Below are positions 1 to 64,000 of a stretch of 64,000 bases of DNA, piece after piece. The position numbers and the translations under genes were made by a program. Each line of letters starts with the position of its first letter. Within the stretch, counting starts at the first letter, position 1. Below the pieces are notes generated by a model. That model was given only the letters and a program-made list of their open reading frames with translations. It ran no database searches and was not told the DNA's origin. The stretch is from Vermamoeba vermiformis (Eukaryota), in NCBI GenBank assembly GCA_045837725.1, contig JBEWZL010000066.1:186001-250000 (forward strand), read 5' to 3'.

Positions 1-534
1 ACAACCTTTGGCTGCATTGGGACATTCTATTGGTAAAATGTCGACTAATCTGCGTGCACAGCAATTAGATTCTGTATTTTATAATTTGAAGGCCAAATAT
101 CTATTTTAAAATAATTATAATAATTTATAACGAGTGTATGGGTCGTTTCGGGCGTGACGTAAGCGAAATCTGGAAATTTACGGCCTTTTTTTTTTAATTT
201 GAAACTAAATCGATAATTGAAATTACCTTTGAATGGGCACACTAGCTGATAAGTCATCTACTGATATCTCTTTTCGACACGATGGACAGGTCTTTGTTTT
301 ATTTATCCATTCTTCTGCACAAGCTATAGAATAGAAAATTGCGTTACTATTACATCGCTATTTTCTATTAGGATATGGCTCGGTCAAAATCAATTTTCGT
401 CTGAATGAGGGGCAAATCTGATCACATCGGGAATAGCTACCTTTACAAAAGCAGTGGTGACAGCAACTCGTTTCGTGAGCGTTAGTAAACTTCTCAGAAC
501 ATATAGGACAGTCGAGTAGATCGTCTGTCGACAT
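1..534 (-). CDS. RING finger (C3HC4) protein with TRAF-type Zn-finger start; runs off the window
   Basis: Spliced translation MSTDDLLDCPICSEKFTNAHETSCCHHCFCK|ACAEEWINKTKTCPSCRKEIS...IQR|LVDILPIECPNAAKGC; two GT-AG introns keep the frame. Confidence 0.85.
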
Positions 535-693
535 CTGTGTTCTTTTTGTTTGTGATTGTCGAAATTTAACTATCCCTAACCTTCAAGTTCGTTTATGGAC
601 AGCAAATCTTACTCACAGAAATTAAGGGCCAAATTTTTGCATCTAGGAGGATTTATAATAGCGATACACTCACGCCCTTATAAGCATATTGGC

Positions 694-2415
694 TTATTTC
701 ATCAAAAACTGATCCACTTCGTTTTGAGGCACGCGATTAATGACCACACGTCCATCATATGAAAGCGAGGCAAAAGACCAAGGGTGCTCTGTTTAATAGG
801 AGGTACTTAGTACTGTACATACTATTAATACGACGCTGCATAGTATTACCTGAATTGCTCCAGCACACGGTGTACACGCTGTCCTCGTGGTCATCGTAGG
901 TACGAATCATTTCGTCACGCTTGTATCTGCAAAAGAGCTATTAGTACAGTTCAATTATACATCATAATAGACTTACTTCATCTTAGAGTCGCCGTCCAAC
1001 GAAGGGTTCTGGAAGGCAATCGAAGCAGCGCTGTACAAGTTGACGAGACTGTCGGTCGAGGCACTCAACACGAGCGAGTCCTTCAACTTGTTGTAACGCA
1101 CGCACGTGACCCTGATGTTGTGTCAGTCGATCACTATCAATAAATATAACTGATATACGCACCAGTGCGAGTGATTAATGAACTGCAAGACGGGCTGTTT
1201 GGTGTTACGCCAGTCCCAGAACTTGACTTTCGAATCATCGCCACCGCTCACGAGGTAATAAGGATTGTTCGAATTAATGTCCACTGAGCGCACGAACTGA
1301 CCGTGTGCTCCTGCAATAGTGAATGCAGCTCTGCAGAGATAATTGAAGTTAGAAAAGTGGACGCTAAGTATGAGTTGCACGTGATGCGTACTTGTTGGAC
1401 TTGGAGTCCCACGAGATAATATCGAGACCACAGCACGTGACCACTTGTTCGGTGAAATATGTGTTCCACACACCCGCTGTCACTCGTTGTACATCACCGA
1501 CTTTGACGTGTGTTTTTTCCTAACGGAGCATAAGTTAGCTACTTCGAGTGGTATTGAGTTCTATGCACGTACTTGTTTAGGATTCTCAAGGTCCCAAAAT
1601 CGAATGTGTGTTTCATCGAGGGACACTACTGATGTTTTGTCATCACCTGGGTGCCACAAGATACTACAATAGTGGGTCAGATGACGTCTGGTATGGATCC
1701 TATCAAATTCAATTGTACCTTTTAATGCTGCCCTCATGTCTGCCTAATTGAGCTTTTTCTTCTAATTTTACATCTTGTTCATTGACTTTCAATAATGTGG
1801 CCTTATATTCGCTCACTACAATATTATTAGACTCCAATCAAAATATTGTCGTTGTTGCACGTACCTGCATTTGACACGGAGAATAATAGAGATGAATCAT
1901 AAGGACACGATGATAATTCCCACATTTCATTGGGGTGTTCATATATTGCTAGACGTTTAATCTCGCTGTTTTCTTCTTCAATATGGTGGATCTGTATGAT
2001 CAGCCGGTCAATTTCGATAAAAAAATGAAAATATGAACAATATACACAATATGCGATATTTGTCCATTTTATTTGCTATTACCTGATTTTTTTCTCGCAA
2101 GCTAAGCGTGCCAACGAAAAATCTATTTTTCTCACAATCACCCTGCTGTGGGGCAATGCATCGGGCCTAAAAATATTTAATAATTTAGCCGTTATTTAAT
2201 TAAGGTGTAAATTCAATTGAAGTCGAGCAAGACATTACTTGAAATTTTATTTAATAATTATCCGGATCTTTCTTTCAAATAATAATTAAATCGTAGAAAA
2301 CCGTTCTCATTTGACCAGTAGTTAATATTACAATACTGAAGCTTAAAGTGAAGTTTGACATTACCTTGTAGCTGATGCCGTAAATGGCCGACGAGCGCAT
2401 TTTCATATTCGACAT
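694..2415 (-). CDS. EIPR1: WD40 protein EIPR1/TSSC1 (EARP/GARP interactor), multi-exon
   Basis: N-terminus AIYGISYK|ARCIAPQ...FFVGTLSLREKNQ; internal AHGQFVRSVDINSNNPYYLVSGGDD; C-terminus DHEDSVY...WSFASLSYDGRVVINRVP. Start could be 2415, 2406 or 2400. Confidence 0.85.
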
Positions 2416-2567
2416 TTTTGTTCTCCTTTACTGAAATATCCACTAGAAATATATTAACAATTACTTGTGCTATTGAATTGCAAAGGTGCTGGATGTAGTG
2501 CAGCTGAAAAAACGGTCAAACAACAAAATGCGGTTCCAAAAAAAATCAGTTTGTTCTATTATTCATC

Positions 2568-4143
2568 ATGACAACACTACCATTGCCTGGCGAATTTATT
2601 GTACACGATTACCGCTCTGAAGAAGCGAAGCAGAGGTACTTGGAGGATGCGAAGAGCAAATCTGACGTTCGAGTGATTCAATGGAACATCGAACGAGGAT
2701 ATATGTTACCTCAAATTATTGAGGAGTTGAAGAGGCACGATGCAGACATTATTTGCTTGCAAGAAATCGATATTTTATGCGAAAGATCTAACAACAAGAA
2801 TGTCGGCGAAGAAATTGCTCAAGGTACGTTCTATAATATTGTGTTTACCAACGAGTAAATACAAATAATTCCTAATATTAGAATTTGACGTTGCAGATCT
2901 GAGCCTAACCGTTCATTAACAGCCTTGCAACTGAACTACGTCTTTGTTTGTGAGTTCGAGGAACTTCATTCGCCACTTAGGCCTCCGAGAACTCAAGGTG
3001 GAGGCATTCACGGCAACGGTATAATGATCAATTATTTCCTTCCTGATGTCGTTGCTGATATTGAACCTTAGGCTTACTTACAAAATTCGACATTGCATCG
3101 CACTTTAGCGTCGACCACAAATACCAACTTATTGATTGGGAAAAGGATGGTGCAAAGAGGTTTAAGGTATGCGTCAATATAAAAACAACGTCATCCGAAC
3201 TGACCCGACTGTTTTGCTTATTAGGAACCGCGCAGAGGAAGACGCATTGAGCCAGGAGCTATTATTAAGCATCCTAATAGCAATGTTGGAAACTTGCTAG
3301 TGTATTCAGTACACTTGGAGGTACGTGCCATCGAGACCAACTGATCGGATCAGACCTATTATAAATCAGAATTGCTAATATTGATGGCCCTATTTAGATC
3401 TTCACTGGCATTCTCGGTCGCGTGAGTCAATTCTCCGAAGTGATGCACGATGCTGAAGAGCGTGTACGCAACAACAAGTCCATCGATCACGTCATTATCT
3501 GCGGAGACTTGAACACGATTGGCCATAGCATCGCAAGACTCGGCAGGAACATTTGCACGGACAAATTGAGATTTGGACTGTCAACATTGTTCTTGACTGA
3601 AGGACAGTGGTGGCAGAAGTACGTTTTCAATCAGCAAGAAGGGTGAGTGCTATATCATGCTAGTGAGAGCTAACAATGTAACTCACAAATGCAATTAGAA
3701 AGTTCAATACTAAGCTGAATGCCCTCGGGCTAGATGATGTTGTGAGCTGCAGTGCCGTCAATCGATTACGTTTGGCAGATCCATTTGACAAGTACTACGA
3801 TGTCACACTGACCTCGCACAGGTATGTTAATATATAGCTTAATGTCTGTGCGCATTTTTGACACGATGTTAGGAATTGGCTGCAAGGCAAGCTCGATTGG
3901 GTGCTGTTGGACCCCAGTGCAAATGTCACGCACAAAGAGATATTGAATCTCGATTACAGCAAGTCAGACCATCGTATGTTGCTAGTAGACATCAAGTACT
4001 CGCCTAGTAACAATGTGAATGATGCGTCGAAGCACGATACGCGCTGCAGAGTCACGCGAGCCAACACGACTAACACGCTGTTGACACTGGCTGCATCAGT
4101 GCTTGTCACACTCGTTGCGAAGGGAATCCAGGCACTGCTGTAG
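2568..4143 (+). CDS. Endonuclease/exonuclease/phosphatase (EEP) family protein with C-terminal hydrophobic tail
   Basis: Motifs IQWNIERG, DIICLQEID, YSVHLE, ICGDLNT, KLDW and SDH across about 7 exons. Confidence 0.85.
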
Positions 4144-4513
4144 ATTCTACTAATGTACATATCTAGGCTCTAAATGTTTATTCTGATGTACATTCGAGGC
4201 TCTATTTACACCTGCAACACCTTTGCGGTCCTGTGGAACTCAACACAACTTCAATGAGAGCACCAGCCGTGTCTTGGAATACCTTCCTATTTTGGTGATG
4301 AGTCAAAAAAGGTTCAGGACCCACTGCAGAGTCAATGAGTGAATCTGAGCTGGAAGAGGAGCTAATCAACTGTGGCCGCTAAATAACACCAACCATCTGA
4401 TAGCAGATAGTTTTATTCTAGTTTGAACTTCCAGATCTCGAAGCTATCGATTTATTGACAGATTCGGCACATAGAGGAGTACATCTGGATAAGGGCAGGT
4501 ATCATTTAATAGA

Positions 4514-6101
4514 CTAGTGCTTCAATCTGCAATGCAAGAAGTGATACTTAACACTGCCAATTAAGACGTGATCGCGCCACACTGCAGTCGTGCTTGGACC
4601 TGAGATCTCGTCACCGTGTGTTTCAAACACGAGCTCGAACTCTAACGTGTCCTGATGTTAAACATAAGTACTGGCTCTACGGTATGCTAATGTATACTCA
4701 CACTTGATTTCTGACGCCACACACGACCAGGCGATTGTTTAGCAAAGTTCATCATGTACGCCAAGAAGTGCAGTGGCTTGGGATGGTTTGTGATCCACAT
4801 GCGATTGTGGTCGTCAATGTCAATATTATCGAGGCCTAGGTATTGATGTTATGAATGGTAACAGGACATTAGCACCAAAGAGAGCACTGTTCACAATGCG
4901 CAATTCGCACTTACCCACATCAATATTCACACTCGCTAGCTGAATTAAATAATTTGACTCGTTGCGAGTGTACGCGTGCAACTTGCCGTCAGTGGTCGAG
5001 GTGTAGTAGATGGTCTTGTAATCACTTGACGAGGCAATGCCTAGACACAATGGTCAATATCCTTCGTGCACAAACTTGCGGCAGTGTTTACCGTTAGGAT
5101 ACTCGATGTTCTCAAGTGCGCGTATACACTGTTTAGTCTTCATGTTGCAATAACTCAGCCACGCCTTTGCACCGTGCAACGATGTCTCAATCAACTGCGC
5201 TGTTTGGCTGTGAGGCGGAGCAATGCTGGCGTGATCAGTGGCGGCATAGAACTCGTGCGCACTCACTGCCACCACGTCATTCAGATTGAACAACAAGGCA
5301 TCGTGAATCGAGTCCAAGTAGTGTCTGACAAGCAACGGAGTAAGTACACGTGAGTGAATCACTCTTGCAACACTTACAACTCGTCGCCTTTGACTTCAAA
5401 CAGATCCACAATGTCGTGGTAAGGTGCGTGGTCAATTAAATACATCAACAGACGCTCATCTAGTAAATAGAAAGATACACGTTAGAACGTTGATATGAGG
5501 TCAAGGATGCTAGTGCTATCTGGGACTTACTATCCCTACTATATCGACAATCCATGAGAGCGAGTAAATGTCTTGCGTGGATGATTGATTAGCTTCATCT
5601 CTGTCAGCTTGTTGCTAGCAAGATCCAACGAGTACACGTGCGAGACAGGATCTGCACTAGGCTTGCCGATCTACCGAGGGTTAGAATACGGTAACTACAT
5701 TACTTGAAGAATCTTACGATGAAGATGTGCTCAGCGGAGGAAATGTAAGCAATGCCTGTCTTGTGGTCGATCTGAATATCTTCAGGGCCAGTGGCTAAAA
5801 AGAAGTCATTATTAATTCATAATTAATATTTTCAGCAGCAATACTGTAACCTGCCTAATAACTCGGAAAATTAGTAATGGTGGTGGCTTCGAAGCCAAAA
5901 TTGCTAATTTAAAAAATCTTCGTAACTGAAGTTAAAGGTGGCGTTGAAATGCACTAATAAATTACCATTATAGCGTCTACAATCTGAGAATATCGAATAT
6001 GGTTTAATTGGCTCAAAGACACGGAAATCAACCAAGATCGTCTTGATCAAAAATGCCAACAGAGCTACCCCAACAAACGTCAAAGGTCTATTGAGGCCCA
6101 T
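4514..6101 (-). CDS. Paraoxonase/arylesterase-like six-bladed propeller, copy 1
   Basis: N-terminal hydrophobic anchor; GPED, SHG, NLNDVVAV, YPNGI, GLDNI and NHP motifs. Confidence 0.85.
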
Positions 6102-6230
6102 TTGGTTGCTATATGGTGTTAACACTGAAAATGGAGTTAACTCATTTCTGCTATTTGGTTAGCTTCGTAATAAAAATAGCTGCGCGGCAGGAATTTTGAA
6201 GTTGACTTTATTTACGTAATTACAGTGTAA

Positions 6231-7777
6231 TTATTTGCTCAATTTGCAATGCAAGAAGTGAGACTTAACACTGCCAATTAATACGTGATCGCGCCATGCC
6301 ACAGTTGTGCTCGGACCTGAGATCTCGTCACCGTGTGTTTCAAAGACAATTTCGAACTCCAACTTGTCCTAGAGAGTTCACTATTAGCCTCACCTTATAT
6401 AAGAGCACACTGTTATGCTTACCGCAGATTTCTGACGCCACACACGACCAGGCGATTGTTTGGCAAAGTTCATCATGTACGCCAAGAAGTGCAGTGGCTT
6501 GGGATGGTTTGTGATCCACATGCGATTGTGGTCGTCAATGTCAACATTATCGAGGCCTAGGTATTGATGTTATGAATGGTAATCAAGAGCAATAGTCACT
6601 ACGTACCTGCATCCACCGACACGGTCTCTTTAAGCACCAATTCATTGCTAGTGTTGCGTGTGAATACGTGCAGGTTATTATCAACAGACGATGTGACATA
6701 AATCAATTTGTAATCCTTTGAAGCGGTAATGCCTGCACATTAAAATTTGAACGTTAGATCTAATGTCAAAATATTCTCAGAATAATGGACGACGATGCGT
6801 ACCATTAGGATACTCGATGTATTCAATAGCTTTCTTGCACTTCTTCGTCTTCAAGTCACAGAAGGTCACAAAAGCAATCTTTTTGCGCAAAATACTCTCC
6901 ATCATCTGCGCAGTGTGGCTCTTCGGTGGCGGAGGATTGAAGTGATCGACGGTCACGTAGAACTCGTGCGCACTCACTGCCACTACGTCATTCAGATTGA
7001 ACAACAAGGCATCGTGAATCGAGTCCAAGTAGTGTCTGATATGCAATGGTCAGTACACGCGAATGAATCACTCTTGCAACACTTACAACTCGTCGCCTTT
7101 GACTTCAAACAGATCTACGGCATCGTGTTCAGGGGTGTGATGGATCAAATACATCAACAGACGCTCATCTAGGACCTTAAGGTTAGAACAGGTCTCAGAT
7201 CAGTCGGAGACACATTGACTTACTGTCGCGATACAACGATAATCCGTGACTCCTAACAAGCTCCTTGCGCGGATGATTGACCACTTTCATCTCTGTCAGC
7301 TTGTTGCTGGCAAGATCCAACGAGTACACGCGTGCACCCGGAACAGGTGATCCTGCTGCCTCCTATCAATAACTAGTGAGAAAATGCAAGCGATATTTAA
7401 ATCGTGTTACTCCTTACCATGGTGTGGTTAGCTGAGGAGATGTAAGCAATGCCTGTCTTGTGGTCGATCTGCACGTCTTCGGGTCCCGTCACTGAAAAAT
7501 TATTGTAAGATCAAATATTAAATAACAACGTAAAACACCTCGAACAAAGTAATAAGCGAGGATCGGGATGTCAAAAAACAGGCAAAAAATCCTTAAAAAT
7601 CAGACAATAATAGAAAATTAAAATACTGGCATTATACTTACGATCGAACTTTTTGCAGTCGGTAAAAGTTGAATACGGCTTGATTGGCTCAAAGGCACGG
7701 AAATCCACGACAAGTGTCTTTGTTAGGAAGGCCAGCAGAGCTATGCCGACGAATGCTAATGAGCCCTTTACTCCCAT
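6231..7777 (-). CDS. Paraoxonase/arylesterase-like protein, copy 2 (tandem paralog)
   Basis: Same motifs and intron positions as copy 1, with long near-identical DNA tracts. Confidence 0.85.
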
Positions 7778-8407
7778 GTTGTGCTATTATAATCCTGCAA
7801 AACTTGATTAATTTCATCCAGATTGTTTCGCTAAATAGCTACTTTTTTGGCTTCCGTTCCTCGCTCCGCGCCTTTTTTCCGTGTGCTCTCCTTAACTACT
7901 GAATTCAGTTATTCTTGTGATCATGTTCGCTATGGGTGTCTGGTGCTTGCCAGATGATTACGTTCGTCAACAGTGAGTCGATGGCGGCGCTTTTGATGAG
8001 TTTTCCCGTCGCGTGTCAAGCGGCGCTTTAACAACATTTTTATTGCCTTCATTAACACCACTCTATTCTTGACAATACAGCAGTGTTGAAAGGAATCACG
8101 AATGGCCTCCACTCTGTGTCGTAGTCTTATACGAAGAGCTGGATCTAACTTCGGATCTGTTTCTAAGGGCATCAATAGGCATAACAATAATATTTTTAAT
8201 GTTCGAATTAATTCTTCACTGAATTCAACGGTGTCTAGAAGCTGGTGAGTTCAAAATAAGGTTCACAAAAAATATTCAGAAATATTCACCGATTCCCACC
8301 CTTCAGGCTAATTAGAAAATCTTATCCTCTGGTATTTAATACTCGTGTCAGCAATTTTTCAACATTTTTTGCACCACGAGAAGAGCAGAAGGGTGGATCT
8401 TGTTGTC

Positions 8408-9127
8408 ATGCTAAACAAAATGCTACTTCACCACAACAAGCAACACAATCAGAGCCTCCTCACTAATAATATACATCACGTTAAACATAATCACCAACAC
8501 AATACTCCTGAAGTAACAGATCTGTCATTTTGGCAGGATAATTCAGTAAGTAGTTCTCCGTGATAGAATATCGGGCTTACAAATGTTAAAATAGGTTTGG
8601 CGACGAGCAGCAAGCAATACATTACGTTGTTTAATTGGTTGCAGCATCGGTGATTTCAGTGCGATGTTTTACCTGCAAGCACATCATACTGGATTGCCTT
8701 TATTGGCAATGATGGCTATTCCGATGGCTAGCGGCATTGCAACATCATTGGGATTCGAGACATTAGTTCTGAGAATTAAAGGTATACGAGACATAACTCG
8801 ACTTGCCTAGATCTGACCGTGTTTTCAGAAAGCATGAGCTGGAGTCAGTCCTTGAAAACAGCGTGGACAATGAGCTTAATATCGATGTTGACTATGGAAT
8901 TTGTTGAGAACATTGTTGATATGTATTTAACGAAAGGTAATGCACAAATAATTAACGTACGTATTTGACACTGTTAATACTGATAATATTATAACACTAC
9001 AGGCATGATGAACTTCCACGACCCCTATTTTTGGCTTGCATTAATTCCCTCGCTGCTCGCTGGATTCTTGGCGCCATTGCCGTACAACTATTACAAACTG
9101 AAGAAGTTTGGCAAGTCTTGTCATTGA
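8408..9127 (+). CDS. DUF4396-like membrane protein with His-rich N-terminus
   Basis: Spliced: ...WRRAASNTLRCLIGCSIGDF...MSLISMLTME...LLAGFLAPLPYNYYKLKKFGKSCH*. Confidence 0.75.
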
Positions 9128-9330
9128 ATCAAGTAAATATACACTATAGTACTGCACACTATGCTGTGGTTTGATGCTTTATTGTCGTGTACCATCGAAA
9201 AATTATATTATACAAAGATGACACTAACAACAAAGCCATAAATACAATGCGTTAGAACTCTAATTGCTTCGAGCTCTAACAGCTAATTACTACCCGCTGC
9301 TACTAGTATATCCCCATCTCTCGTTATATT

Positions 9331-12300
9331 TTACACGGCTTCAGTCTTGTCGATGGATCTAATCACTTGTTCCAAAAATGTTCGTCTGTTCTTCAATAAT
9401 CGTTCTTGGAATGTCGGTGCTTTGTACGCGGCAATCGTTGAATTCACCACTAGGATAAAGAAGTACGATTAATAAGCTGAAATATGATACTACAAGCTTT
9501 GTGAGATCGTACATTTTTCCAGCAAGAACTCCTTCAAGTTGTTGCCGTGCTTGATGATATTCGGGAACGGAACGCGCGGCAGAAATGATGGCACACCTTC
9601 TCTGCGCACCACGCACACTCTGTTCAGTGAACGACATTAGTTTCCGAATGACACTTTGACACTTTGACACGCGTTGAAGTGCGTGTTTGGCAAACTTCAA
9701 CACAGAGCCTTAAAATTCGTGTAGTATCGTTATATACCTGTAATAAATCTCGTCGTCGTCATCATCAGGAAGAGCACCGCTGGAGCTCAATTTGACACTG
9801 TTCGCGTCAGGTGTCATCAATGGTTTGCTGCGCGGTGAATCGGGACCAGTCATTGTCCTCGACCCTGATCGCGGTGTTGGACTGCGTGTAATCATTTCAA
9901 TTGATGAGAAATCTTTGTTGAGTAATTTCTTGGAGAACTGTGACAAGTCCACCGAGTATCGCGGACTAGACATTTGACTGCTGAGGTCGGCTGAGGAGTT
10001 CAATCCGCGCAGTGTTCGTGCTACTTTGCGCGGTGATCGAGGTGAGGCAAGAATTGACGCACTCGAGTACGAGGATTGGTGGGACCGAGGGCTTCCGTTG
10101 TCTTCTTTGGCTTTCTTGGCCTTGCGGATCTGATGCGGATCTCGTTCAACAGCAATGACGATAAATACTTCTGTTAATGACAAAAGACAAAAGTTAAGCT
10201 TAAATAACCCTAACAATGCTAATAAGAAGGCACTGATCTTGTCAAATAAAGGATACGGTTAAATTTAGAGGTGATAATATGCGGCGAGAACGGTTTGATT
10301 TCTTCGCCCTCTTCATGGTCCACAAACACAATGTTCACGGCATTGTTGCCAATATGTACTTTGCGTGCATCATTGTCGCCCTAAACAGCTCTATTAGCTA
10401 AATGAACCGTACCGTGCTAAGCGTCACAAACTCACGTCTATCAGCGAGGTGACATGAAACACTACTTCTGCGTCCCTCCACTTCGAGTATATCGTGTGTG
10501 TGCCATCAAGGTCACCTATTTTAAGAAATAATAAGCCTTTAGCAACAGTTGGTGATTTTGGAATGCAGATCCACGTACGTTTGCTATCCAATCCACCAGT
10601 GAACCCTTTAAATCCTCTGAGCTCGACTAAATCTCCCAACACACTGATAAATCGATCGAATGCGGGGGTACTGTTTTCTGTTTCAATGGAAAAGTTAATT
10701 CGACCCAGATCTTCAACGGTAAATTTGACGAATTGAGAAATTTAAAGCCAAAATGCAAGCAATAACCGAGTAATATAATGTTACGTACTCTTTTCAAACA
10801 AACTGCTCTCATCTTTTTCTCCGCGATAATGAATCACTCCAATTTTGAATTTTCTGTCGCTGTGCAGGAATTCGAGGCCCATCTTTGCCATTGTTTGCAG
10901 TCCCGCGAGCACTTGTGGGCTCGATTTAGCTTTGCGGAACTTTTTTACGGCAATATCGGGCATAATATACCGCAGCACTCGTTTGTCTGAGAGCGACTTG
11001 TGCTTTGATGATTTGCGCATGTCTGACGAGGACAAATAGAACTTTTCATCTTTCTAAAAATAGAAAATATCGTTAGTTCGCTCAGTACCTATTTTTGGAC
11101 CATGATTTAAGTTTGATTCAAATTGCAATGTTGTTTGCCCGGAGCACGCAGTACTTACCTCAGGAGTGGAAATGACGGCGTGAATTCGGATCAGTCTGTC
11201 ATCATCAGCCACAGCACGACGCACAGTGATGATCATTGGCGACCGCTCGTCATTCGATACAAAGTGCGCAATTTGCGTGTCAGCTAGAACAAAAGCAGTG
11301 AGTAATGAGAACACGATCGATGGATCAAAAAACCCGATTATTCACTGAACAGCATAATTTGAGGTTTCTAGTAGTAGTACTGACTGAGTATAATTCAAAT
11401 TGAGCTCTAATAATGAGAATTGATGTGTAGGTGATGAATTAGAAATTTTGACGCGATAAAATTACAGTGATAAATTAATTAACGTCATTCGTCTGGCCTG
11501 AAATAATTAAATTTTGTCTGAATTGTGCCGCAGCAATGTCCTATATAATAGTACAATATAATCAAAATAATAAGTGACTTACATGAAGTCGAGAAATAGC
11601 GTGCAATGAACTGTTCAATGATCACTTCAGGACACTCGGCTGCATTGAACGCCACGGGCAGGTCGAGCACAGTTTCAAACTCGTAGTGCGAGGCCTTGTT
11701 GAGCGAGATGAGTGTCGCGCTGTACATGTCGTTGTACACGTCACTCGAGGACCGCGAGGCACGTGTCTTGAGACCTGACTTCGTGTCACCCACGGCCAGT
11801 TGTTTGCCATTCGTAGGCAGTGGCTTTGGTATCACAGCACTGTTGGCACGGATCAATTCATCGGACTGCAAATATCGATGGTTAATTAAGGTGCTTCGTG
11901 GGCAAGATTATCAATGACTCTCTTGTTTGCCTTTTATAGTAATAATAAAAGTTTTTTTCAATATCGAGGCGATTTTTTGATACATTATAATGTAATAGTA
12001 TACTATTGTTATTACAACGGGCCAACGAAATTTATCCTGAAATTTGGGTATTCTAACTTTGAAAGAGATCGGCACTCTTTAAATAAAAAGCTAGGCGTAT
12101 TGGTTTATATTCTATAAATACTCGATATTTATGCATTTGAAAAAATCACTCTAAGCAGAAATTATCGAAATCACAAATAAAATTAACGGATTTACATTAC
12201 CTCGTGGTGCGTCCTTCGCTTAGTTGGAGAGCTTTCGCCTTCCTTCGATGCGCTAGGCACTACGGTAGGCAATATACCACTCTTCCGCTTCGTGAGCGGT

Positions 12301-12540
12301 GAACTGTCCCGTTCTTTTTCTGTCTGTTTTACATCTTCCTCGCGCTTTTGTTTTTCTATGCGATTGATATTACTCGCTGATTCTGATTTTCGTAACGTCC
12401 TCGAGCTATATTAAATGTATTAGTATAAGAGAATTGAGTAATGGGGCAGATTGAATTAATTAATAATAAATTCCGTTACGAATACTGAATCTTGTTTTAT
12501 CGGTCATTTAGACCCACCTTGATGCTCTACGAGGCTCCAT
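9331..12540 (-). CDS. Rap/Ran-GAP domain protein, multi-exon
   Basis: FKIGVIHY, FERFISVLGDLVELRGFKGFTGGLD, EVVFHVTSL, RKVHIGNNAVNIVF (Asn-thumb region) and LTKL|VNSTIAAYKAPTF. Confidence 0.8.
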
Positions 12541-13108
12541 ATTATTATAATATTGCTAAATGGTGGATTGATCTCTTAGCCAGCGCCAGATGCGTTTAAA
12601 AATTAAAATTTCCAATCCAGATCGAAACCGTAAAATTCGCTGCAACAATGCTCGTTCGAGACAGGAAACGAGTAAACAAATATTCTCGAACTAATGTTGA
12701 GCACTGGCAGCGAGTACCAAATAAATCTGTCACAGGAAGGCTTCCGTGCCAAAAATTCAAATTTATCTGCGGATTCGAGATTAAAAAGCCGAAAACTTGT
12801 TCGGCTTGTGAATTGAAAAGATTGAATACGATGGAAAACTGCACGCCAGAATTGATGCTTTACCTTTACTTCCAGTCCTAGCGGTTGTTCAGTAGATCCA
12901 ACTCTCTTTAACCTTAGCTCAGATGGAACCGGCACCATGAACGGCAAATCACGCGAGAATAGTCTTCAGACAATGCATGGCTAAACAGAATGTTAGGCGA
13001 AGAGCTATCTCTTGAAATTGCAGCAGAGATAATTTTTTGTGGTCTTTGCCATTACAATAATTTATTTTCCTAACGTGCTTGCCACAAGAGAAGCCTATGA
13101 TGAAAGCG

Positions 13109-13995
13109 ATGGCGCCTTTATTTGCCCTCTTAGTACTAATTAGTAGCGGTTTTACTCCCAGCCATAGCAACGCAGTGCCCAGCCAATGATGGATCTTGGA
13201 TTGCGGTGCAGAATGCTCTTAGCGTTCCACAAGGGAGCGTTACCTTTGATGATATGGGCTTCACTGGTGATTCAGTCCCGCCACTGCTAGTTTACAACGG
13301 CAGCAGAGTAGTCACGATCGGAGGAACTAGCGGTGTGGTATTGAATGGTGTTTGGGGCCTCTCTCCGAGCACTATTTGGGACGGACAAAGTGCATGGTTC
13401 GATAATAACGGCAGTCCTAGATTTTATTGGGCAGTTAATCGCTCGAGCCCGATCAATTACGGAGAGATGAACTTTTCAGTCCCAATCTCGTCATTTGCTA
13501 CTAAAATCAATGCAAAACCTGATGATTTGAGCTACGCGCGCATTGAAGCATTTGATGCGCATGGCAATAGAGTTGGATGCGTGGATAATATTGTGAACAC
13601 AATCGGAACTAATAGTCTGGTCTATCGAGGCATCAGCAGCAGCACGCCTATGGCTAGACTGGTTATTTACGGCTTTGTAGCCCTTGACAATATAGAATTT
13701 AGTAAGTATGAAAGTTTTCGTAGTGACATCTGGATCTCATAACAATTCTTGTTATTTTCAGCTGAGCCCGCATATTTGCCAGACTCATGCGATGTGAATG
13801 CGTGGTGCTTCAATGATATCGCGAACAATCCCTCTTGCGCGTGCAAATCGGGCTATGACGGTGATGGAACTGTGGGCAATTGTGTGGGTACGTCGTTGAA
13901 GATTATTTGTGCTAGTTAAGGAAGTTATTTTTGTCATGAGACAAGGGTGCTTCTTCCTTTTTTGGGGGTTGGGGGGGTTTTTTTTTTTTTTGGTG

Positions 13996-14038
<43 letters not shown>

Positions 14039-14331
14039 GGGGGGGGGTCCCCCCCCCCCCCCCCCCCCGCCACATAATGTCAATGACTAATGACTTGCCA
14101 CGGAGTAGATGTGAACGAGTGCTTGGACCAGCCGTGCGATCCCAATGCGAGCTGCACCAACACAGCAGGCTCGTACAGCTGTGCGTGCAATGTGAACTAC
14201 AGCGGGGACGGCAAGACCTGCACGAAGACTGCTAGTCCGACACCTAGTACCAAACAAGTCTCGTCTGCCTCACTAATGAGCGGGCGCTAGTCTCTATAAT
14301 AGTGGCATTGTTTGTTATGCTCGTGTTATAA
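13109..14331 (+). CDS. Putative cell-surface protein: beta-rich domain, two EGF repeats, C-terminal hydrophobic tail; 5' end uncertain
   Basis: EGF-Ca motif DVNECLDQPCDPNASCTNTAGSYSCACNVNYSGDGKTC; tail ISIIVALFVMLVL* is in frame if 14247-14290 is an intron; the signal peptide is split across two frames. Confidence 0.6.
13950..14072. repeat. Homopolymer run cluster (poly-T/G/C), probable assembly artefact
   Basis: Consecutive long T, G and C runs unlike anything else in the window; lies inside an intron. Confidence 0.7.
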
Positions 14332-14765
14332 TAACGGAGAGTTAGCGATCATTCAATGAGATTTTAAGCAACACGAATGTGATTCGGTGTGCTCGGCGAC
14401 TAAAATATGTTCGTATGTTAATAGCGAATACTAGTAGTATTGTTATTCGTTTAATATACTTTGATTCAGTTTTCCTGTCAGTTTGAATTGGATCGGGAAT
14501 GAAACCTTTCGTGCCAAAAGATGAAAATTAAGTAATAGAGCTCACATTATTTATCGGCCGAACGTTAGGAGTAAAATTATTAATTTAAATTGGCGTAAGA
14601 CTGTCAAAAGTGAGCGGAGACTAATCCACCGATAAGTTGTAAATTGATAACACCTCATCTGACAGTTAAATTTTGTTAATAAGAATATTTATATCATATA
14701 TATTCTCGCCATCATATGTGCTCGGTAGCTCATACAAAGCGAGCAAAAATAATAACAGATCAGCT

Positions 14766-15873
14766 TCAAGATCGAGGCCACAATTCGTAAGCTCCAACAA
14801 GAGCTGAAACAATACCGCAAACACCGAGCCAGCCTTCAGAGAATCGTGTAGTAAAGCCAGCTGATTGTGTGGCCACGCACAGATCCGACAAATTCTTGAG
14901 GTAATTCAAGGCCAATCGTTTCTTCTCCTTCGCGAGTTCCTTGCCTTCGGTTCTGTGCAAACATCGAGTTAATTATAATGACCGAGCAGTATTATATTAA
15001 TGTAATATATTCATGACAGAACGTATGTTCGTAATTTACGTCCTTTCAGCAAAGTATTTTCGTTATTGAACGGATCTAATATTATTGCCGTTCCGAATAA
15101 ACAAATATAATTAATTTAAGAATTAATGTCATCGAATAAATAGCTACTAGATTATGCGTAAATAATAGCTTGGGATTGAAGAAGATCTGCTTTGGGATCT
15201 ACATACTTTCCGCTGGCCAATTTAATAGTGGTCAGAATGTCTTGAATGAGGGCAAATAATAGAGCCGAGAACCAGCCATAGCTGCTCCACTTGGCGTATT
15301 TCTTCTCGTCCACCTTGATAGCGCCGATGCGGTGCAACCAAACGAAGTGATCCCACCAGAAGTAATTAGCCCAACCAATCGAGCTGAGAATAGTCAACAA
15401 ATTGGCAATGGTAATATTGTTCAAGTTGAGTTCGCCCTAGCGATGCATATTAAGATTAGTATTTATTTATTTATTTTTGATATTTTTTGTTATTTCGGAT
15501 CAATTCGGTTTTTAAATGATTAAACACGTCCCGTGCATGCGATTAACGCATAATAAATTAGATGCACTATGAGAATGACTATATCTACTGGGAGATTTCA
15601 ATTTACCTTTCGGGTGACCAAGATTTGGTGAATCTTTTGCAAGTAAGTCAAAGATCTGAACAGACGCACTAATTTTCTGGCATTAGCAGTGCCCTTTTCG
15701 AGACTAACAGCGCGTTGCAATGATTCCTTATCTTCAGCTCTGAATTTGCCCAGATACCACTTTGAAAAGCGCGCCGAGTACTGAATCAGCTTAGACAACT
15801 TGTCGCGGCCATTGTTGTTGTCCAAAAGCTTAGCAAATGAAGCAAGATCGACTCTAATACGAGGTTCAGTCAT
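14766..15873 (-). CDS. PEX11: Peroxisomal membrane protein PEX11
   Basis: GRDKLSKLIQYSARF, ARKLVRLFRSL, C-terminal GVCGIVSALVGAYELW. Confidence 0.9.
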
Positions 15874-16230
15874 ATTGTGTTTTGTTGTAGTTTGAATGGA
15901 TATTATGATTGCGGAAGCGAGAGTGATTTTGACGGCTTCAGTGGGATCTCCGCGAAAACCTTCAGGAACTCAGCCGAGAATGAATAGCCTCAATGGCAGA
16001 ACTAATCGCCCTGAGTCGGTGTTTATTAATGGCGCCACTTCGGTGAACAACGTTAATGGCTCATGTGACAAATCCTCAGAAGTGTTCCTAGCCGAAAAAT
16101 AGCCAAATCATAATCGAGTATGGTTATTATTTACGATAATACGTCTTGAAGTGTAACAGCTCTTGGCTTGTTCTGTTTAGATCCGTTTTTGTCATTTACC
16201 AACGAAGAAAGAGAACATATATTGTTTAGG

Positions 16231-17773
16231 ATGGAAGCTTTCAGAAAGATATACCCCACAGAATTCTACAAGAAGTTTTTAGTTCAAAACGTTCGACCAG
16301 ATGGACGAACAAGTAGCAAAGTGCGAAAAACAACTGTATCTGCAGGTAAAAATTAAATAATTGCCATTATGTACCGAATATATAATGTTTAACCCATATT
16401 ATCAACCGCCACTCAATAATAAGCTAGAATGATTTTTCTGTAATTATTTTGATCATCTCTCATCGCGATCCGTGGTTGAAATTATCTTCTATTTCTCAAA
16501 TGGCGCTTAATATTAACTGCAATATTAGGATCCATATCGACGGCCGATGGATCAGCATTTTGTAAATTGGGCAACACTTCAGTCGTTTGTGGAATTAAAG
16601 CTGAAATTGGGGAAGTGCCGAATATCAAAGCAACAGGACCACGCCTTAGTAAGTGTTTATTATACTCTAATATTAATATAATAGATTATTCAGAAAGGTT
16701 TCAACCCTTTCGAGGTCGTTTTACCTTTGTTGTATGACACCCCTTTGACACGTGTCAAATGGAGGACTGTACGAGTTCTGATCACTAACACCTATCACTT
16801 ACAGTTGTCAATCTCGAGCTCTTGCCGCTCTGTTCACCGAATATAAAACCAGGCAAACCTAGCGAACAGGCACAAGCCACAGCTGAGCTACTCAATCGTG
16901 TCGGGTATGGACTTTCATTTAAACTTTTACCAGCAACAAGCATATATTATTCACTCGCAAAGGCGCGGTTAATATGATATTCAATTACCCTCAAAATAAG
17001 AGCCCGAGACGAGTTAATAAGATAACTTTATGTAATATTAACTTACCTGATTTTGTTGCATTACAGCCGCGATTTGTTGAACCACAAAGATTTGACAGTG
17101 TCAGTAGCCACACAACACAACGATAAAATGACAGATGTCAGTGACGAAGACGATGACAGGCCGAAAAGTGTCACGTTGAACTGGTTCATTTACGCGGATA
17201 TTTATTGCTTGGATTACGACGGCAATGTGTTTGACGCTGCACTTATTGCACTCGTGGCTGCCCTCAAGAACTGTAAGTACACTGCAGTCTTATTACTCGC
17301 GTGCTTATTATTAACATTTGCCTTAAAGTCACACTCCCGCAACTTGAAGTCGATGAATCGGGCGATGTATTTGCGGTCAAAGAGAAGGGCACCAAATTGA
17401 AGTTGAATATTCACCCTGTGCCCATTACTTTTGGTTTATTTGAAGAGTACGAAGCTATTACGAAGATACGTTACCGTGTTTCTTGTGCTTACATTTTTTC
17501 TTAGTTATGTGTTGGCCGATCCTAATATGGAAGAAGAACAATTGATCACAGGCTCATTCACAGTTATTTGCAGCGAACAAGGATTGTATTCGTATCTGAA
17601 AGCTGGTACGTAAAAAGGATAATCCACTTTATGACTGGGCCTGTAAATCCTAACCTCGATAATTAGGTGGTGCGCCAATCAGCGAGCAAGTGTTGCAAGA
17701 GTGCATTGAAAAGACGAAACAACGACTGAAAGAAGTGCACGAGATTATCAACCACGCGCTCGAAAGCAAATAA
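16231..17773 (+). CDS. EXOSC8: Exosome subunit RRP43/EXOSC8
   Basis: [62 protein letters not shown]. Confidence 0.9.
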
Positions 17774-17819
17774 AATCAGTGTACAGAACTTCACAGGTGC
17801 TCTTGGCAACGTATCAATT

Positions 17820-20176
17820 TTATTCGCTGGTGTCTACTCCTTCCATAATAGGTGCTGGACTAAACATGTCAGCATTAATTTCGTCAATTCGAGGTGGGAA
17901 ATCTAATTCGATCTCTTGACAGTCCAACCGCAGCAGATCCGCTTCACTGTTTAACATTGAGGCGATGCTAGGCACTGATCAAATAGTTAGTCCAGGGCTA
18001 CATCGGTTATTGATAGAAAGTACCTGTGCGACCCATGTCACCGTGCACAAGTTCTTTGACGTAAGTGCCTGCTTGTGTCACTAGATCCAACACCAAGTAG
18101 TGCGGCGAGACGTATGTACATTGCATGGAGTGAATTGTTTTCTTGCGCACTGCACTGCTACGTCGATGCAACACGCGGATAGGAGTGCGTTGATCAATAA
18201 CGAACTCCTCTGTGCGATTCAACTTGGCTGCTTCTTCTTCGGTTACTGCTCGCGAGGTCCAAACAACACATCTTATTTGTGTTAGTAATTATTTAAGAAC
18301 CCAATGCCAACATGTACCTGTAATGTTTCTTCTTGGTCTCTTCACCTTGCTGAATGATGTTGCAATCTTTCCTACAACAATGAGGTTAGAACACATCGTG
18401 TCGATGTCAACTTGACAATCGCATACTTCTCAATGCCCTGCAGATCGTGTACTTTCATTAAATCAGTGCTGGCATTGATCTTATCGCGCATTTCAGTGTA
18501 TTCTTCACGCGTGAATGTGTGTTTTCGGGCATTTATAATTTCAACACTGAATGGACGCCCGCGGCCCAGCATTCTGCAATAGGTTAGCTATGCTTAGTAC
18601 CTTTCAGCCACCATACCTCACATCTACATCTTCCCGCCCTGAGGTGGCAAATCGATATTCATCCGCCTTAAAGTAGTGTTTGATGACATTTTCAATGTAC
18701 TCCGTTAAGGCCGTTTCAGTTCTGCGTTCTCCATCGTCTAACACCCAAGGGGTTTGGCTCATCTCTCTTGAAAACTTTATATAGCGCCCTATGAAACGTT
18801 AGGTGTGCGAATCTCACAGATCTCTAGTGGATCGTACCTGCAATAAATACAGAACTCTTAAAAAATACTAAAAGGTGCTCCGCGGCAGTCTTAAGAGCAG
18901 GAGGAGGAATAGTAACGCCAGTCCTAAGCAAAACAAGAGCAGGTGAGCAAAAAAAGAATGGTTCCGCCCGGAATCGAACCGGGGACCTACTGCGTGTAAA
19001 GCAGATGTGATAACCGACTACACCACGAAACCAGCTTGTCCACGATTTCGAGGAGAAAAGGGTCACACCACTTCGGCCTACCTGAGTAAGAAGTTTGCTG
19101 GATCTATCTCCTCCAGCGTTTCTACTGCTCGTGCGGCAAAATCTTCGTCCATCTGTACAACGATAAACGTTTAACCCGATGTTAACAACCTTATAAATGC
19201 ATACCTTTCGCTTCTTGCGGCTGTGGCCTTCAATCATTTCAAGCACTTTGACATATTCAGCCTCGGTTTCGATGTGCTTAAAATTCAATCGTACATCAAA
19301 TGTACACTAAAGTAAGACCGTTAAATGATGCCCTAGCCAATTAAAAGCGTACCATGAACTTGAATCGTCTTTGTAGTCGCTGCAAGATAATCCAACCCAA
19401 CACCCACTTCATGACTTCTTTGACTTCAGGAGCACCCTCGTCGCTCTTGAGGGAATAAATTGAACACGTCCAATATTTCAAATCACTGGTGCAGACATTA
19501 GGCGAATTATCGTTCGTAAACTCTTGGTATACATACCCTAGCTTCTGCTTTAAATGATAATACATGGAAAAGTGTCTCACAATTGTTGCTGACGGCACAT
19601 TGACGGCTAATTGATAGTCACTGTCTTCGTAGCCGCAGTTGTTAATTCTATTCAGCAGTTCATCCTGCCACAATTCCGAACCAACTTGCTGAAGTATACC
19701 GAGGCATAATGGACACGCTATAAGCGTACTTAGTAAAACTATACTACGAACAGGCATACGTACTTGGATCTGTCGCTTCGTTTGTTGACAGTTGCATGTA
19801 CTCATCACGTATTGACTGATCGGGCTGTCTCGTGAGGATTGTACGGATTGATGCTTCTAAAAACTATTTGCGCGTGTTAAACGTTGATTATTTACAAGTG
19901 GGAAGTAGATCGGAAACAAAAATAAAAAAAATTAAAACAAAATTCAAAATAAATTACCTCTGTCTTCTCGCGATAGAATTTATATTCTCGTAAATGAATA
20001 AATCGACAAATACATCGTACGCAACAGCCAAGCCGTTTTAACTCGACAATGACTTTTGACTTTTCTTCCGCCTCTTGTACATCAGTTAAATACATAGATA
20101 TAATATCTGAGAAGTTTTCTTTGACATGTTGGACCTTTTCTTCAAAGGATTTTGGCGCTGCCGTTGTTTCCGTCAT
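17820..20176 (-). CDS. PUS10: tRNA pseudouridine synthase PUS10
   Basis: GRYIKFSREMSQTPW, SGREDVDV|RMLGRGRPF, QRTPIRVLHRR, TQAGTYVKELVHGDMGRT. Confidence 0.93.
18959..19032 (-). tRNA. tRNA-Val (anticodon TAC), nested in PUS10 intron 18924-19081
   Basis: GGTTTCG...TCTGC TT-TAC-AC GCAGT...CCCGG TTCGATT CCGGG CGGAACC A folds as a cloverleaf; followed by a TTCTTTTTTT Pol III terminator. Confidence 0.95.
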
Positions 20177-20351
20177 CTAGGTTTTGTTACAATGCCTCCA
20201 CCAACACTAACAATTCTCCAGTCCAGTTCAGGATTTACTGTTATCTGATGCTTACAAAAAGGATATTTAATTCCCTACATTTTTTTCAAGGAGGTGTCAC
20301 TCACCACCGCAATCGGTGCAAAGCGAACTAAATTTATTTACAGAAATGACA

Positions 20352-20540
20352 TTAAAAATGATGGTGGGGGTGGTGCGGCGGATGAGGATGTCCAAATGGA
20401 CCAGGAGGCGGAGGTGGGTGACCAAAGGGCCCGGGCGGAGGTGGATGGGGATGACCAAAGGGACCAGGAGGGTGATGAGGCGGGTGGTGTGGAGGATGGT
20501 GGGGAGGACCAGGAGGACCAGGAGGAAAGTGCGGATACAT
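20352..20540 (-). CDS. 62-aa His/Pro/Gly repeat protein (GPFGHPxPP repeats)
   Basis: ATG-to-TAA ORF spans the whole GC-rich repeat island; AATAAA just downstream on the minus strand. Confidence 0.55.
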   Translation of the reverse strand: MYPHFPPGPPGPPHHPPHHPPHHPPGPFGHPHPPPPGPFGHPPPPPGPFGHPHPPHHPHHHF

Positions 20541-20748
20541 CGCTAAGAGTGGAGTGAAATTAAATAAAAGTGTCGCCTGCTGGGCTATTTGACGAATTCC
20601 CCTGTCTCATACTGTCTAACGCATACTGCGGAATTGATTTGACATCTACAACCTCATACGCGTAACAATAATTCTTCTTGGCATTTAAGTGTCTTTTCTT
20701 GAATAAATTCGCGATGTGCATCAACGCTGACGAGTGGTAACATTAATT

Positions 20749-21839
20749 TTAATTGAGACCCTGCGAGAATGGTTTGAATATTTTGAACGGATAATCAAAG
20801 TCACCCGTGAACAGAGGTTTGATTGGTTCGCGCTGTGGTGTCTGTTCAACAGTGTTCTTCTTCTCTGCCTCACCCTCTTCCTCTTCACTCGAGGTCCAGT
20901 CATCGTCTTCATCTCCGACTGGCTCTGCGTCATCTTCCACGGCATTGCGAATTCTGTTAGCAAAGCCAGGCTTGTCTTTGGGCTCTTCGTAACGTTTCAG
21001 TCCGAGCTCTTGCATGCGCACGCCAAGACACACGTGCGTGATGAATTCTTTCAGGTCGTACGCCACTTTAGTTGGGGGCAGACCCTATCGTAATATGAGT
21101 GTTCGCATTCGATAGTATTCAGTGGGGTCGTGAATAGTACCTTCGGATGTTCATCAAAGCAGTAAATGGTGCACTCGCCTTTGAGCAGATCTGACTCTTT
21201 CCAGCCAAACCACAAGTTCTCTTCGACGTCATTTGCAAATGCAATCAGCTCCTATTGATATTAGTTAGTATGGCACTGTAGTGCTCCTCGTTTGACACTT
21301 GCATGCATGGGGAACTTGTGTTTGGGCTTGTAATTGCTCGCAGCGAATGCTTCTTTCAGTCTGAATGTGTGCATGCGTGGATCTGAAAATGACATTCGTG
21401 CTTGAGGACTAAGCGTGATATTAGTTAGTAACGACCGCAAGTACTAAACCACAAAGATTCTTGGACATTGAATAACTGGCAGGTCTGGGGTGATCTGCTT
21501 CACAATATCGGCGCTGATAATTTTAATACTGCCTGATAATAATTACCCGAATATTCTGACGCGACCAAGCGTGCCGGGTCCGATCTGTAATGTGAAGTCT
21601 AAATAATCAGCTGGAAATTTAATTTTAAGCTCTTCGCTGCATTTGTTGCAGTCTTCTAATGAGCCAGGTTTTGCTGAGGGCAGACCTATATTTAAATTAA
21701 TTTGTTTGGTTCGCTCGCTGACTAATGACAGGGGATCCAAAGCCCAGATCCGTCATTGTAGCTTACCAAATGGATTATTTTTTGTTACTACCTCGAGAGA
21801 GGTTAAGAAAGGTTGCCATTCGAAGTTGTTGACTTCCAT
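20749..21839 (-). CDS. SMI1/KNR4 (SUKH)-like domain protein with acidic C-terminus
   Basis: EELKIKFPADYLDFTLQIGPGTLGRVRIF, LIAFANDVEENLWFGW, IYCFDE, VAYDLKEFI; exon structure approximate. Confidence 0.65.
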
Positions 21840-21933
21840 CTGTGTTCGTTTGTTGGCGTGGCTGCGTAATTACTAATATCTATCACTTCCAGCGAAGAAC
21901 AACAGCTCAAAATTGTTAATTAAATATACAACA

Positions 21934-23008
21934 ATGCTTCGTAACATTATATCACCTGCCAACTTATTGCGAGGCTCTGCAGTATTGGTAAAGTGCAAAT
22001 TTTTTTGGATGTCAGATCCATCGCCACCAATTTTTAATATGATAATTTTAGCGTAATAACTCGTCTATTATTTCAATTAAATCGCGAAGCTTGTTTTCAA
22101 ATATGAAAACCAAGGCTAGATCTGATCGTGTCGCGATCCCTCTCGCCAGTCTGTGTTCAACTAAAGCGAACAGTAAGTACAGCAGCAGATTATACTTCAA
22201 TTATTTATTAATTTAAATATTTGCCATCAGAGAAAATTTTCTCAAGCCCAGTACCCGTAAGTATTCGACAGGTCGCTAATTACACTCGTGCTCATTACAA
22301 ACTGCCCTTAGAACTCTTATCAACGTCGCATGTTCGCCACTGATCCCGCCAAAGAGACTAAGGCCGCCGAAGCTCCAGTCGAAATTGAAATACAAAAGGC
22401 GCCTACTCCAGCCAAAGTATTGACGTACGCAGGTCTGTTGCCATTCCTCGCTGGCGCTATTGGTCCCTTCTTCCTGCCCATCGAGTACGTAGCAGTATTG
22501 TACTAGCATAACATACAACTATAACAGTCCCTCGCAGTCTGGCCTCGCAAGCAGTGTTCTATCAAATGACGTACGGTGCGAGCATTCTCTCTTTTGTCGG
22601 TGCAGTGCACTGGGGCCTCGCGATCAACAACTATCCGCGTCAACTCGCTAATGGGTGAGTGCAGTACTCGTGTGCTGATGTGACACGTGACACTGACGTT
22701 GTGTGGTACAGCACTGTCTCCAATGGTTGGGGTCAATATCTCTTCTCAGTCGTGCCCTCACTCGTAGCGTGGGGAGGTCTCACACTCGCCCCCTTCAACG
22801 GTACACATCTCTCATAGTAATAATGCACGATGTAACTCACCTCTGTACAGGTATGATTGGACTGTTGCTCGGCTTCACATTGGCGTACATCGGTGATGTG
22901 GTGGCACACAACAAGGGTCTGTTGCCCTCGTGGTACTTCAATCTCCGCACGCGCATCACAGTCCTGGTGCTCATTTCACTCGGCATCACGTTCCAATTCC
23001 TCGCGTAA
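21934..23008 (+). CDS. TMEM69: TMEM69/DUF3429 membrane protein
   Basis: LTYAGLLPF, QMTYGASILSFVGAVHWG, SVVPSLVAW, LPSWYFNLR. Confidence 0.85.
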
Positions 23009-23169
23009 ATCTACAAGCTTTTGTAATGTAATTATCCAGCGATAAATATTTATACAGCACGGAGTAGACCTATTTAGTATACTAAGGAAGGAAGGTGGCA
23101 CTGTTGGTTTTAACAAAATTTTATTACTCGATCTCTCACGGAGAACGAAGTACAAAAAGAGACAGCAGT

Positions 23170-24651
23170 TTAGTGCTTCTCGAAGTATTGCAACTTCTTG
23201 TTGACGTCAGGGACGATGGTGTCTGAGCCAGGGGTCCAGTTGGCAGGGCAGACCTCACCGTGCTTGTCGTTGAATTGGAAGGCCTTGACGAGACGCAAAA
23301 CTTCGTCGACGTTACGGCCAACGGGGGGCTCGTTCATGGTGATTTGGCGGAGAGTTTGGTGCTCGTCGTCGCCAATAATGAACAAACCTCTGTTAAGAAA
23401 ACACGATCAGTACCGGTGCAAATCCAGTTCTAGAACCTTCGCGATAAATTGTCCAAAATTATTCGTACGACAATTCGAATTGACTCAAAATTGAATTGAG
23501 TGGCAAGTAAAATTGCATAATAATAAATAATTTGAGCGATCCGGAAAAACGTTTCCACGTGGAGCGCATCAAGTTACCTCAAAGTGTGACCGGAGTTCTT
23601 GTACAAAACACCGTAGGTTTGAGAGACTTCGTGGTTGACGTCAGCGAGGAGAGGGTAGTTGATACCACCGAGACCACCTTGCTTGCGGGGAGTGTTGATC
23701 CAAGCAGCGTGGGTGTAGACGGAATCCACAGAAACACCAACAATTTCAGCACCAATCTTGCGGAACTCTTCGGCCTTCTCGCTGAAAGCAATAATTTCGG
23801 TGGGGCAAACGAAAGTGAAGTCACTATTAATTGTGGATCAGTTAAAAAATATTCTCCGACACATCAATGGAAGCTGCACTTACAGAGGGTAGAAGTAGAG
23901 AACGAGGTACTTGCCTAATTACACAAATTATAAAAATTAATAACGGCATTATTACGAGCGCGTGACGTCACTGGGCTTACCCTTGTAGTCCTTCAAGGAG
24001 ATTTGCTTGAACTCGCCGTTGACAACAGCCTCACCTTCGAAGTGAGGAGCGGGGTAGCCAATTCTGGGGTATGAAGTCAAAGAAGACATGGTGTTATGTT
24101 GTTTCGTCGCTGTGGTGACAAACAAAAAGGTGAGTTTTTTCGGGTTTTGAGGGACGTTGTGGTCAGAGGCTTTGGTCAGAGGCTTGCATTAATGAACAGA
24201 TCGGCTTACTTGACGAACAGGTGCAGCCGTCCGACTAATGACCGCTATTAGCTTGACTTCATGCCTTCGCAATGTTTGACCGATCCGAAAAAGATATTCA
24301 ATGATACGTAGATCCGCTTTAAGGCTGAGTTTATAAATAATTTTTGGGTAGAAAATTAGCATAATTATTAAAAGAGCGATTGGAGCTATAATAGCAAGCC
24401 TAACTTCAAAAAATATTCTTAAATGAAAGGTGCCGTACTTACCGTGAGGGTGTGCAGAGCCAAATTGACCGTAGCTAGGTACTCCATCGTGGGCATGCTT
24501 ATGTCCACAACCACAGTCTATTTGTCACACTAGTCAGTTTGGTTCGTCTTTCAAATAGCAGATCTAATGGCGGAACATTCGTCTACTTACCGGTGTATAC
24601 CGAGGCAATGCAAAGCAGTGCTACGAGCAAGATGATGCTTGATTTGTACAT
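23170..24651 (-). CDS. Typical 2-Cys peroxiredoxin; core starts at ATG 24089, with two upstream exons adding a signal peptide (PRDX4-like)
   Basis: [34 protein letters not shown]; exons 24651-24591 and 24517-24443 splice in frame to the acceptor at 24109. Confidence 0.9.
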
Positions 24652-24759
24652 AATGTTCTTGCGCTCCGTTGCAAAATCACACAATGCACTGTCGTTCTGT
24701 TGAATTGAGTTTTATTCCTCTATAATACAGTGTGTGATATATTAACATTAATAGGGCTG

Positions 24760-26766
24760 TTACTTGCCCTCGAGTCTGGCCATCTCTTTGTCGTACTGGC
24801 GCTGCCGTCGCACGAGTCCCACAGCCAGACCGATACCAGTGGCTACGACAGGCACCACGACGATGATCGCAATTGCCCAATCAGGTAGCGAGGGTGGTGT
24901 AGTGGTAGTGGTGGGTGCATCGCTCTTGCAGTCAGTGCGCGTGGCTGTGACGAGCACTGAGAACTGGCCTGGTGACTGCTTCGGCGTCTGTTGTACGCGC
25001 ACACATTGCACTGGGAGAGCAGTCGTTAGAGGTCTCTTTTGTGTCATATACATATGATACTTACACTCGTTCTGATTACTGATCTCCACCGAGGTGAAGT
25101 CACTGACACTGCACGCACTGTTGTACAGCAGCACGGTGCGGTCGAGCAGGCCAGTCTCGAGCAGCACTTCAATCTCTTCAGCACTCAGTTGCAGCACCAA
25201 TGAGCCGTTGAGCACTGGACAGCCCGTCACTGTGATCACTGCGCCGTCTGTCAGCGTCAGATTGGACTGCACAACTAGATCTCCAATGACAATCACGTTC
25301 ACTTGCACGGTCGAGGTGCTGATGACGAGGGTGTTGTTGTAGACCCACACGGAGGTGCCGTTGATGGTCTGACACTCCACGCCTGCAAAGGGTGCTGTGC
25401 CACTGCAGTCTGAGAAGGGTGGTGAGTGGTTATTGCATCATAGGCAGAGTCCTTACATGTATTGCAGTTCACATCTGAATAGCCCTGGCGACACAAACAC
25501 GCGCCTGTCGGTGATGGTTAGACAATGAAATTTCGTGTGCGAGGCACGTGACTTACCAGGGACAGTGCAGTACCCGCCAAAGATGTTGCAACCCGCGGCA
25601 CAGATAGCTGTGAGAGGTTTAATATGAGAGCAATGATACTATTGGATACTACGCACCGGTGTCACATAGAGTGCCTTGCCAACCATTCTGACAGTTGCAC
25701 TGATCTGGTGCAGTACATCCGCCATTCACACAGCCCGTGAGACAGACAGCTGAATGTTCGTTAGAGATTGTTTATGCCATATACGCTGCTTACCAGTCGA
25801 GCACACTGTATCAGTCCAGCCTGGCGTGCACTTGCAGGTCTGATCCAAGTCACAAACACCGTTCGTACAAGTTGGAGCGCATCCAGCTGCGACAAGCACA
25901 TTAGATGCATTGCACTAACAGATGTATAGTGACATGTTACGTACTGACTCCAACACATTGCTGCGTTTCATCGGCTAGTACTTGCCTTACATTGCCAGCA
26001 CTGTCGAGCAGTCTGGCAAAGGGTCAGATCCTAGAACTGGTCTTGATAGCCACTTACTTGACTCCTTTAAAGAATATCTTCTTATCTCCAATGCTAGTAC
26101 CAGGTGTATCGCAGCCCACTGTGATAGCGATGGGATTGCTACAGATCTGTACGTCAGTACAAATAATGAGATATTCATGGCTTGCAGTATTGAACTAACT
26201 TCACGTAGTCTGGCAGTGTGAAACGTCTAGTGTACCACTTGCGATAGGCATATTGCGATATATCCTGCAATTTCAGTTAATTCAGTTTTGTTGATCTCGG
26301 AATCATGACTCATTCTATTTAATAATTGTTCCAAATAATTTAAAATAAGTATTATTATACTTACCACACGAGGATGATTAATAAATCCATTCGCATCCAC
26401 ATTTCCAGAGTTGCGCAGATAATTGCTGCCAACATAACTGACAATATCGAGCACGCAATGCGTGTCTGGCTGGTCCCACCACAGCGTATATTCAAATTGA
26501 TCGCCAACCACTGGCGTCGTAGCACCGTCCAAGGGGTATCTGGTCTCCGAGTACAGATAGTTGTCTGCAGTGGCACAATACGCTATCGTGGCTGTGGCTG
26601 CAAAGCGCGTGCCATCACTGCCAGATATAGTCGGGTAGGTCGACGAGGGACAGTTGCGACCAGTCGTCAGTGGATTGCCGAACGGTGCGCATGGATCTGC
26701 GAGGGTCGAGGTCAGGAGCACCAACAAATAGGTCCCTATAATGAGACTCGTATTGGAGCCCCTCAT
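24760..26766 (-). CDS. Type I membrane protein: signal peptide, beta-rich domain, EGF-like repeats, TM helix
   Basis: MRGSNTSLIIGTYLLVLLTSTLA signal; Cys-rich EGF-like exons at about 25490-25890; TM WAIAIIVVVPVVATGIGLAVGLV followed by RRQR. Confidence 0.75.
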
Positions 26767-27889
26767 TGCTCGTGCTGCCATCACAACCATCACTGCAACA
26801 CTGTTGACGGAATTGTGGCGCTGTTTCGGTGAAAACAAGCACGTGATCGTGGATTTCACGGCCAATTTATGTGCCTAGAATGCAGCACTAGTGCTACTGC
26901 TATTGGCACATCAAGATGCGTGGTATGTGCGTGGGGTGGATGAACAAAACATTGCCACTGCAGTGAACCAATCCGTTGCACAACAGCAGTGCCGAGCAAG
27001 CATTATGTGGTCAGCTGTTAGTGACTGAACGATGCAGCACTTCTCCAGCGTACGATCATACACGAGACCCGTGCTGAGCACCACTCTACTGCACGTGACG
27101 CACAATGAGTAGCATGTGAGAGTGTCCTCCTCTATCTGAGAGCTGTGCATCTCATCAGTCCGAGGTGTGCCGTGTGTAGCGGCACTGTGCCACGCGAGCA
27201 CGTTGTGGTCATGTTGTCAAGGTCTGTGCAGCGGCATTGAGTGGGGACGACGAAGGGCAGTGGCCCGGATACCGCTTATTGCAATGACGGGTAGCAAAGA
27301 GCTCGGTGATTGAGCAATCTGTTGTAGAGTCCAGTATAAATGGCTGCATAGAGTGGTTGCGATGCTGATATGACGTGCTTCATGAATAAATAAATTGACC
27401 GTTTGCGTGCGAGTCGAATGTTAACTATTAATTAGAAGAGGATCGGGATCTGAGTTCCTCACGAACAAGTTTACGTGGCTCTAAAGAGTAAATATGCCAC
27501 GAAGTATGATAAATATTCTAAATAAATCGAATAATATTATTAGTTCGGATCTGTCAACTATTATCTTACCTTTAGACGACTCTGAGCACTAGTCATGCTG
27601 TAATATAAATCATGTTCCAATATATCTTTGTAATTGAATATTCTTCATTCTATTTATTGTTGTGTCAGACGTGAAACTCGAAAAATAAGAGCGGAAGACT
27701 CAGAACTCGAACATAAACTCCTTATTCGGTGGCCCCTTCGATTTTAACTTCTACTTTATTGTGCACGGTTGTGGTGCTCCTTCGCTCAAGCTAGAAAAGA
27801 ATTCCATTTTCGCGCACTTTTATTTTTTTGACCGTTGTGCACAAAATTTTTAAAATCAAAATGTTGTATCTCAGTAGACGAAGAACACA

Positions 27890-28912
27890 ATGGCTGCGAT
27901 TGCGAGTTGTGCGTTACACAAGCAGCACACGGTTGTTTACCCTCGAATTTCATTGACGGACTTTTTGGCCAGATTGGGGTAAGTTTCAAAGATTAGGGCC
28001 TACATGTCCTAACACATTCATTGCTAACAACAATTTAGCGATATTTCGGACATCAAATCGAAAATCAGACATTACGAAATGTACGATCAGGAGCAAGTAC
28101 ATTCCACCGAAGAAATTACGAGAAAATATATTCCAATCAAGAAGGGCAAGAAATGGTATCGTTTTTACTCTCAAAATGGATGCTATGGCTCCGAATCTTA
28201 TGCCTATCGGCAATTGAAGCACTTTAAGTGCCCTTACTTTGGTAAACCAAAAATGATAATCGAAGATGCTGAGGACCTGGACATTGATATGTTCTTCATC
28301 CCGCACTACAATGAATATTGCCGAACAACGCTTCGTCCATATGTGAAGACAGTCATGCGCCAACTGTTAAAGGTAACTTGAACAGTTCACCGTACGGCAG
28401 AAACGAAAAAACTGACTCATTCAATTTCAGGTGTTAGTGTGCCTCCGAAAGCGCGTGATAGTGCACCTGAAGATCAGACCTGAATCAATCACTTGGCGAT
28501 GGAACAAAAGAGGCACTAAGCCTCACATCTACTTGACCAACTTCGATCAGATTGAAGACGGTGACAGGTCTGTACAATATCCTTACATTTATGACTGGGC
28601 GTACGATGATTGTGAGTACGACGTGCGTCTTGCGGGAGTGCTGATGTTGGAGATGGTAAGTAGAAGCAATAAAGGCGCCTGTAAAAAATTGTCAGTACTA
28701 ATTAACTCCACCAGCTACTTGATCGAGACATCTTTCCACTATACTCCAATACCAACTGTCTTATACCTCTTGCAGACAGAGAGCAATTCTATGCTCAGAT
28801 TGGATGTCCAGTGACTTGCGACTTGCTCGAAGAGTTGATTGGTGGCAGTCCAATCGGACGAATCACCGCTAAAGAGGCGTTGAAACATGAGTACTTTAAA
28901 TCTAAATTGTAA
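27890..28912 (+). CDS. Protein kinase-like protein, probable pseudokinase
   Basis: IVHLKIRPES (HRDLKPEN position), YLTNFD (DFG position), YDVRLAGVLMLEM, RITAKEALKHEYF. Confidence 0.7.
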
Positions 28913-29404
28913 AGTTATTAAGTCGTGTAGACGAATGTAGATATATGTAATATAATGTAAGATTGTATCGAAAATATGTAAATATGTTAATTTAGACATC
29001 ATTTTCATCGACCCGTTCTTGTTCCATCACTGTACTCGTCTTCCCTCTTCTTTTAGTGCCTATGACATGTTGCTCTTCTTCGCGATACAACCTGGGCCAA
29101 TAGTCCACAAAATATCATCGATTTTCCGTTTGTGTGCCACATCTGGCTAGTTCATCGAAAAGACGCAGCTGACGCATTGACGGAAGAAGCAAGACGTGAA
29201 TTACGGAATAACTAATACTACAAACAATCTAATTTTCAACTTAAAATAGTGTGATTCGCCTAAGAATAAAAGTTCAATTTTGCCCGTGCGCAATTCAATT
29301 TCAAAAGATGACCCACTAGTGAACCACAACAACACCCACCTATCAATACATTACTTGCACCTATCAGTAGTACAGCAATACAACCAATTTACTAATCAGC
29401 TGCT

Positions 29405-31681
29405 ATGAACATCGACATTGTCGACCCAGCAAATCCGATGCTATTCGCATCTTTCAACCAGGACTACAGGTAATTATAATTTGCGATATCTTGAACGTGT
29501 ATTAATATGGAGACTAGCCGTCTTGTCATTGGCACGCGATTGGGCTTCAAATTATTCAATACCGAGCCAGATTTTGTTCCGGTTTACAAGGACGGTAAGT
29601 TGATACAATATTTTTTTGAGAATTAATACAGAATAATATTTAATAATATTGTTATCAATTTTCCCATTAAAATATGGAATTCTGCACTATTTTTCCCGCG
29701 CTCGAACTCAACAACATCCGCCCAACGGTAACCAGACAAAAATAGAACGAGTTTAAGACCAAACGATCCGCAATATTAATAAGGCGGTATTTATATTGCC
29801 CTCTGCGAACTGTTACCGCAGCACCTTTCGGCAATCACACTCGTGATCTCCGCGAGTTTTCTGAGACATTTGCGAGAATATAATTTATTTATGCCCGCAG
29901 TAATTTGGCTGATTACAGTGCGTTACATATGCATGTTGATTGTCGATACATTGCAACGAATTACTGCATTCTCGACGTACGAGTAAAATATTGGCAGTAT
30001 CAATCAAAGTCAAAATCTTTCTTGCAACGTCACCAGCTTGATAACACGGGATAATTGAAGAATGCTGCGTATTATACATGACCCTATATATAAGCACTCA
30101 AAACATCAATAATTCGCTGATTTGCGCAGTCATTCTGATTTGTTTGCGAACGGCGGAGAATTCAACTTAAACTAGCCGCCGAAAGATTCTCCAATACTTT
30201 AAGACTGCAATACGAACAATTTACGTCCTCGTTATCCTATTATAAGAGCTCGAGCGCGACAAGCAGAACAAATTCAATTTCTGACTTTCAAACCGCAATT
30301 CAAATTCAATTTCGTGCACTAACGGCGCAATTTACTAGAAAATGGAGGCTGCAGCCTGGTTGAAGTACTCTACAGCACTAAGCTTGTCGCAGTCGTGGGG
30401 TCTGGTGAACATCCGTCTAGTCCTGCGCGACGCGTAAGCCTGATCAACTGTGGCCACGGCAAAGAGATCTATTCGCTCTCATTCCCCACTCCAGTCCTCG
30501 CAGTGCGCATGAGCAAGAACAGGTGCGTTGTTGATGCGAAGACTTGCCGGTCTCAATTTAGTTTTAAGGCTAAAAATAGCCAATTGACCGTTGATTCATC
30601 CGACTACTCGTCTGATTATAGTACCACTAATATGCTGTACTAATGCCATATTAATAGACTCATCGTCGTTACAGAGGCAGTTATTTACTTGTACGAACTT
30701 CAAACCAATCGCTTGCTGACCACCATCGACACACCGCCCAATCCTCATGGTATGCTGACATACACTATATATGCGTTACAATAGCACAACTAATGTCTAT
30801 TGCAGGTGTGGTAGCACTGACCAATCGAGATCCAGAGAACGGTCAGACCCAATCACTGCTCGCCTTCCCCGGCCACACCACGCAAGGTGACCTCGTGCTC
30901 TACGACACCAACGCCCTCAAGATTGCGCGCGTGGTCAAGAACATTCACAAGACACCACTGCGCTTCATTCAGTTCAGTCCTGATGATCGCGTCATTGCCA
31001 CGGCCTCGGAGACTGTGAGTAGTCTTTGCGCGAATTCAATTCTCGCTGATCACGTAATCTAACCACTCACTCGCAGGGCACGGTCATTAAAGTGCGCGCA
31101 GTAGATCCGCGCCTCGACAAAGAGCTCTCGTTCCGTCGCGGTACCTTGCACGGCGCGACCATAGCCTCGATTGCATTCAACAGCGATGGCTCACTGCTCG
31201 CGGTGTCGAGTAGCAACGGCACAGTGCACTTGTTCAAAGTACCATCGCTCTACGACCTCGAGCTCAATCAAAAGTGAGTCACAGCGCATAGCTCTATATT
31301 CACTAGTCTGCATACTAATCACTCCAACACAGTGGTGCACAGTCCTCCATGCTCGGCTACTTTGGCAGTTATTTCAATGCTGATGCCACACGCAGCTTTG
31401 CGACCATTAGAACTGGCTCAATATCACTCTGCGGCTTCTCACGCGACTCATCCCGTCTGTTTGTCGTCACTCCTGATGGCAAGGTATGTAGCCCTGGCAT
31501 ATTTCCTAATTTGGACTGAACTATTAACATCGTGCAACAGTTCTCCAAGTACCAAATTGAACTGAACTGCAAATTGGAGCGACAAGAGCTGCTGCTCTCA
31601 GACATGGAAGAAGAGGAGTTCGAAGGTCCAGTGCGCGACTCACCGCCCAACAAGCACGACGTCCTCATCGACAACCACTAG
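29405..31681 (+). CDS. ATG18: PROPPIN ATG18/WIPI autophagy protein
   Basis: SFNQDYS, IDTPPNPHGV, IHKTPL, IATASE.GTVIKV, FRRG lipid-binding motif, SSSNGTVHLFK. Confidence 0.9.
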
Positions 31682-32206
31682 CCACATCCACCGCTCTGGT
31701 CGCGTGGCTGGAGCCCTCCTGTACATTAGCACAACATCTCTACCCCTGTACATAGCTTATACGACACTTATACTCGAATTTTTCACTTCACATCACAATT
31801 TTAATGAAGAAATTCGTTCTTATTTATTCGAAAGACATCCAGCTCTTTCACCCACATGTAAATTTGACACTTGTAGCATAACAAAACAAACAGCGAATAT
31901 ATAAACCCAATAAACATGTAAATACACTCCATAGCGATCGTCACGCTTGTCTTTAAAGACTTTGATGCTCGCGTTCCTGGTAGTCGCGAGGTGCAACGGA
32001 AAAAAACGGCTGAAGAAAATTAAACTGGCAAATCAATTGGACCTGCGTAGAGTACACGAGCGATTAGCGATTATTCACATGTTATAAGAATTGATAGAGT
32101 ATCCATCCGATTAATCCAAGCAATCGCAATATCACATCTACCATAAAAAAAACTAAAAAAATTATAAAAAGAAAAAAACCCAAAAAAAGGAAATATTACG
32201 ACGACT

Positions 32207-35200
32207 ATGTATGACCCTAATTATAATCCTTATGGTACGTATTCGTAGTAACCGTCTTTTCAAAATTTACGCCTGATTCAACAATAATTATTTCTCTGGC
32301 ACCTAGCCCTTCAATAATACATTAAATAAGCAATATGAATTATTTATAAAATAGGAATATTAAAAATAATTGATTAATTGTAATTCTAGCGAATGGACCC
32401 ATCTATTACAACAGCGACGACGGGCTCTTTGAGTTGCAAACCTTTACTGAGCCAGGCATGCAGCCAGAGCCCATCACTGCCGCTGCATTTGATCCCTTTG
32501 AAGAGGTTCTATGGACGGGCACCGGTTCGGTAAGATACTTGATACTTCGCGTTGATCGCTAAATTTATTTATTGAAATTGATATTACTGCAAATAATTCC
32601 TATGAAATTAATTATATTATATTTAAATACTGCTATATTTACCACAAATAAATCAAAATTTTGCAAATTGACCTCTTTGCGACCCTGAATGTCAAACCGA
32701 AATTAGAACACTACAGACGATGAATATAGTCGATATGCAACGCTAATATTATATAGGGCCGTATTGTCGGTTATGTAGCACCTACCATGGACAAATACGC
32801 CTCGTGGACTGCGCACGAAGAATTCGGTGAAGTGCGTCAAATGCTGGTCGATGAATACGGCATCTTGTCCATATCGAGCAACACACTGCGCATCAGTGAT
32901 CGTGGTGGCATGCGCAAGTTCTTTTACAGGTAAGTGGATCTGTTGCATGGATGCAAACACTTGTGGCGCGAATAGTACAGCCCTTGCATGACGAGTGCAA
33001 TCGATTGACAGCGACTAGTACTGATCTGATTATACACCACCAGTCACCAAGATCTCGAGGACATTCAGTGCATGACATTTGTCAATGCCGCGCACTCGCA
33101 CCTCATCGTCGGAGGTATATCCGACTCCATGTTCGTGTTTGACTTGGAACGCGGTCAAGTGATCAAAGAGGTCAGTGTTTGACACGTGTCATTCGTGCGA
33201 TTACTGACACGTGTTCTGATGACAGGTGCAAGTGTCAGCAGGAGTGACAGCTGTCAAAAAGGCGCGTCTGTTGTGTTGTGGTTCAACTGACGGAAAAATT
33301 ACACTGCGCGATCCCAGGTGAGTACTCCGCTGATCATTGCCTTATATGGTAACTCACGTACTTCGCGTCAGATCGTACCGCATTGAGCACAGCTTCGAGG
33401 CGCACAGTGCAGGAGTGAATGACATGGACCTCAAGGGTGACTTGCTCGTGTCGTGCGGCTTCAGCAGTCGCATGGGCCAGAGCTACTTGGACTCGTACAT
33501 CAAAGTGTTTGATCTCCGCATGATGCGCATTCTGAGGCCGCTCAATTTCCCGCCAGGCGCACTGCTCTTGAAATTTCACCCAAAATTCTCGTCGACGCTG
33601 ATCATCGTGAGTCAAGCGGGACAATTTCAGCTGTGTGACGCGCAGGGTGACTTGTCCTCGCTGCAGAACTATCAGATGGACACGCAGGGCCAGTACCTCA
33701 TGTCCTTTGACATTAGCAGCAGTGGCGAGGCCATGGCCCTCGGTGACACTGGCGGCTGCATTCACTTGTGGGGCGACAACGAGAACTACAAAGTGAACAT
33801 GTACTCGCGCAACACACTCGAGATGGACCTCATGCTCGAGGGCAATCCCCCGCCCCCGTACAAGCTGAACGAGTGGAGTGTGGGCCTGCACCAGCCCCAT
33901 CTGATGCAGGGGGACCCGACTATGTTCAGGTAAGCGGATAGTTGCCTTGTTTGGCAAGTCACGTGACTGACAGCAGTGACAGCGATTGGTCTGGTGGCAT
34001 GATGAATGTGAGCATGTACCCGCACTTGACACGGCCGCACGATCCACTCGAACACATGCGGCGCGATGAGTACGGCAATGTGCTGCCCAACAACGGTCGA
34101 CTGCGCAATCAGGTGCGTACTATGTGATCCATATACATATATAGTGAGGCTATTAATAGAACTGACCAATGATCCTCAGGTACGTCGTCCAATGCCGTAT
34201 CAGTCGATGGAGCGGAACAATTACAATCAGGAACCAAATGATTATCAGCGCACTGAACAGGTGAGTGCACCATATATGGTAATAGTCCAATTGACGACTA
34301 ATGTGCTATTAATAGACGCAGTTCAATGGGCGCGCACGTCCTCCCAAGAGTTATCGCCGAATTCCGATCAAATTTACCAAATTAGGTGTGGACGACTTTG
34401 ATTTCTCCGCGTACAACAAGACCAAGTTCAGTGGTCTCGAGAACGTGTTGCCGAATTCGTTCTGCAATGCACTGATGCAAACACTCTATTTTATTCCGCA
34501 GTTCCGCATCAGCATGCTCAATCATCTCTGCACCGTCGAGCACTGCTTGTCGTGCGAGCTCGGCTTCTTGTTCCGTGAGTAACAAGCCATTCACTGAACG
34601 AGGACACGTGACTGACCATATTTAGACATGTTTGACATCGCTCAGGGCAATAGCTGTCAAGCGAGCAACTTCTGGCGAGCCATGCGCGAGATACCAGCAG
34701 GTACGAATAGCATTGCCAATATAGATCTAGTCACGTGACTCATGTGCTATAAATAGCTGCGCGGTTGGAGCTGTTGGAGGACAACAAAGACGTCTCCAAG
34801 CTGATTCGTCGCTTCAATTCGTTCTTGTTCCAACAGATCCACAAAGAACTCCTCGCGACTAAAAATAGCAACACCCCCGTGCGTGCCAACAACACCAACA
34901 CGAGCCCCGCACCCACCACTGGTCCGACACCCTCCCCGACTCCGAGTCTCACTGTAAATACCCCCGCCAACAGCGCGAGTGGCTCGCAGCGTCGTCTGTC
35001 AGTCACCACGCCGAGCTCGTCGTCGATTGTCGATCAGCTCTTCGGCTCCACACTGCGCAGCAACACGCACTGCTTGACCTGTCAGCACGAGAGCACGCGC
35101 GACAGCAAGATTCATCAGCACACGCTCAACATCAACGCGCACAGCAACGACAGCAATCAATCCTTTGCAACTATTCTGCGCAACACGTTGCAGTCCAGCA

Positions 35201-37180
35201 CGCGCACACGTGCTTGGTGCGAACACTGCCGTGCCATGCAGCTGTGCGATCAACAGCGCGAGGTCTTTGCACTGCCGCACGTGTTGTGTCTGCAGCTGCC
35301 GATGAGTGAGCCGACCAATGATTTGACCGCGTTCTGGCAGTCACTTTCCACCGGTACGTTGTGAGGCACGTGCTCAAGTCATGTGACTAACGCTATTTTT
35401 AGAAACAATGCTCACGGAGGACCACTCGCACGCCAATCACTGGCTGCCGTTCAGAATTGCCATCACCAAAGATGCCAAATCAGGCAAGTTGGTGGTGCAG
35501 GAGTACTCCGAGTCCACGACCAAGAGCTCCGATGTGCCCGATCTCTACGAGCTCACTGCTGTCATCTCGTGCGTCACTGATGTCGTCGGCGAGAACACCA
35601 CCGAGCACATCATCGCGCAGATCAAAGGTACGTTGACACGTGTCAAACACTGACCTCGCATCACTAACACGTGTCCCATCAGTGCCGCACATGTACCACG
35701 AGCTCGTGCACCACACCCCCACGCACTCGTCGTTCAACTGGTACATGTTCAACGACTTCTACATTCAGCCCACGTCCAAGTACGAGACTGTGTACATAAA
35801 CTCCAACTGGAAGGTACGTCCGCGAGTGTCGTGTGCAGGGCTGCGACTAAGCACCAACCTTTGCAGATCCCGTGTCTCGTGTATTATTCGCGCGTGGACT
35901 TGGAAGAACGCTTGCCTCCAGCACCGTTCATGAATCCGATTAATGAACAAGCGTTGTTCGCGCCCAATCCGCTGAGTGCTGCACGCACCACCCCCGCCCA
36001 TCCGACCACCATTGTGCCCCTCAAAGTTGAAGAGGTGCTGCCCACTCTCGCCAATGAATACGTCGCTATTGATACGGAGTTTGTGCTCATCGGTGATGTG
36101 CGTTCATGAACCAATTATTCCGCAGTGCACAGTACTAACACGCGTCTAATTATAGGAAGAGGTCGTGGAGCGGCCAGACGGCGGCAAATTGATCACCAAG
36201 CCCGGTCTGTTCTCACTCGCACGTGTCAGGTACGTCCCTAGCGCTAGCATTAGACGCAGTGCTATAAATAGCTGCGTGTCACTCACTGATTGACAGTGTG
36301 TTGCGCGGCTCTGGTGTCCAAGAAGGCGTGCCATTCATTGACGAGTACATTGCCACCGATGAAAAGATCATCAAGGTACGCGCATTTGTCACGTGATTGT
36401 TGTTACGAGTCAGCCACTGACACGTGTCACGCGCAGGACTATCTCACGCAGTTCTCGGGCATATTCCCCGGTGATCTCGACCCCACCAAGTCCCCGCACA
36501 ACGTCGTCACGCTCAAACAGGCCTATTTGAAGCTGCGCTATCTCGTCGATCGGGGCTGCAAATTTGTCGGACACGGCCTGAAGAAGGACTTCCGCACCAT
36601 CAGTACGTGCCATATATAGCACATTGATACTAGATCTAACGTGAGTACAGATCTGATTGTGCCCAAAGAGCAGTTGATCGACACGGTGGAGTTGTTCCAC
36701 TTGAAGCGACAGCGCAAGATCTCGCTCAAGTTCTTGGCCTCGTTCTTGTTGGGCCTCGAAATTCAGACCAAGACGCACGACAGCATTGAAGACGCCAAGA
36801 CTGTACGTGTCACTGCTGCACTGCTAGCCCCGCACTAACACTGTTTCTAGGCCCTCATGTTGTATCACCGCTACATCGAGCTCGTGCGTGAGGACGCATT
36901 TGACGACGTGTTGAACGACATCTACTCGGTGGGCAGATCCAAACAGTGGCGCTACGAAGCACTCGGCAGTCCTGCAGTCAAGACCAGCTCACCTCTGCCC
37001 TCGCCTAAGGGCACTCCAACGCGTGCCAAGCGCGATCATTCAGGTGCCAACAGCTTGAATAATTCCGCGAATAATGTTCCGCCCGAGAACAACATCAACA
37101 GCAACAATAGCGACAATACCAATGTACTCAATACCAGTGTTAATAATATGTCTGTTAGTAACGAAAATAAAAATCTGTAA
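32207..37180 (+). CDS. PAN2: PAN2 deadenylase catalytic subunit (WD40, pseudo-UCH, DEDD exonuclease)
   Basis: [70 protein letters not shown]. Confidence 0.95.
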
Positions 37181-37317
37181 TTAGTCTGTATGAACGTCGC
37201 TAAGTTCTGGAATTTCTGTCTGGAATGTTCGCTGCGGATCTGACGTCGCTGAAAATTTGATAAACGTCCAAAGATTTTGTTCTTTTACTCGCATGTTAAT
37301 GATCACCATCAAGCACG

Positions 37318-39845
37318 ATGTTGGTGAACACTAAAAAGATCGAAAAGCAGAATAAGTTAAAGAGGACTATCGTTCTTGTTGGGTAAGCGCAGATCTGTTA
37401 CTTTTGAATGCCAACCTCAAAAATTAATTCTTTATTATCTGTTATTAATTGAATTTAAAGCATTGAATTAAACTACCAAATTGACTTAGCTAATGCTCAT
37501 TTAGAAATTTTTGTAAATTAAAAATTATTTTAACAAGTAATATTCGCAATACATCTCAACGTGCAGCTTGCACACTATTCTAAATTTAATTACACTACAT
37601 GCAAAATTATTATTTTAATGCCTCCAACCACATCCACTCACTACTCGCAGTATCCTCGCTTTTGTCGCGGGTCTCTATTCATTCACGCGCTACACAGACC
37701 AGCGAGTCTCGCGCCACACCTATCTCTCGGAGAATGCGCTGCAGCCTGACTCGAACAAAGTGCTCTATGACCGCGAGGACGTGCAGTTTGCGACTAGCTT
37801 CAGCAAGGAGCACTATCAGTTCGAGAAGAGTTTGAGTGGCGCGCTGTCCGCCGAGCAGTGGAGCAGTGCTGTCGCGCAGTGGCTCGCGAACAAGTTGCAG
37901 CACTTGGGCCTCGAGACACACGTGCAAGAGTTCTCATTCCAACACGCCACTGGTCAGCGGTGAGTAGTGCCAGTACTGTCAACTGTCACGTGCTGATCTG
38001 TTCTAAAAATAGCCGCGGCTGGAATGTCATCAGCATCGTCCGTGCCCCGCGCGGTGATGGCGCGGAGAGTTTGTTGCTGTCCACGCGATACGATCGACCC
38101 CGTATGTAGTGCCACTGCCTTATATGGAAATAACTAGTCTAATTATGGCTGCACAGAGACAGCTCTCGCCACAGATGAAGTGACAAATTTGGGTCTGGCC
38201 GTGTCACTCATTCGACTCTTCCAAAGTACGCAGCACATTATTGCCTTATTTGGCAGTCACTAATTTACAAGCAGAACAAAATTGGTTGTCAAAAGACTAC
38301 ATATTCGTGACGTCACCTGCACGCCAGCACTACAATGACACGGGCATCAAGGCCTTCATGATGGACTATTATGGCTTTGAGGCTGATGCTAAAAATAGCG
38401 CAGCACAGCACGACAATGACGCCGCAATCACGTACACGCGCCAATATTACCCGCGCGGTGCTATCATTGCTGCACTCAATCTCGCCATTGACTCGTTCAA
38501 AACGTTCACTGAATTGGCTATTCTACCTGAAGGCACCCAAGGTCACTTGCCTAATTTGGACTTGATCAACACGATCACGACAGTAGCCAGCCAATCAGGT
38601 GTCAATCAAGTGACACTCAGCAAGACTGACAACTTTCCCTGTAAGTAACTGCAGCTATGATAGTAACTCCACTCTAATGTAGTACCGCAGCACGACTCGA
38701 CGCGTATGTGCCGCGAGAACTGCGCAACTTGTTCATGTTCATGCGCAATCTAGCGCAAGGTGTGCCGCTCGAAGATCAAGCAGTGCTGGGCCAGTAAGTT
38801 GCAACCTGATCGATGCCTGTTCGCTGCTTGTCTGACACGTGTGCAGGTACAACATTGACGCAGTGACCATTCACAACAAGAATGCGTACAAAGACAACAA
38901 AGGTCGATTGACGCCATTCACCCTCGCACGTGTCATCGAAGGCACGGTCAGATCCGTCAACAATCTCATTGAACGCTTCCATCAGTCCTTCTATTACTAC
39001 TTGCTCATCAATCCTTATCAATTCATTTCAATCGGCAATTACATGATTTCATTGGGCCTCATCATTCTCGGCTACTGGGCCTATGTAAGTCGCGCAACAA
39101 TATCATACCGACCCACGTCTAATTGAGCTGAACACAGTCCACCTATTCACTTTACATTGCCCCCACTGCCGAGTTGTTACCTTCATTCTTGCACGTGACT
39201 GCGGCACATCTTGTCGGTCTGCTCGTCTTCGCTGCACCACTCACCGTGCGCCGCTTAGTTGAAATGGGTCTCATTGACGCACAGTTCTTGCAATCAGATC
39301 AGGTACCCAAATGAATTCAAATAGCATTGGCTGGTATTAATACTTGTTAGTTATTATTGGTAATGGCCGCTACTGCGGTACTAGGGGCACTTATCTTCTT
39401 CATCGTGAGTGCCAAGTCACTGCCAGTAGCCTCGCAATCAGTGCTACGACCCTTTGCCATGGTCCCCTCAGCACTCTTCTTAGCGACTATGGCACTGCTC
39501 AACTTCTCGTTTGCCACACTCGCAGCTACCTTCTTTGTGCCCATTTACGGCTTGCTCTTGCTTACTCTCCGCCCCAAGCGAAACTTGTTCCTAGCCCTCT
39601 TGCATTTGATCTACATAGTGGCTATTCCGTTCATTGGCGTCGTTGCTGCTGATTACGTGATCGGTTCCGGACGCGCGTTCGACGAGCTTGTGGATCACCA
39701 ACGGGTGTACGCCTTGTTCGCTGAACCTATCCTGTCCATGCTCAAGAACTACTTGGACTCATCAAGCTTATTATTCCCGTTCATTACCATCATCGTACTG
39801 CCTTTCCACTGCCTCATCTGTAAACTCGTTGCGTACGAGCTGTAA
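37318..39845 (+). CDS. GPAA1: GPI transamidase subunit GAA1
   Basis: TYLSENALQP, RAPRGDGAE, WLSKD, GHLPNLDLIN, NNLIERFHQSFYYYL, then multiple TM helices. Confidence 0.93.
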
Positions 39846-40101
39846 AAATTTTTTAAATGTTAATAAAATACCCTAACAACGCAATAAACATAACAGGTAA
39901 TACTGCGGCAACGGGGACAAGGTTGGATAGAAAATTAAATTAACGAGCTATTATTAGAGGCCAGATTGATATTTTAACGTTTTTTGATTTTTGTTTATTT
40001 GTATTCAATCGTGTTCGTTAGATTGAAATATTATATACATCCTTTTGGTAGGGGTTACAAGTTAAATTAGGTTTAGATTCGAATTTCGCAAGACCAAGAA
40101 T

Positions 40102-40987
40102 TTACTCGTCCTTGTCGTCCTTGTCGTCACCACCGTCCTTGTCGTTGTCGCCTTGACCGTCAGAAGTCCACAAAGTCAAGTTATCTCGGAGCAATTGCAT
40201 AATGACGGTCGAATCCTTGTATGAGTCTTCAGTAAGGTTGTCGAGCTCAGCAATGGCGTCATCAAAAGCTTGTTTAGCGAGTTGGCAAGCCTTGTCCGGG
40301 CTGATTATTATAAGAAGCGTTAGAATCAGTCTTTGCGGTTTTTTAGATTTTGAATCGAGCGTAATAAAAATTAATTGGTACAATTCGATTCTATTTGCCG
40401 TTGGTGTAATATTAAGATTCGTACCTGTTCATAATTTCGTAGTAGAAAACAGAGAAGTTAAGAGCAAGACCCAATCGGATGGGGTGGGTTGAGGCCAACT
40501 CCTTGGTGGCAATATCAGAGGCTGATTGGTAAGCACCCAAAGACTTGTCGGCGGCGTCCTTGCGGAGGTCTCCGGCCTTGAATTCAGCCAAGTATCTGTA
40601 GTAGTCACCCTTCATTTTGTAGTAGAAAACCTTAGCCTCGTTGGATTGAGCGGCGGGGATGAGGTGCTTGTCGAGAACGTTCAAGACGTCTTGGCAAATG
40701 CCAGAAAGCTCGTCTTCAACCTTGGTTCTGTATGAGCGAATTCTGGTAACGTGAGTGGCGTTGCCCTTGCTCTCTTCCTTCGATTCGATGGAGGAAATGA
40801 TTCTCCAAGAAGCTCTGCGGGCACCAACAACGTTCTTGTAGGCAACAGAGAGCAAGTTGCGCTCCTCAACGGTCAATTCAGTACCGAGTTGAGCAACCTT
40901 CTTCATGGCTTCAACCATCTCGTCGTAGCGCTCGGCTTGTTCGGCCAACTTGGCGAGGTAAACATTGTCTTCACGAGTTTCGGTCAT
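40102..40987 (-). CDS. 14-3-3 protein, two exons
   Basis: [62 protein letters not shown]. Confidence 0.98.
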
Positions 40988-41527
40988 TTTTGTTTTTTAA
41001 ATTGAGAGAACTACGATACGTGGTGTTCTGTTGGTATGGGAGTATTTTTGGCTCAAAACGAAGATTTTGTTGTTCAAAAAATAAAATTAATAAATTTACT
41101 CCAGCCAATCCTGTTTCAGCTCGGTGTGGAATTTTTAGCCGCAACGTTTATCAAAATTAGAAATTTAAAATCTCGCGCCTTCTGGTTGCGGAATAATTTA
41201 ACTTTATCTTGCATCGTTGTACCCTTGTTGAGGCAATTGTTCTGGATGCAGCTCGTTCGTTCAGCCGAGAGCTTAAGACGGTCTTGTTTCCTACTTTTAC
41301 TGCCAACCCTTTTCGCAAACAACTTCCCGTTGCATCGAGTAACCTATTTCAGATATTTGAGAGCGATTTACTTGCGATTGAAAGCGAATCCAAAATCACT
41401 GAAGCAAAAACGGCCGTGTGAATAATTTTGGTCGTAAATTCTAATCTTTTACACACTAACCAGAGTAACCAATGTCGTGTATATACAATTTATAATATCT
41501 ATTTCAATCACTGGGTAAATTGAACAG

Positions 41528-44048
41528 ATGATGGAAGTGCAAGACAGTAATAACGTTATTAAACGTTCCGAATGGGTCGCTTGTATAGCGGTTATTACAT
41601 TTGATTTGGAGCTTGGACAGAGTATGTACATATTGTTCATCTCAGACCTGTTCTGGGTGGACATGAAGTTGCATCTGTTTTCGTTATTTAGATTTAAAAG
41701 TTAGAAAATTAACTAAAAATTTTATTATAGAGTTAGAACATATATATCCTAGCATAGAATCAGAATTTACAGACGAGGAGAAAATTAATTTGTAAGTGTC
41801 ATATTCCAATATTTATTACAAACTTCCGATAATTGCAAAGCAAGAATCTTCATACAAGAAGCATATTTAACGCACAATTATAACAGGTGCTTCTCATCTT
41901 TTCCCGAGTCGGTCAATTCCGAGTGCGACATTGTCTATTCATTTCGTATGAACCGAGCCAAGCCTAAGAGTGCCACTGACAAGGAGGGTACGCGCATTGG
42001 TGTCGATGGCGCTAATATGACCACTATTAATATGATACTACGCCCAGCACTCACACCGACGGAGCAGTCCTTGTTCGGCTTTGTATTCTTCCGCCAAGTG
42101 AAAGACGAGTCGATATCGCGCGGTTATCTACAGAAGTCCATCGTGTTAATATCACCCGTGCCCTACATCAATCTGTTCAAAGAGGTGCGTACCGAGCACT
42201 GCAGTAGTGTCATATGCTGATCTAATTAGGTGGTAACTATCGCTGGTCGATTGTACTTTGAGCACGGCACCAGCTGTCTCGAGGCTGCGTACAGGAACAT
42301 TTGCGCGTGGCCTCGACCCGAGCCTGGCAATGACATGGACTTGCCTATTTTGGTAATGTGATGCGCGTGGTTGTCGATCAAAGATTAACTGACTGCACAG
42401 GGCACGAACATCTCATTTCGAGTGCCGCGCTTGAGTGGCGTGACGGTGCTGCACAACAAGACTGTCCACAGCGCCACTGTGAGCACCACTCAGCTCAAAG
42501 ATCAGGTACGCGTGCTGTGGTTGTGCGTGCAGTACTAACGCGAGGACAGATTGTGACACATCTGCAAGGTGTCAATCTCTACACGCGCTTCAAGTCAATG
42601 CTGAATAAGTTGTCGCTGCTGTGGGAGTTAGTGTTGACAGGCGAGTCACTGCTAGTGGTCTCACCGAGTCCTGAGATCTCTTCTGACGCGGTGTATGGCT
42701 TGGTGTCGCTCATATCACCGGTACGCTATTGAATGTGCTAGTGTCCCTAATAATATCGATTAGATCGAGTACTGCGGAGACTTCAGACCTTACTTCACCA
42801 TTCACGATCCAGACTTCAAGAACTTTGGCAGTGACAAGGTAGTGGCACTATAGAATGACTGGGTTATATTGACACTATTGTAATAGATCCCTCCTGCTAC
42901 TATCATCGGTGCTACAAATCCATTCTTTTTGAAAGCATTTGAGCACTGGAATCACGTCGTCACATTGGAAGGCAACTTCGAATCAAAGTACGTCGCTGCT
43001 ATTAGTTAATGCAGTATATTGATACAGCTGATAGGAACATGTCCGTGTTGAAAGACGGAAAGGAAAAGAAGCTCAAAAGAGGCGAGGCATTGAAAAATGA
43101 GGTACGTTAATCATTTACTATTGCACACTATTGTGACTCTAATTGTCGTGCAGTTGAAATCAAAGTACAAAGCACTGCTCGAAACAGATGCAATCAGTCA
43201 AGCACTGTCAAAGAGGAAGACTGATTCACCACAAATGAGTGACGATCAACACTTGGGTACGTCGCAGTATTGAGGCCGAGTGTTATGTATTTATAACGTG
43301 TCGCACAGCTGCTGTAAATAACGAGCTGATTCGTCGAGCCCTGCAGAAGTTGACCGAAGAGTTTTTAACACCCATTGAAGAATATTTCTCGACACTACTG
43401 CCTGACGAGCGGTAACTAGCTTTGATCACGTGATGCACTGACACGTGACTGACTGACACACTGAACAGATCAATATCAGCATTCAAAAAGCCACCCAAGA
43501 TCAAACCCTTTCGCGAGTTGCCGTTCTTGCAGCACTTGATAGACACGGGCAAGAAGACCAAAGAGATGGAGCTCTACAGGAAGTTCATTCGCACGCAGAA
43601 CTTTGTGCACTGGTTCAAGAATAGAAAGCGACAGGCATTGAACACCATTCGCAACAAGTACGTTGTCACTCGTCAGCACTGCGATGACTAACTGCACGCA
43701 CAGATATTTGAAGTGTTTGGAGGACGCAGACATTGCACGGCACGTCAAGAAGATGAATGAAGTGGAAGTCGTGGACATGTACCTGCGCGTGTCTGAGATA
43801 GTGGTGCGTGTTATCTGTGCCTATTATTATTAGTGTAGTCTTATTGACGCATTTCGCAGAACACGAGTGAGTTCAGTGCAACAACGAAGCAGAAAGTGAT
43901 GGAGGTACAAAAGGCAATTTTTGATTGTTTGCCGCCGGATCTACAGCAAAGTGTCATGTTGAATCAGAAGAAGAGCGAGATCTATGCTACAGACACAAGT
44001 GTACCCACGCATCGTGCAGTGAGTGATAGTCCACGAGACAACACGTGA
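41528..44048 (+). CDS. DENND6: DENND6/FAM116-type DENN domain Rab GEF
   Basis: VITFDLELGQ, FGFVFFRQVKDESISRGYLQKS, LWELVLTGE, YCGDFRPYFTIHD, GATNPFF. Confidence 0.9.
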
Positions 44049-44085
44049 CACATCACAATGGTAATAAATACCTTTAATGTACGCC

Positions 44086-44959
44086 TCACAGTTCCATGTT
44101 GAACACGCTGTACAACTGCTTCACAGTCGTCAGCTGCTCTTCAGCGAGCACACCTAACAGCGCGTGTGCAAAGTCTTTGATCTCATTGTAGCGATGCAGT
44201 TGTTCGATCTTGCGCTCAGTCAACGCCTTGAGCTCTGGATGTGTTTCAAGTCTGCATTGGGTCAGGTACGTGAATGATGCAATAGTGTTGCTACTTACTC
44301 ATCAACATCGCACGCCATATTGTCCTTCACTTCGATGATCATGGCATTGCTGTCTAGCTCTTCATCGTCAATGCTCTGCTTGACTGGCTCTGGCTGGGCA
44401 CTCGTGTCGTGCTGGTCAATAGTCTTCCACAGCTCAATGACTTTGAACTGCATAGCTAATTTCAGCTCGTCGATATTCTTCTTGGCCGCTTCAACAGTGT
44501 CCAGCTGTTCGAGCAGCAGTGTCATCCGACGGAGTTCTGTTGCACGATTAGATAAGCACTAATAGTCATGATCCATACCTTTATTGTCCACTTCGATAGA
44601 GTCGTCGCGTAGACCTCCTGATTTAGCATAGTAATAATAGGCCTAAGAAAATAACTCCGATCAGTTTGGACTGTACTCCAGCTTTGTTCATACCTGGTGA
44701 GTCGGATAATACAACAACGTACCCTCGCATATCGGTTTGCTATGGAGAAGCTTCTTTCTGACTAGACCTTGCAGAATGTACTGGCCTCCTCCTGTTCTGT
44801 CCGGTTAACAACTCGATCTGACGTTGCACCTTTTGATCGCGTACCGAAGTCTAGAGACTTGAGGTAATCGAGGAGGTGCACCGAAGTTAAAGGCTTGCGT
44901 TCTATAGTAAACAGTCGAAGCACCTTCTCTTCCGGATAATTAATATTAATCTTCTCCAT
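44086..44959 (-). CDS. Swi5/Sae3-domain protein with N-terminal winged-helix-like region and coiled coil
   Basis: C-terminus KIEQLHRYNEIKDFAHALLGVLAEEQLTTVKQLYSVFNMEL* matches the Swi5 signature; five exons join in frame. Confidence 0.75.
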
Positions 44960-45473
44960 GTCTGGCCAGCTTTGATTCAGTTATGAGCTGTTGTGGTCTT
45001 GTGTAGCAGAGTAGTACATAAAATGATGTTCGCAAAGTCCAGTACGCGACTTCTGTCAGCAATCTCCCGCCCTATCTCGGTTAATGAATATTCCTGAAAT
45101 TGCCAAACTTGGTTATCAGGCCACAATATCTCCTGCATCTCGGTGCGATCTCATCAAGTAAAGATATGCCAAGCCTTCTTAGAGTATTAACATCCCCTTA
45201 AGCGCCAGAGCAAATCAAAATTAGTAATCAGAACTATAAATAGACATTTCGGGTGGAATCCGTTTCGGTGCTTATGAAACCACGGCCGAATTACCATTAA
45301 TTTAGGCAGCGAACTTGAGTAAAATAGGAGTAGGCATAACCATATGAGTCCTATCGAAAAGTATACGCATAATCGGTTGTATTTCCTTTTAAGGGAATTT
45401 GAAGTCAAAATTAAATTTGGGTTTAGTTTTTGGTTCAGTTGTTAGAAACTTCTCTAGTCCAACGCCACACAGG

Positions 45474-46382
45474 ATGGACAATAATAATGTAAATCCCGAA
45501 GGACAGCGGAAGCGAAGGAAAAAGAGACCGAATCCGTTAAAGCCACTAATTGTCCGATGGAAATTGGACGGCGAAGCATCTTCAAATACTGCAGAATCAT
45601 CAGAAAATCAAGAAAATCAACCTCAACATCGTGAGGAGAAATCAGAACAGCCACAATGGTCATTTAATACGCCCAGTGAGGCAGAACGCGTTGATCGGAA
45701 AAGAAGGTATTCAGTGGCTAGTCCTCAAGAATTTATACATACACAACAAAATAAGGAAAATGACGAGGATATTCAAGTTAAACGACGAAGATTAATGTCC
45801 GTGCCTGATGTAAGCCTATTAATGCCTGCTCAACCAAATCAGATTCCGATGAATGACCGAAATATACCTCCTCCGAATCCCTCATTATGGGCTGCAACGC
45901 CACTAAATAATGCTCAGCTGGCAGAATTAAATCAACAACGACGACGGTCTCTTGGCGATATATTCTGTCCGGACATCTCATCGACGCTCACCAAGTATAT
46001 CACAGATCGCAATCGATTTAATCTTCCACCATTACCATTCATGATGCCTATGCAGCCACTGATAGTCCCTGATGGCTCAAATCCACTTCCACCGCCTCCC
46101 ATCCCATTCAATTTTCCATTTAATGTTCCGCGCGAGCAGATGGAGCCAGGCATGCCACGCAATCTGCTGCCAGTAGTGCCAATGAACAGTCCTCCTTCAA
46201 ATACACCTCAACAACCTAAATTGACGGACTTATTAAACAGCGCAGAACAATCAGATGTGTCGCTGTCAGTGCTCGCAGCGGTGTGCAATGACAAGCAGAG
46301 CTCAGAGCGGAACAACAGCGATGATAAGACCGTGAATGCTGGCAAGAGCAGCGCCGAGTCTACTGAACCTCAGAGCTCTTAA
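45474..46382 (+). CDS. Hypothetical intronless low-complexity protein with basic NLS-like clusters
   Basis: Single open frame of about 300 aa; RKRRKKR and KRRR clusters; Pro/Asn/Gln-rich; no family recognised. Confidence 0.6.
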   Translation: MDNNNVNPEGQRKRRKKRPNPLKPLIVRWKLDGEASSNTAESSENQENQPQHREEKSEQPQWSFNTPSEAERVDRKRRYSVASPQEFIHTQQNKENDEDIQVKRRRLMSVPDVSLLMPAQPNQIPMNDRNIPPPNPSLWAATPLNNAQLAELNQQRRRSLGDIFCPDISSTLTKYITDRNRFNLPPLPFMMPMQPLIVPDGSNPLPPPPIPFNFPFNVPREQMEPGMPRNLLPVVPMNSPPSNTPQQPKLTDLLNSAEQSDVSLSVLAAVCNDKQSSERNNSDDKTVNAGKSSAESTEPQSS

Positions 46383-46595
46383 TCAATTTTAGGGGCTCTG
46401 ATATTGTAAAATGTTTGTAAATACAGAATATCAATCTTGACTTGCCCTGTTCTTAATTAATTACTTGCAGTTTATTAAATGCAGCATGATCGAATCTAAA
46501 TTTAAATCCAATTAACGAAAGATTAAATTCGCTCATTGGTATACCACAAAAATATTGTTAATTTCCTTATATAGACGGACGGTATAATTGCAATC

Positions 46596-48289
46596 TCACA
46601 TGGGGCGGAGGTTCTTTGCGTGTACTGGAGCATTTTGCAGGATATTCTCAATGCTGTGCACCATATAACTGCGTTAGTAGTGTAATCCGCTGACACATCC
46701 AACTCCGAAATTATTGCAATTTGTTAAAACTGCTAAATATACTTTGCTGAATGTAGCAATGCGAATTTAACCGGTTCTACTCACCGTTCGAGCACTGCAG
46801 GTGTTAGTTTGGACACTACTTTGAGTGCCTGCAAGTTCTCAGTCACCTGCTGCACGCGCGATGCTCCAGTAATGACCTGCCGAATGAAGTCAGTGTCGCG
46901 TCGATTGATTCATGAACGACTGGCCGTACCGTAGACACGTGTTCATTGCGGAGACACCACGCCAATGCGAGTTGAGCGGTGCTGCAGTCCAAGTCACGTG
47001 CGACTTCACTGAGGGCCTTGGTCTTCGCGATCACCGTGTTGTAATCGCGCTCTTCCAAGCCATTGATGCCTGCCACTGTTAGCGACAGTATTACCAAATT
47101 AGGCAAGTACCTTCGTTGTTGTAGAACTGATTCTTGAGCCAGGCCGAGGTCTCCAAGGCCAGTCTGGAGCCCTCCGGAATGCCGTCGTTGTACTTGCCTG
47201 GCACTGATCAGCACTCACTGATGATGACCAAATTAGGCAATTACGTACCGCTGAGCAGACCGCTGGCGAGTGGGGACCAGACGGTGAGTCCGAGGCCCTG
47301 TGACTGCGAGTAGAGGGGCAGATAGTCGCGCTCCACTTTGCTGCGACAGAACATGTTGTACTGCGGCTGTTCCATCAGCGGTGCAATCAGACCCAACTTG
47401 TCGGCCACCGTGCACGCCTCTTGCAGCTGTTGGGCATTCCACTCGCTCGTGCCCCAGTAGAACACTTTGCCCTAATTAGGCAAGTCAGTCGTGCGTGCAT
47501 GTACCGCGCACTTACCTGTCGGATCAGATCGTTCATGGCGCGCACAGTCTCTTCAATCGGCACACTGGGGTCCGGTCTGTGACAGAACAACAGATCTACG
47601 TAGTCGAGCTGGTGTAAGGGTCAGTTCAGTGAACAGTTCGTTCAGTGAATGAGTGCTTTACCTGCATGCGCGCCAGTGACTCGTGCAGCCCTTCAAAGAT
47701 GTGTTTGCTGCAACACTGTCAGCAATGGTACCACTAGCAACACTATATAACAGCACTATCGATACGCACCGCGAGAGACCCTTGTCATTGGGACCAGTAC
47801 GCCCCTCAGTGCCGAAGAACAGCTTGGTGCTGATCACTAAGCTCGATCGACGCCAGCCCGTCTTCTTGAGCACCGTGCCCATCACGCGCTCTGCATTGCC
47901 TTGCTGCATATAAGAGCTGTTAGATATATATATATCAATGGCTGTGCTCAGTACGCACTGAATAGCTCTCCGCATTGTCGAAGAAATTGACGCCAGCCTA
48001 GTATTGCAATACAACGCTTAGTCTCGTGCTAATATGACACTACAAGTGCGAGTGCGTACGTCATAGGCTGCTTTCATGCACTCAAAAGTGGCGTCTTCGT
48101 CTTTGACTTGACCGCCGTAAGTGATCCAAGCTCCGAGCGAGAGGCTGGACAATCTCAAGCCACTATATGAATATTAGCTTATTATTTGTAATTATGCACG
48201 CCCATTGAAATCATCCAACACTATTGCATTGAGTTGCAATCTTAGCTAGTGTCTTACGTCTTTCCCATGCGACGGTATTCCATGCTCAT
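46596..48289 (-). CDS. Voltage-gated K+ channel beta subunit-type aldo-keto reductase
   Basis: [65 protein letters not shown]. Confidence 0.92.
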
Positions 48290-48540
48290 TGTAGCAAAGG
48301 TGTAGTAATGTTATTATTATTGATAATAGCTAGGACGAGTGCTAGGCGTGGTAGTCAGTGGAAGGTTCGAATGAAAGTGCCAAGTTTGACGGCGATTACT
48401 TGTTTAATACAACGAGTGGTATGCACCATGATCGCTGTTTGATCAAACTCTATTAGACCAATCCTGCATTTGTAACATATTTGTACATATCAATACATCA
48501 CCAGCGAGTTGAGATCTGACAGAGGTTAACAAAAACAATA

Positions 48541-50034
48541 ATGCTGAAATGGACTATTGGTGTAAGTATTTTTTAGAGACCGATTCTTTATATTCAGAAG
48601 ATGTTGTATGATAATCAACTCAATTAACGGCAGTTGAATTTTACTAAAAAATAATTCTCAATATTTGGATCCACAGAAAATCGCATCTTTTCGCTTCAAC
48701 CGCGAGTACAAACGAAGCTTGGCACGTAATAATCAAGAGCGGCTAGACACTATGCGCGTGTTCTGGTGGACACAGTTCTACAACAACTACAAACGGCGCG
48801 TCAAAGAAAATCCTGCGTACCGCGAGAAAGATCTTACGTCGCTTGAAATTGACGGTAATACTGCGCAACATTAATATATAATGGCACGATAATACGAGCA
48901 CGTGTCCGAGGAGCAGTACTAATGGATATCATCCGTGCAGAGATGTGCGACACTGCGCGCGGTGACAAATTGCCACTGATGGAGCTGCGCAATCAAGTCT
49001 ACATGAATCTCGATGAGCAGATTAATACCATATTTGGACATATCTGTGCCAGCGGAGGTCTCAATCCCTATCCCAAACCAGTCTATCGCATTGGTGAGAA
49101 GCGCTACGAGTACGATCAAGTGACCGATGCTGCCATTGAGAATGAGCTCAAAAAACAATTTCTATATAAGGAAATTGAAGTGTACAACCCTGGTGTAGAA
49201 CTGCCGCACCCTGACGGATTCAGTCTCGTCGTCAAAAAGAGTGCCATCGATCATCCTGCTGCTGGCTATGGCGTGTACGTCAAGGGCGGTGAGTTTCCTA
49301 ATTAGGAATAGACCTGAGCTAATGGCCAAATATAGAAATACTGCCCGGCACGGTGATTGGCTTCTACCCTGGCACAGTGTATTTCCCGCAAGACATCACC
49401 GAGTCGGTGGTGCACGAGAATGAATATCTCGTCGGGAGATATGACGGCGTGGTGATCGATGGCCGCATGTGGGACCGACGCGCGGAACAACTGCACCGCG
49501 AGATACGCAATCTCCAATACGCCTCAGGTACGTGCTGATTACTGAGAATGTGACAGGTGTCAAATCACTGACAGGTGTCACGTGCCAGGGATGACACCCG
49601 ACCTCAGTTCACTGAACAAGTTCCGCAATCCCTACGCAATCGCGAATTACATCAATCACCCGCCACGTGATCAGCTCAAGCGCGTGAATGCCTTCTTGTA
49701 CCAATACGACTACCCCGCTGACATGTACGGCGAGTGCTGCACTTTGACATCTGTTCACTGAACTCACGTGTTGCTCACTAGGCCCGAAGAATTCAAGCAA
49801 TATATTCCGCACGAATTCTTCAAAGCTCCGAATGTGCTGTGGGCTCGTGATGACGTCACCATGTTTGGCATGGTCTGTGTGGCACGCCGTCGCATCAAAG
49901 ACGAAGAACTGTTCGTGAACTACAGACTCAATCCCGCCAATCCCTATCCTGACTGGTACGCGCAGCCTGATGAGCTCGAAGCGAAACGACGCTGGGGCAA
50001 ACTCAGTCGGTGGTGGAGACCTCCGCGCCTGTAA
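48541..50034 (+). CDS. SETD9: SET domain protein, SETD9-like
   Basis: AAGYGVYV, GTVIGFYPGTVY, RYDGVVIDG, NPYAIANYINHPP, DEELFVNY. Confidence 0.8.
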
Positions 50035-50225
50035 TAAAGCACCGTCAACACTCAGCTAACTGTCTTGCTAGACCTCATAGAGTGCCGTTCATTTGCACTG
50101 TGTACCAGTCGGAGATAACGTTGAAATTCCGCGTCACGTGACAAACCAAACTCCGATCTGTGTCAAAACAGAGAGTTAACCGTATAATTTAGTCCAAACA
50201 GTCAAACACACCACTGCTAATACAG

Positions 50226-50451
50226 ATGTGCTGAGTACTCATCTCTGGCTGCACTTACTTGATCGAGGTCGTTAAGGGTTGGCTGGGCTACGAAAGTGAG
50301 CATTCACCGGAGTTAAATCAATTATTGATATATTAATTATGTAATATTACAAGCCACGGAATGCTCGTCCTGAGGAGCAGAAGACTCGTTGCAAGATCGA
50401 GATCGAATGATTAAGAACAGCGACGACGATTCAAGCGAGAGCGATCCATAA
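50226..50451 (+). CDS. Candidate small selenoprotein (46 or 55 aa) with in-frame TGA(s)
   Basis: Exon 1 (50226-50295) reads MC[TGA]VLISGCTYLIEVVKGWLGYE; donor GTGAG at 50296; acceptor at 50353 or 50380, both in frame; stop TAA at 50449; SECIS downstream. Confidence 0.65.
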
Positions 50452-50527
50452 ATACAGACAACACAACACGTTATTAATATGCTATTGTATCATATGATAT
50501 AATGATTGAACTGCGGGATCGAGTGGC

Positions 50528-50596
50528 GCGTTGTGTTGATGACAAGCGTTAAGCCCAAACATCATCGATGAGGCTAGCACTTTGACTACGCAACGT
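50528..50596 (+). promoter_or_regulatory. Eukaryotic type II SECIS element
   Basis: Helix I GCGTTGTGT/ACGCAACGT; core ATGAC (50539) and TGAC (50583); helix II AAGCGTTAAGCC/GGCTAGCACTT; unpaired AAA at 50557; apical minihelix CATC/GATG; AATAAA at 50621. Confidence 0.88.
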
Positions 50597-50764
50597 ACCA
50601 GCGATCATACTATAGTTTATAATAAATGCTTAATACTACGACTCTTGTCTGATGCTCACACAGTCAATTTCGAAAACAGAAAAAACGAAACGAAAGCAGT
50701 ATTATTGTTTAATTATAGCGCACTGCACCACCACAACTGCGTCAATTATAGTCGCGTATATATA

Positions 50765-51617
50765 ATGCAGCGTTATATTGTCGAAGAAGAGGATGTGCAC
50801 AGCATCGAAGAGAGGAGTCTGATCAACTCTGACGTCAACGAGGCAGATGTGATCATGCGCAAATATTTGAAAGAGAGGAAGCAAATGGAGCACGTATTGT
50901 AAGTATCAGTGCTCGTAAATACAGATATCAGTGCTCGCGGATGTCGATCGGCTCTAATGTCCCCTCGCCAGTGCCCTCAAGTTCGTACTCGTGCTCTCCA
51001 TTGCCCTCACCTTCGCCGTGGCAATGATCTTGTTCTTTCCACAAGTGCCTGCTGTCTACGTGTTCAATGGCGTCTATCGCAATGCTTCATTCGACTTCAC
51101 TGGCCCGGTGCCCAGGGGCTCGGTCATCATTCAGGTCAGTATTGCCTTATTTGGTAGTATGTTGTCTAACACCGTGCAGTTCGATGTGGTGCTGTCAGTG
51201 ACCAATTACTTGCCCATCACTTTGCAGCATCTAGATCTCGTCATGCGCTTCCACAGCTTGGCGATTGGTGTCGTGGAGCTGAACAACTACAAGCTGTTCC
51301 ACGACACGGTCAAACTGCCGCAGAATATTCTGTTTGACTCGCACAACATCAGCTTCAAAGAGCAAGAGGCGCTGCAGGACTTGGAACTCTTGGCGAGTGA
51401 CTTGCTCAAGGGCCAGATCGAGCTCAATTTTGCTGGTGTAGCGCAACTGTCAATACTCGGCATACCTTTCTCATTCGAATACTATCGCGAGGCACCTGTT
51501 GACTGGATTGACTTCTTTGTCAACAACACGGAGTCAAATCCGAATCAGAGCAACAAATACGCGCAGTTATTCGCGCCAGTGCTGAGTGGTGCGCAACCAG
51601 CGAGCATTGCCTATTGA
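50765..51617 (+). CDS. Single-pass membrane protein, LEA_2-like beta domain
   Basis: TM FVLVLSIALTFAVAMILFFP followed by LSVTNYLPITLQHLDL, which resembles the LEA_2 pattern. Confidence 0.55.
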
Positions 51618-51724
51618 CCTAAACACTAGCGGGACTAGTACTGTACATATTATCATCTCCGTTGTATTATTTAAATATTGCGTTATCTAAAAGAGTTTTG
51701 TTTATTATTATAGCGTTGTATTAT

Positions 51725-53493
51725 TTAATGGTGTTTCTTCTTCTTTTTGACGTTCTCTTCGTCGCCATTGTCATCATCTTCGTGCTTGCGCTTCTTGCTC
51801 TTCTTCTCTTCACCATTATCCTCTTGTTCGTCGCGCTTCTTCTTCTTGTCCTTCTTATCTTTCTTATCCTTCTTGTCTTTCTTGTCCTTCTTCTCTTTGT
51901 GCTCAGCAGGGGCTGGAGGTTCAACTTCCATCTCACCCAGTGTCGAGTCAGCAGCAGCGTTGTAAGTGCCAGCAGTAGAGCCTTGAGCGGGCTTGTCGTA
52001 CTTCTTCTTTTGCTTGCCAGTGGGGGTCTTGCTCATGGTGGTGGTGAAGTCACCCTCCAACTGTCGCATGCGCAGCTGTACTTGTTCCAGACCATCAGCA
52101 CCGACGGGCTTGGTGTCCTTGTCACCGAGCGCATCGACTCTGATTGCCAGTGCGGCCTTGTTGGCGAGCACACGAGAGATCTTGCCCTTGAACTTGGGGG
52201 CAGTTTGACCGACCAATGAGGCGTGGTAGATGAGACCGTACTTGGGGGTCTGTTTCTTGGCCTTGAGGGCGCGGAACAGAGCCTTTTCGGCACCCAAGAT
52301 CTGCACGGTGCTAGCGGGGTGCTTGGCCAAGTTGAGCAGACTGCCTGCGTGCGCAATCAAACGAGCTCCAACGAGTTCACCGACGAGCACGGTCAAGTTG
52401 GGGGCAATGGCGCGCATTCTGTTCTTGACGTACTCGTACAACTGTTCACGATAGGTGCTCACTTCGAGGACTTGATCGCACAGCTCTACGATGTGATCGA
52501 CGTCTTCTTGACTGATGTCAGTACCCATGCTCACTTGAGCGGCGGCGCGGATCTCATCGGCAACACCTTCTTCGACAACACGGTTCAACTCAGCCTTGGC
52601 GATCTGAGTGCGGGGACCTAATTGCTTGACGACCTTGGCGAACTGAATGTTGTCGGTGATCACCTTGGCCAATTCGGGGAAGTGCAAGCCGTACCACTCC
52701 TTGACGCGCATGCTGTATGTGTTGATTTCTTTGTCAAGATCGTCCAACAACGCTGCACAATCGTTAGTGTCGGTATTAAAATCGGACAGTGTACTGTTAA
52801 TATGATGCTTGTTCTCGTTGCAAAAAAAAGACTTGATTACTTACAGATCGCTTGCACGATCATAACGTCAACCTTGTCAGGGCTGAACTTGATCTTGTAA
52901 CGAGAGAGAGAGTGAGAGAGACCCAAAGCCATAGCGTGCAAGTCACTGTCAGACATGTTCTCAGAGATGAGGTTGTTGAGTTGAAAACGGATGCAGCGCA
53001 TCAACTCCATAACACTATCGTCGTGGACGGTTTCAATGCTCAATTTTTCACGAATAACAGTCTTCAATTTAGCATCAGCGACGGCCAATTTCTCACCAAG
53101 CTTCTTCTCTGCAACAGTCTTCTGCAAGAATTTTTTCAAGTTCTTGCTCAGCTTGCCTTCGTTGATCGCGGTAGCCGCTGCCAAAGCATCAGCGGTATCC
53201 TCGAATTTCTTGAAAGCCTGTAGAGATACACTATTTATGTGTTAAGGATAATTAGGCAGGTTTGGTATTTTAATAAATAATTAATCTATTTTTCTGTTGG
53301 GATTTGGATACGTTTTCTTGGCGCCTTCGACGTTCTTGAATGAATCGAACAATCCATCAGCATTTTCGAGCTTGCCATCATCGTGGAGCTTAAAGAGGGC
53401 AAAGCCAGCTGATCGGATTTTGAATCAGCGATGGGAAGATTGGGATTCGTTTTTATAGTGAAACTTACCAGGTGTTTCAAAAAGAACTAACAT
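51725..53493 (-). CDS. NOP58: Box C/D snoRNP protein NOP58
   Basis: MLVLFETP|AGFALFK, LGLSHSLSRYK.KFSPDKVD, AKHPASTVQILGAEKALFRALK, KKD-repeat tail. Confidence 0.96.
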
Positions 53494-53666
53494 ATTTTTG
53501 TTTTGTTTTGTTGAGTTGCGAGAAGAGGCCAAGAACAATTGGTCACTGTTCGATCTTGGTTTATCGCCAATTTTTTGCCTCCCGAGTTTCGCGATCTGAG
53601 GGAGGCAGTATGGATCCAAGGCAGTTAATTTACAATAAGGTATTTATATATAAACACTATAGTACA

Positions 53667-54865
53667 TTAGTAGGACTCTTCCTTCTTATCTGGCGAGAAC
53701 TGAAAAGCATTCGGATCTTCTTCTGAAGGTCGACGCACATAACCCACGTAAGTCGGGAATGCACCTGCCATGCGTTAATACGATGTATTTGTAGTATAAT
53801 TATGATAGGCACTACTTACATGATTCGCGACGACCATACACGACGCGCTCGTTCTTCCAGAATGCGAGGGGCTGGATGCGTCTTCTTCTGCTGCGTCGAG
53901 CTCCGGGTGTCTTGTTGGGTGGCGACTGCAACTCTTCAACAACGTACTTGTCGGACACCTCTTTCGTCTTCTTCTTGGGGGCAGCACGAAGTCGCTTGGT
54001 CTTAGTGTGAGGCTTGTTAATCTCGTTCTCTTTGTCGCTCTCGTCGCTCATCAGGTGCGCATCCACATCGTGCTCAATGGGCTCGTAGTCATCCTCGGCA
54101 GCCATAGAGGCATCAAAATCGAGCTTTTTGGCCAGTGAATTGTCTGCAACGAGTGGCGAAGAGTGGCGAGTGAGTGCTGTGACTTCAGTGCGACCACTGC
54201 GCGGTGACTCCAGATCTGCGCTGCGTACAGTGATCGGTGTGGCGAGTGAGGACTTAACCTTGCTCACTACACTCTCAGGTGAGGCCACTATAGCGTTGTA
54301 TTAGTTAACGAAGCATAGAATTGAAAAGGGCGTACTAGGCGAGGGTTCAGGTGCAGGCTCGTCATACTCTTCGTCGAGCGCCATCATCGACTGCTCGTGC
54401 TCTTCAATGGGCTCGTCCATGGCCTCATCGATCTGTTCCTCTTCGCTGGCTGCGACTTCTTCAATCTCTGAATAGTATTCTTCTTCTGAGTCGCTGGGAA
54501 CAACAGACTTCGTGTCTTCCTCAGCTAATGAAAATTATGAGTTTATATCGCGACACTTCACACTGTACTAACCATATATCAATCGAGCATTCAGGATAAA
54601 GTCTTCTGGATCGTCAAACAAACCATCCGGAGTCTTCTTCAGACAGTTTCGTTTGTCCACCCCAACAATAATTTTTCTGTTATAAGGTAAGTTCATATTT
54701 AATATTAAGTGTTCAATCAGTACCTTTTTTTGGCATTTTCGAGCCAGGTTTTCTGGTTGCAGTAGAGGTTAGATTTGTTTTTTAAAAGGCCAAGCTACTT
54801 ACTTTTGATGGCGTTAAATTAACCCCAATAATGCTAGATCTTCGCATGCTAACTCTACGCGACAT
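53667..54865 (-). CDS. CENP-C/Mif2-like kinetochore protein (CENP-C motif, no cupin domain seen)
   Basis: RRSRRRRIQPLAFWKNERVVY matches the CENP-C motif; the rest is acidic and disordered. Confidence 0.65.
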
Positions 54866-54981
54866 TGTGGTGTGTAGTCTCGCTCGTTCGAATGAATAAC
54901 ATTGTAACGGACGAATGTTTTTGTTTAAAAAAAAATGGCGGGCAAAAAAAAACAAATTAGTTCCACACAAGACAAGTTACC

Positions 54982-55345
54982 ATGGTGAGTTACTATGTAA
55001 GCTGTTATGATCAGGACGCTAACGTTCCGCAGGATGGCGATTTCACATACCTCCATCGTTCACGCATACTGCTGGATATAGTTTCGGAGGACTGGGCGAA
55101 AGACAAGCTGCCCGAAGAAGATATATTGGTGCGCAAGGACATGCACGGCATGCTAGATATTGATGAGGATAGTAAGTATTGAGAATTGATAAAATTGTAT
55201 TATTTTTCCTAATCCTAATTGGATTAATTTCTGTTATTATTTCAACGGTCTACTTTAGAATTAATTTGTTATGAATAGGACTCTTCGGAGCTAAAGTAGA
55301 AGAAGAAATTTGGACAGATCTTAATCACGCAGCCTTCGATCAGTA
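54982..55345 (+). CDS. ANAPC13: Anaphase-promoting complex subunit 13
   Basis: M|DGDFTYLHRSRILLDIVSEDWAKDKLPEEDI...EEIWTDL. Confidence 0.8.
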
Positions 55346-55428
55346 GCTCGTCCCCCTGTAATTATTACCGCGAAATGTACATATGTTTATTTGCTAGTTA
55401 AATCGTTATTATGAACATGTGGTGACTT

Positions 55429-56380
55429 CTACTCGTGTTGTTCTTGATCTTCAGGTGCCACCAAGTCAGGGTGAGCAGCAGCGAGTTCCTTGTCGAGTTG
55501 ACGGAACGAGAAGGTGTCCTTAATCGACTGATCGTGTGCCTTGTAGTCGAGTTGAATGGACTCGGGCAAGCTCAGCGTGCTGTACAAACAGGTTAGTGCT
55601 CAGCGGACAGCAGTGCCAACACCACTCGCTTACCGTCGAATAGCCTCGTGCAGCTTGTTCTTCTGCGGCGAGTCCTCAGCAGTCTTGTTCCAAATCGCAA
55701 TGATGTCCTCTTGATAGCGCGTGCTGACCACCACGCCGCACACCTCGTCCATCACTTCGAACTGTTGGCCCACGAATGCGAGCACCAAGTCCTCCCAGTA
55801 CTTGGAGGCCAATCGCTTCTTCTTCGGCAGTCGCAATATGAACTTGCCTCCGCGCTTGTTCTCGTCGTCCTGCCACATCTCAGTCTCTGCGTACAACACC
55901 AGACAAATGGCTTACCTCCCACATCGGTCTAATGCCTGAGCGGAACAAATGATAATCGCAACTATATTGCAGGTCATTGGGGCGTATTAAATGATTGTAG
56001 TAGGCCCAGAAGTCTTCTACCTGTCAAGAGGAAATTTAAAAATTTAAATAATTATTTTATTTAATTATTTTCACTGCGTTATTATTCATAATACGTTATT
56101 ACATGTGATAATCGTGATGGGTAATGTTATTATTAATTTTAAAATTCTTACCGTGGAGAAAGAGCCGATCTTTTTAATATTTTTTTCGTAACTCTCTTGG
56201 CTTCTTGCACCACCTTGTTGACGGCGCACAAAATAAAACGTATATTTGGTCTTTAAGGGGTGTTTTTCGAGCTCCTCCCTATTACATAAAAATAATTAAT
56301 AATTACGCCATTAGCAAAGAGTTGATCAACCTTCTGCTAGCTGCTTCTTGAGAGTCCGTCTTATTGTTAGTGTCAGCCAT
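55429..56380 (-). CDS. EIF4E2: Class II eIF4E (4EHP/nCBP)
   Basis: HPLKTKYTFYF, SYEKNIKKIGSFST|VEDFWAYYNHL, DYHLFRSGIRPMWE|D, WEDLVLA; Tyr replaces class I Trp residues. Confidence 0.88.
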
Positions 56381-56550
56381 GAGATGTGCTCGTATTGTAG
56401 TGTACAGTGATGATAAACTTATTGTGTGTTGATTATTGCGTCCACCATTTTTCCTGTCCACAAAACTCTAAGAACAGGGCACTCTAATGTCCGTTACAAG
56501 AATACTCATGTGGTATTATTTATTGCATGTATGGAGTATGTACATTGATG

Positions 56551-58816
56551 TTACTCGACGGTAACAGACTTGGCAAGATTACGCGGCTGATCCACGTTGA
56601 ATCCCTTCAACACAGCCAAGTGGTACGCCAACAGCTGCATAGGCACGATGTTGACGATGGTCTGCAGACAGTCTACAGTGTGCGGCACCTTGATGATGGG
56701 CAGCCCAGTCTTGGCGAGATGTTCATCGACCTCGCTGCACACCACCACTGGTCGTCCCTTGCGCGCGGTGATCTGATGCAGCGCGTTCTGTGCCTTGCTG
56801 TACACACTGTCCTGCGCCAAGAAGAAGATCACTGTCGCGTGCTCGTCGATCAGGGCGAGTGGACCGTGCTTCAATTCACCAGCGAGAATCGCTTCAGAGT
56901 GAATGTACGCAATCTCTTTGATCTTCAGCGCTGCTTCCAGACACGTGGCACGTTGAAAGCCGCGACCAATCAGGAACAAGCTCTTGACATTGGACAGCTC
57001 GAGGGCGAGCTTCTTGATCTGGTCTTCGAGCTGCAGGGCCTCGTGTATCAACTGCGGCAATCGTTTGAGCTCTTGTATCACTTGCTCTCTGCGCGCACTG
57101 AGAGACATGCGATCTTGACCGAGCACGAGCGCGATGAGAATGATGGCGATGATTTGACTCGTGTAGGCCTTGGTGGAGGCAACACCGATCTCGGGGCCTG
57201 CATTCAAGTGCACGCCGCAGTCTGTGAGTCGTGCGATCGATGAGCCCACGGTGTTGGTGATGCCCACGCACAGCGCACCACGCTTCTTGCAGTACTCGAG
57301 GGCTGCGATGGTGTCAGCGGTCTCTCCAGACTGCGAGATGAAGAACACCGTGTCGTCGCGGAAGATGGGGGTGCGACGATCGAGGAAGTCTGAGGCCAGC
57401 TCTACACTCACGGGCAGATCTGTCAGCTCTTCTACCAACTGCTGCGTCTGTGGAGTGACACGTGTCAAACACTGATCGGCGAACAGAGCCCACGAGTACT
57501 TACCGCAATAGCTGAGTTGTACGAAGTGCCGCACGCGCAGAAGATGATGCGACGACAGCGCTTGATGGAGTCAATGTGCGAGCTGAGTCCGCCGAGCTGA
57601 ATGGAGTTGTGATCGTGACGCAATCGACCGCGACACGTGTTGATGACACTCTCCTCTTGCTCGAAGATCTCTTTCAGCATGTAGTGCGCAAAGTTGCCCT
57701 TGCTGAACTGCGACAGACCCTGCTCCAGTGTCGTCAACTCGCGCACTTCTTGCGAGCTGCGCATGGCACGATCTTCGCTGCGATAAAAGTGAAATTTCCC
57801 GCGCTGATCGATGTAGACCATGTCATCATCCTCCAAGTAGATCACTTTGCGCGTGTGCTCGACAATGGCGTTGATGTCCGAGGCGAGGAAGTACTCCACG
57901 GCAGCACTCTGTTCCTCGTGCTCCAGTTGATGTGCCACCAATTCGTTCTGCAGCGCACTCGCACGACTCTTGTCATCGCCGAAGATGACATTCACGAGCT
58001 GTGTGGTGCTGCGCGCACTGTCAGGCGTGGCATTCAACTTGACGCCCATGATCAGCGGACTGCCGCGCTTAGCAGCGACTATCTGTTCGGGATAATAGGC
58101 ACTCTTGATCACGAGTGCATAGGCCCCCTGAATGGTCTCCAACACCTTGCTGATCACAGCGCGGAATTCAGGCTCGTGCTGCAGCTTGCTCTTCTGGTGC
58201 CGATAGAAGTACAGCGCCAGCTTGGCCACCACTTCAGTGTCGGTCTCAGACTGGAAGCTGTAGCCCTCTTTCTCCAGCGAGGAGCGTATCTGCGCGTAGT
58301 TGGTGATGATGCCGTTGTGTATCACGACAAACTCGTGCTCGGGCGTGGAGCTCTGCGGATGGCTGTTGCGCACTGCCACTTCACCGTGCGTGGCCCAACG
58401 TGTGTGCGCAATGCCCACGTGGTTGGAAAACACTGCTGTCTGCAGCTGTCGTTCAGCGACAGTATTCTGCACGAGAGCTGCGAGCTTGTCCACATTACCG
58501 ACCTCGCGCAGCACCAAGATCTGCCGCGGAGTTAGTGCCAAATAGGAATAATCATCAGAAGCAGTACCTTGTTGGTCTTGGGCTCCGTGATGGCAAGTCC
58601 AGCTGAATCATAGCCGCGGTATTCGAGTCGACGCAGACCTGTAAGCAAGGTCTGCAAGATGACCTGCATTGTTTGCGGCGAGTGGTAATTTAAATAGGCA
58701 AATATTCCTAAATATTAATTTGTTAATATTACATCGTTGAAATCATCGTATGCTGTAATGAAAACAAATAACCGCTATGATTTCTCCTGATCTTCAATAA
58801 ACAACGTACCACACAT
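56551..58816 (-). CDS. GFAT: Glutamine:fructose-6-phosphate amidotransferase
   Basis: [63 protein letters not shown]. Confidence 0.97.
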
Positions 58817-59031
58817 GCTAAATTTCCTCTAGTTGATGCAGTCGTGTGCAGTTCAAGTTAGTTGAATAGATTATCCACTTCGCTTTGTCATCAAAATCGC
58901 ACCACGTGCTCTGTGCAGTTTTCAATCATTGAATTTTCCCGTTGATTTTTTCGCGCGCTTAGTGACCGTTGAGAATTTTAAATCCTTCATTTCATTGTAT
59001 GCGCACCGATGAACACCAGTGAGCTGTAGAA

Positions 59032-61238
59032 ATGAGCACTGAGCAACTGAATGATACAGTTATAGCAGTTGCGCCTTTAAGCGCAGAACACACTGCAGAT
59101 CTTTCAACCACGATCCCCGATGAGAATATAGCACCGACAATACAGCGAGTCAAAAGCAGCAATTTATTGCGCACTAGTCCTATTATCCCTGCTGAAACTA
59201 AGAAGAGAAAACGAGGAGCAGATGAGGACGATTACGCCAATGCATTCACTGACACGACGAATATTCACTCGAACGGCGATGCACCGCTATCTCCGGGCGA
59301 ATCACCCACTAAAAAGCGAAAGAAACTGACAGATGAGGAGAAGGTGAAGCTGATTATCGAAATAAATCACTGTTATTAATTCCATCAATAGGCTGAACGT
59401 GAACGACAGCGATTAGAGCGCGAAGAAAAGAGACAACAAGAATTGAAAGAAAAAGCCGAGCGAGTAAGATACTTTACGCGGGTGTATTATTCGTTACTAA
59501 TTCTTCGACAAGAAACTCAAAAAGGAAGAGGAGCGCAAACAACGCGAAGAAGAGCGCAAGCAGAAGGAAGCAGAGCGCGAGGAACAACGGCGACAACGCG
59601 AAGAGGAGAAGAAGCGCAAAGAGGAAGAGAAGAAGAAGAAAGAAGAGGACAAAGAGAAGCAACGCTTAGAGCGCGAAGAAGAGAAGCGCAAGAAAGAAGA
59701 AGAGCGCAAAAAGAAAGAGGACGAGAAGAAAAAGAAAGAGGAGGAGAAGAAGAAGAAAGAAGAAGAGAAAGAGCGCGCTGAAGAAGAGAAGAAGCGACAA
59801 GCAGAGAAGAAGAAAGCGTACTGGGGTCAGTTCAAAGCTGCCAGCAGTGAGATCGTTGCTGCCTCCTCGAGCTTGCAGTCCTCGCACGAACTCGCGGCGC
59901 AGAGGGTGGTGAGCGAGGATGGTCTACAGAGTTGTTCCGTGCCTGGCAACCTGCCGTGAGTGCAGTGATTGCACCGCTGCATCGATGGCAATCACGCGAC
60001 TCTTCTTCGTTTGAGAATCAGCTCGCTGCTCAGAATGGTAAGTGTCTCACTGACACGTGTCAAATGGAAGTTCGAACTGACGTGCGTGTACAGTGCAAGT
60101 GTCAATCGCTACACTCCCCAAACGAGCACGTGTCACTCGCCGATCAGTACTGACCGCCAGACGTGCGCGTCGAACATCACACTACCAACAGGTCATTGAT
60201 CTGAGTGGTGCGGCAGATCCGCAGCTGAATCCGCTGACCGATCGACTGCTGCACGCGCGCTTCAAGTACCTCAACTTCCACGAGAACGTCAGACCCGCGT
60301 ACTATGGCACGTGCACTGCGCAGTGTCGTCGCGTTACCGGTCGCCGTCCGTTCAGCAAAGACGAGTCGGTGGTGGGCGACTACGAGTACGACAGCGACGA
60401 GGACTGGGAGGAAGAAGAGGGCGAAGATCTCGATGCACTCAGTGACCGCAGCGAGGAGGAGCCTGCGCAGAGCACGAACAAGGAGGAGACTGAAGAGGAC
60501 TACTGCTACGACGGCGAGTTCTTGGTGGCTGATGGCTACTTGTCGGACGAAGAGGGACTCAAATCTGACAACGAGGACGACGAGACTGAACGAGATCCGC
60601 TCATATCTCCCGCTGATCTCCCGCCCAAATCTGAAGAGGAGCGCGCACGTGATGCAGAACGACGTCAAGAGCGCATGAAGAAGATGATGGCGCACAAGAA
60701 GCGAGTGGCAGAGTGCCAGGCAGTGGTGGCAGGTCCGATCTATCACCCGAGCAGTGCTGAAGAGCGAGTGCGCGCACTGATCACGTGCTATCCTGTCGAA
60801 CTGCTCGCCGCGCTGCCGATCGATCCGCGCGTGCCACTGGCGGAAGAACTCGATGAGGAGCAGACGAGTGTCACTGCCACACCAAATAAGGCAAAGGTCG
60901 TACCGGACACGTTGGTGCCCGATCTGATTCGCATCTTGCACGGTGCCAGTTCACGCACCCACGTGATCGACACTTTTCACAAGTTACATCCGCACATCTC
61001 CAAGCGGCAGATTGAGCGGAAAATTGTTGAAATTGCGTCACGTGGTCAAGTTGATGACAGACAAGGATGGGTGGTGCGTCCGGAGATTGTCGCGAGATAC
61101 ACGAATAGCACGAGTGAAGTATTGCCTAATTTGGAAGTGAAGCAGGAGAGGTCAGGCGACACTTCCACTGCGCAGTCTGTGGACTCACCGTCGAGTGCTG
61201 TGGTTGACACGTGTCACCGTGAAGCGATGATTCAGTGA
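59032..61238 (+). CDS. CHAF1A: Chromatin assembly factor 1 subunit A (p150/Cac1)
   Basis: KER coiled coil; FHENVRPAYYGT, DYEYDSDEDWEEEEGEDL, LVADGYLSDEEG; C-terminal winged helix. Confidence 0.9.
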
Positions 61239-61265
61239 AATGTACGATAAATAGCTTGTTTATAT

Positions 61266-62526
61266 TTACAACTGCGCCTCAATGACGTCAATCGATCTAT
61301 ATTTGGTAGTACGCTGCAGCGAGGGGAATTCTTTTTGCCAAAAATGGAAATCGTGCCATCCAGAGTTAAATCGATCGTACAAGCGCGGAAATTCCATGAC
61401 ATCACGTGGTCGTGCAGCGTGATAATATTCCGCAAAGTGATAGAAGAATGTAGCTGCAAATAGTCATCGATTAGCAGTAGTGACTGGAATTCGATTGCCA
61501 CTTACCATAAATGGCAATGAAGGTGTCCGATGAAGCACCGTGCCGATAAAAATAGTCGTCGAGCACCGTGCTGTCCAGCTGTCGGAGAATATTTGCAGTG
61601 ATGTTGATGCCCTGGTAGAGAGGTCAGCAATCACGCATCGCTTGCCTAATTTGGTAATCGTACAGTTATCGCGAAGGGGAACCAGTAAGTCACGTGATTG
61701 GACAATTTGAGCACGTGGCGCGCACTCTTCGGATATTTGCGGGCAAATTGCACCAAATTTAGTAATCCGAGCAGTCCCATCGCCCTCTACAAGGTGTTAG
61801 CCAAATAAGGCAATACCATCACGTACAAAATCGGTCTTGGGATCTGCACTCTGAAAACCAATCGCTTCCCACACCACGTGCGGCTCAGTTTTGAGTGATT
61901 GCCACAATTCGTCGAGCAGTGATTGGTGCTGTGCTGTCACGTGGGTGGCTGCTTGATCTTGCAATGTCCTAATTAGGAAATGTCGCGTCTGAATGCGTTC
62001 CAAAAGCGGTGTCAAGTGCGCTACGAGTCTGCAGCGAGTGAATGTTATATAGTAGTCTATATATAGCTGCAGTATATGCGCTGTAGAGGACTCTGTTCAG
62101 CACGCACCTGCTGTTCTGGATCTGCTTCGTGCGCGCAATGTGCTGCGCGGCCTGATCGACGTCAGCAAGAGGCAGTGCACTCTAAAGCGAAAGTCAATAT
62201 TAATATTACTATATTAGGCAATCGAGGTAGTGACTTGCGAGGTGTTTGGACAAATTGAGCGATTGCGCTGAACTTAAATACGTTAGCTAACGTCGATCTA
62301 ACCACGAACACTGACCTAACAACAAGGCCCTATTGTATCGTGCAGGATAATTACATATGCGTTCAATTTCGCATTTTCCAGTGACGAGATGCAGCACTCG
62401 CTTGTACGCAGGTCTGAACCACGGCCAGTACCAGTAGGTGCAGCACAACGTGTACACATAGAGCACCAATCGCTGCCAGGGCGTGCGTGCGTAGTGAATG
62501 GGCTGATAAGTCGCAGCTCTGTGCAT
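61266..62526 (-). CDS. ELMO domain-containing protein (ELMOD)
   Basis: TGKCEIERIC, WEAIGFQSADPKTDF|RAMGLLGL, WFPFAIT|GINIT, RDVMEFP. Confidence 0.88.
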
Positions 62527-62623
62527 TGCGAGCTGATTTTATTTGAAATTAACGCATCTGAACTGTCAGACACAAGTCATTCCCAGTTTGAGACTAGTGA
62601 ACAGTGCAATATAGTCAATTCAG

Positions 62624-64000
62624 ATGGCGTACTTCACTGAACAGCGCAAGGGCGAGATTAATGACTTGCGCAATCTGTTGCAACAAGCACAACTCGATCG
62701 CAATGACGAAGAAAAACAGAGGTAAATAAGAGCGTGCCTATATTATTTAAAATTCACCATTAAATTGTGCGCGCAACAACCCTGATCCTGTGCTGTTAGG
62801 GAGTGCATTAAGAAAGTAATTGCTGCCATGACACTGGGCATGGATGTGTCGCCGCTGTTCAGCGAGATGATCATGGTACGCACTCCTATCATGTCCTTCA
62901 ATATGAGATGATTGACACTATTATTATTACTGTTGACAGGCCTCCAACACACGTGACTTGGTGGTGAAGAAGATGGTCTATTTATATCTCACCCATCACG
63001 CGCGCGAACACCCTGAGACCGGTACGCGCTGTCTCGTATATAGATAGTCTAATAGATAGAATAATAATACATCATAATAATCAAACATACCACAACACCA
63101 TACCTCGACAGCTCACTAACATGGCCCCGCAGCGCTGCTCGCCATCAACACGCTGCTCAAAGACTACGCCGATGACAGTCCCATGGTGCGGGGCTTGGCG
63201 TTGCGTGCCCTGGCCTCGCTGCGACAGCGTGCCCTGGTGGAGCACGTGATTCTGCCGCTCAAGAGTGGCCTCGTCGATGTCTCGCCGTACGTGCGCCGTA
63301 CTGCCGTGCTGGGCTGTGCCAAAGTGTTTCAACTCGCCCCTGATACCATAAAAGGCAAGTATGGATGCTGCACGTGAGGGACTTCAGTGCCACTAATGCC
63401 CAAATATAGACCCAGCGATCATCAACAAGCTGTACGAGATGTTGCGCGACAAGGACCCGCAAGTGATGGTCAATGCCGCGGTGACACTCGATGAAATTCT
63501 CCGCAGCGACGGACGCGGAAATTTGGATTTGTCTCCCAGTGCCGGCATTCAACTGAACAAGAAGCTGGCACTGCACCTGATGGAGCGACTGAGTGCGCTG
63601 GATCAGTGGGGGCAGTGTCTCATCTTGGACTATCTCGTCAAGTACCTGCCCGATGAGGACGAGCTATTTCCTTTTATGGTAAGTCACCCACGCATGCACT
63701 TGCAGCTGCTGGGTCACTCACCGCTGCTAAATATAGAACATGCTGGACACGCGCCTGCAAAGTATCCACGTGAGCGTGGTGTTTGCAGTGATCAAACTGT
63801 TCCTCGCCTGGACCACGCACCTGCCTGACGTGCATCGGGCCGTGTACGCGCGTGTCAAACAGCCGCTGCTGCTGCTCATGCACGCCCAACACGCGGAATT
63901 ACACGCGGGGGTGCTGCACCACATCAAGCTGATCACGCATCACGTGCCCGATCTGTTCGCGCACGAGTTCAAGCGCTTTTACTGTCGCGTGTCAGATCCG
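62624..64000 (+). CDS. AP4B1: Adaptor complex beta subunit, most like AP-4 beta; runs off the window
   Basis: KKVIAAMTLGMDVSPLF, KKMVYLYL, PMVRGLALRAL.SLR, YVRRTAVLGCAK, FAHEFKRFYCRVSDP. Confidence 0.8.

What the first reader, a model, noticed from the sequence alone, without database searches (positions are those of the whole stretch)
50226..50626. Hidden micro-selenoprotein: in-frame TGA at codon 3 with a canonical SECIS in the 3' UTR
Seen: between SETD9 and the LEA_2-like gene lies a two-exon frame, M-C-[TGA]-VLISGCTYLIEVVKGWLGYE...DSLQDRDRMIKNSDDDSSESDP*. About 77 nt after its stop is a hairpin with all the eukaryotic SECIS hallmarks: ATGA/GA quartet, 11-bp helix II, AAA bulge, type II minihelix and 9-bp helix I. 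An AATAAA follows at 50621. SETD9 has its own AATAAA at its stop and no in-frame TGA in my reconstruction. Many neighbouring 3' UTRs are only a few nt, whereas this one is about 170 nt. Established: a SECIS recodes UGA to selenocysteine. Inference: this is a 46-55 aa selenoprotein with an N-terminal Cys-Sec pair, an amphipathic/hydrophobic segment and an acidic tail. I cannot match it to SelK, SelS, SelW, SelT, SelH, MsrB1 or GPx, so it may be a new family that ORF finders miss.
Basis: partly seen in the sequence, partly recalled or inferred. Interest (0 to 1): 0.92.

Follow-up and report, generated by a model that had tools for sequence, protein, structure and literature searches.

The report
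Tiny two-selenocysteine protein gene
A 55-codon, two-exon gene that gene finders would miss almost certainly makes a very small protein with two selenocysteines, one at the third residue, so it is a real but hidden gene of an apparently undescribed family.

Summary
An intron-free contig of public run X1 joins 50237-50295 to 50354-50607, so the small frame and the hairpin lie on one spliced transcript. The true acceptor is 50354. The 55-codon frame therefore holds two in-frame TGAs: codon 3 (Met-Cys-Sec) and codon 30, inside a Cys-x-x-Sec-Gly motif.

A syntenic metagenome contig from a related species (L001, about 75% DNA identity) keeps the start codon, both TGAs, the frame and the stop. Exon 1 shows 4 synonymous changes against 1 conservative replacement. 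The hairpin shows 3 compensatory and 2 one-sided pair changes and no broken pair. TGA is an ordinary stop in this genome: the next gene's TGA aligns with TAA in L001.

By pattern alone the hairpin is not above chance. Rfam misses the window copy and scores the L001 copy below threshold.

No protein relative, Pfam family or solved structure was found. No whole genome is held, so the selenocysteine machinery could not be checked. The published two-Sec "MSP" family could not be compared.

Verdict: a genuine selenoprotein gene, probably a new family.

The parts
50134..50141 (.). TCACGTGA palindrome about 85 nt upstream of the start codon; possible promoter element (inferred)
   Evidence: 6 matches in the window against 1.41 expected; 2 of 100 shuffles reach 6. 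The same GTCACGTGAC stands upstream of the L001 ortholog, in a spacer that is otherwise not conserved (sequence printed).
50226..50295 (+). Exon 1 of the coding sequence: start codon, Cys, first in-frame TGA (50232-50234), then a 20-residue partly hydrophobic stretch; ends in phase 1
   Evidence: The X1 contig covers 50237-50295. Identity to L001 is 65 of 70 nt, against 34 of 94 columns just upstream. Of the 5 differences, 4 are synonymous third positions and 1 is Leu to Ile.
50232..50234 (+). UGA-1, codon 3, read as selenocysteine (inferred)
   Evidence: Conserved in L001 inside the block ATG-TGC-TGA, where conservation begins abruptly. It lies 61 nt before the exon junction.
50296..50353 (+). 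Intron, 58 nt, GT..AG
   Evidence: joint 50295 to 50354 in a contig of run X1. The L001 intron is 65 nt, GT..AG. Identity is only 26 of 65 columns.
50354..50451 (+). Exon 2 of the coding sequence: Cys-Ser-Ser-[TGA]-Gly-Ala, a variable acidic stretch, a conserved C-terminal SESDP, and the TAA stop at 50449-50451
   Evidence: In L001 a 6-nt in-frame deletion keeps the frame and the same stop. Identity is 23 of 28 at the 5' part, 23 of 51 in the middle and 18 of 19 at the end.
50371..50373 (+). UGA-2, codon 30, in a Cys-x-x-Sec-Gly motif, read as selenocysteine (inferred)
   Evidence: The stretch TCGTCCTGAGGAGCAGA is identical in L001. It lies 166 nt before the SECIS core.
50517..50606 (+). SECIS-like element, type II form. 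Helix I is 50528-50536 with 50588-50596. The core is ATGA 50539-50542 with (T)GA(C) 50583-50586. Helix II is 50544-50556 with 50572-50582. The unpaired AAA is 50557-50559 and the mini-stem is 50560-50570.
   Evidence: Fold. Consensus fold with L001: 20 pairs, 3 compensatory, 2 one-sided, 0 broken. The L001 copy scores 23.9 bits on Rfam SECIS_1 over the whole model. The window copy gets no Rfam SECIS hit.
50621..50626 (+). AATAAA polyadenylation signal (inferred)
   Evidence: The X1 contig ends at 50607. L001 has ATTAAATAAAA at the matching place.

Best explanation
This is a real, expressed, two-exon gene for a 55-residue protein of about 6 kDa, acidic, with a computed pI near 4. Both in-frame UGA codons (codon 3 and codon 30) are read as selenocysteine. 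[quoted passage not shown]

Shown:
- the spliced transcript;
- conservation of the frame, of both UGAs and of the stop;
- purifying selection on exon 1;
- a SECIS-shaped hairpin kept through compensatory changes;
- TGA acting as a stop elsewhere in this genome.

Inferred:
- Sec insertion itself;
- the start at ATG 50226;
- the function.

My best guess for function, at about 0.4, is a thiol/selenol redox mini-protein. The Cys-x-x-Sec-Gly motif followed by a helix-prone stretch resembles the active-site turn of the SelW/SelT (Rdx) proteins; that resemblance is recalled. It would cycle through a selenenylsulfide. The N-terminal Cys-Sec pair would act as a second, mobile redox centre, as the Cys-Sec pair of thioredoxin reductase does (recalled). 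The next guess, at about 0.25, is a metal-binding site made of the five conserved Cys/Sec residues.

A side inference concerns UGA-1. It lies 61 nt before the only exon junction. If it were read as a stop, the outcome would be a dipeptide and, if the mammalian-type 50-55-nt rule applies here, mRNA decay. Expression would then be gated by selenium supply.

The confidence given is for 'genuine selenoprotein gene served by this SECIS'. That both UGAs are Sec I put at about 0.75.
For: 1. Transcript. The X1 contig of 313 nt maps to 50237-50295 plus 50354-50607 across a GT..AG joint. Two neighbouring genes are also intron-free in the same run, so the contigs derive from RNA. The contig differs from the window at 1 letter, so it is not the same sequence as the window.

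2. Ortholog. L001 is syntenic over window 44321-54892 at 69-77% DNA identity.
- The gene is kept: ATG-TGC-TGA, the donor, the acceptor, the Cys-Ser-Ser-TGA-Gly-Ala stretch, a 6-nt in-frame deletion and the same TAA.
- The other two forward frames carry 2 stops each in the window, and 3 and 5 stops in L001.

3. Selection. For codons 1-24, pS is 0.261 and pN is 0.018. Identity is 93% in exon 1, against 36% upstream, 40% in the intron and 40% in the UTR before the hairpin.

4. Hairpin. Of 20 consensus pairs, 3 changed on both sides, 2 on one side and 0 are broken. ATGAC, the A-run, the mini-stem and TTTGAC are invariant. The L001 copy matches Rfam SECIS_1 end to end at 23.9 bits, E 0.006.

5. Genetic code. 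The downstream gene's TGA (51615-51617) aligns with TAA in L001, and conservation ends there. ORFs of 371-385 codons carrying full Pfam domains have no TGA.

6. Start codon. The only ATG conserved between the two species is 50226. The two later ATGs of the window transcript are absent in L001.
Against: - Rfam finds no SECIS in the window copy, either at gathering score or at E <= 10. The L001 score of 23.9 is below the gathering score of 35.
- The 3' core reads UGAC, whereas the published consensus is KGAW (PMC3753652, passage read).
- The hairpin pattern alone is at chance level in this window.
- Only one related species is available, so covariation rests on 2 sequences.
- The X1 contig starts at 50237, 11 nt after the ATG, so RNA does not show the start codon on the transcript.
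- No Cys-containing homolog was found that would give the classic Sec/Cys pair.
- tRNA-Sec, SPS2, PSTK, SepSecS, eEFSec and SBP2 could not be sought, because no genome is held.
- I found no report of Sec as early as codon 3. The earliest I read of is position 9 in Euplotes SelW (PMC3737529, passage read).
- The proposed function is not tested at all.
Confidence: 0.85

Rival explanations
1. Only UGA-2 is selenocysteine. ATG-TGC-TGA would be a two-codon upstream mini-ORF, and the protein would start at a near-cognate codon just after it, for example AUC/AUU at codon 6. The result would be a selenoprotein of about 50 residues with one Sec.
For: I found no report of Sec at codon 3 in literature searches. 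Codon 6 is ATC in the window and ATT in L001, both near-cognate starts. The RNA contig begins only at 50237.
Against: Conservation starts exactly at the ATG and includes TGC-TGA. Codons 4-11 show 2 synonymous changes and 1 conservative change, so they look translated. No in-frame ATG exists between the two TGAs. A mini-ORF would not explain why Cys precedes the TGA in both species, although with two species this is weak.
Confidence: 0.08
2. The UGAs are read through by a route without selenium, either near-cognate tRNA read-through or a lineage-specific reassignment of UGA. The hairpin would then be an unrelated UTR structure.
For: The lineage is unplaced: the nearest named Nop58 proteins are only 57-66% identical, and the Nop58 tree groups the window with unnamed metagenome proteins only. 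Odd genetic codes therefore cannot be ruled out from taxonomy. Rfam does not recognise the window hairpin.
Against: TGA ends the very next gene and is swapped for TAA in L001. Long domain-bearing ORFs have no TGA. The hairpin keeps exactly the SECIS-defining letters while its stems co-vary, and its L001 copy fits SECIS_1 over the full model. Both UGAs sit next to Cys in motifs typical of selenoproteins.
Confidence: 0.04
3. It is not a protein gene. It would be a conserved spliced non-coding RNA or UTR fragment, and the frame and hairpin would be coincidences.
For: The hairpin pattern is at chance level. The ORF is tiny. No protein homolog exists in the databases searched.
Against: Four of 5 exon-1 differences fall on third codon positions. 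The indel is a multiple of three. The stop codon and the last 6 codons are conserved, while the intron and UTR are about 40% identical. The other two forward frames are closed in both species.
Confidence: 0.03
4. The mechanism is as in the best explanation, but the protein is a divergent member of an already named family. The candidates are MSP ('membrane selenoprotein', two Sec residues) and one of the 'hypothetical' selenoproteins listed for Ostreococcus. This rival concerns novelty only.
For: MSP is described as a predicted membrane protein with two Sec residues, found only in unicellular eukaryotes (PMC2375036, passages read). The present protein has two Sec residues and a partly hydrophobic N-terminal stretch, with a best 19-residue Kyte-Doolittle mean of 1.41.
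Against: No size, motif or sequence of MSP is given in the passages I could read. In Dictyostelium, MSP is named among four 75Se bands and SelK was not detected, but no size is stated.
Confidence: 0.1

Closest known systems
Rdx family selenoproteins (SelW, SelT, SelH, SelV; Pfam PF10262)
   Same: A Cys-x-x-Sec motif followed by Gly and a helix-prone stretch, small size, and a type II SECIS in the 3' UTR. The motif comparison is recalled. The paper read mentions CxxU for SELENOW.
   Different: Only 25 residues follow the Sec, too few for the thioredoxin-like fold (recalled). Pfam gives no Rdx hit even at E <= 10 for any of the 4 exon peptides. There is an extra Cys-Sec pair at residues 2-3.
MSP, 'membrane selenoprotein' of Dictyostelium, Chlamydomonas, Volvox and Ostreococcus (Lobanov et al. 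2007, PMC2375036)
   Same: Two Sec residues, a restriction to unicellular eukaryotes, and almost no Cys forms known (PMC7539508, passage read).
   Different: Unknown. I could not see its sequences, length or Sec positions because the supplement is closed. The hydrophobic stretch here is below the usual transmembrane score.
SelK and SelS, small membrane selenoproteins
   Same: A short protein with a hydrophobic N-terminal part, a disordered charged C-terminal part and no recognised fold (recalled).
   Different: In SelK and SelS the single Sec lies next to the C-terminus in a Gly-rich context (recalled). Here the Sec residues are at positions 3 and 30 of 55. Pfam gives no hit to any family for the window peptides.
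Thioredoxin reductase C-terminal Gly-Cys-Sec-Gly redox centre
   Same: An adjacent Cys-Sec pair at a chain terminus, which in thioredoxin reductase forms a selenenylsulfide on a flexible arm (recalled).
   Different: The pair is at the N-terminus, directly after the initiator Met, and it is not attached to a flavoenzyme.
Euplotes crassus SelW (Sec at position 9, second UGA at position 85; PMC3737529)
   Same: A small selenoprotein with a very early Sec codon and a second in-frame UGA, served by one SECIS (passage read).
   Different: The first UGA here is at codon 3, and the family and lineage differ. In Euplotes UGA also codes for Cys, whereas here TGA is a stop.

Membership tests
Eukaryotic SECIS element (type II) | Kink-turn core with tandem G.A/A.G pairs: AUGA on the 5' side and GA on the 3' side, between helix I and helix II | tested here: met
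   ATGA at 50539-50542 and GA at 50584-50585 face each other in the open internal loop of the fold. Both are invariant in L001.
Eukaryotic SECIS element (type II) | 3' core consensus KGAW (PMC3753652) | tested here: inconclusive
   Both species read UGAC. K, G and A fit, but the last letter is C rather than A or U. The paper gives this as a consensus, not as a rule.
Eukaryotic SECIS element (type II) | Conserved unpaired adenines above helix II, plus an extra mini-stem (type II) | tested here: met
   AAA sits 14 nt after ATGA in the window, and AAAA sits 13 nt after it in L001. A 4-bp mini-stem is identical in both, with a loop that differs.
Eukaryotic SECIS element (type II) | Helices I and II maintained in evolution | tested here: met
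   Of 20 pairs, 3 are compensatory, 2 one-sided and 0 broken. This rests on 2 sequences only.
Eukaryotic SECIS element (type II) | Located in the 3' UTR of the same mRNA as the UGA-containing frame | tested here: met
   One spliced contig spans 50237-50607. The core lies 166 nt after UGA-2 and 247 nt after UGA-1 on the mRNA.
Eukaryotic SECIS element (type II) | Score at or above the gathering threshold of Rfam SECIS_1 (RF00031) | tested here: not met
   The window copy gets no hit at gathering score or at E <= 10. The L001 copy scores 23.9 bits against a gathering score of 35. This is a detection threshold, not a biological definition.
Eukaryotic SECIS element (type II) | SECISearch3 / Covels grade; SBP2 binding; support of UGA recoding | not testable with these tools
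   No such program or assay is available here.
Eukaryotic selenoprotein gene | In-frame UGA conserved in orthologs, with coding conservation on both sides | tested here: met
   Both UGAs are kept in L001. For codons 1-24, pS is 0.261 and pN is 0.018. The frame and the stop are kept.
Eukaryotic selenoprotein gene | UGA is otherwise a stop codon in the organism | tested here: met
   The TGA of the next gene aligns with TAA in L001 at the point where conservation ends.
Eukaryotic selenoprotein gene | Homologs with Cys at the Sec position | tested here: not met
   The exon-1 peptide found no relative among proteins of 24-77 residues or of 78-2000 residues. HMMER against 1.84 billion representatives gave 2 hits, both repeat proteins judged spurious. 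The exon-2 peptide was too short for these searches. Absence of Cys forms is also reported for MSP, SELENOK and SELENOS.
Eukaryotic selenoprotein gene | tRNA-Sec, SPS2, PSTK, SepSecS, eEFSec and SBP2 present in the genome | not testable with these tools
   No whole genome is held for this window. The window's only tRNA is tRNA-Val.
Rdx family (SelW/SelT/SelH/SelV) | Match to the family profile and a thioredoxin-like fold around Cys-x-x-Sec | tested here: not met
   The motif is present, but none of the 4 exon peptides hits Rdx at E <= 10. Only 25 residues follow the Sec. The spliced protein could not be given to the profile or fold tools.
MSP (membrane selenoprotein) | Sequence similarity, with two aligned Sec positions | not testable with these tools
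   The MSP sequences are only in a closed supplement of PMC2375036.

The most novel reading that the evidence does not exclude
This is the smallest eukaryotic selenoprotein I could find mention of, and it founds a new family in a eukaryote lineage that my Nop58 tree groups only with unnamed metagenome proteins. Its first UGA, at codon 3 and 61 nt before the only exon junction, would work as a selenium gate at the very start of translation. With selenium, the ribosome inserts Sec two codons after initiation. Without it, the only cost is a dipeptide and a decayed mRNA. If so, SECIS-dependent recoding can act on a ribosome that has barely left the start codon.
Probability: 0.25. Interest if true: 0.8.

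Novelty: new variant of a known kind. Interest (0 to 1): 0.68.

Why it matters
- It shows concretely that ORF finders and homology-driven selenoprotein pipelines miss micro-selenoproteins. No predicted protein like this one exists in the two large protein collections searched.
- If Sec is inserted at codon 3, that bears on how soon after initiation the SECIS/eEFSec system can act.
- It would show that an unplaced microbial eukaryote lineage uses selenocysteine.
- A 55-residue protein with two Sec and three Cys residues is small enough to make by chemical synthesis, so its redox or metal chemistry can be tested directly.

Tried and rejected
- **RNA runs.** 'No RNA holder listed'. The three raw RNA runs added by species label (X21-X23) laid 1, 0 and 0 reads, so they say nothing.
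- **Whole genome.** None is held, so there was no search for the Sec machinery.
- **First metagenome scan.** The scan with the downstream gene found no relative. The second scan, with Nop58, found 1 locus, L001. Both scans are now spent, so no further orthologs could be sought.
- **Own covariance model.** A model built from the 2 hairpins found only those 2 in the window plus L001.
- **Loose pattern hits.** The other 2 window hits with helix I of 6 bp or more lie at 40659-40706, inside the 14-3-3 coding region on the other strand, and at 16412-16463. I did not pursue them. The second L001 hit, at 6958-7012, lies in a stretch not conserved in the window. I treat it as chance.
- **Pfam.** One of the 4 exon peptides (L001 exon 2) gave DUF7837 at 17.6 bits, below the cut-off of 27.8. 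I rejected it as a Cys-x-x-Cys-plus-acidic-tail composition match.
- **Rfam.** The window hairpin's only hit was a Chlorobi ribosomal leader at E 1.2, which I rejected. The L001 copy's SNORD88 hit at E 1.6 I also rejected.
- **HMMER representatives.** P0001 and P0002 are repeat proteins, and the match runs into the intron-encoded tail of my query. I rejected both.
- **Solved structures.** No hit for either exon peptide at E <= 10.
- **Paralogs.** A local tblastn found none in the window or in L001.
- **Earlier findings of this scan.** Nothing on this genome or sequence. The word search returned only Asgard-archaeal cases, which I did not use.
- **Taxon.** The Atlas look-up, the Nop58 homolog list and the tree did not place the organism.
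- **Literature.** Searches found no description of a protein like this. They cover only the open-access library and no supplements.

Full report
**What is there.**

The stretch 50226-50626 reads as the finder described. It holds ATG-TGC-TGA at 50226-50234, an open frame up to a GT at 50296, and a second coding block ending in TAA at 50449-50451. A hairpin lies at 50517-50606, and AATAAA at 50621-50626.

RNAfold of 50505-50615 gives these features:
- a 9-bp helix I;
- an open internal loop that holds AUGA on one side and GA on the other;
- a helix II of 10 pairs with one mismatch and one bulged A;
- an unpaired AAA;
- a 4-bp mini-stem.

Energy is -32.7 kcal/mol, z = -1.97, and 8 of 200 shuffles fold at least as well.

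**Is the hairpin more than chance?**

Not by its pattern alone. A SECISearch-like loose pattern that I wrote hits the window 26 times on both strands, against a mean of 26.8 in 30 first-order Markov shuffles. Requiring a helix I of at least 8 bp leaves 1 hit, this one, against a mean of 0.43.

Rfam finds no SECIS here at the gathering score. It also finds none at E <= 10 on 701 nt or on 111 nt. Everything therefore rests on independent evidence.

**Transcript.**

Of the four runs laid, X21-X23 gave 1, 0 and 0 reads and are uninformative. Run X1, held as contigs, gave three contigs on 49700-51000. Each lacks a GT..AG intron, of 57, 58 and 73 nt, so they derive from spliced RNA.

The middle contig is 313 nt long. 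It maps to 50237-50295 and 50354-50607 with one differing letter (C>T at 50462). The small frame and the hairpin are therefore on one mRNA, and the sample is not identical to the assembly.

The contig starts 11 nt after the ATG and ends 14 nt before the AATAAA. RNA therefore shows neither the start codon nor the poly(A) site.

**Corrected gene model.**

Joining the exons by coordinates gives a 55-codon frame with two in-frame TGAs:
- codon 3, at 50232-50234, after Met-Cys;
- codon 30, at 50371-50373, inside Cys-Ser-Ser-TGA-Gly-Ala.

The other two forward frames are closed. There is no in-frame ATG between the two TGAs.

**A related species keeps it.**

A metagenome scan with the nearby Nop58 gene returned one contig, L001, of 10,645 nt, with 95% protein identity to Nop58. 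It is syntenic with window 44321-54892 at 69-77% DNA identity. On its minus strand the micro-gene is present:
- Conservation begins abruptly at the ATG. The 94 aligned columns upstream are 36% identical.
- ATG-TGC-TGA is unchanged.
- Exon 1 differs at 5 of 70 nt. Four of those are synonymous third positions and one changes Leu to Ile.
- The intron is GT..AG, 65 nt long and 40% identical.
- The Cys-Ser-Ser-TGA-Gly-Ala stretch is kept.
- A 6-nt deletion keeps the frame through a diverged acidic middle.
- The last codons and the TAA are kept.

For codons 1-24, Nei-Gojobori counts give pS 0.261 and pN 0.018. The two later ATGs of the window mRNA are absent in L001, so 50226 is the only conserved start.

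**The hairpin co-varies.**

In the 3' UTR the sequence before the hairpin is 40% identical and the hairpin itself is 67% identical. ATGAC, the A-run, the mini-stem and TTTGAC are invariant.

RNAalifold on the two copies predicts 20 pairs. Three changed on both sides and stay paired, 2 changed on one side and stay paired, and none is broken.

The L001 copy matches Rfam SECIS_1 over the whole model (positions 1-64 of 64) at 23.9 bits and E 0.006 for that small search. This is below the gathering score of 35.

The 3' core reads UGAC in both species, whereas the published consensus is KGAW (PMC3753652, passage read). This may be a lineage trait, and it may partly explain the weak model scores.

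A covariance model built from the two copies found nothing else in the window or in L001.

**Genetic code.**

The next gene downstream ends in TGA in the window (51615-51617). The aligned codon in L001 is TAA, and conservation collapses after it. ORFs of 371-385 codons carrying complete Pfam domains (Nop, CAF1A, GATase) have no TGA. TGA is therefore a normal stop here, and the two conserved in-frame TGAs need special recoding.

**What it most likely is.**

It is a genuine selenoprotein gene. One type II SECIS, 76 nt after the stop, serves two Sec codons that lie 247 and 166 nt upstream of its core on the mRNA. I put this at about 0.85, and the reading that both UGAs are Sec at about 0.75.

The main alternative for the first UGA is a two-codon mini-ORF followed by a near-cognate start. 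It is disfavoured because codons 4-11 look translated and because conservation starts at the ATG.

UGA-1 lies 61 nt before the only exon junction. If the 50-55-nt rule of EJC-dependent decay applies in this organism, which is established for mammals and only inferred here, failure to insert Sec would cost a dipeptide and the mRNA.

**The protein.**

With Cys written for Sec, it is about 6 kDa with a computed pI near 4. Its parts, from the N-terminus, are:
- a 20-residue, partly hydrophobic N-terminal stretch that is almost invariant; its best 19-residue hydropathy mean is 1.41, below the usual membrane-helix level;
- the Cys-x-x-Sec-Gly motif;
- a variable acidic linker;
- a conserved Ser/Asp/Glu-rich end.

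All five Cys/Sec positions are kept in L001.

My preferred function is a thiol/selenol redox mini-protein, with metal binding second. Neither is tested.

**Comparison with known families.**

- Pfam gives no family for the 2 window peptides. Of the 4 exon peptides in all, one gave a sub-threshold DUF7837 hit, which I reject.
- The Protein Data Bank gives no hit.
- The exon-1 peptide found no word-sharing relative among proteins of 24-77 residues or of 78-2000 residues.
- HMMER over 1.84 billion representatives gave 2 repeat proteins, which I reject.
The searches therefore used single-exon peptides and are weaker than a full-length search.

The Cys-x-x-Sec-Gly motif recalls the Rdx proteins, but there is no profile match and too little chain for their fold.

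The published family I could not exclude is MSP. It is a predicted membrane selenoprotein with two Sec residues in Dictyostelium, Chlamydomonas, Volvox and Ostreococcus (PMC2375036, passages read; PMC7539508, passages read). Its sequences are in a closed supplement.

I found no report of Sec at codon 3 in literature searches. The earliest position I read of is 9, in Euplotes SelW (PMC3737529, passages read). Two searches added nothing.

**Organism.**

It is unplaced. The nearest named Nop58 proteins are 57-66% identical and come from oomycetes, chytrid and zygomycete fungi, green algae and cryptophytes.

I built a maximum-likelihood tree of 36 rows, 35 of them chosen by me from the 120 hits listed. 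It groups the window only with three unnamed metagenome proteins, with support 100/100.

**Limits.**

- There are only two species.
- No genome is held, so the Sec machinery is untested.
- There is no raw-read RNA evidence for the transcript ends.
- There is no experimental evidence of selenium incorporation.

Noticed in passing
window 50134-50141; also 33959, 34731, 36389, 43426 and 61690: The palindrome TCACGTGA occurs 6 times in the window against 1.41 expected; 2 of 100 shuffles reach 6. One copy lies about 85 nt upstream of the micro-gene's ATG. GTCACGTGAC also stands upstream of the L001 ortholog, in a spacer that is otherwise unconserved. It may be a promoter element.
   Followed up: partly
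window 51615-51617 and L001 about 3370: The downstream gene ends in TGA in the window and in TAA at the aligned codon in L001. The spacer to the convergent Nop58 gene holds an (ATT)n run in L001 that is shorter in the window.
   Followed up: yes
window 4709-4755 and 6430-6476, minus strand: Two nearly identical stretches about 1.7 kb apart both matched my loose hairpin pattern. This suggests a tandem pair of paralogous genes.
   Followed up: no
window 51725-52840 (-), 40412-40996 (-), 60081-61238 (+), 57465-58607 (-): Clear Pfam domains were found: Nop (Nop58-like, 5.6e-86), 14-3-3 (2.8e-82), CAF1A dimerisation domain (1.1e-21) and class-II glutamine amidotransferase (9.1e-17).
   Followed up: partly
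Those names stay unverified.
   Followed up: partly
window 51725-52840 (Nop58): In a 36-row tree the window's Nop58 groups only with three unnamed metagenome proteins. It stands apart from oomycetes, fungi, holozoans, green plants and cryptophytes, so the lineage seems poorly sampled.
   Followed up: partly
window 18958-19033 (-): tRNA-Val (anticodon TAC) is the only tRNA and the only Rfam gathering-level hit in the window.
   Followed up: no
L001 6958-7012 (+): A second hairpin fits the loose SECIS pattern with a 9-bp helix I. It lies in a non-conserved, intron-like stretch between conserved exons, and the window has no counterpart. I treat it as chance.
   Followed up: yes
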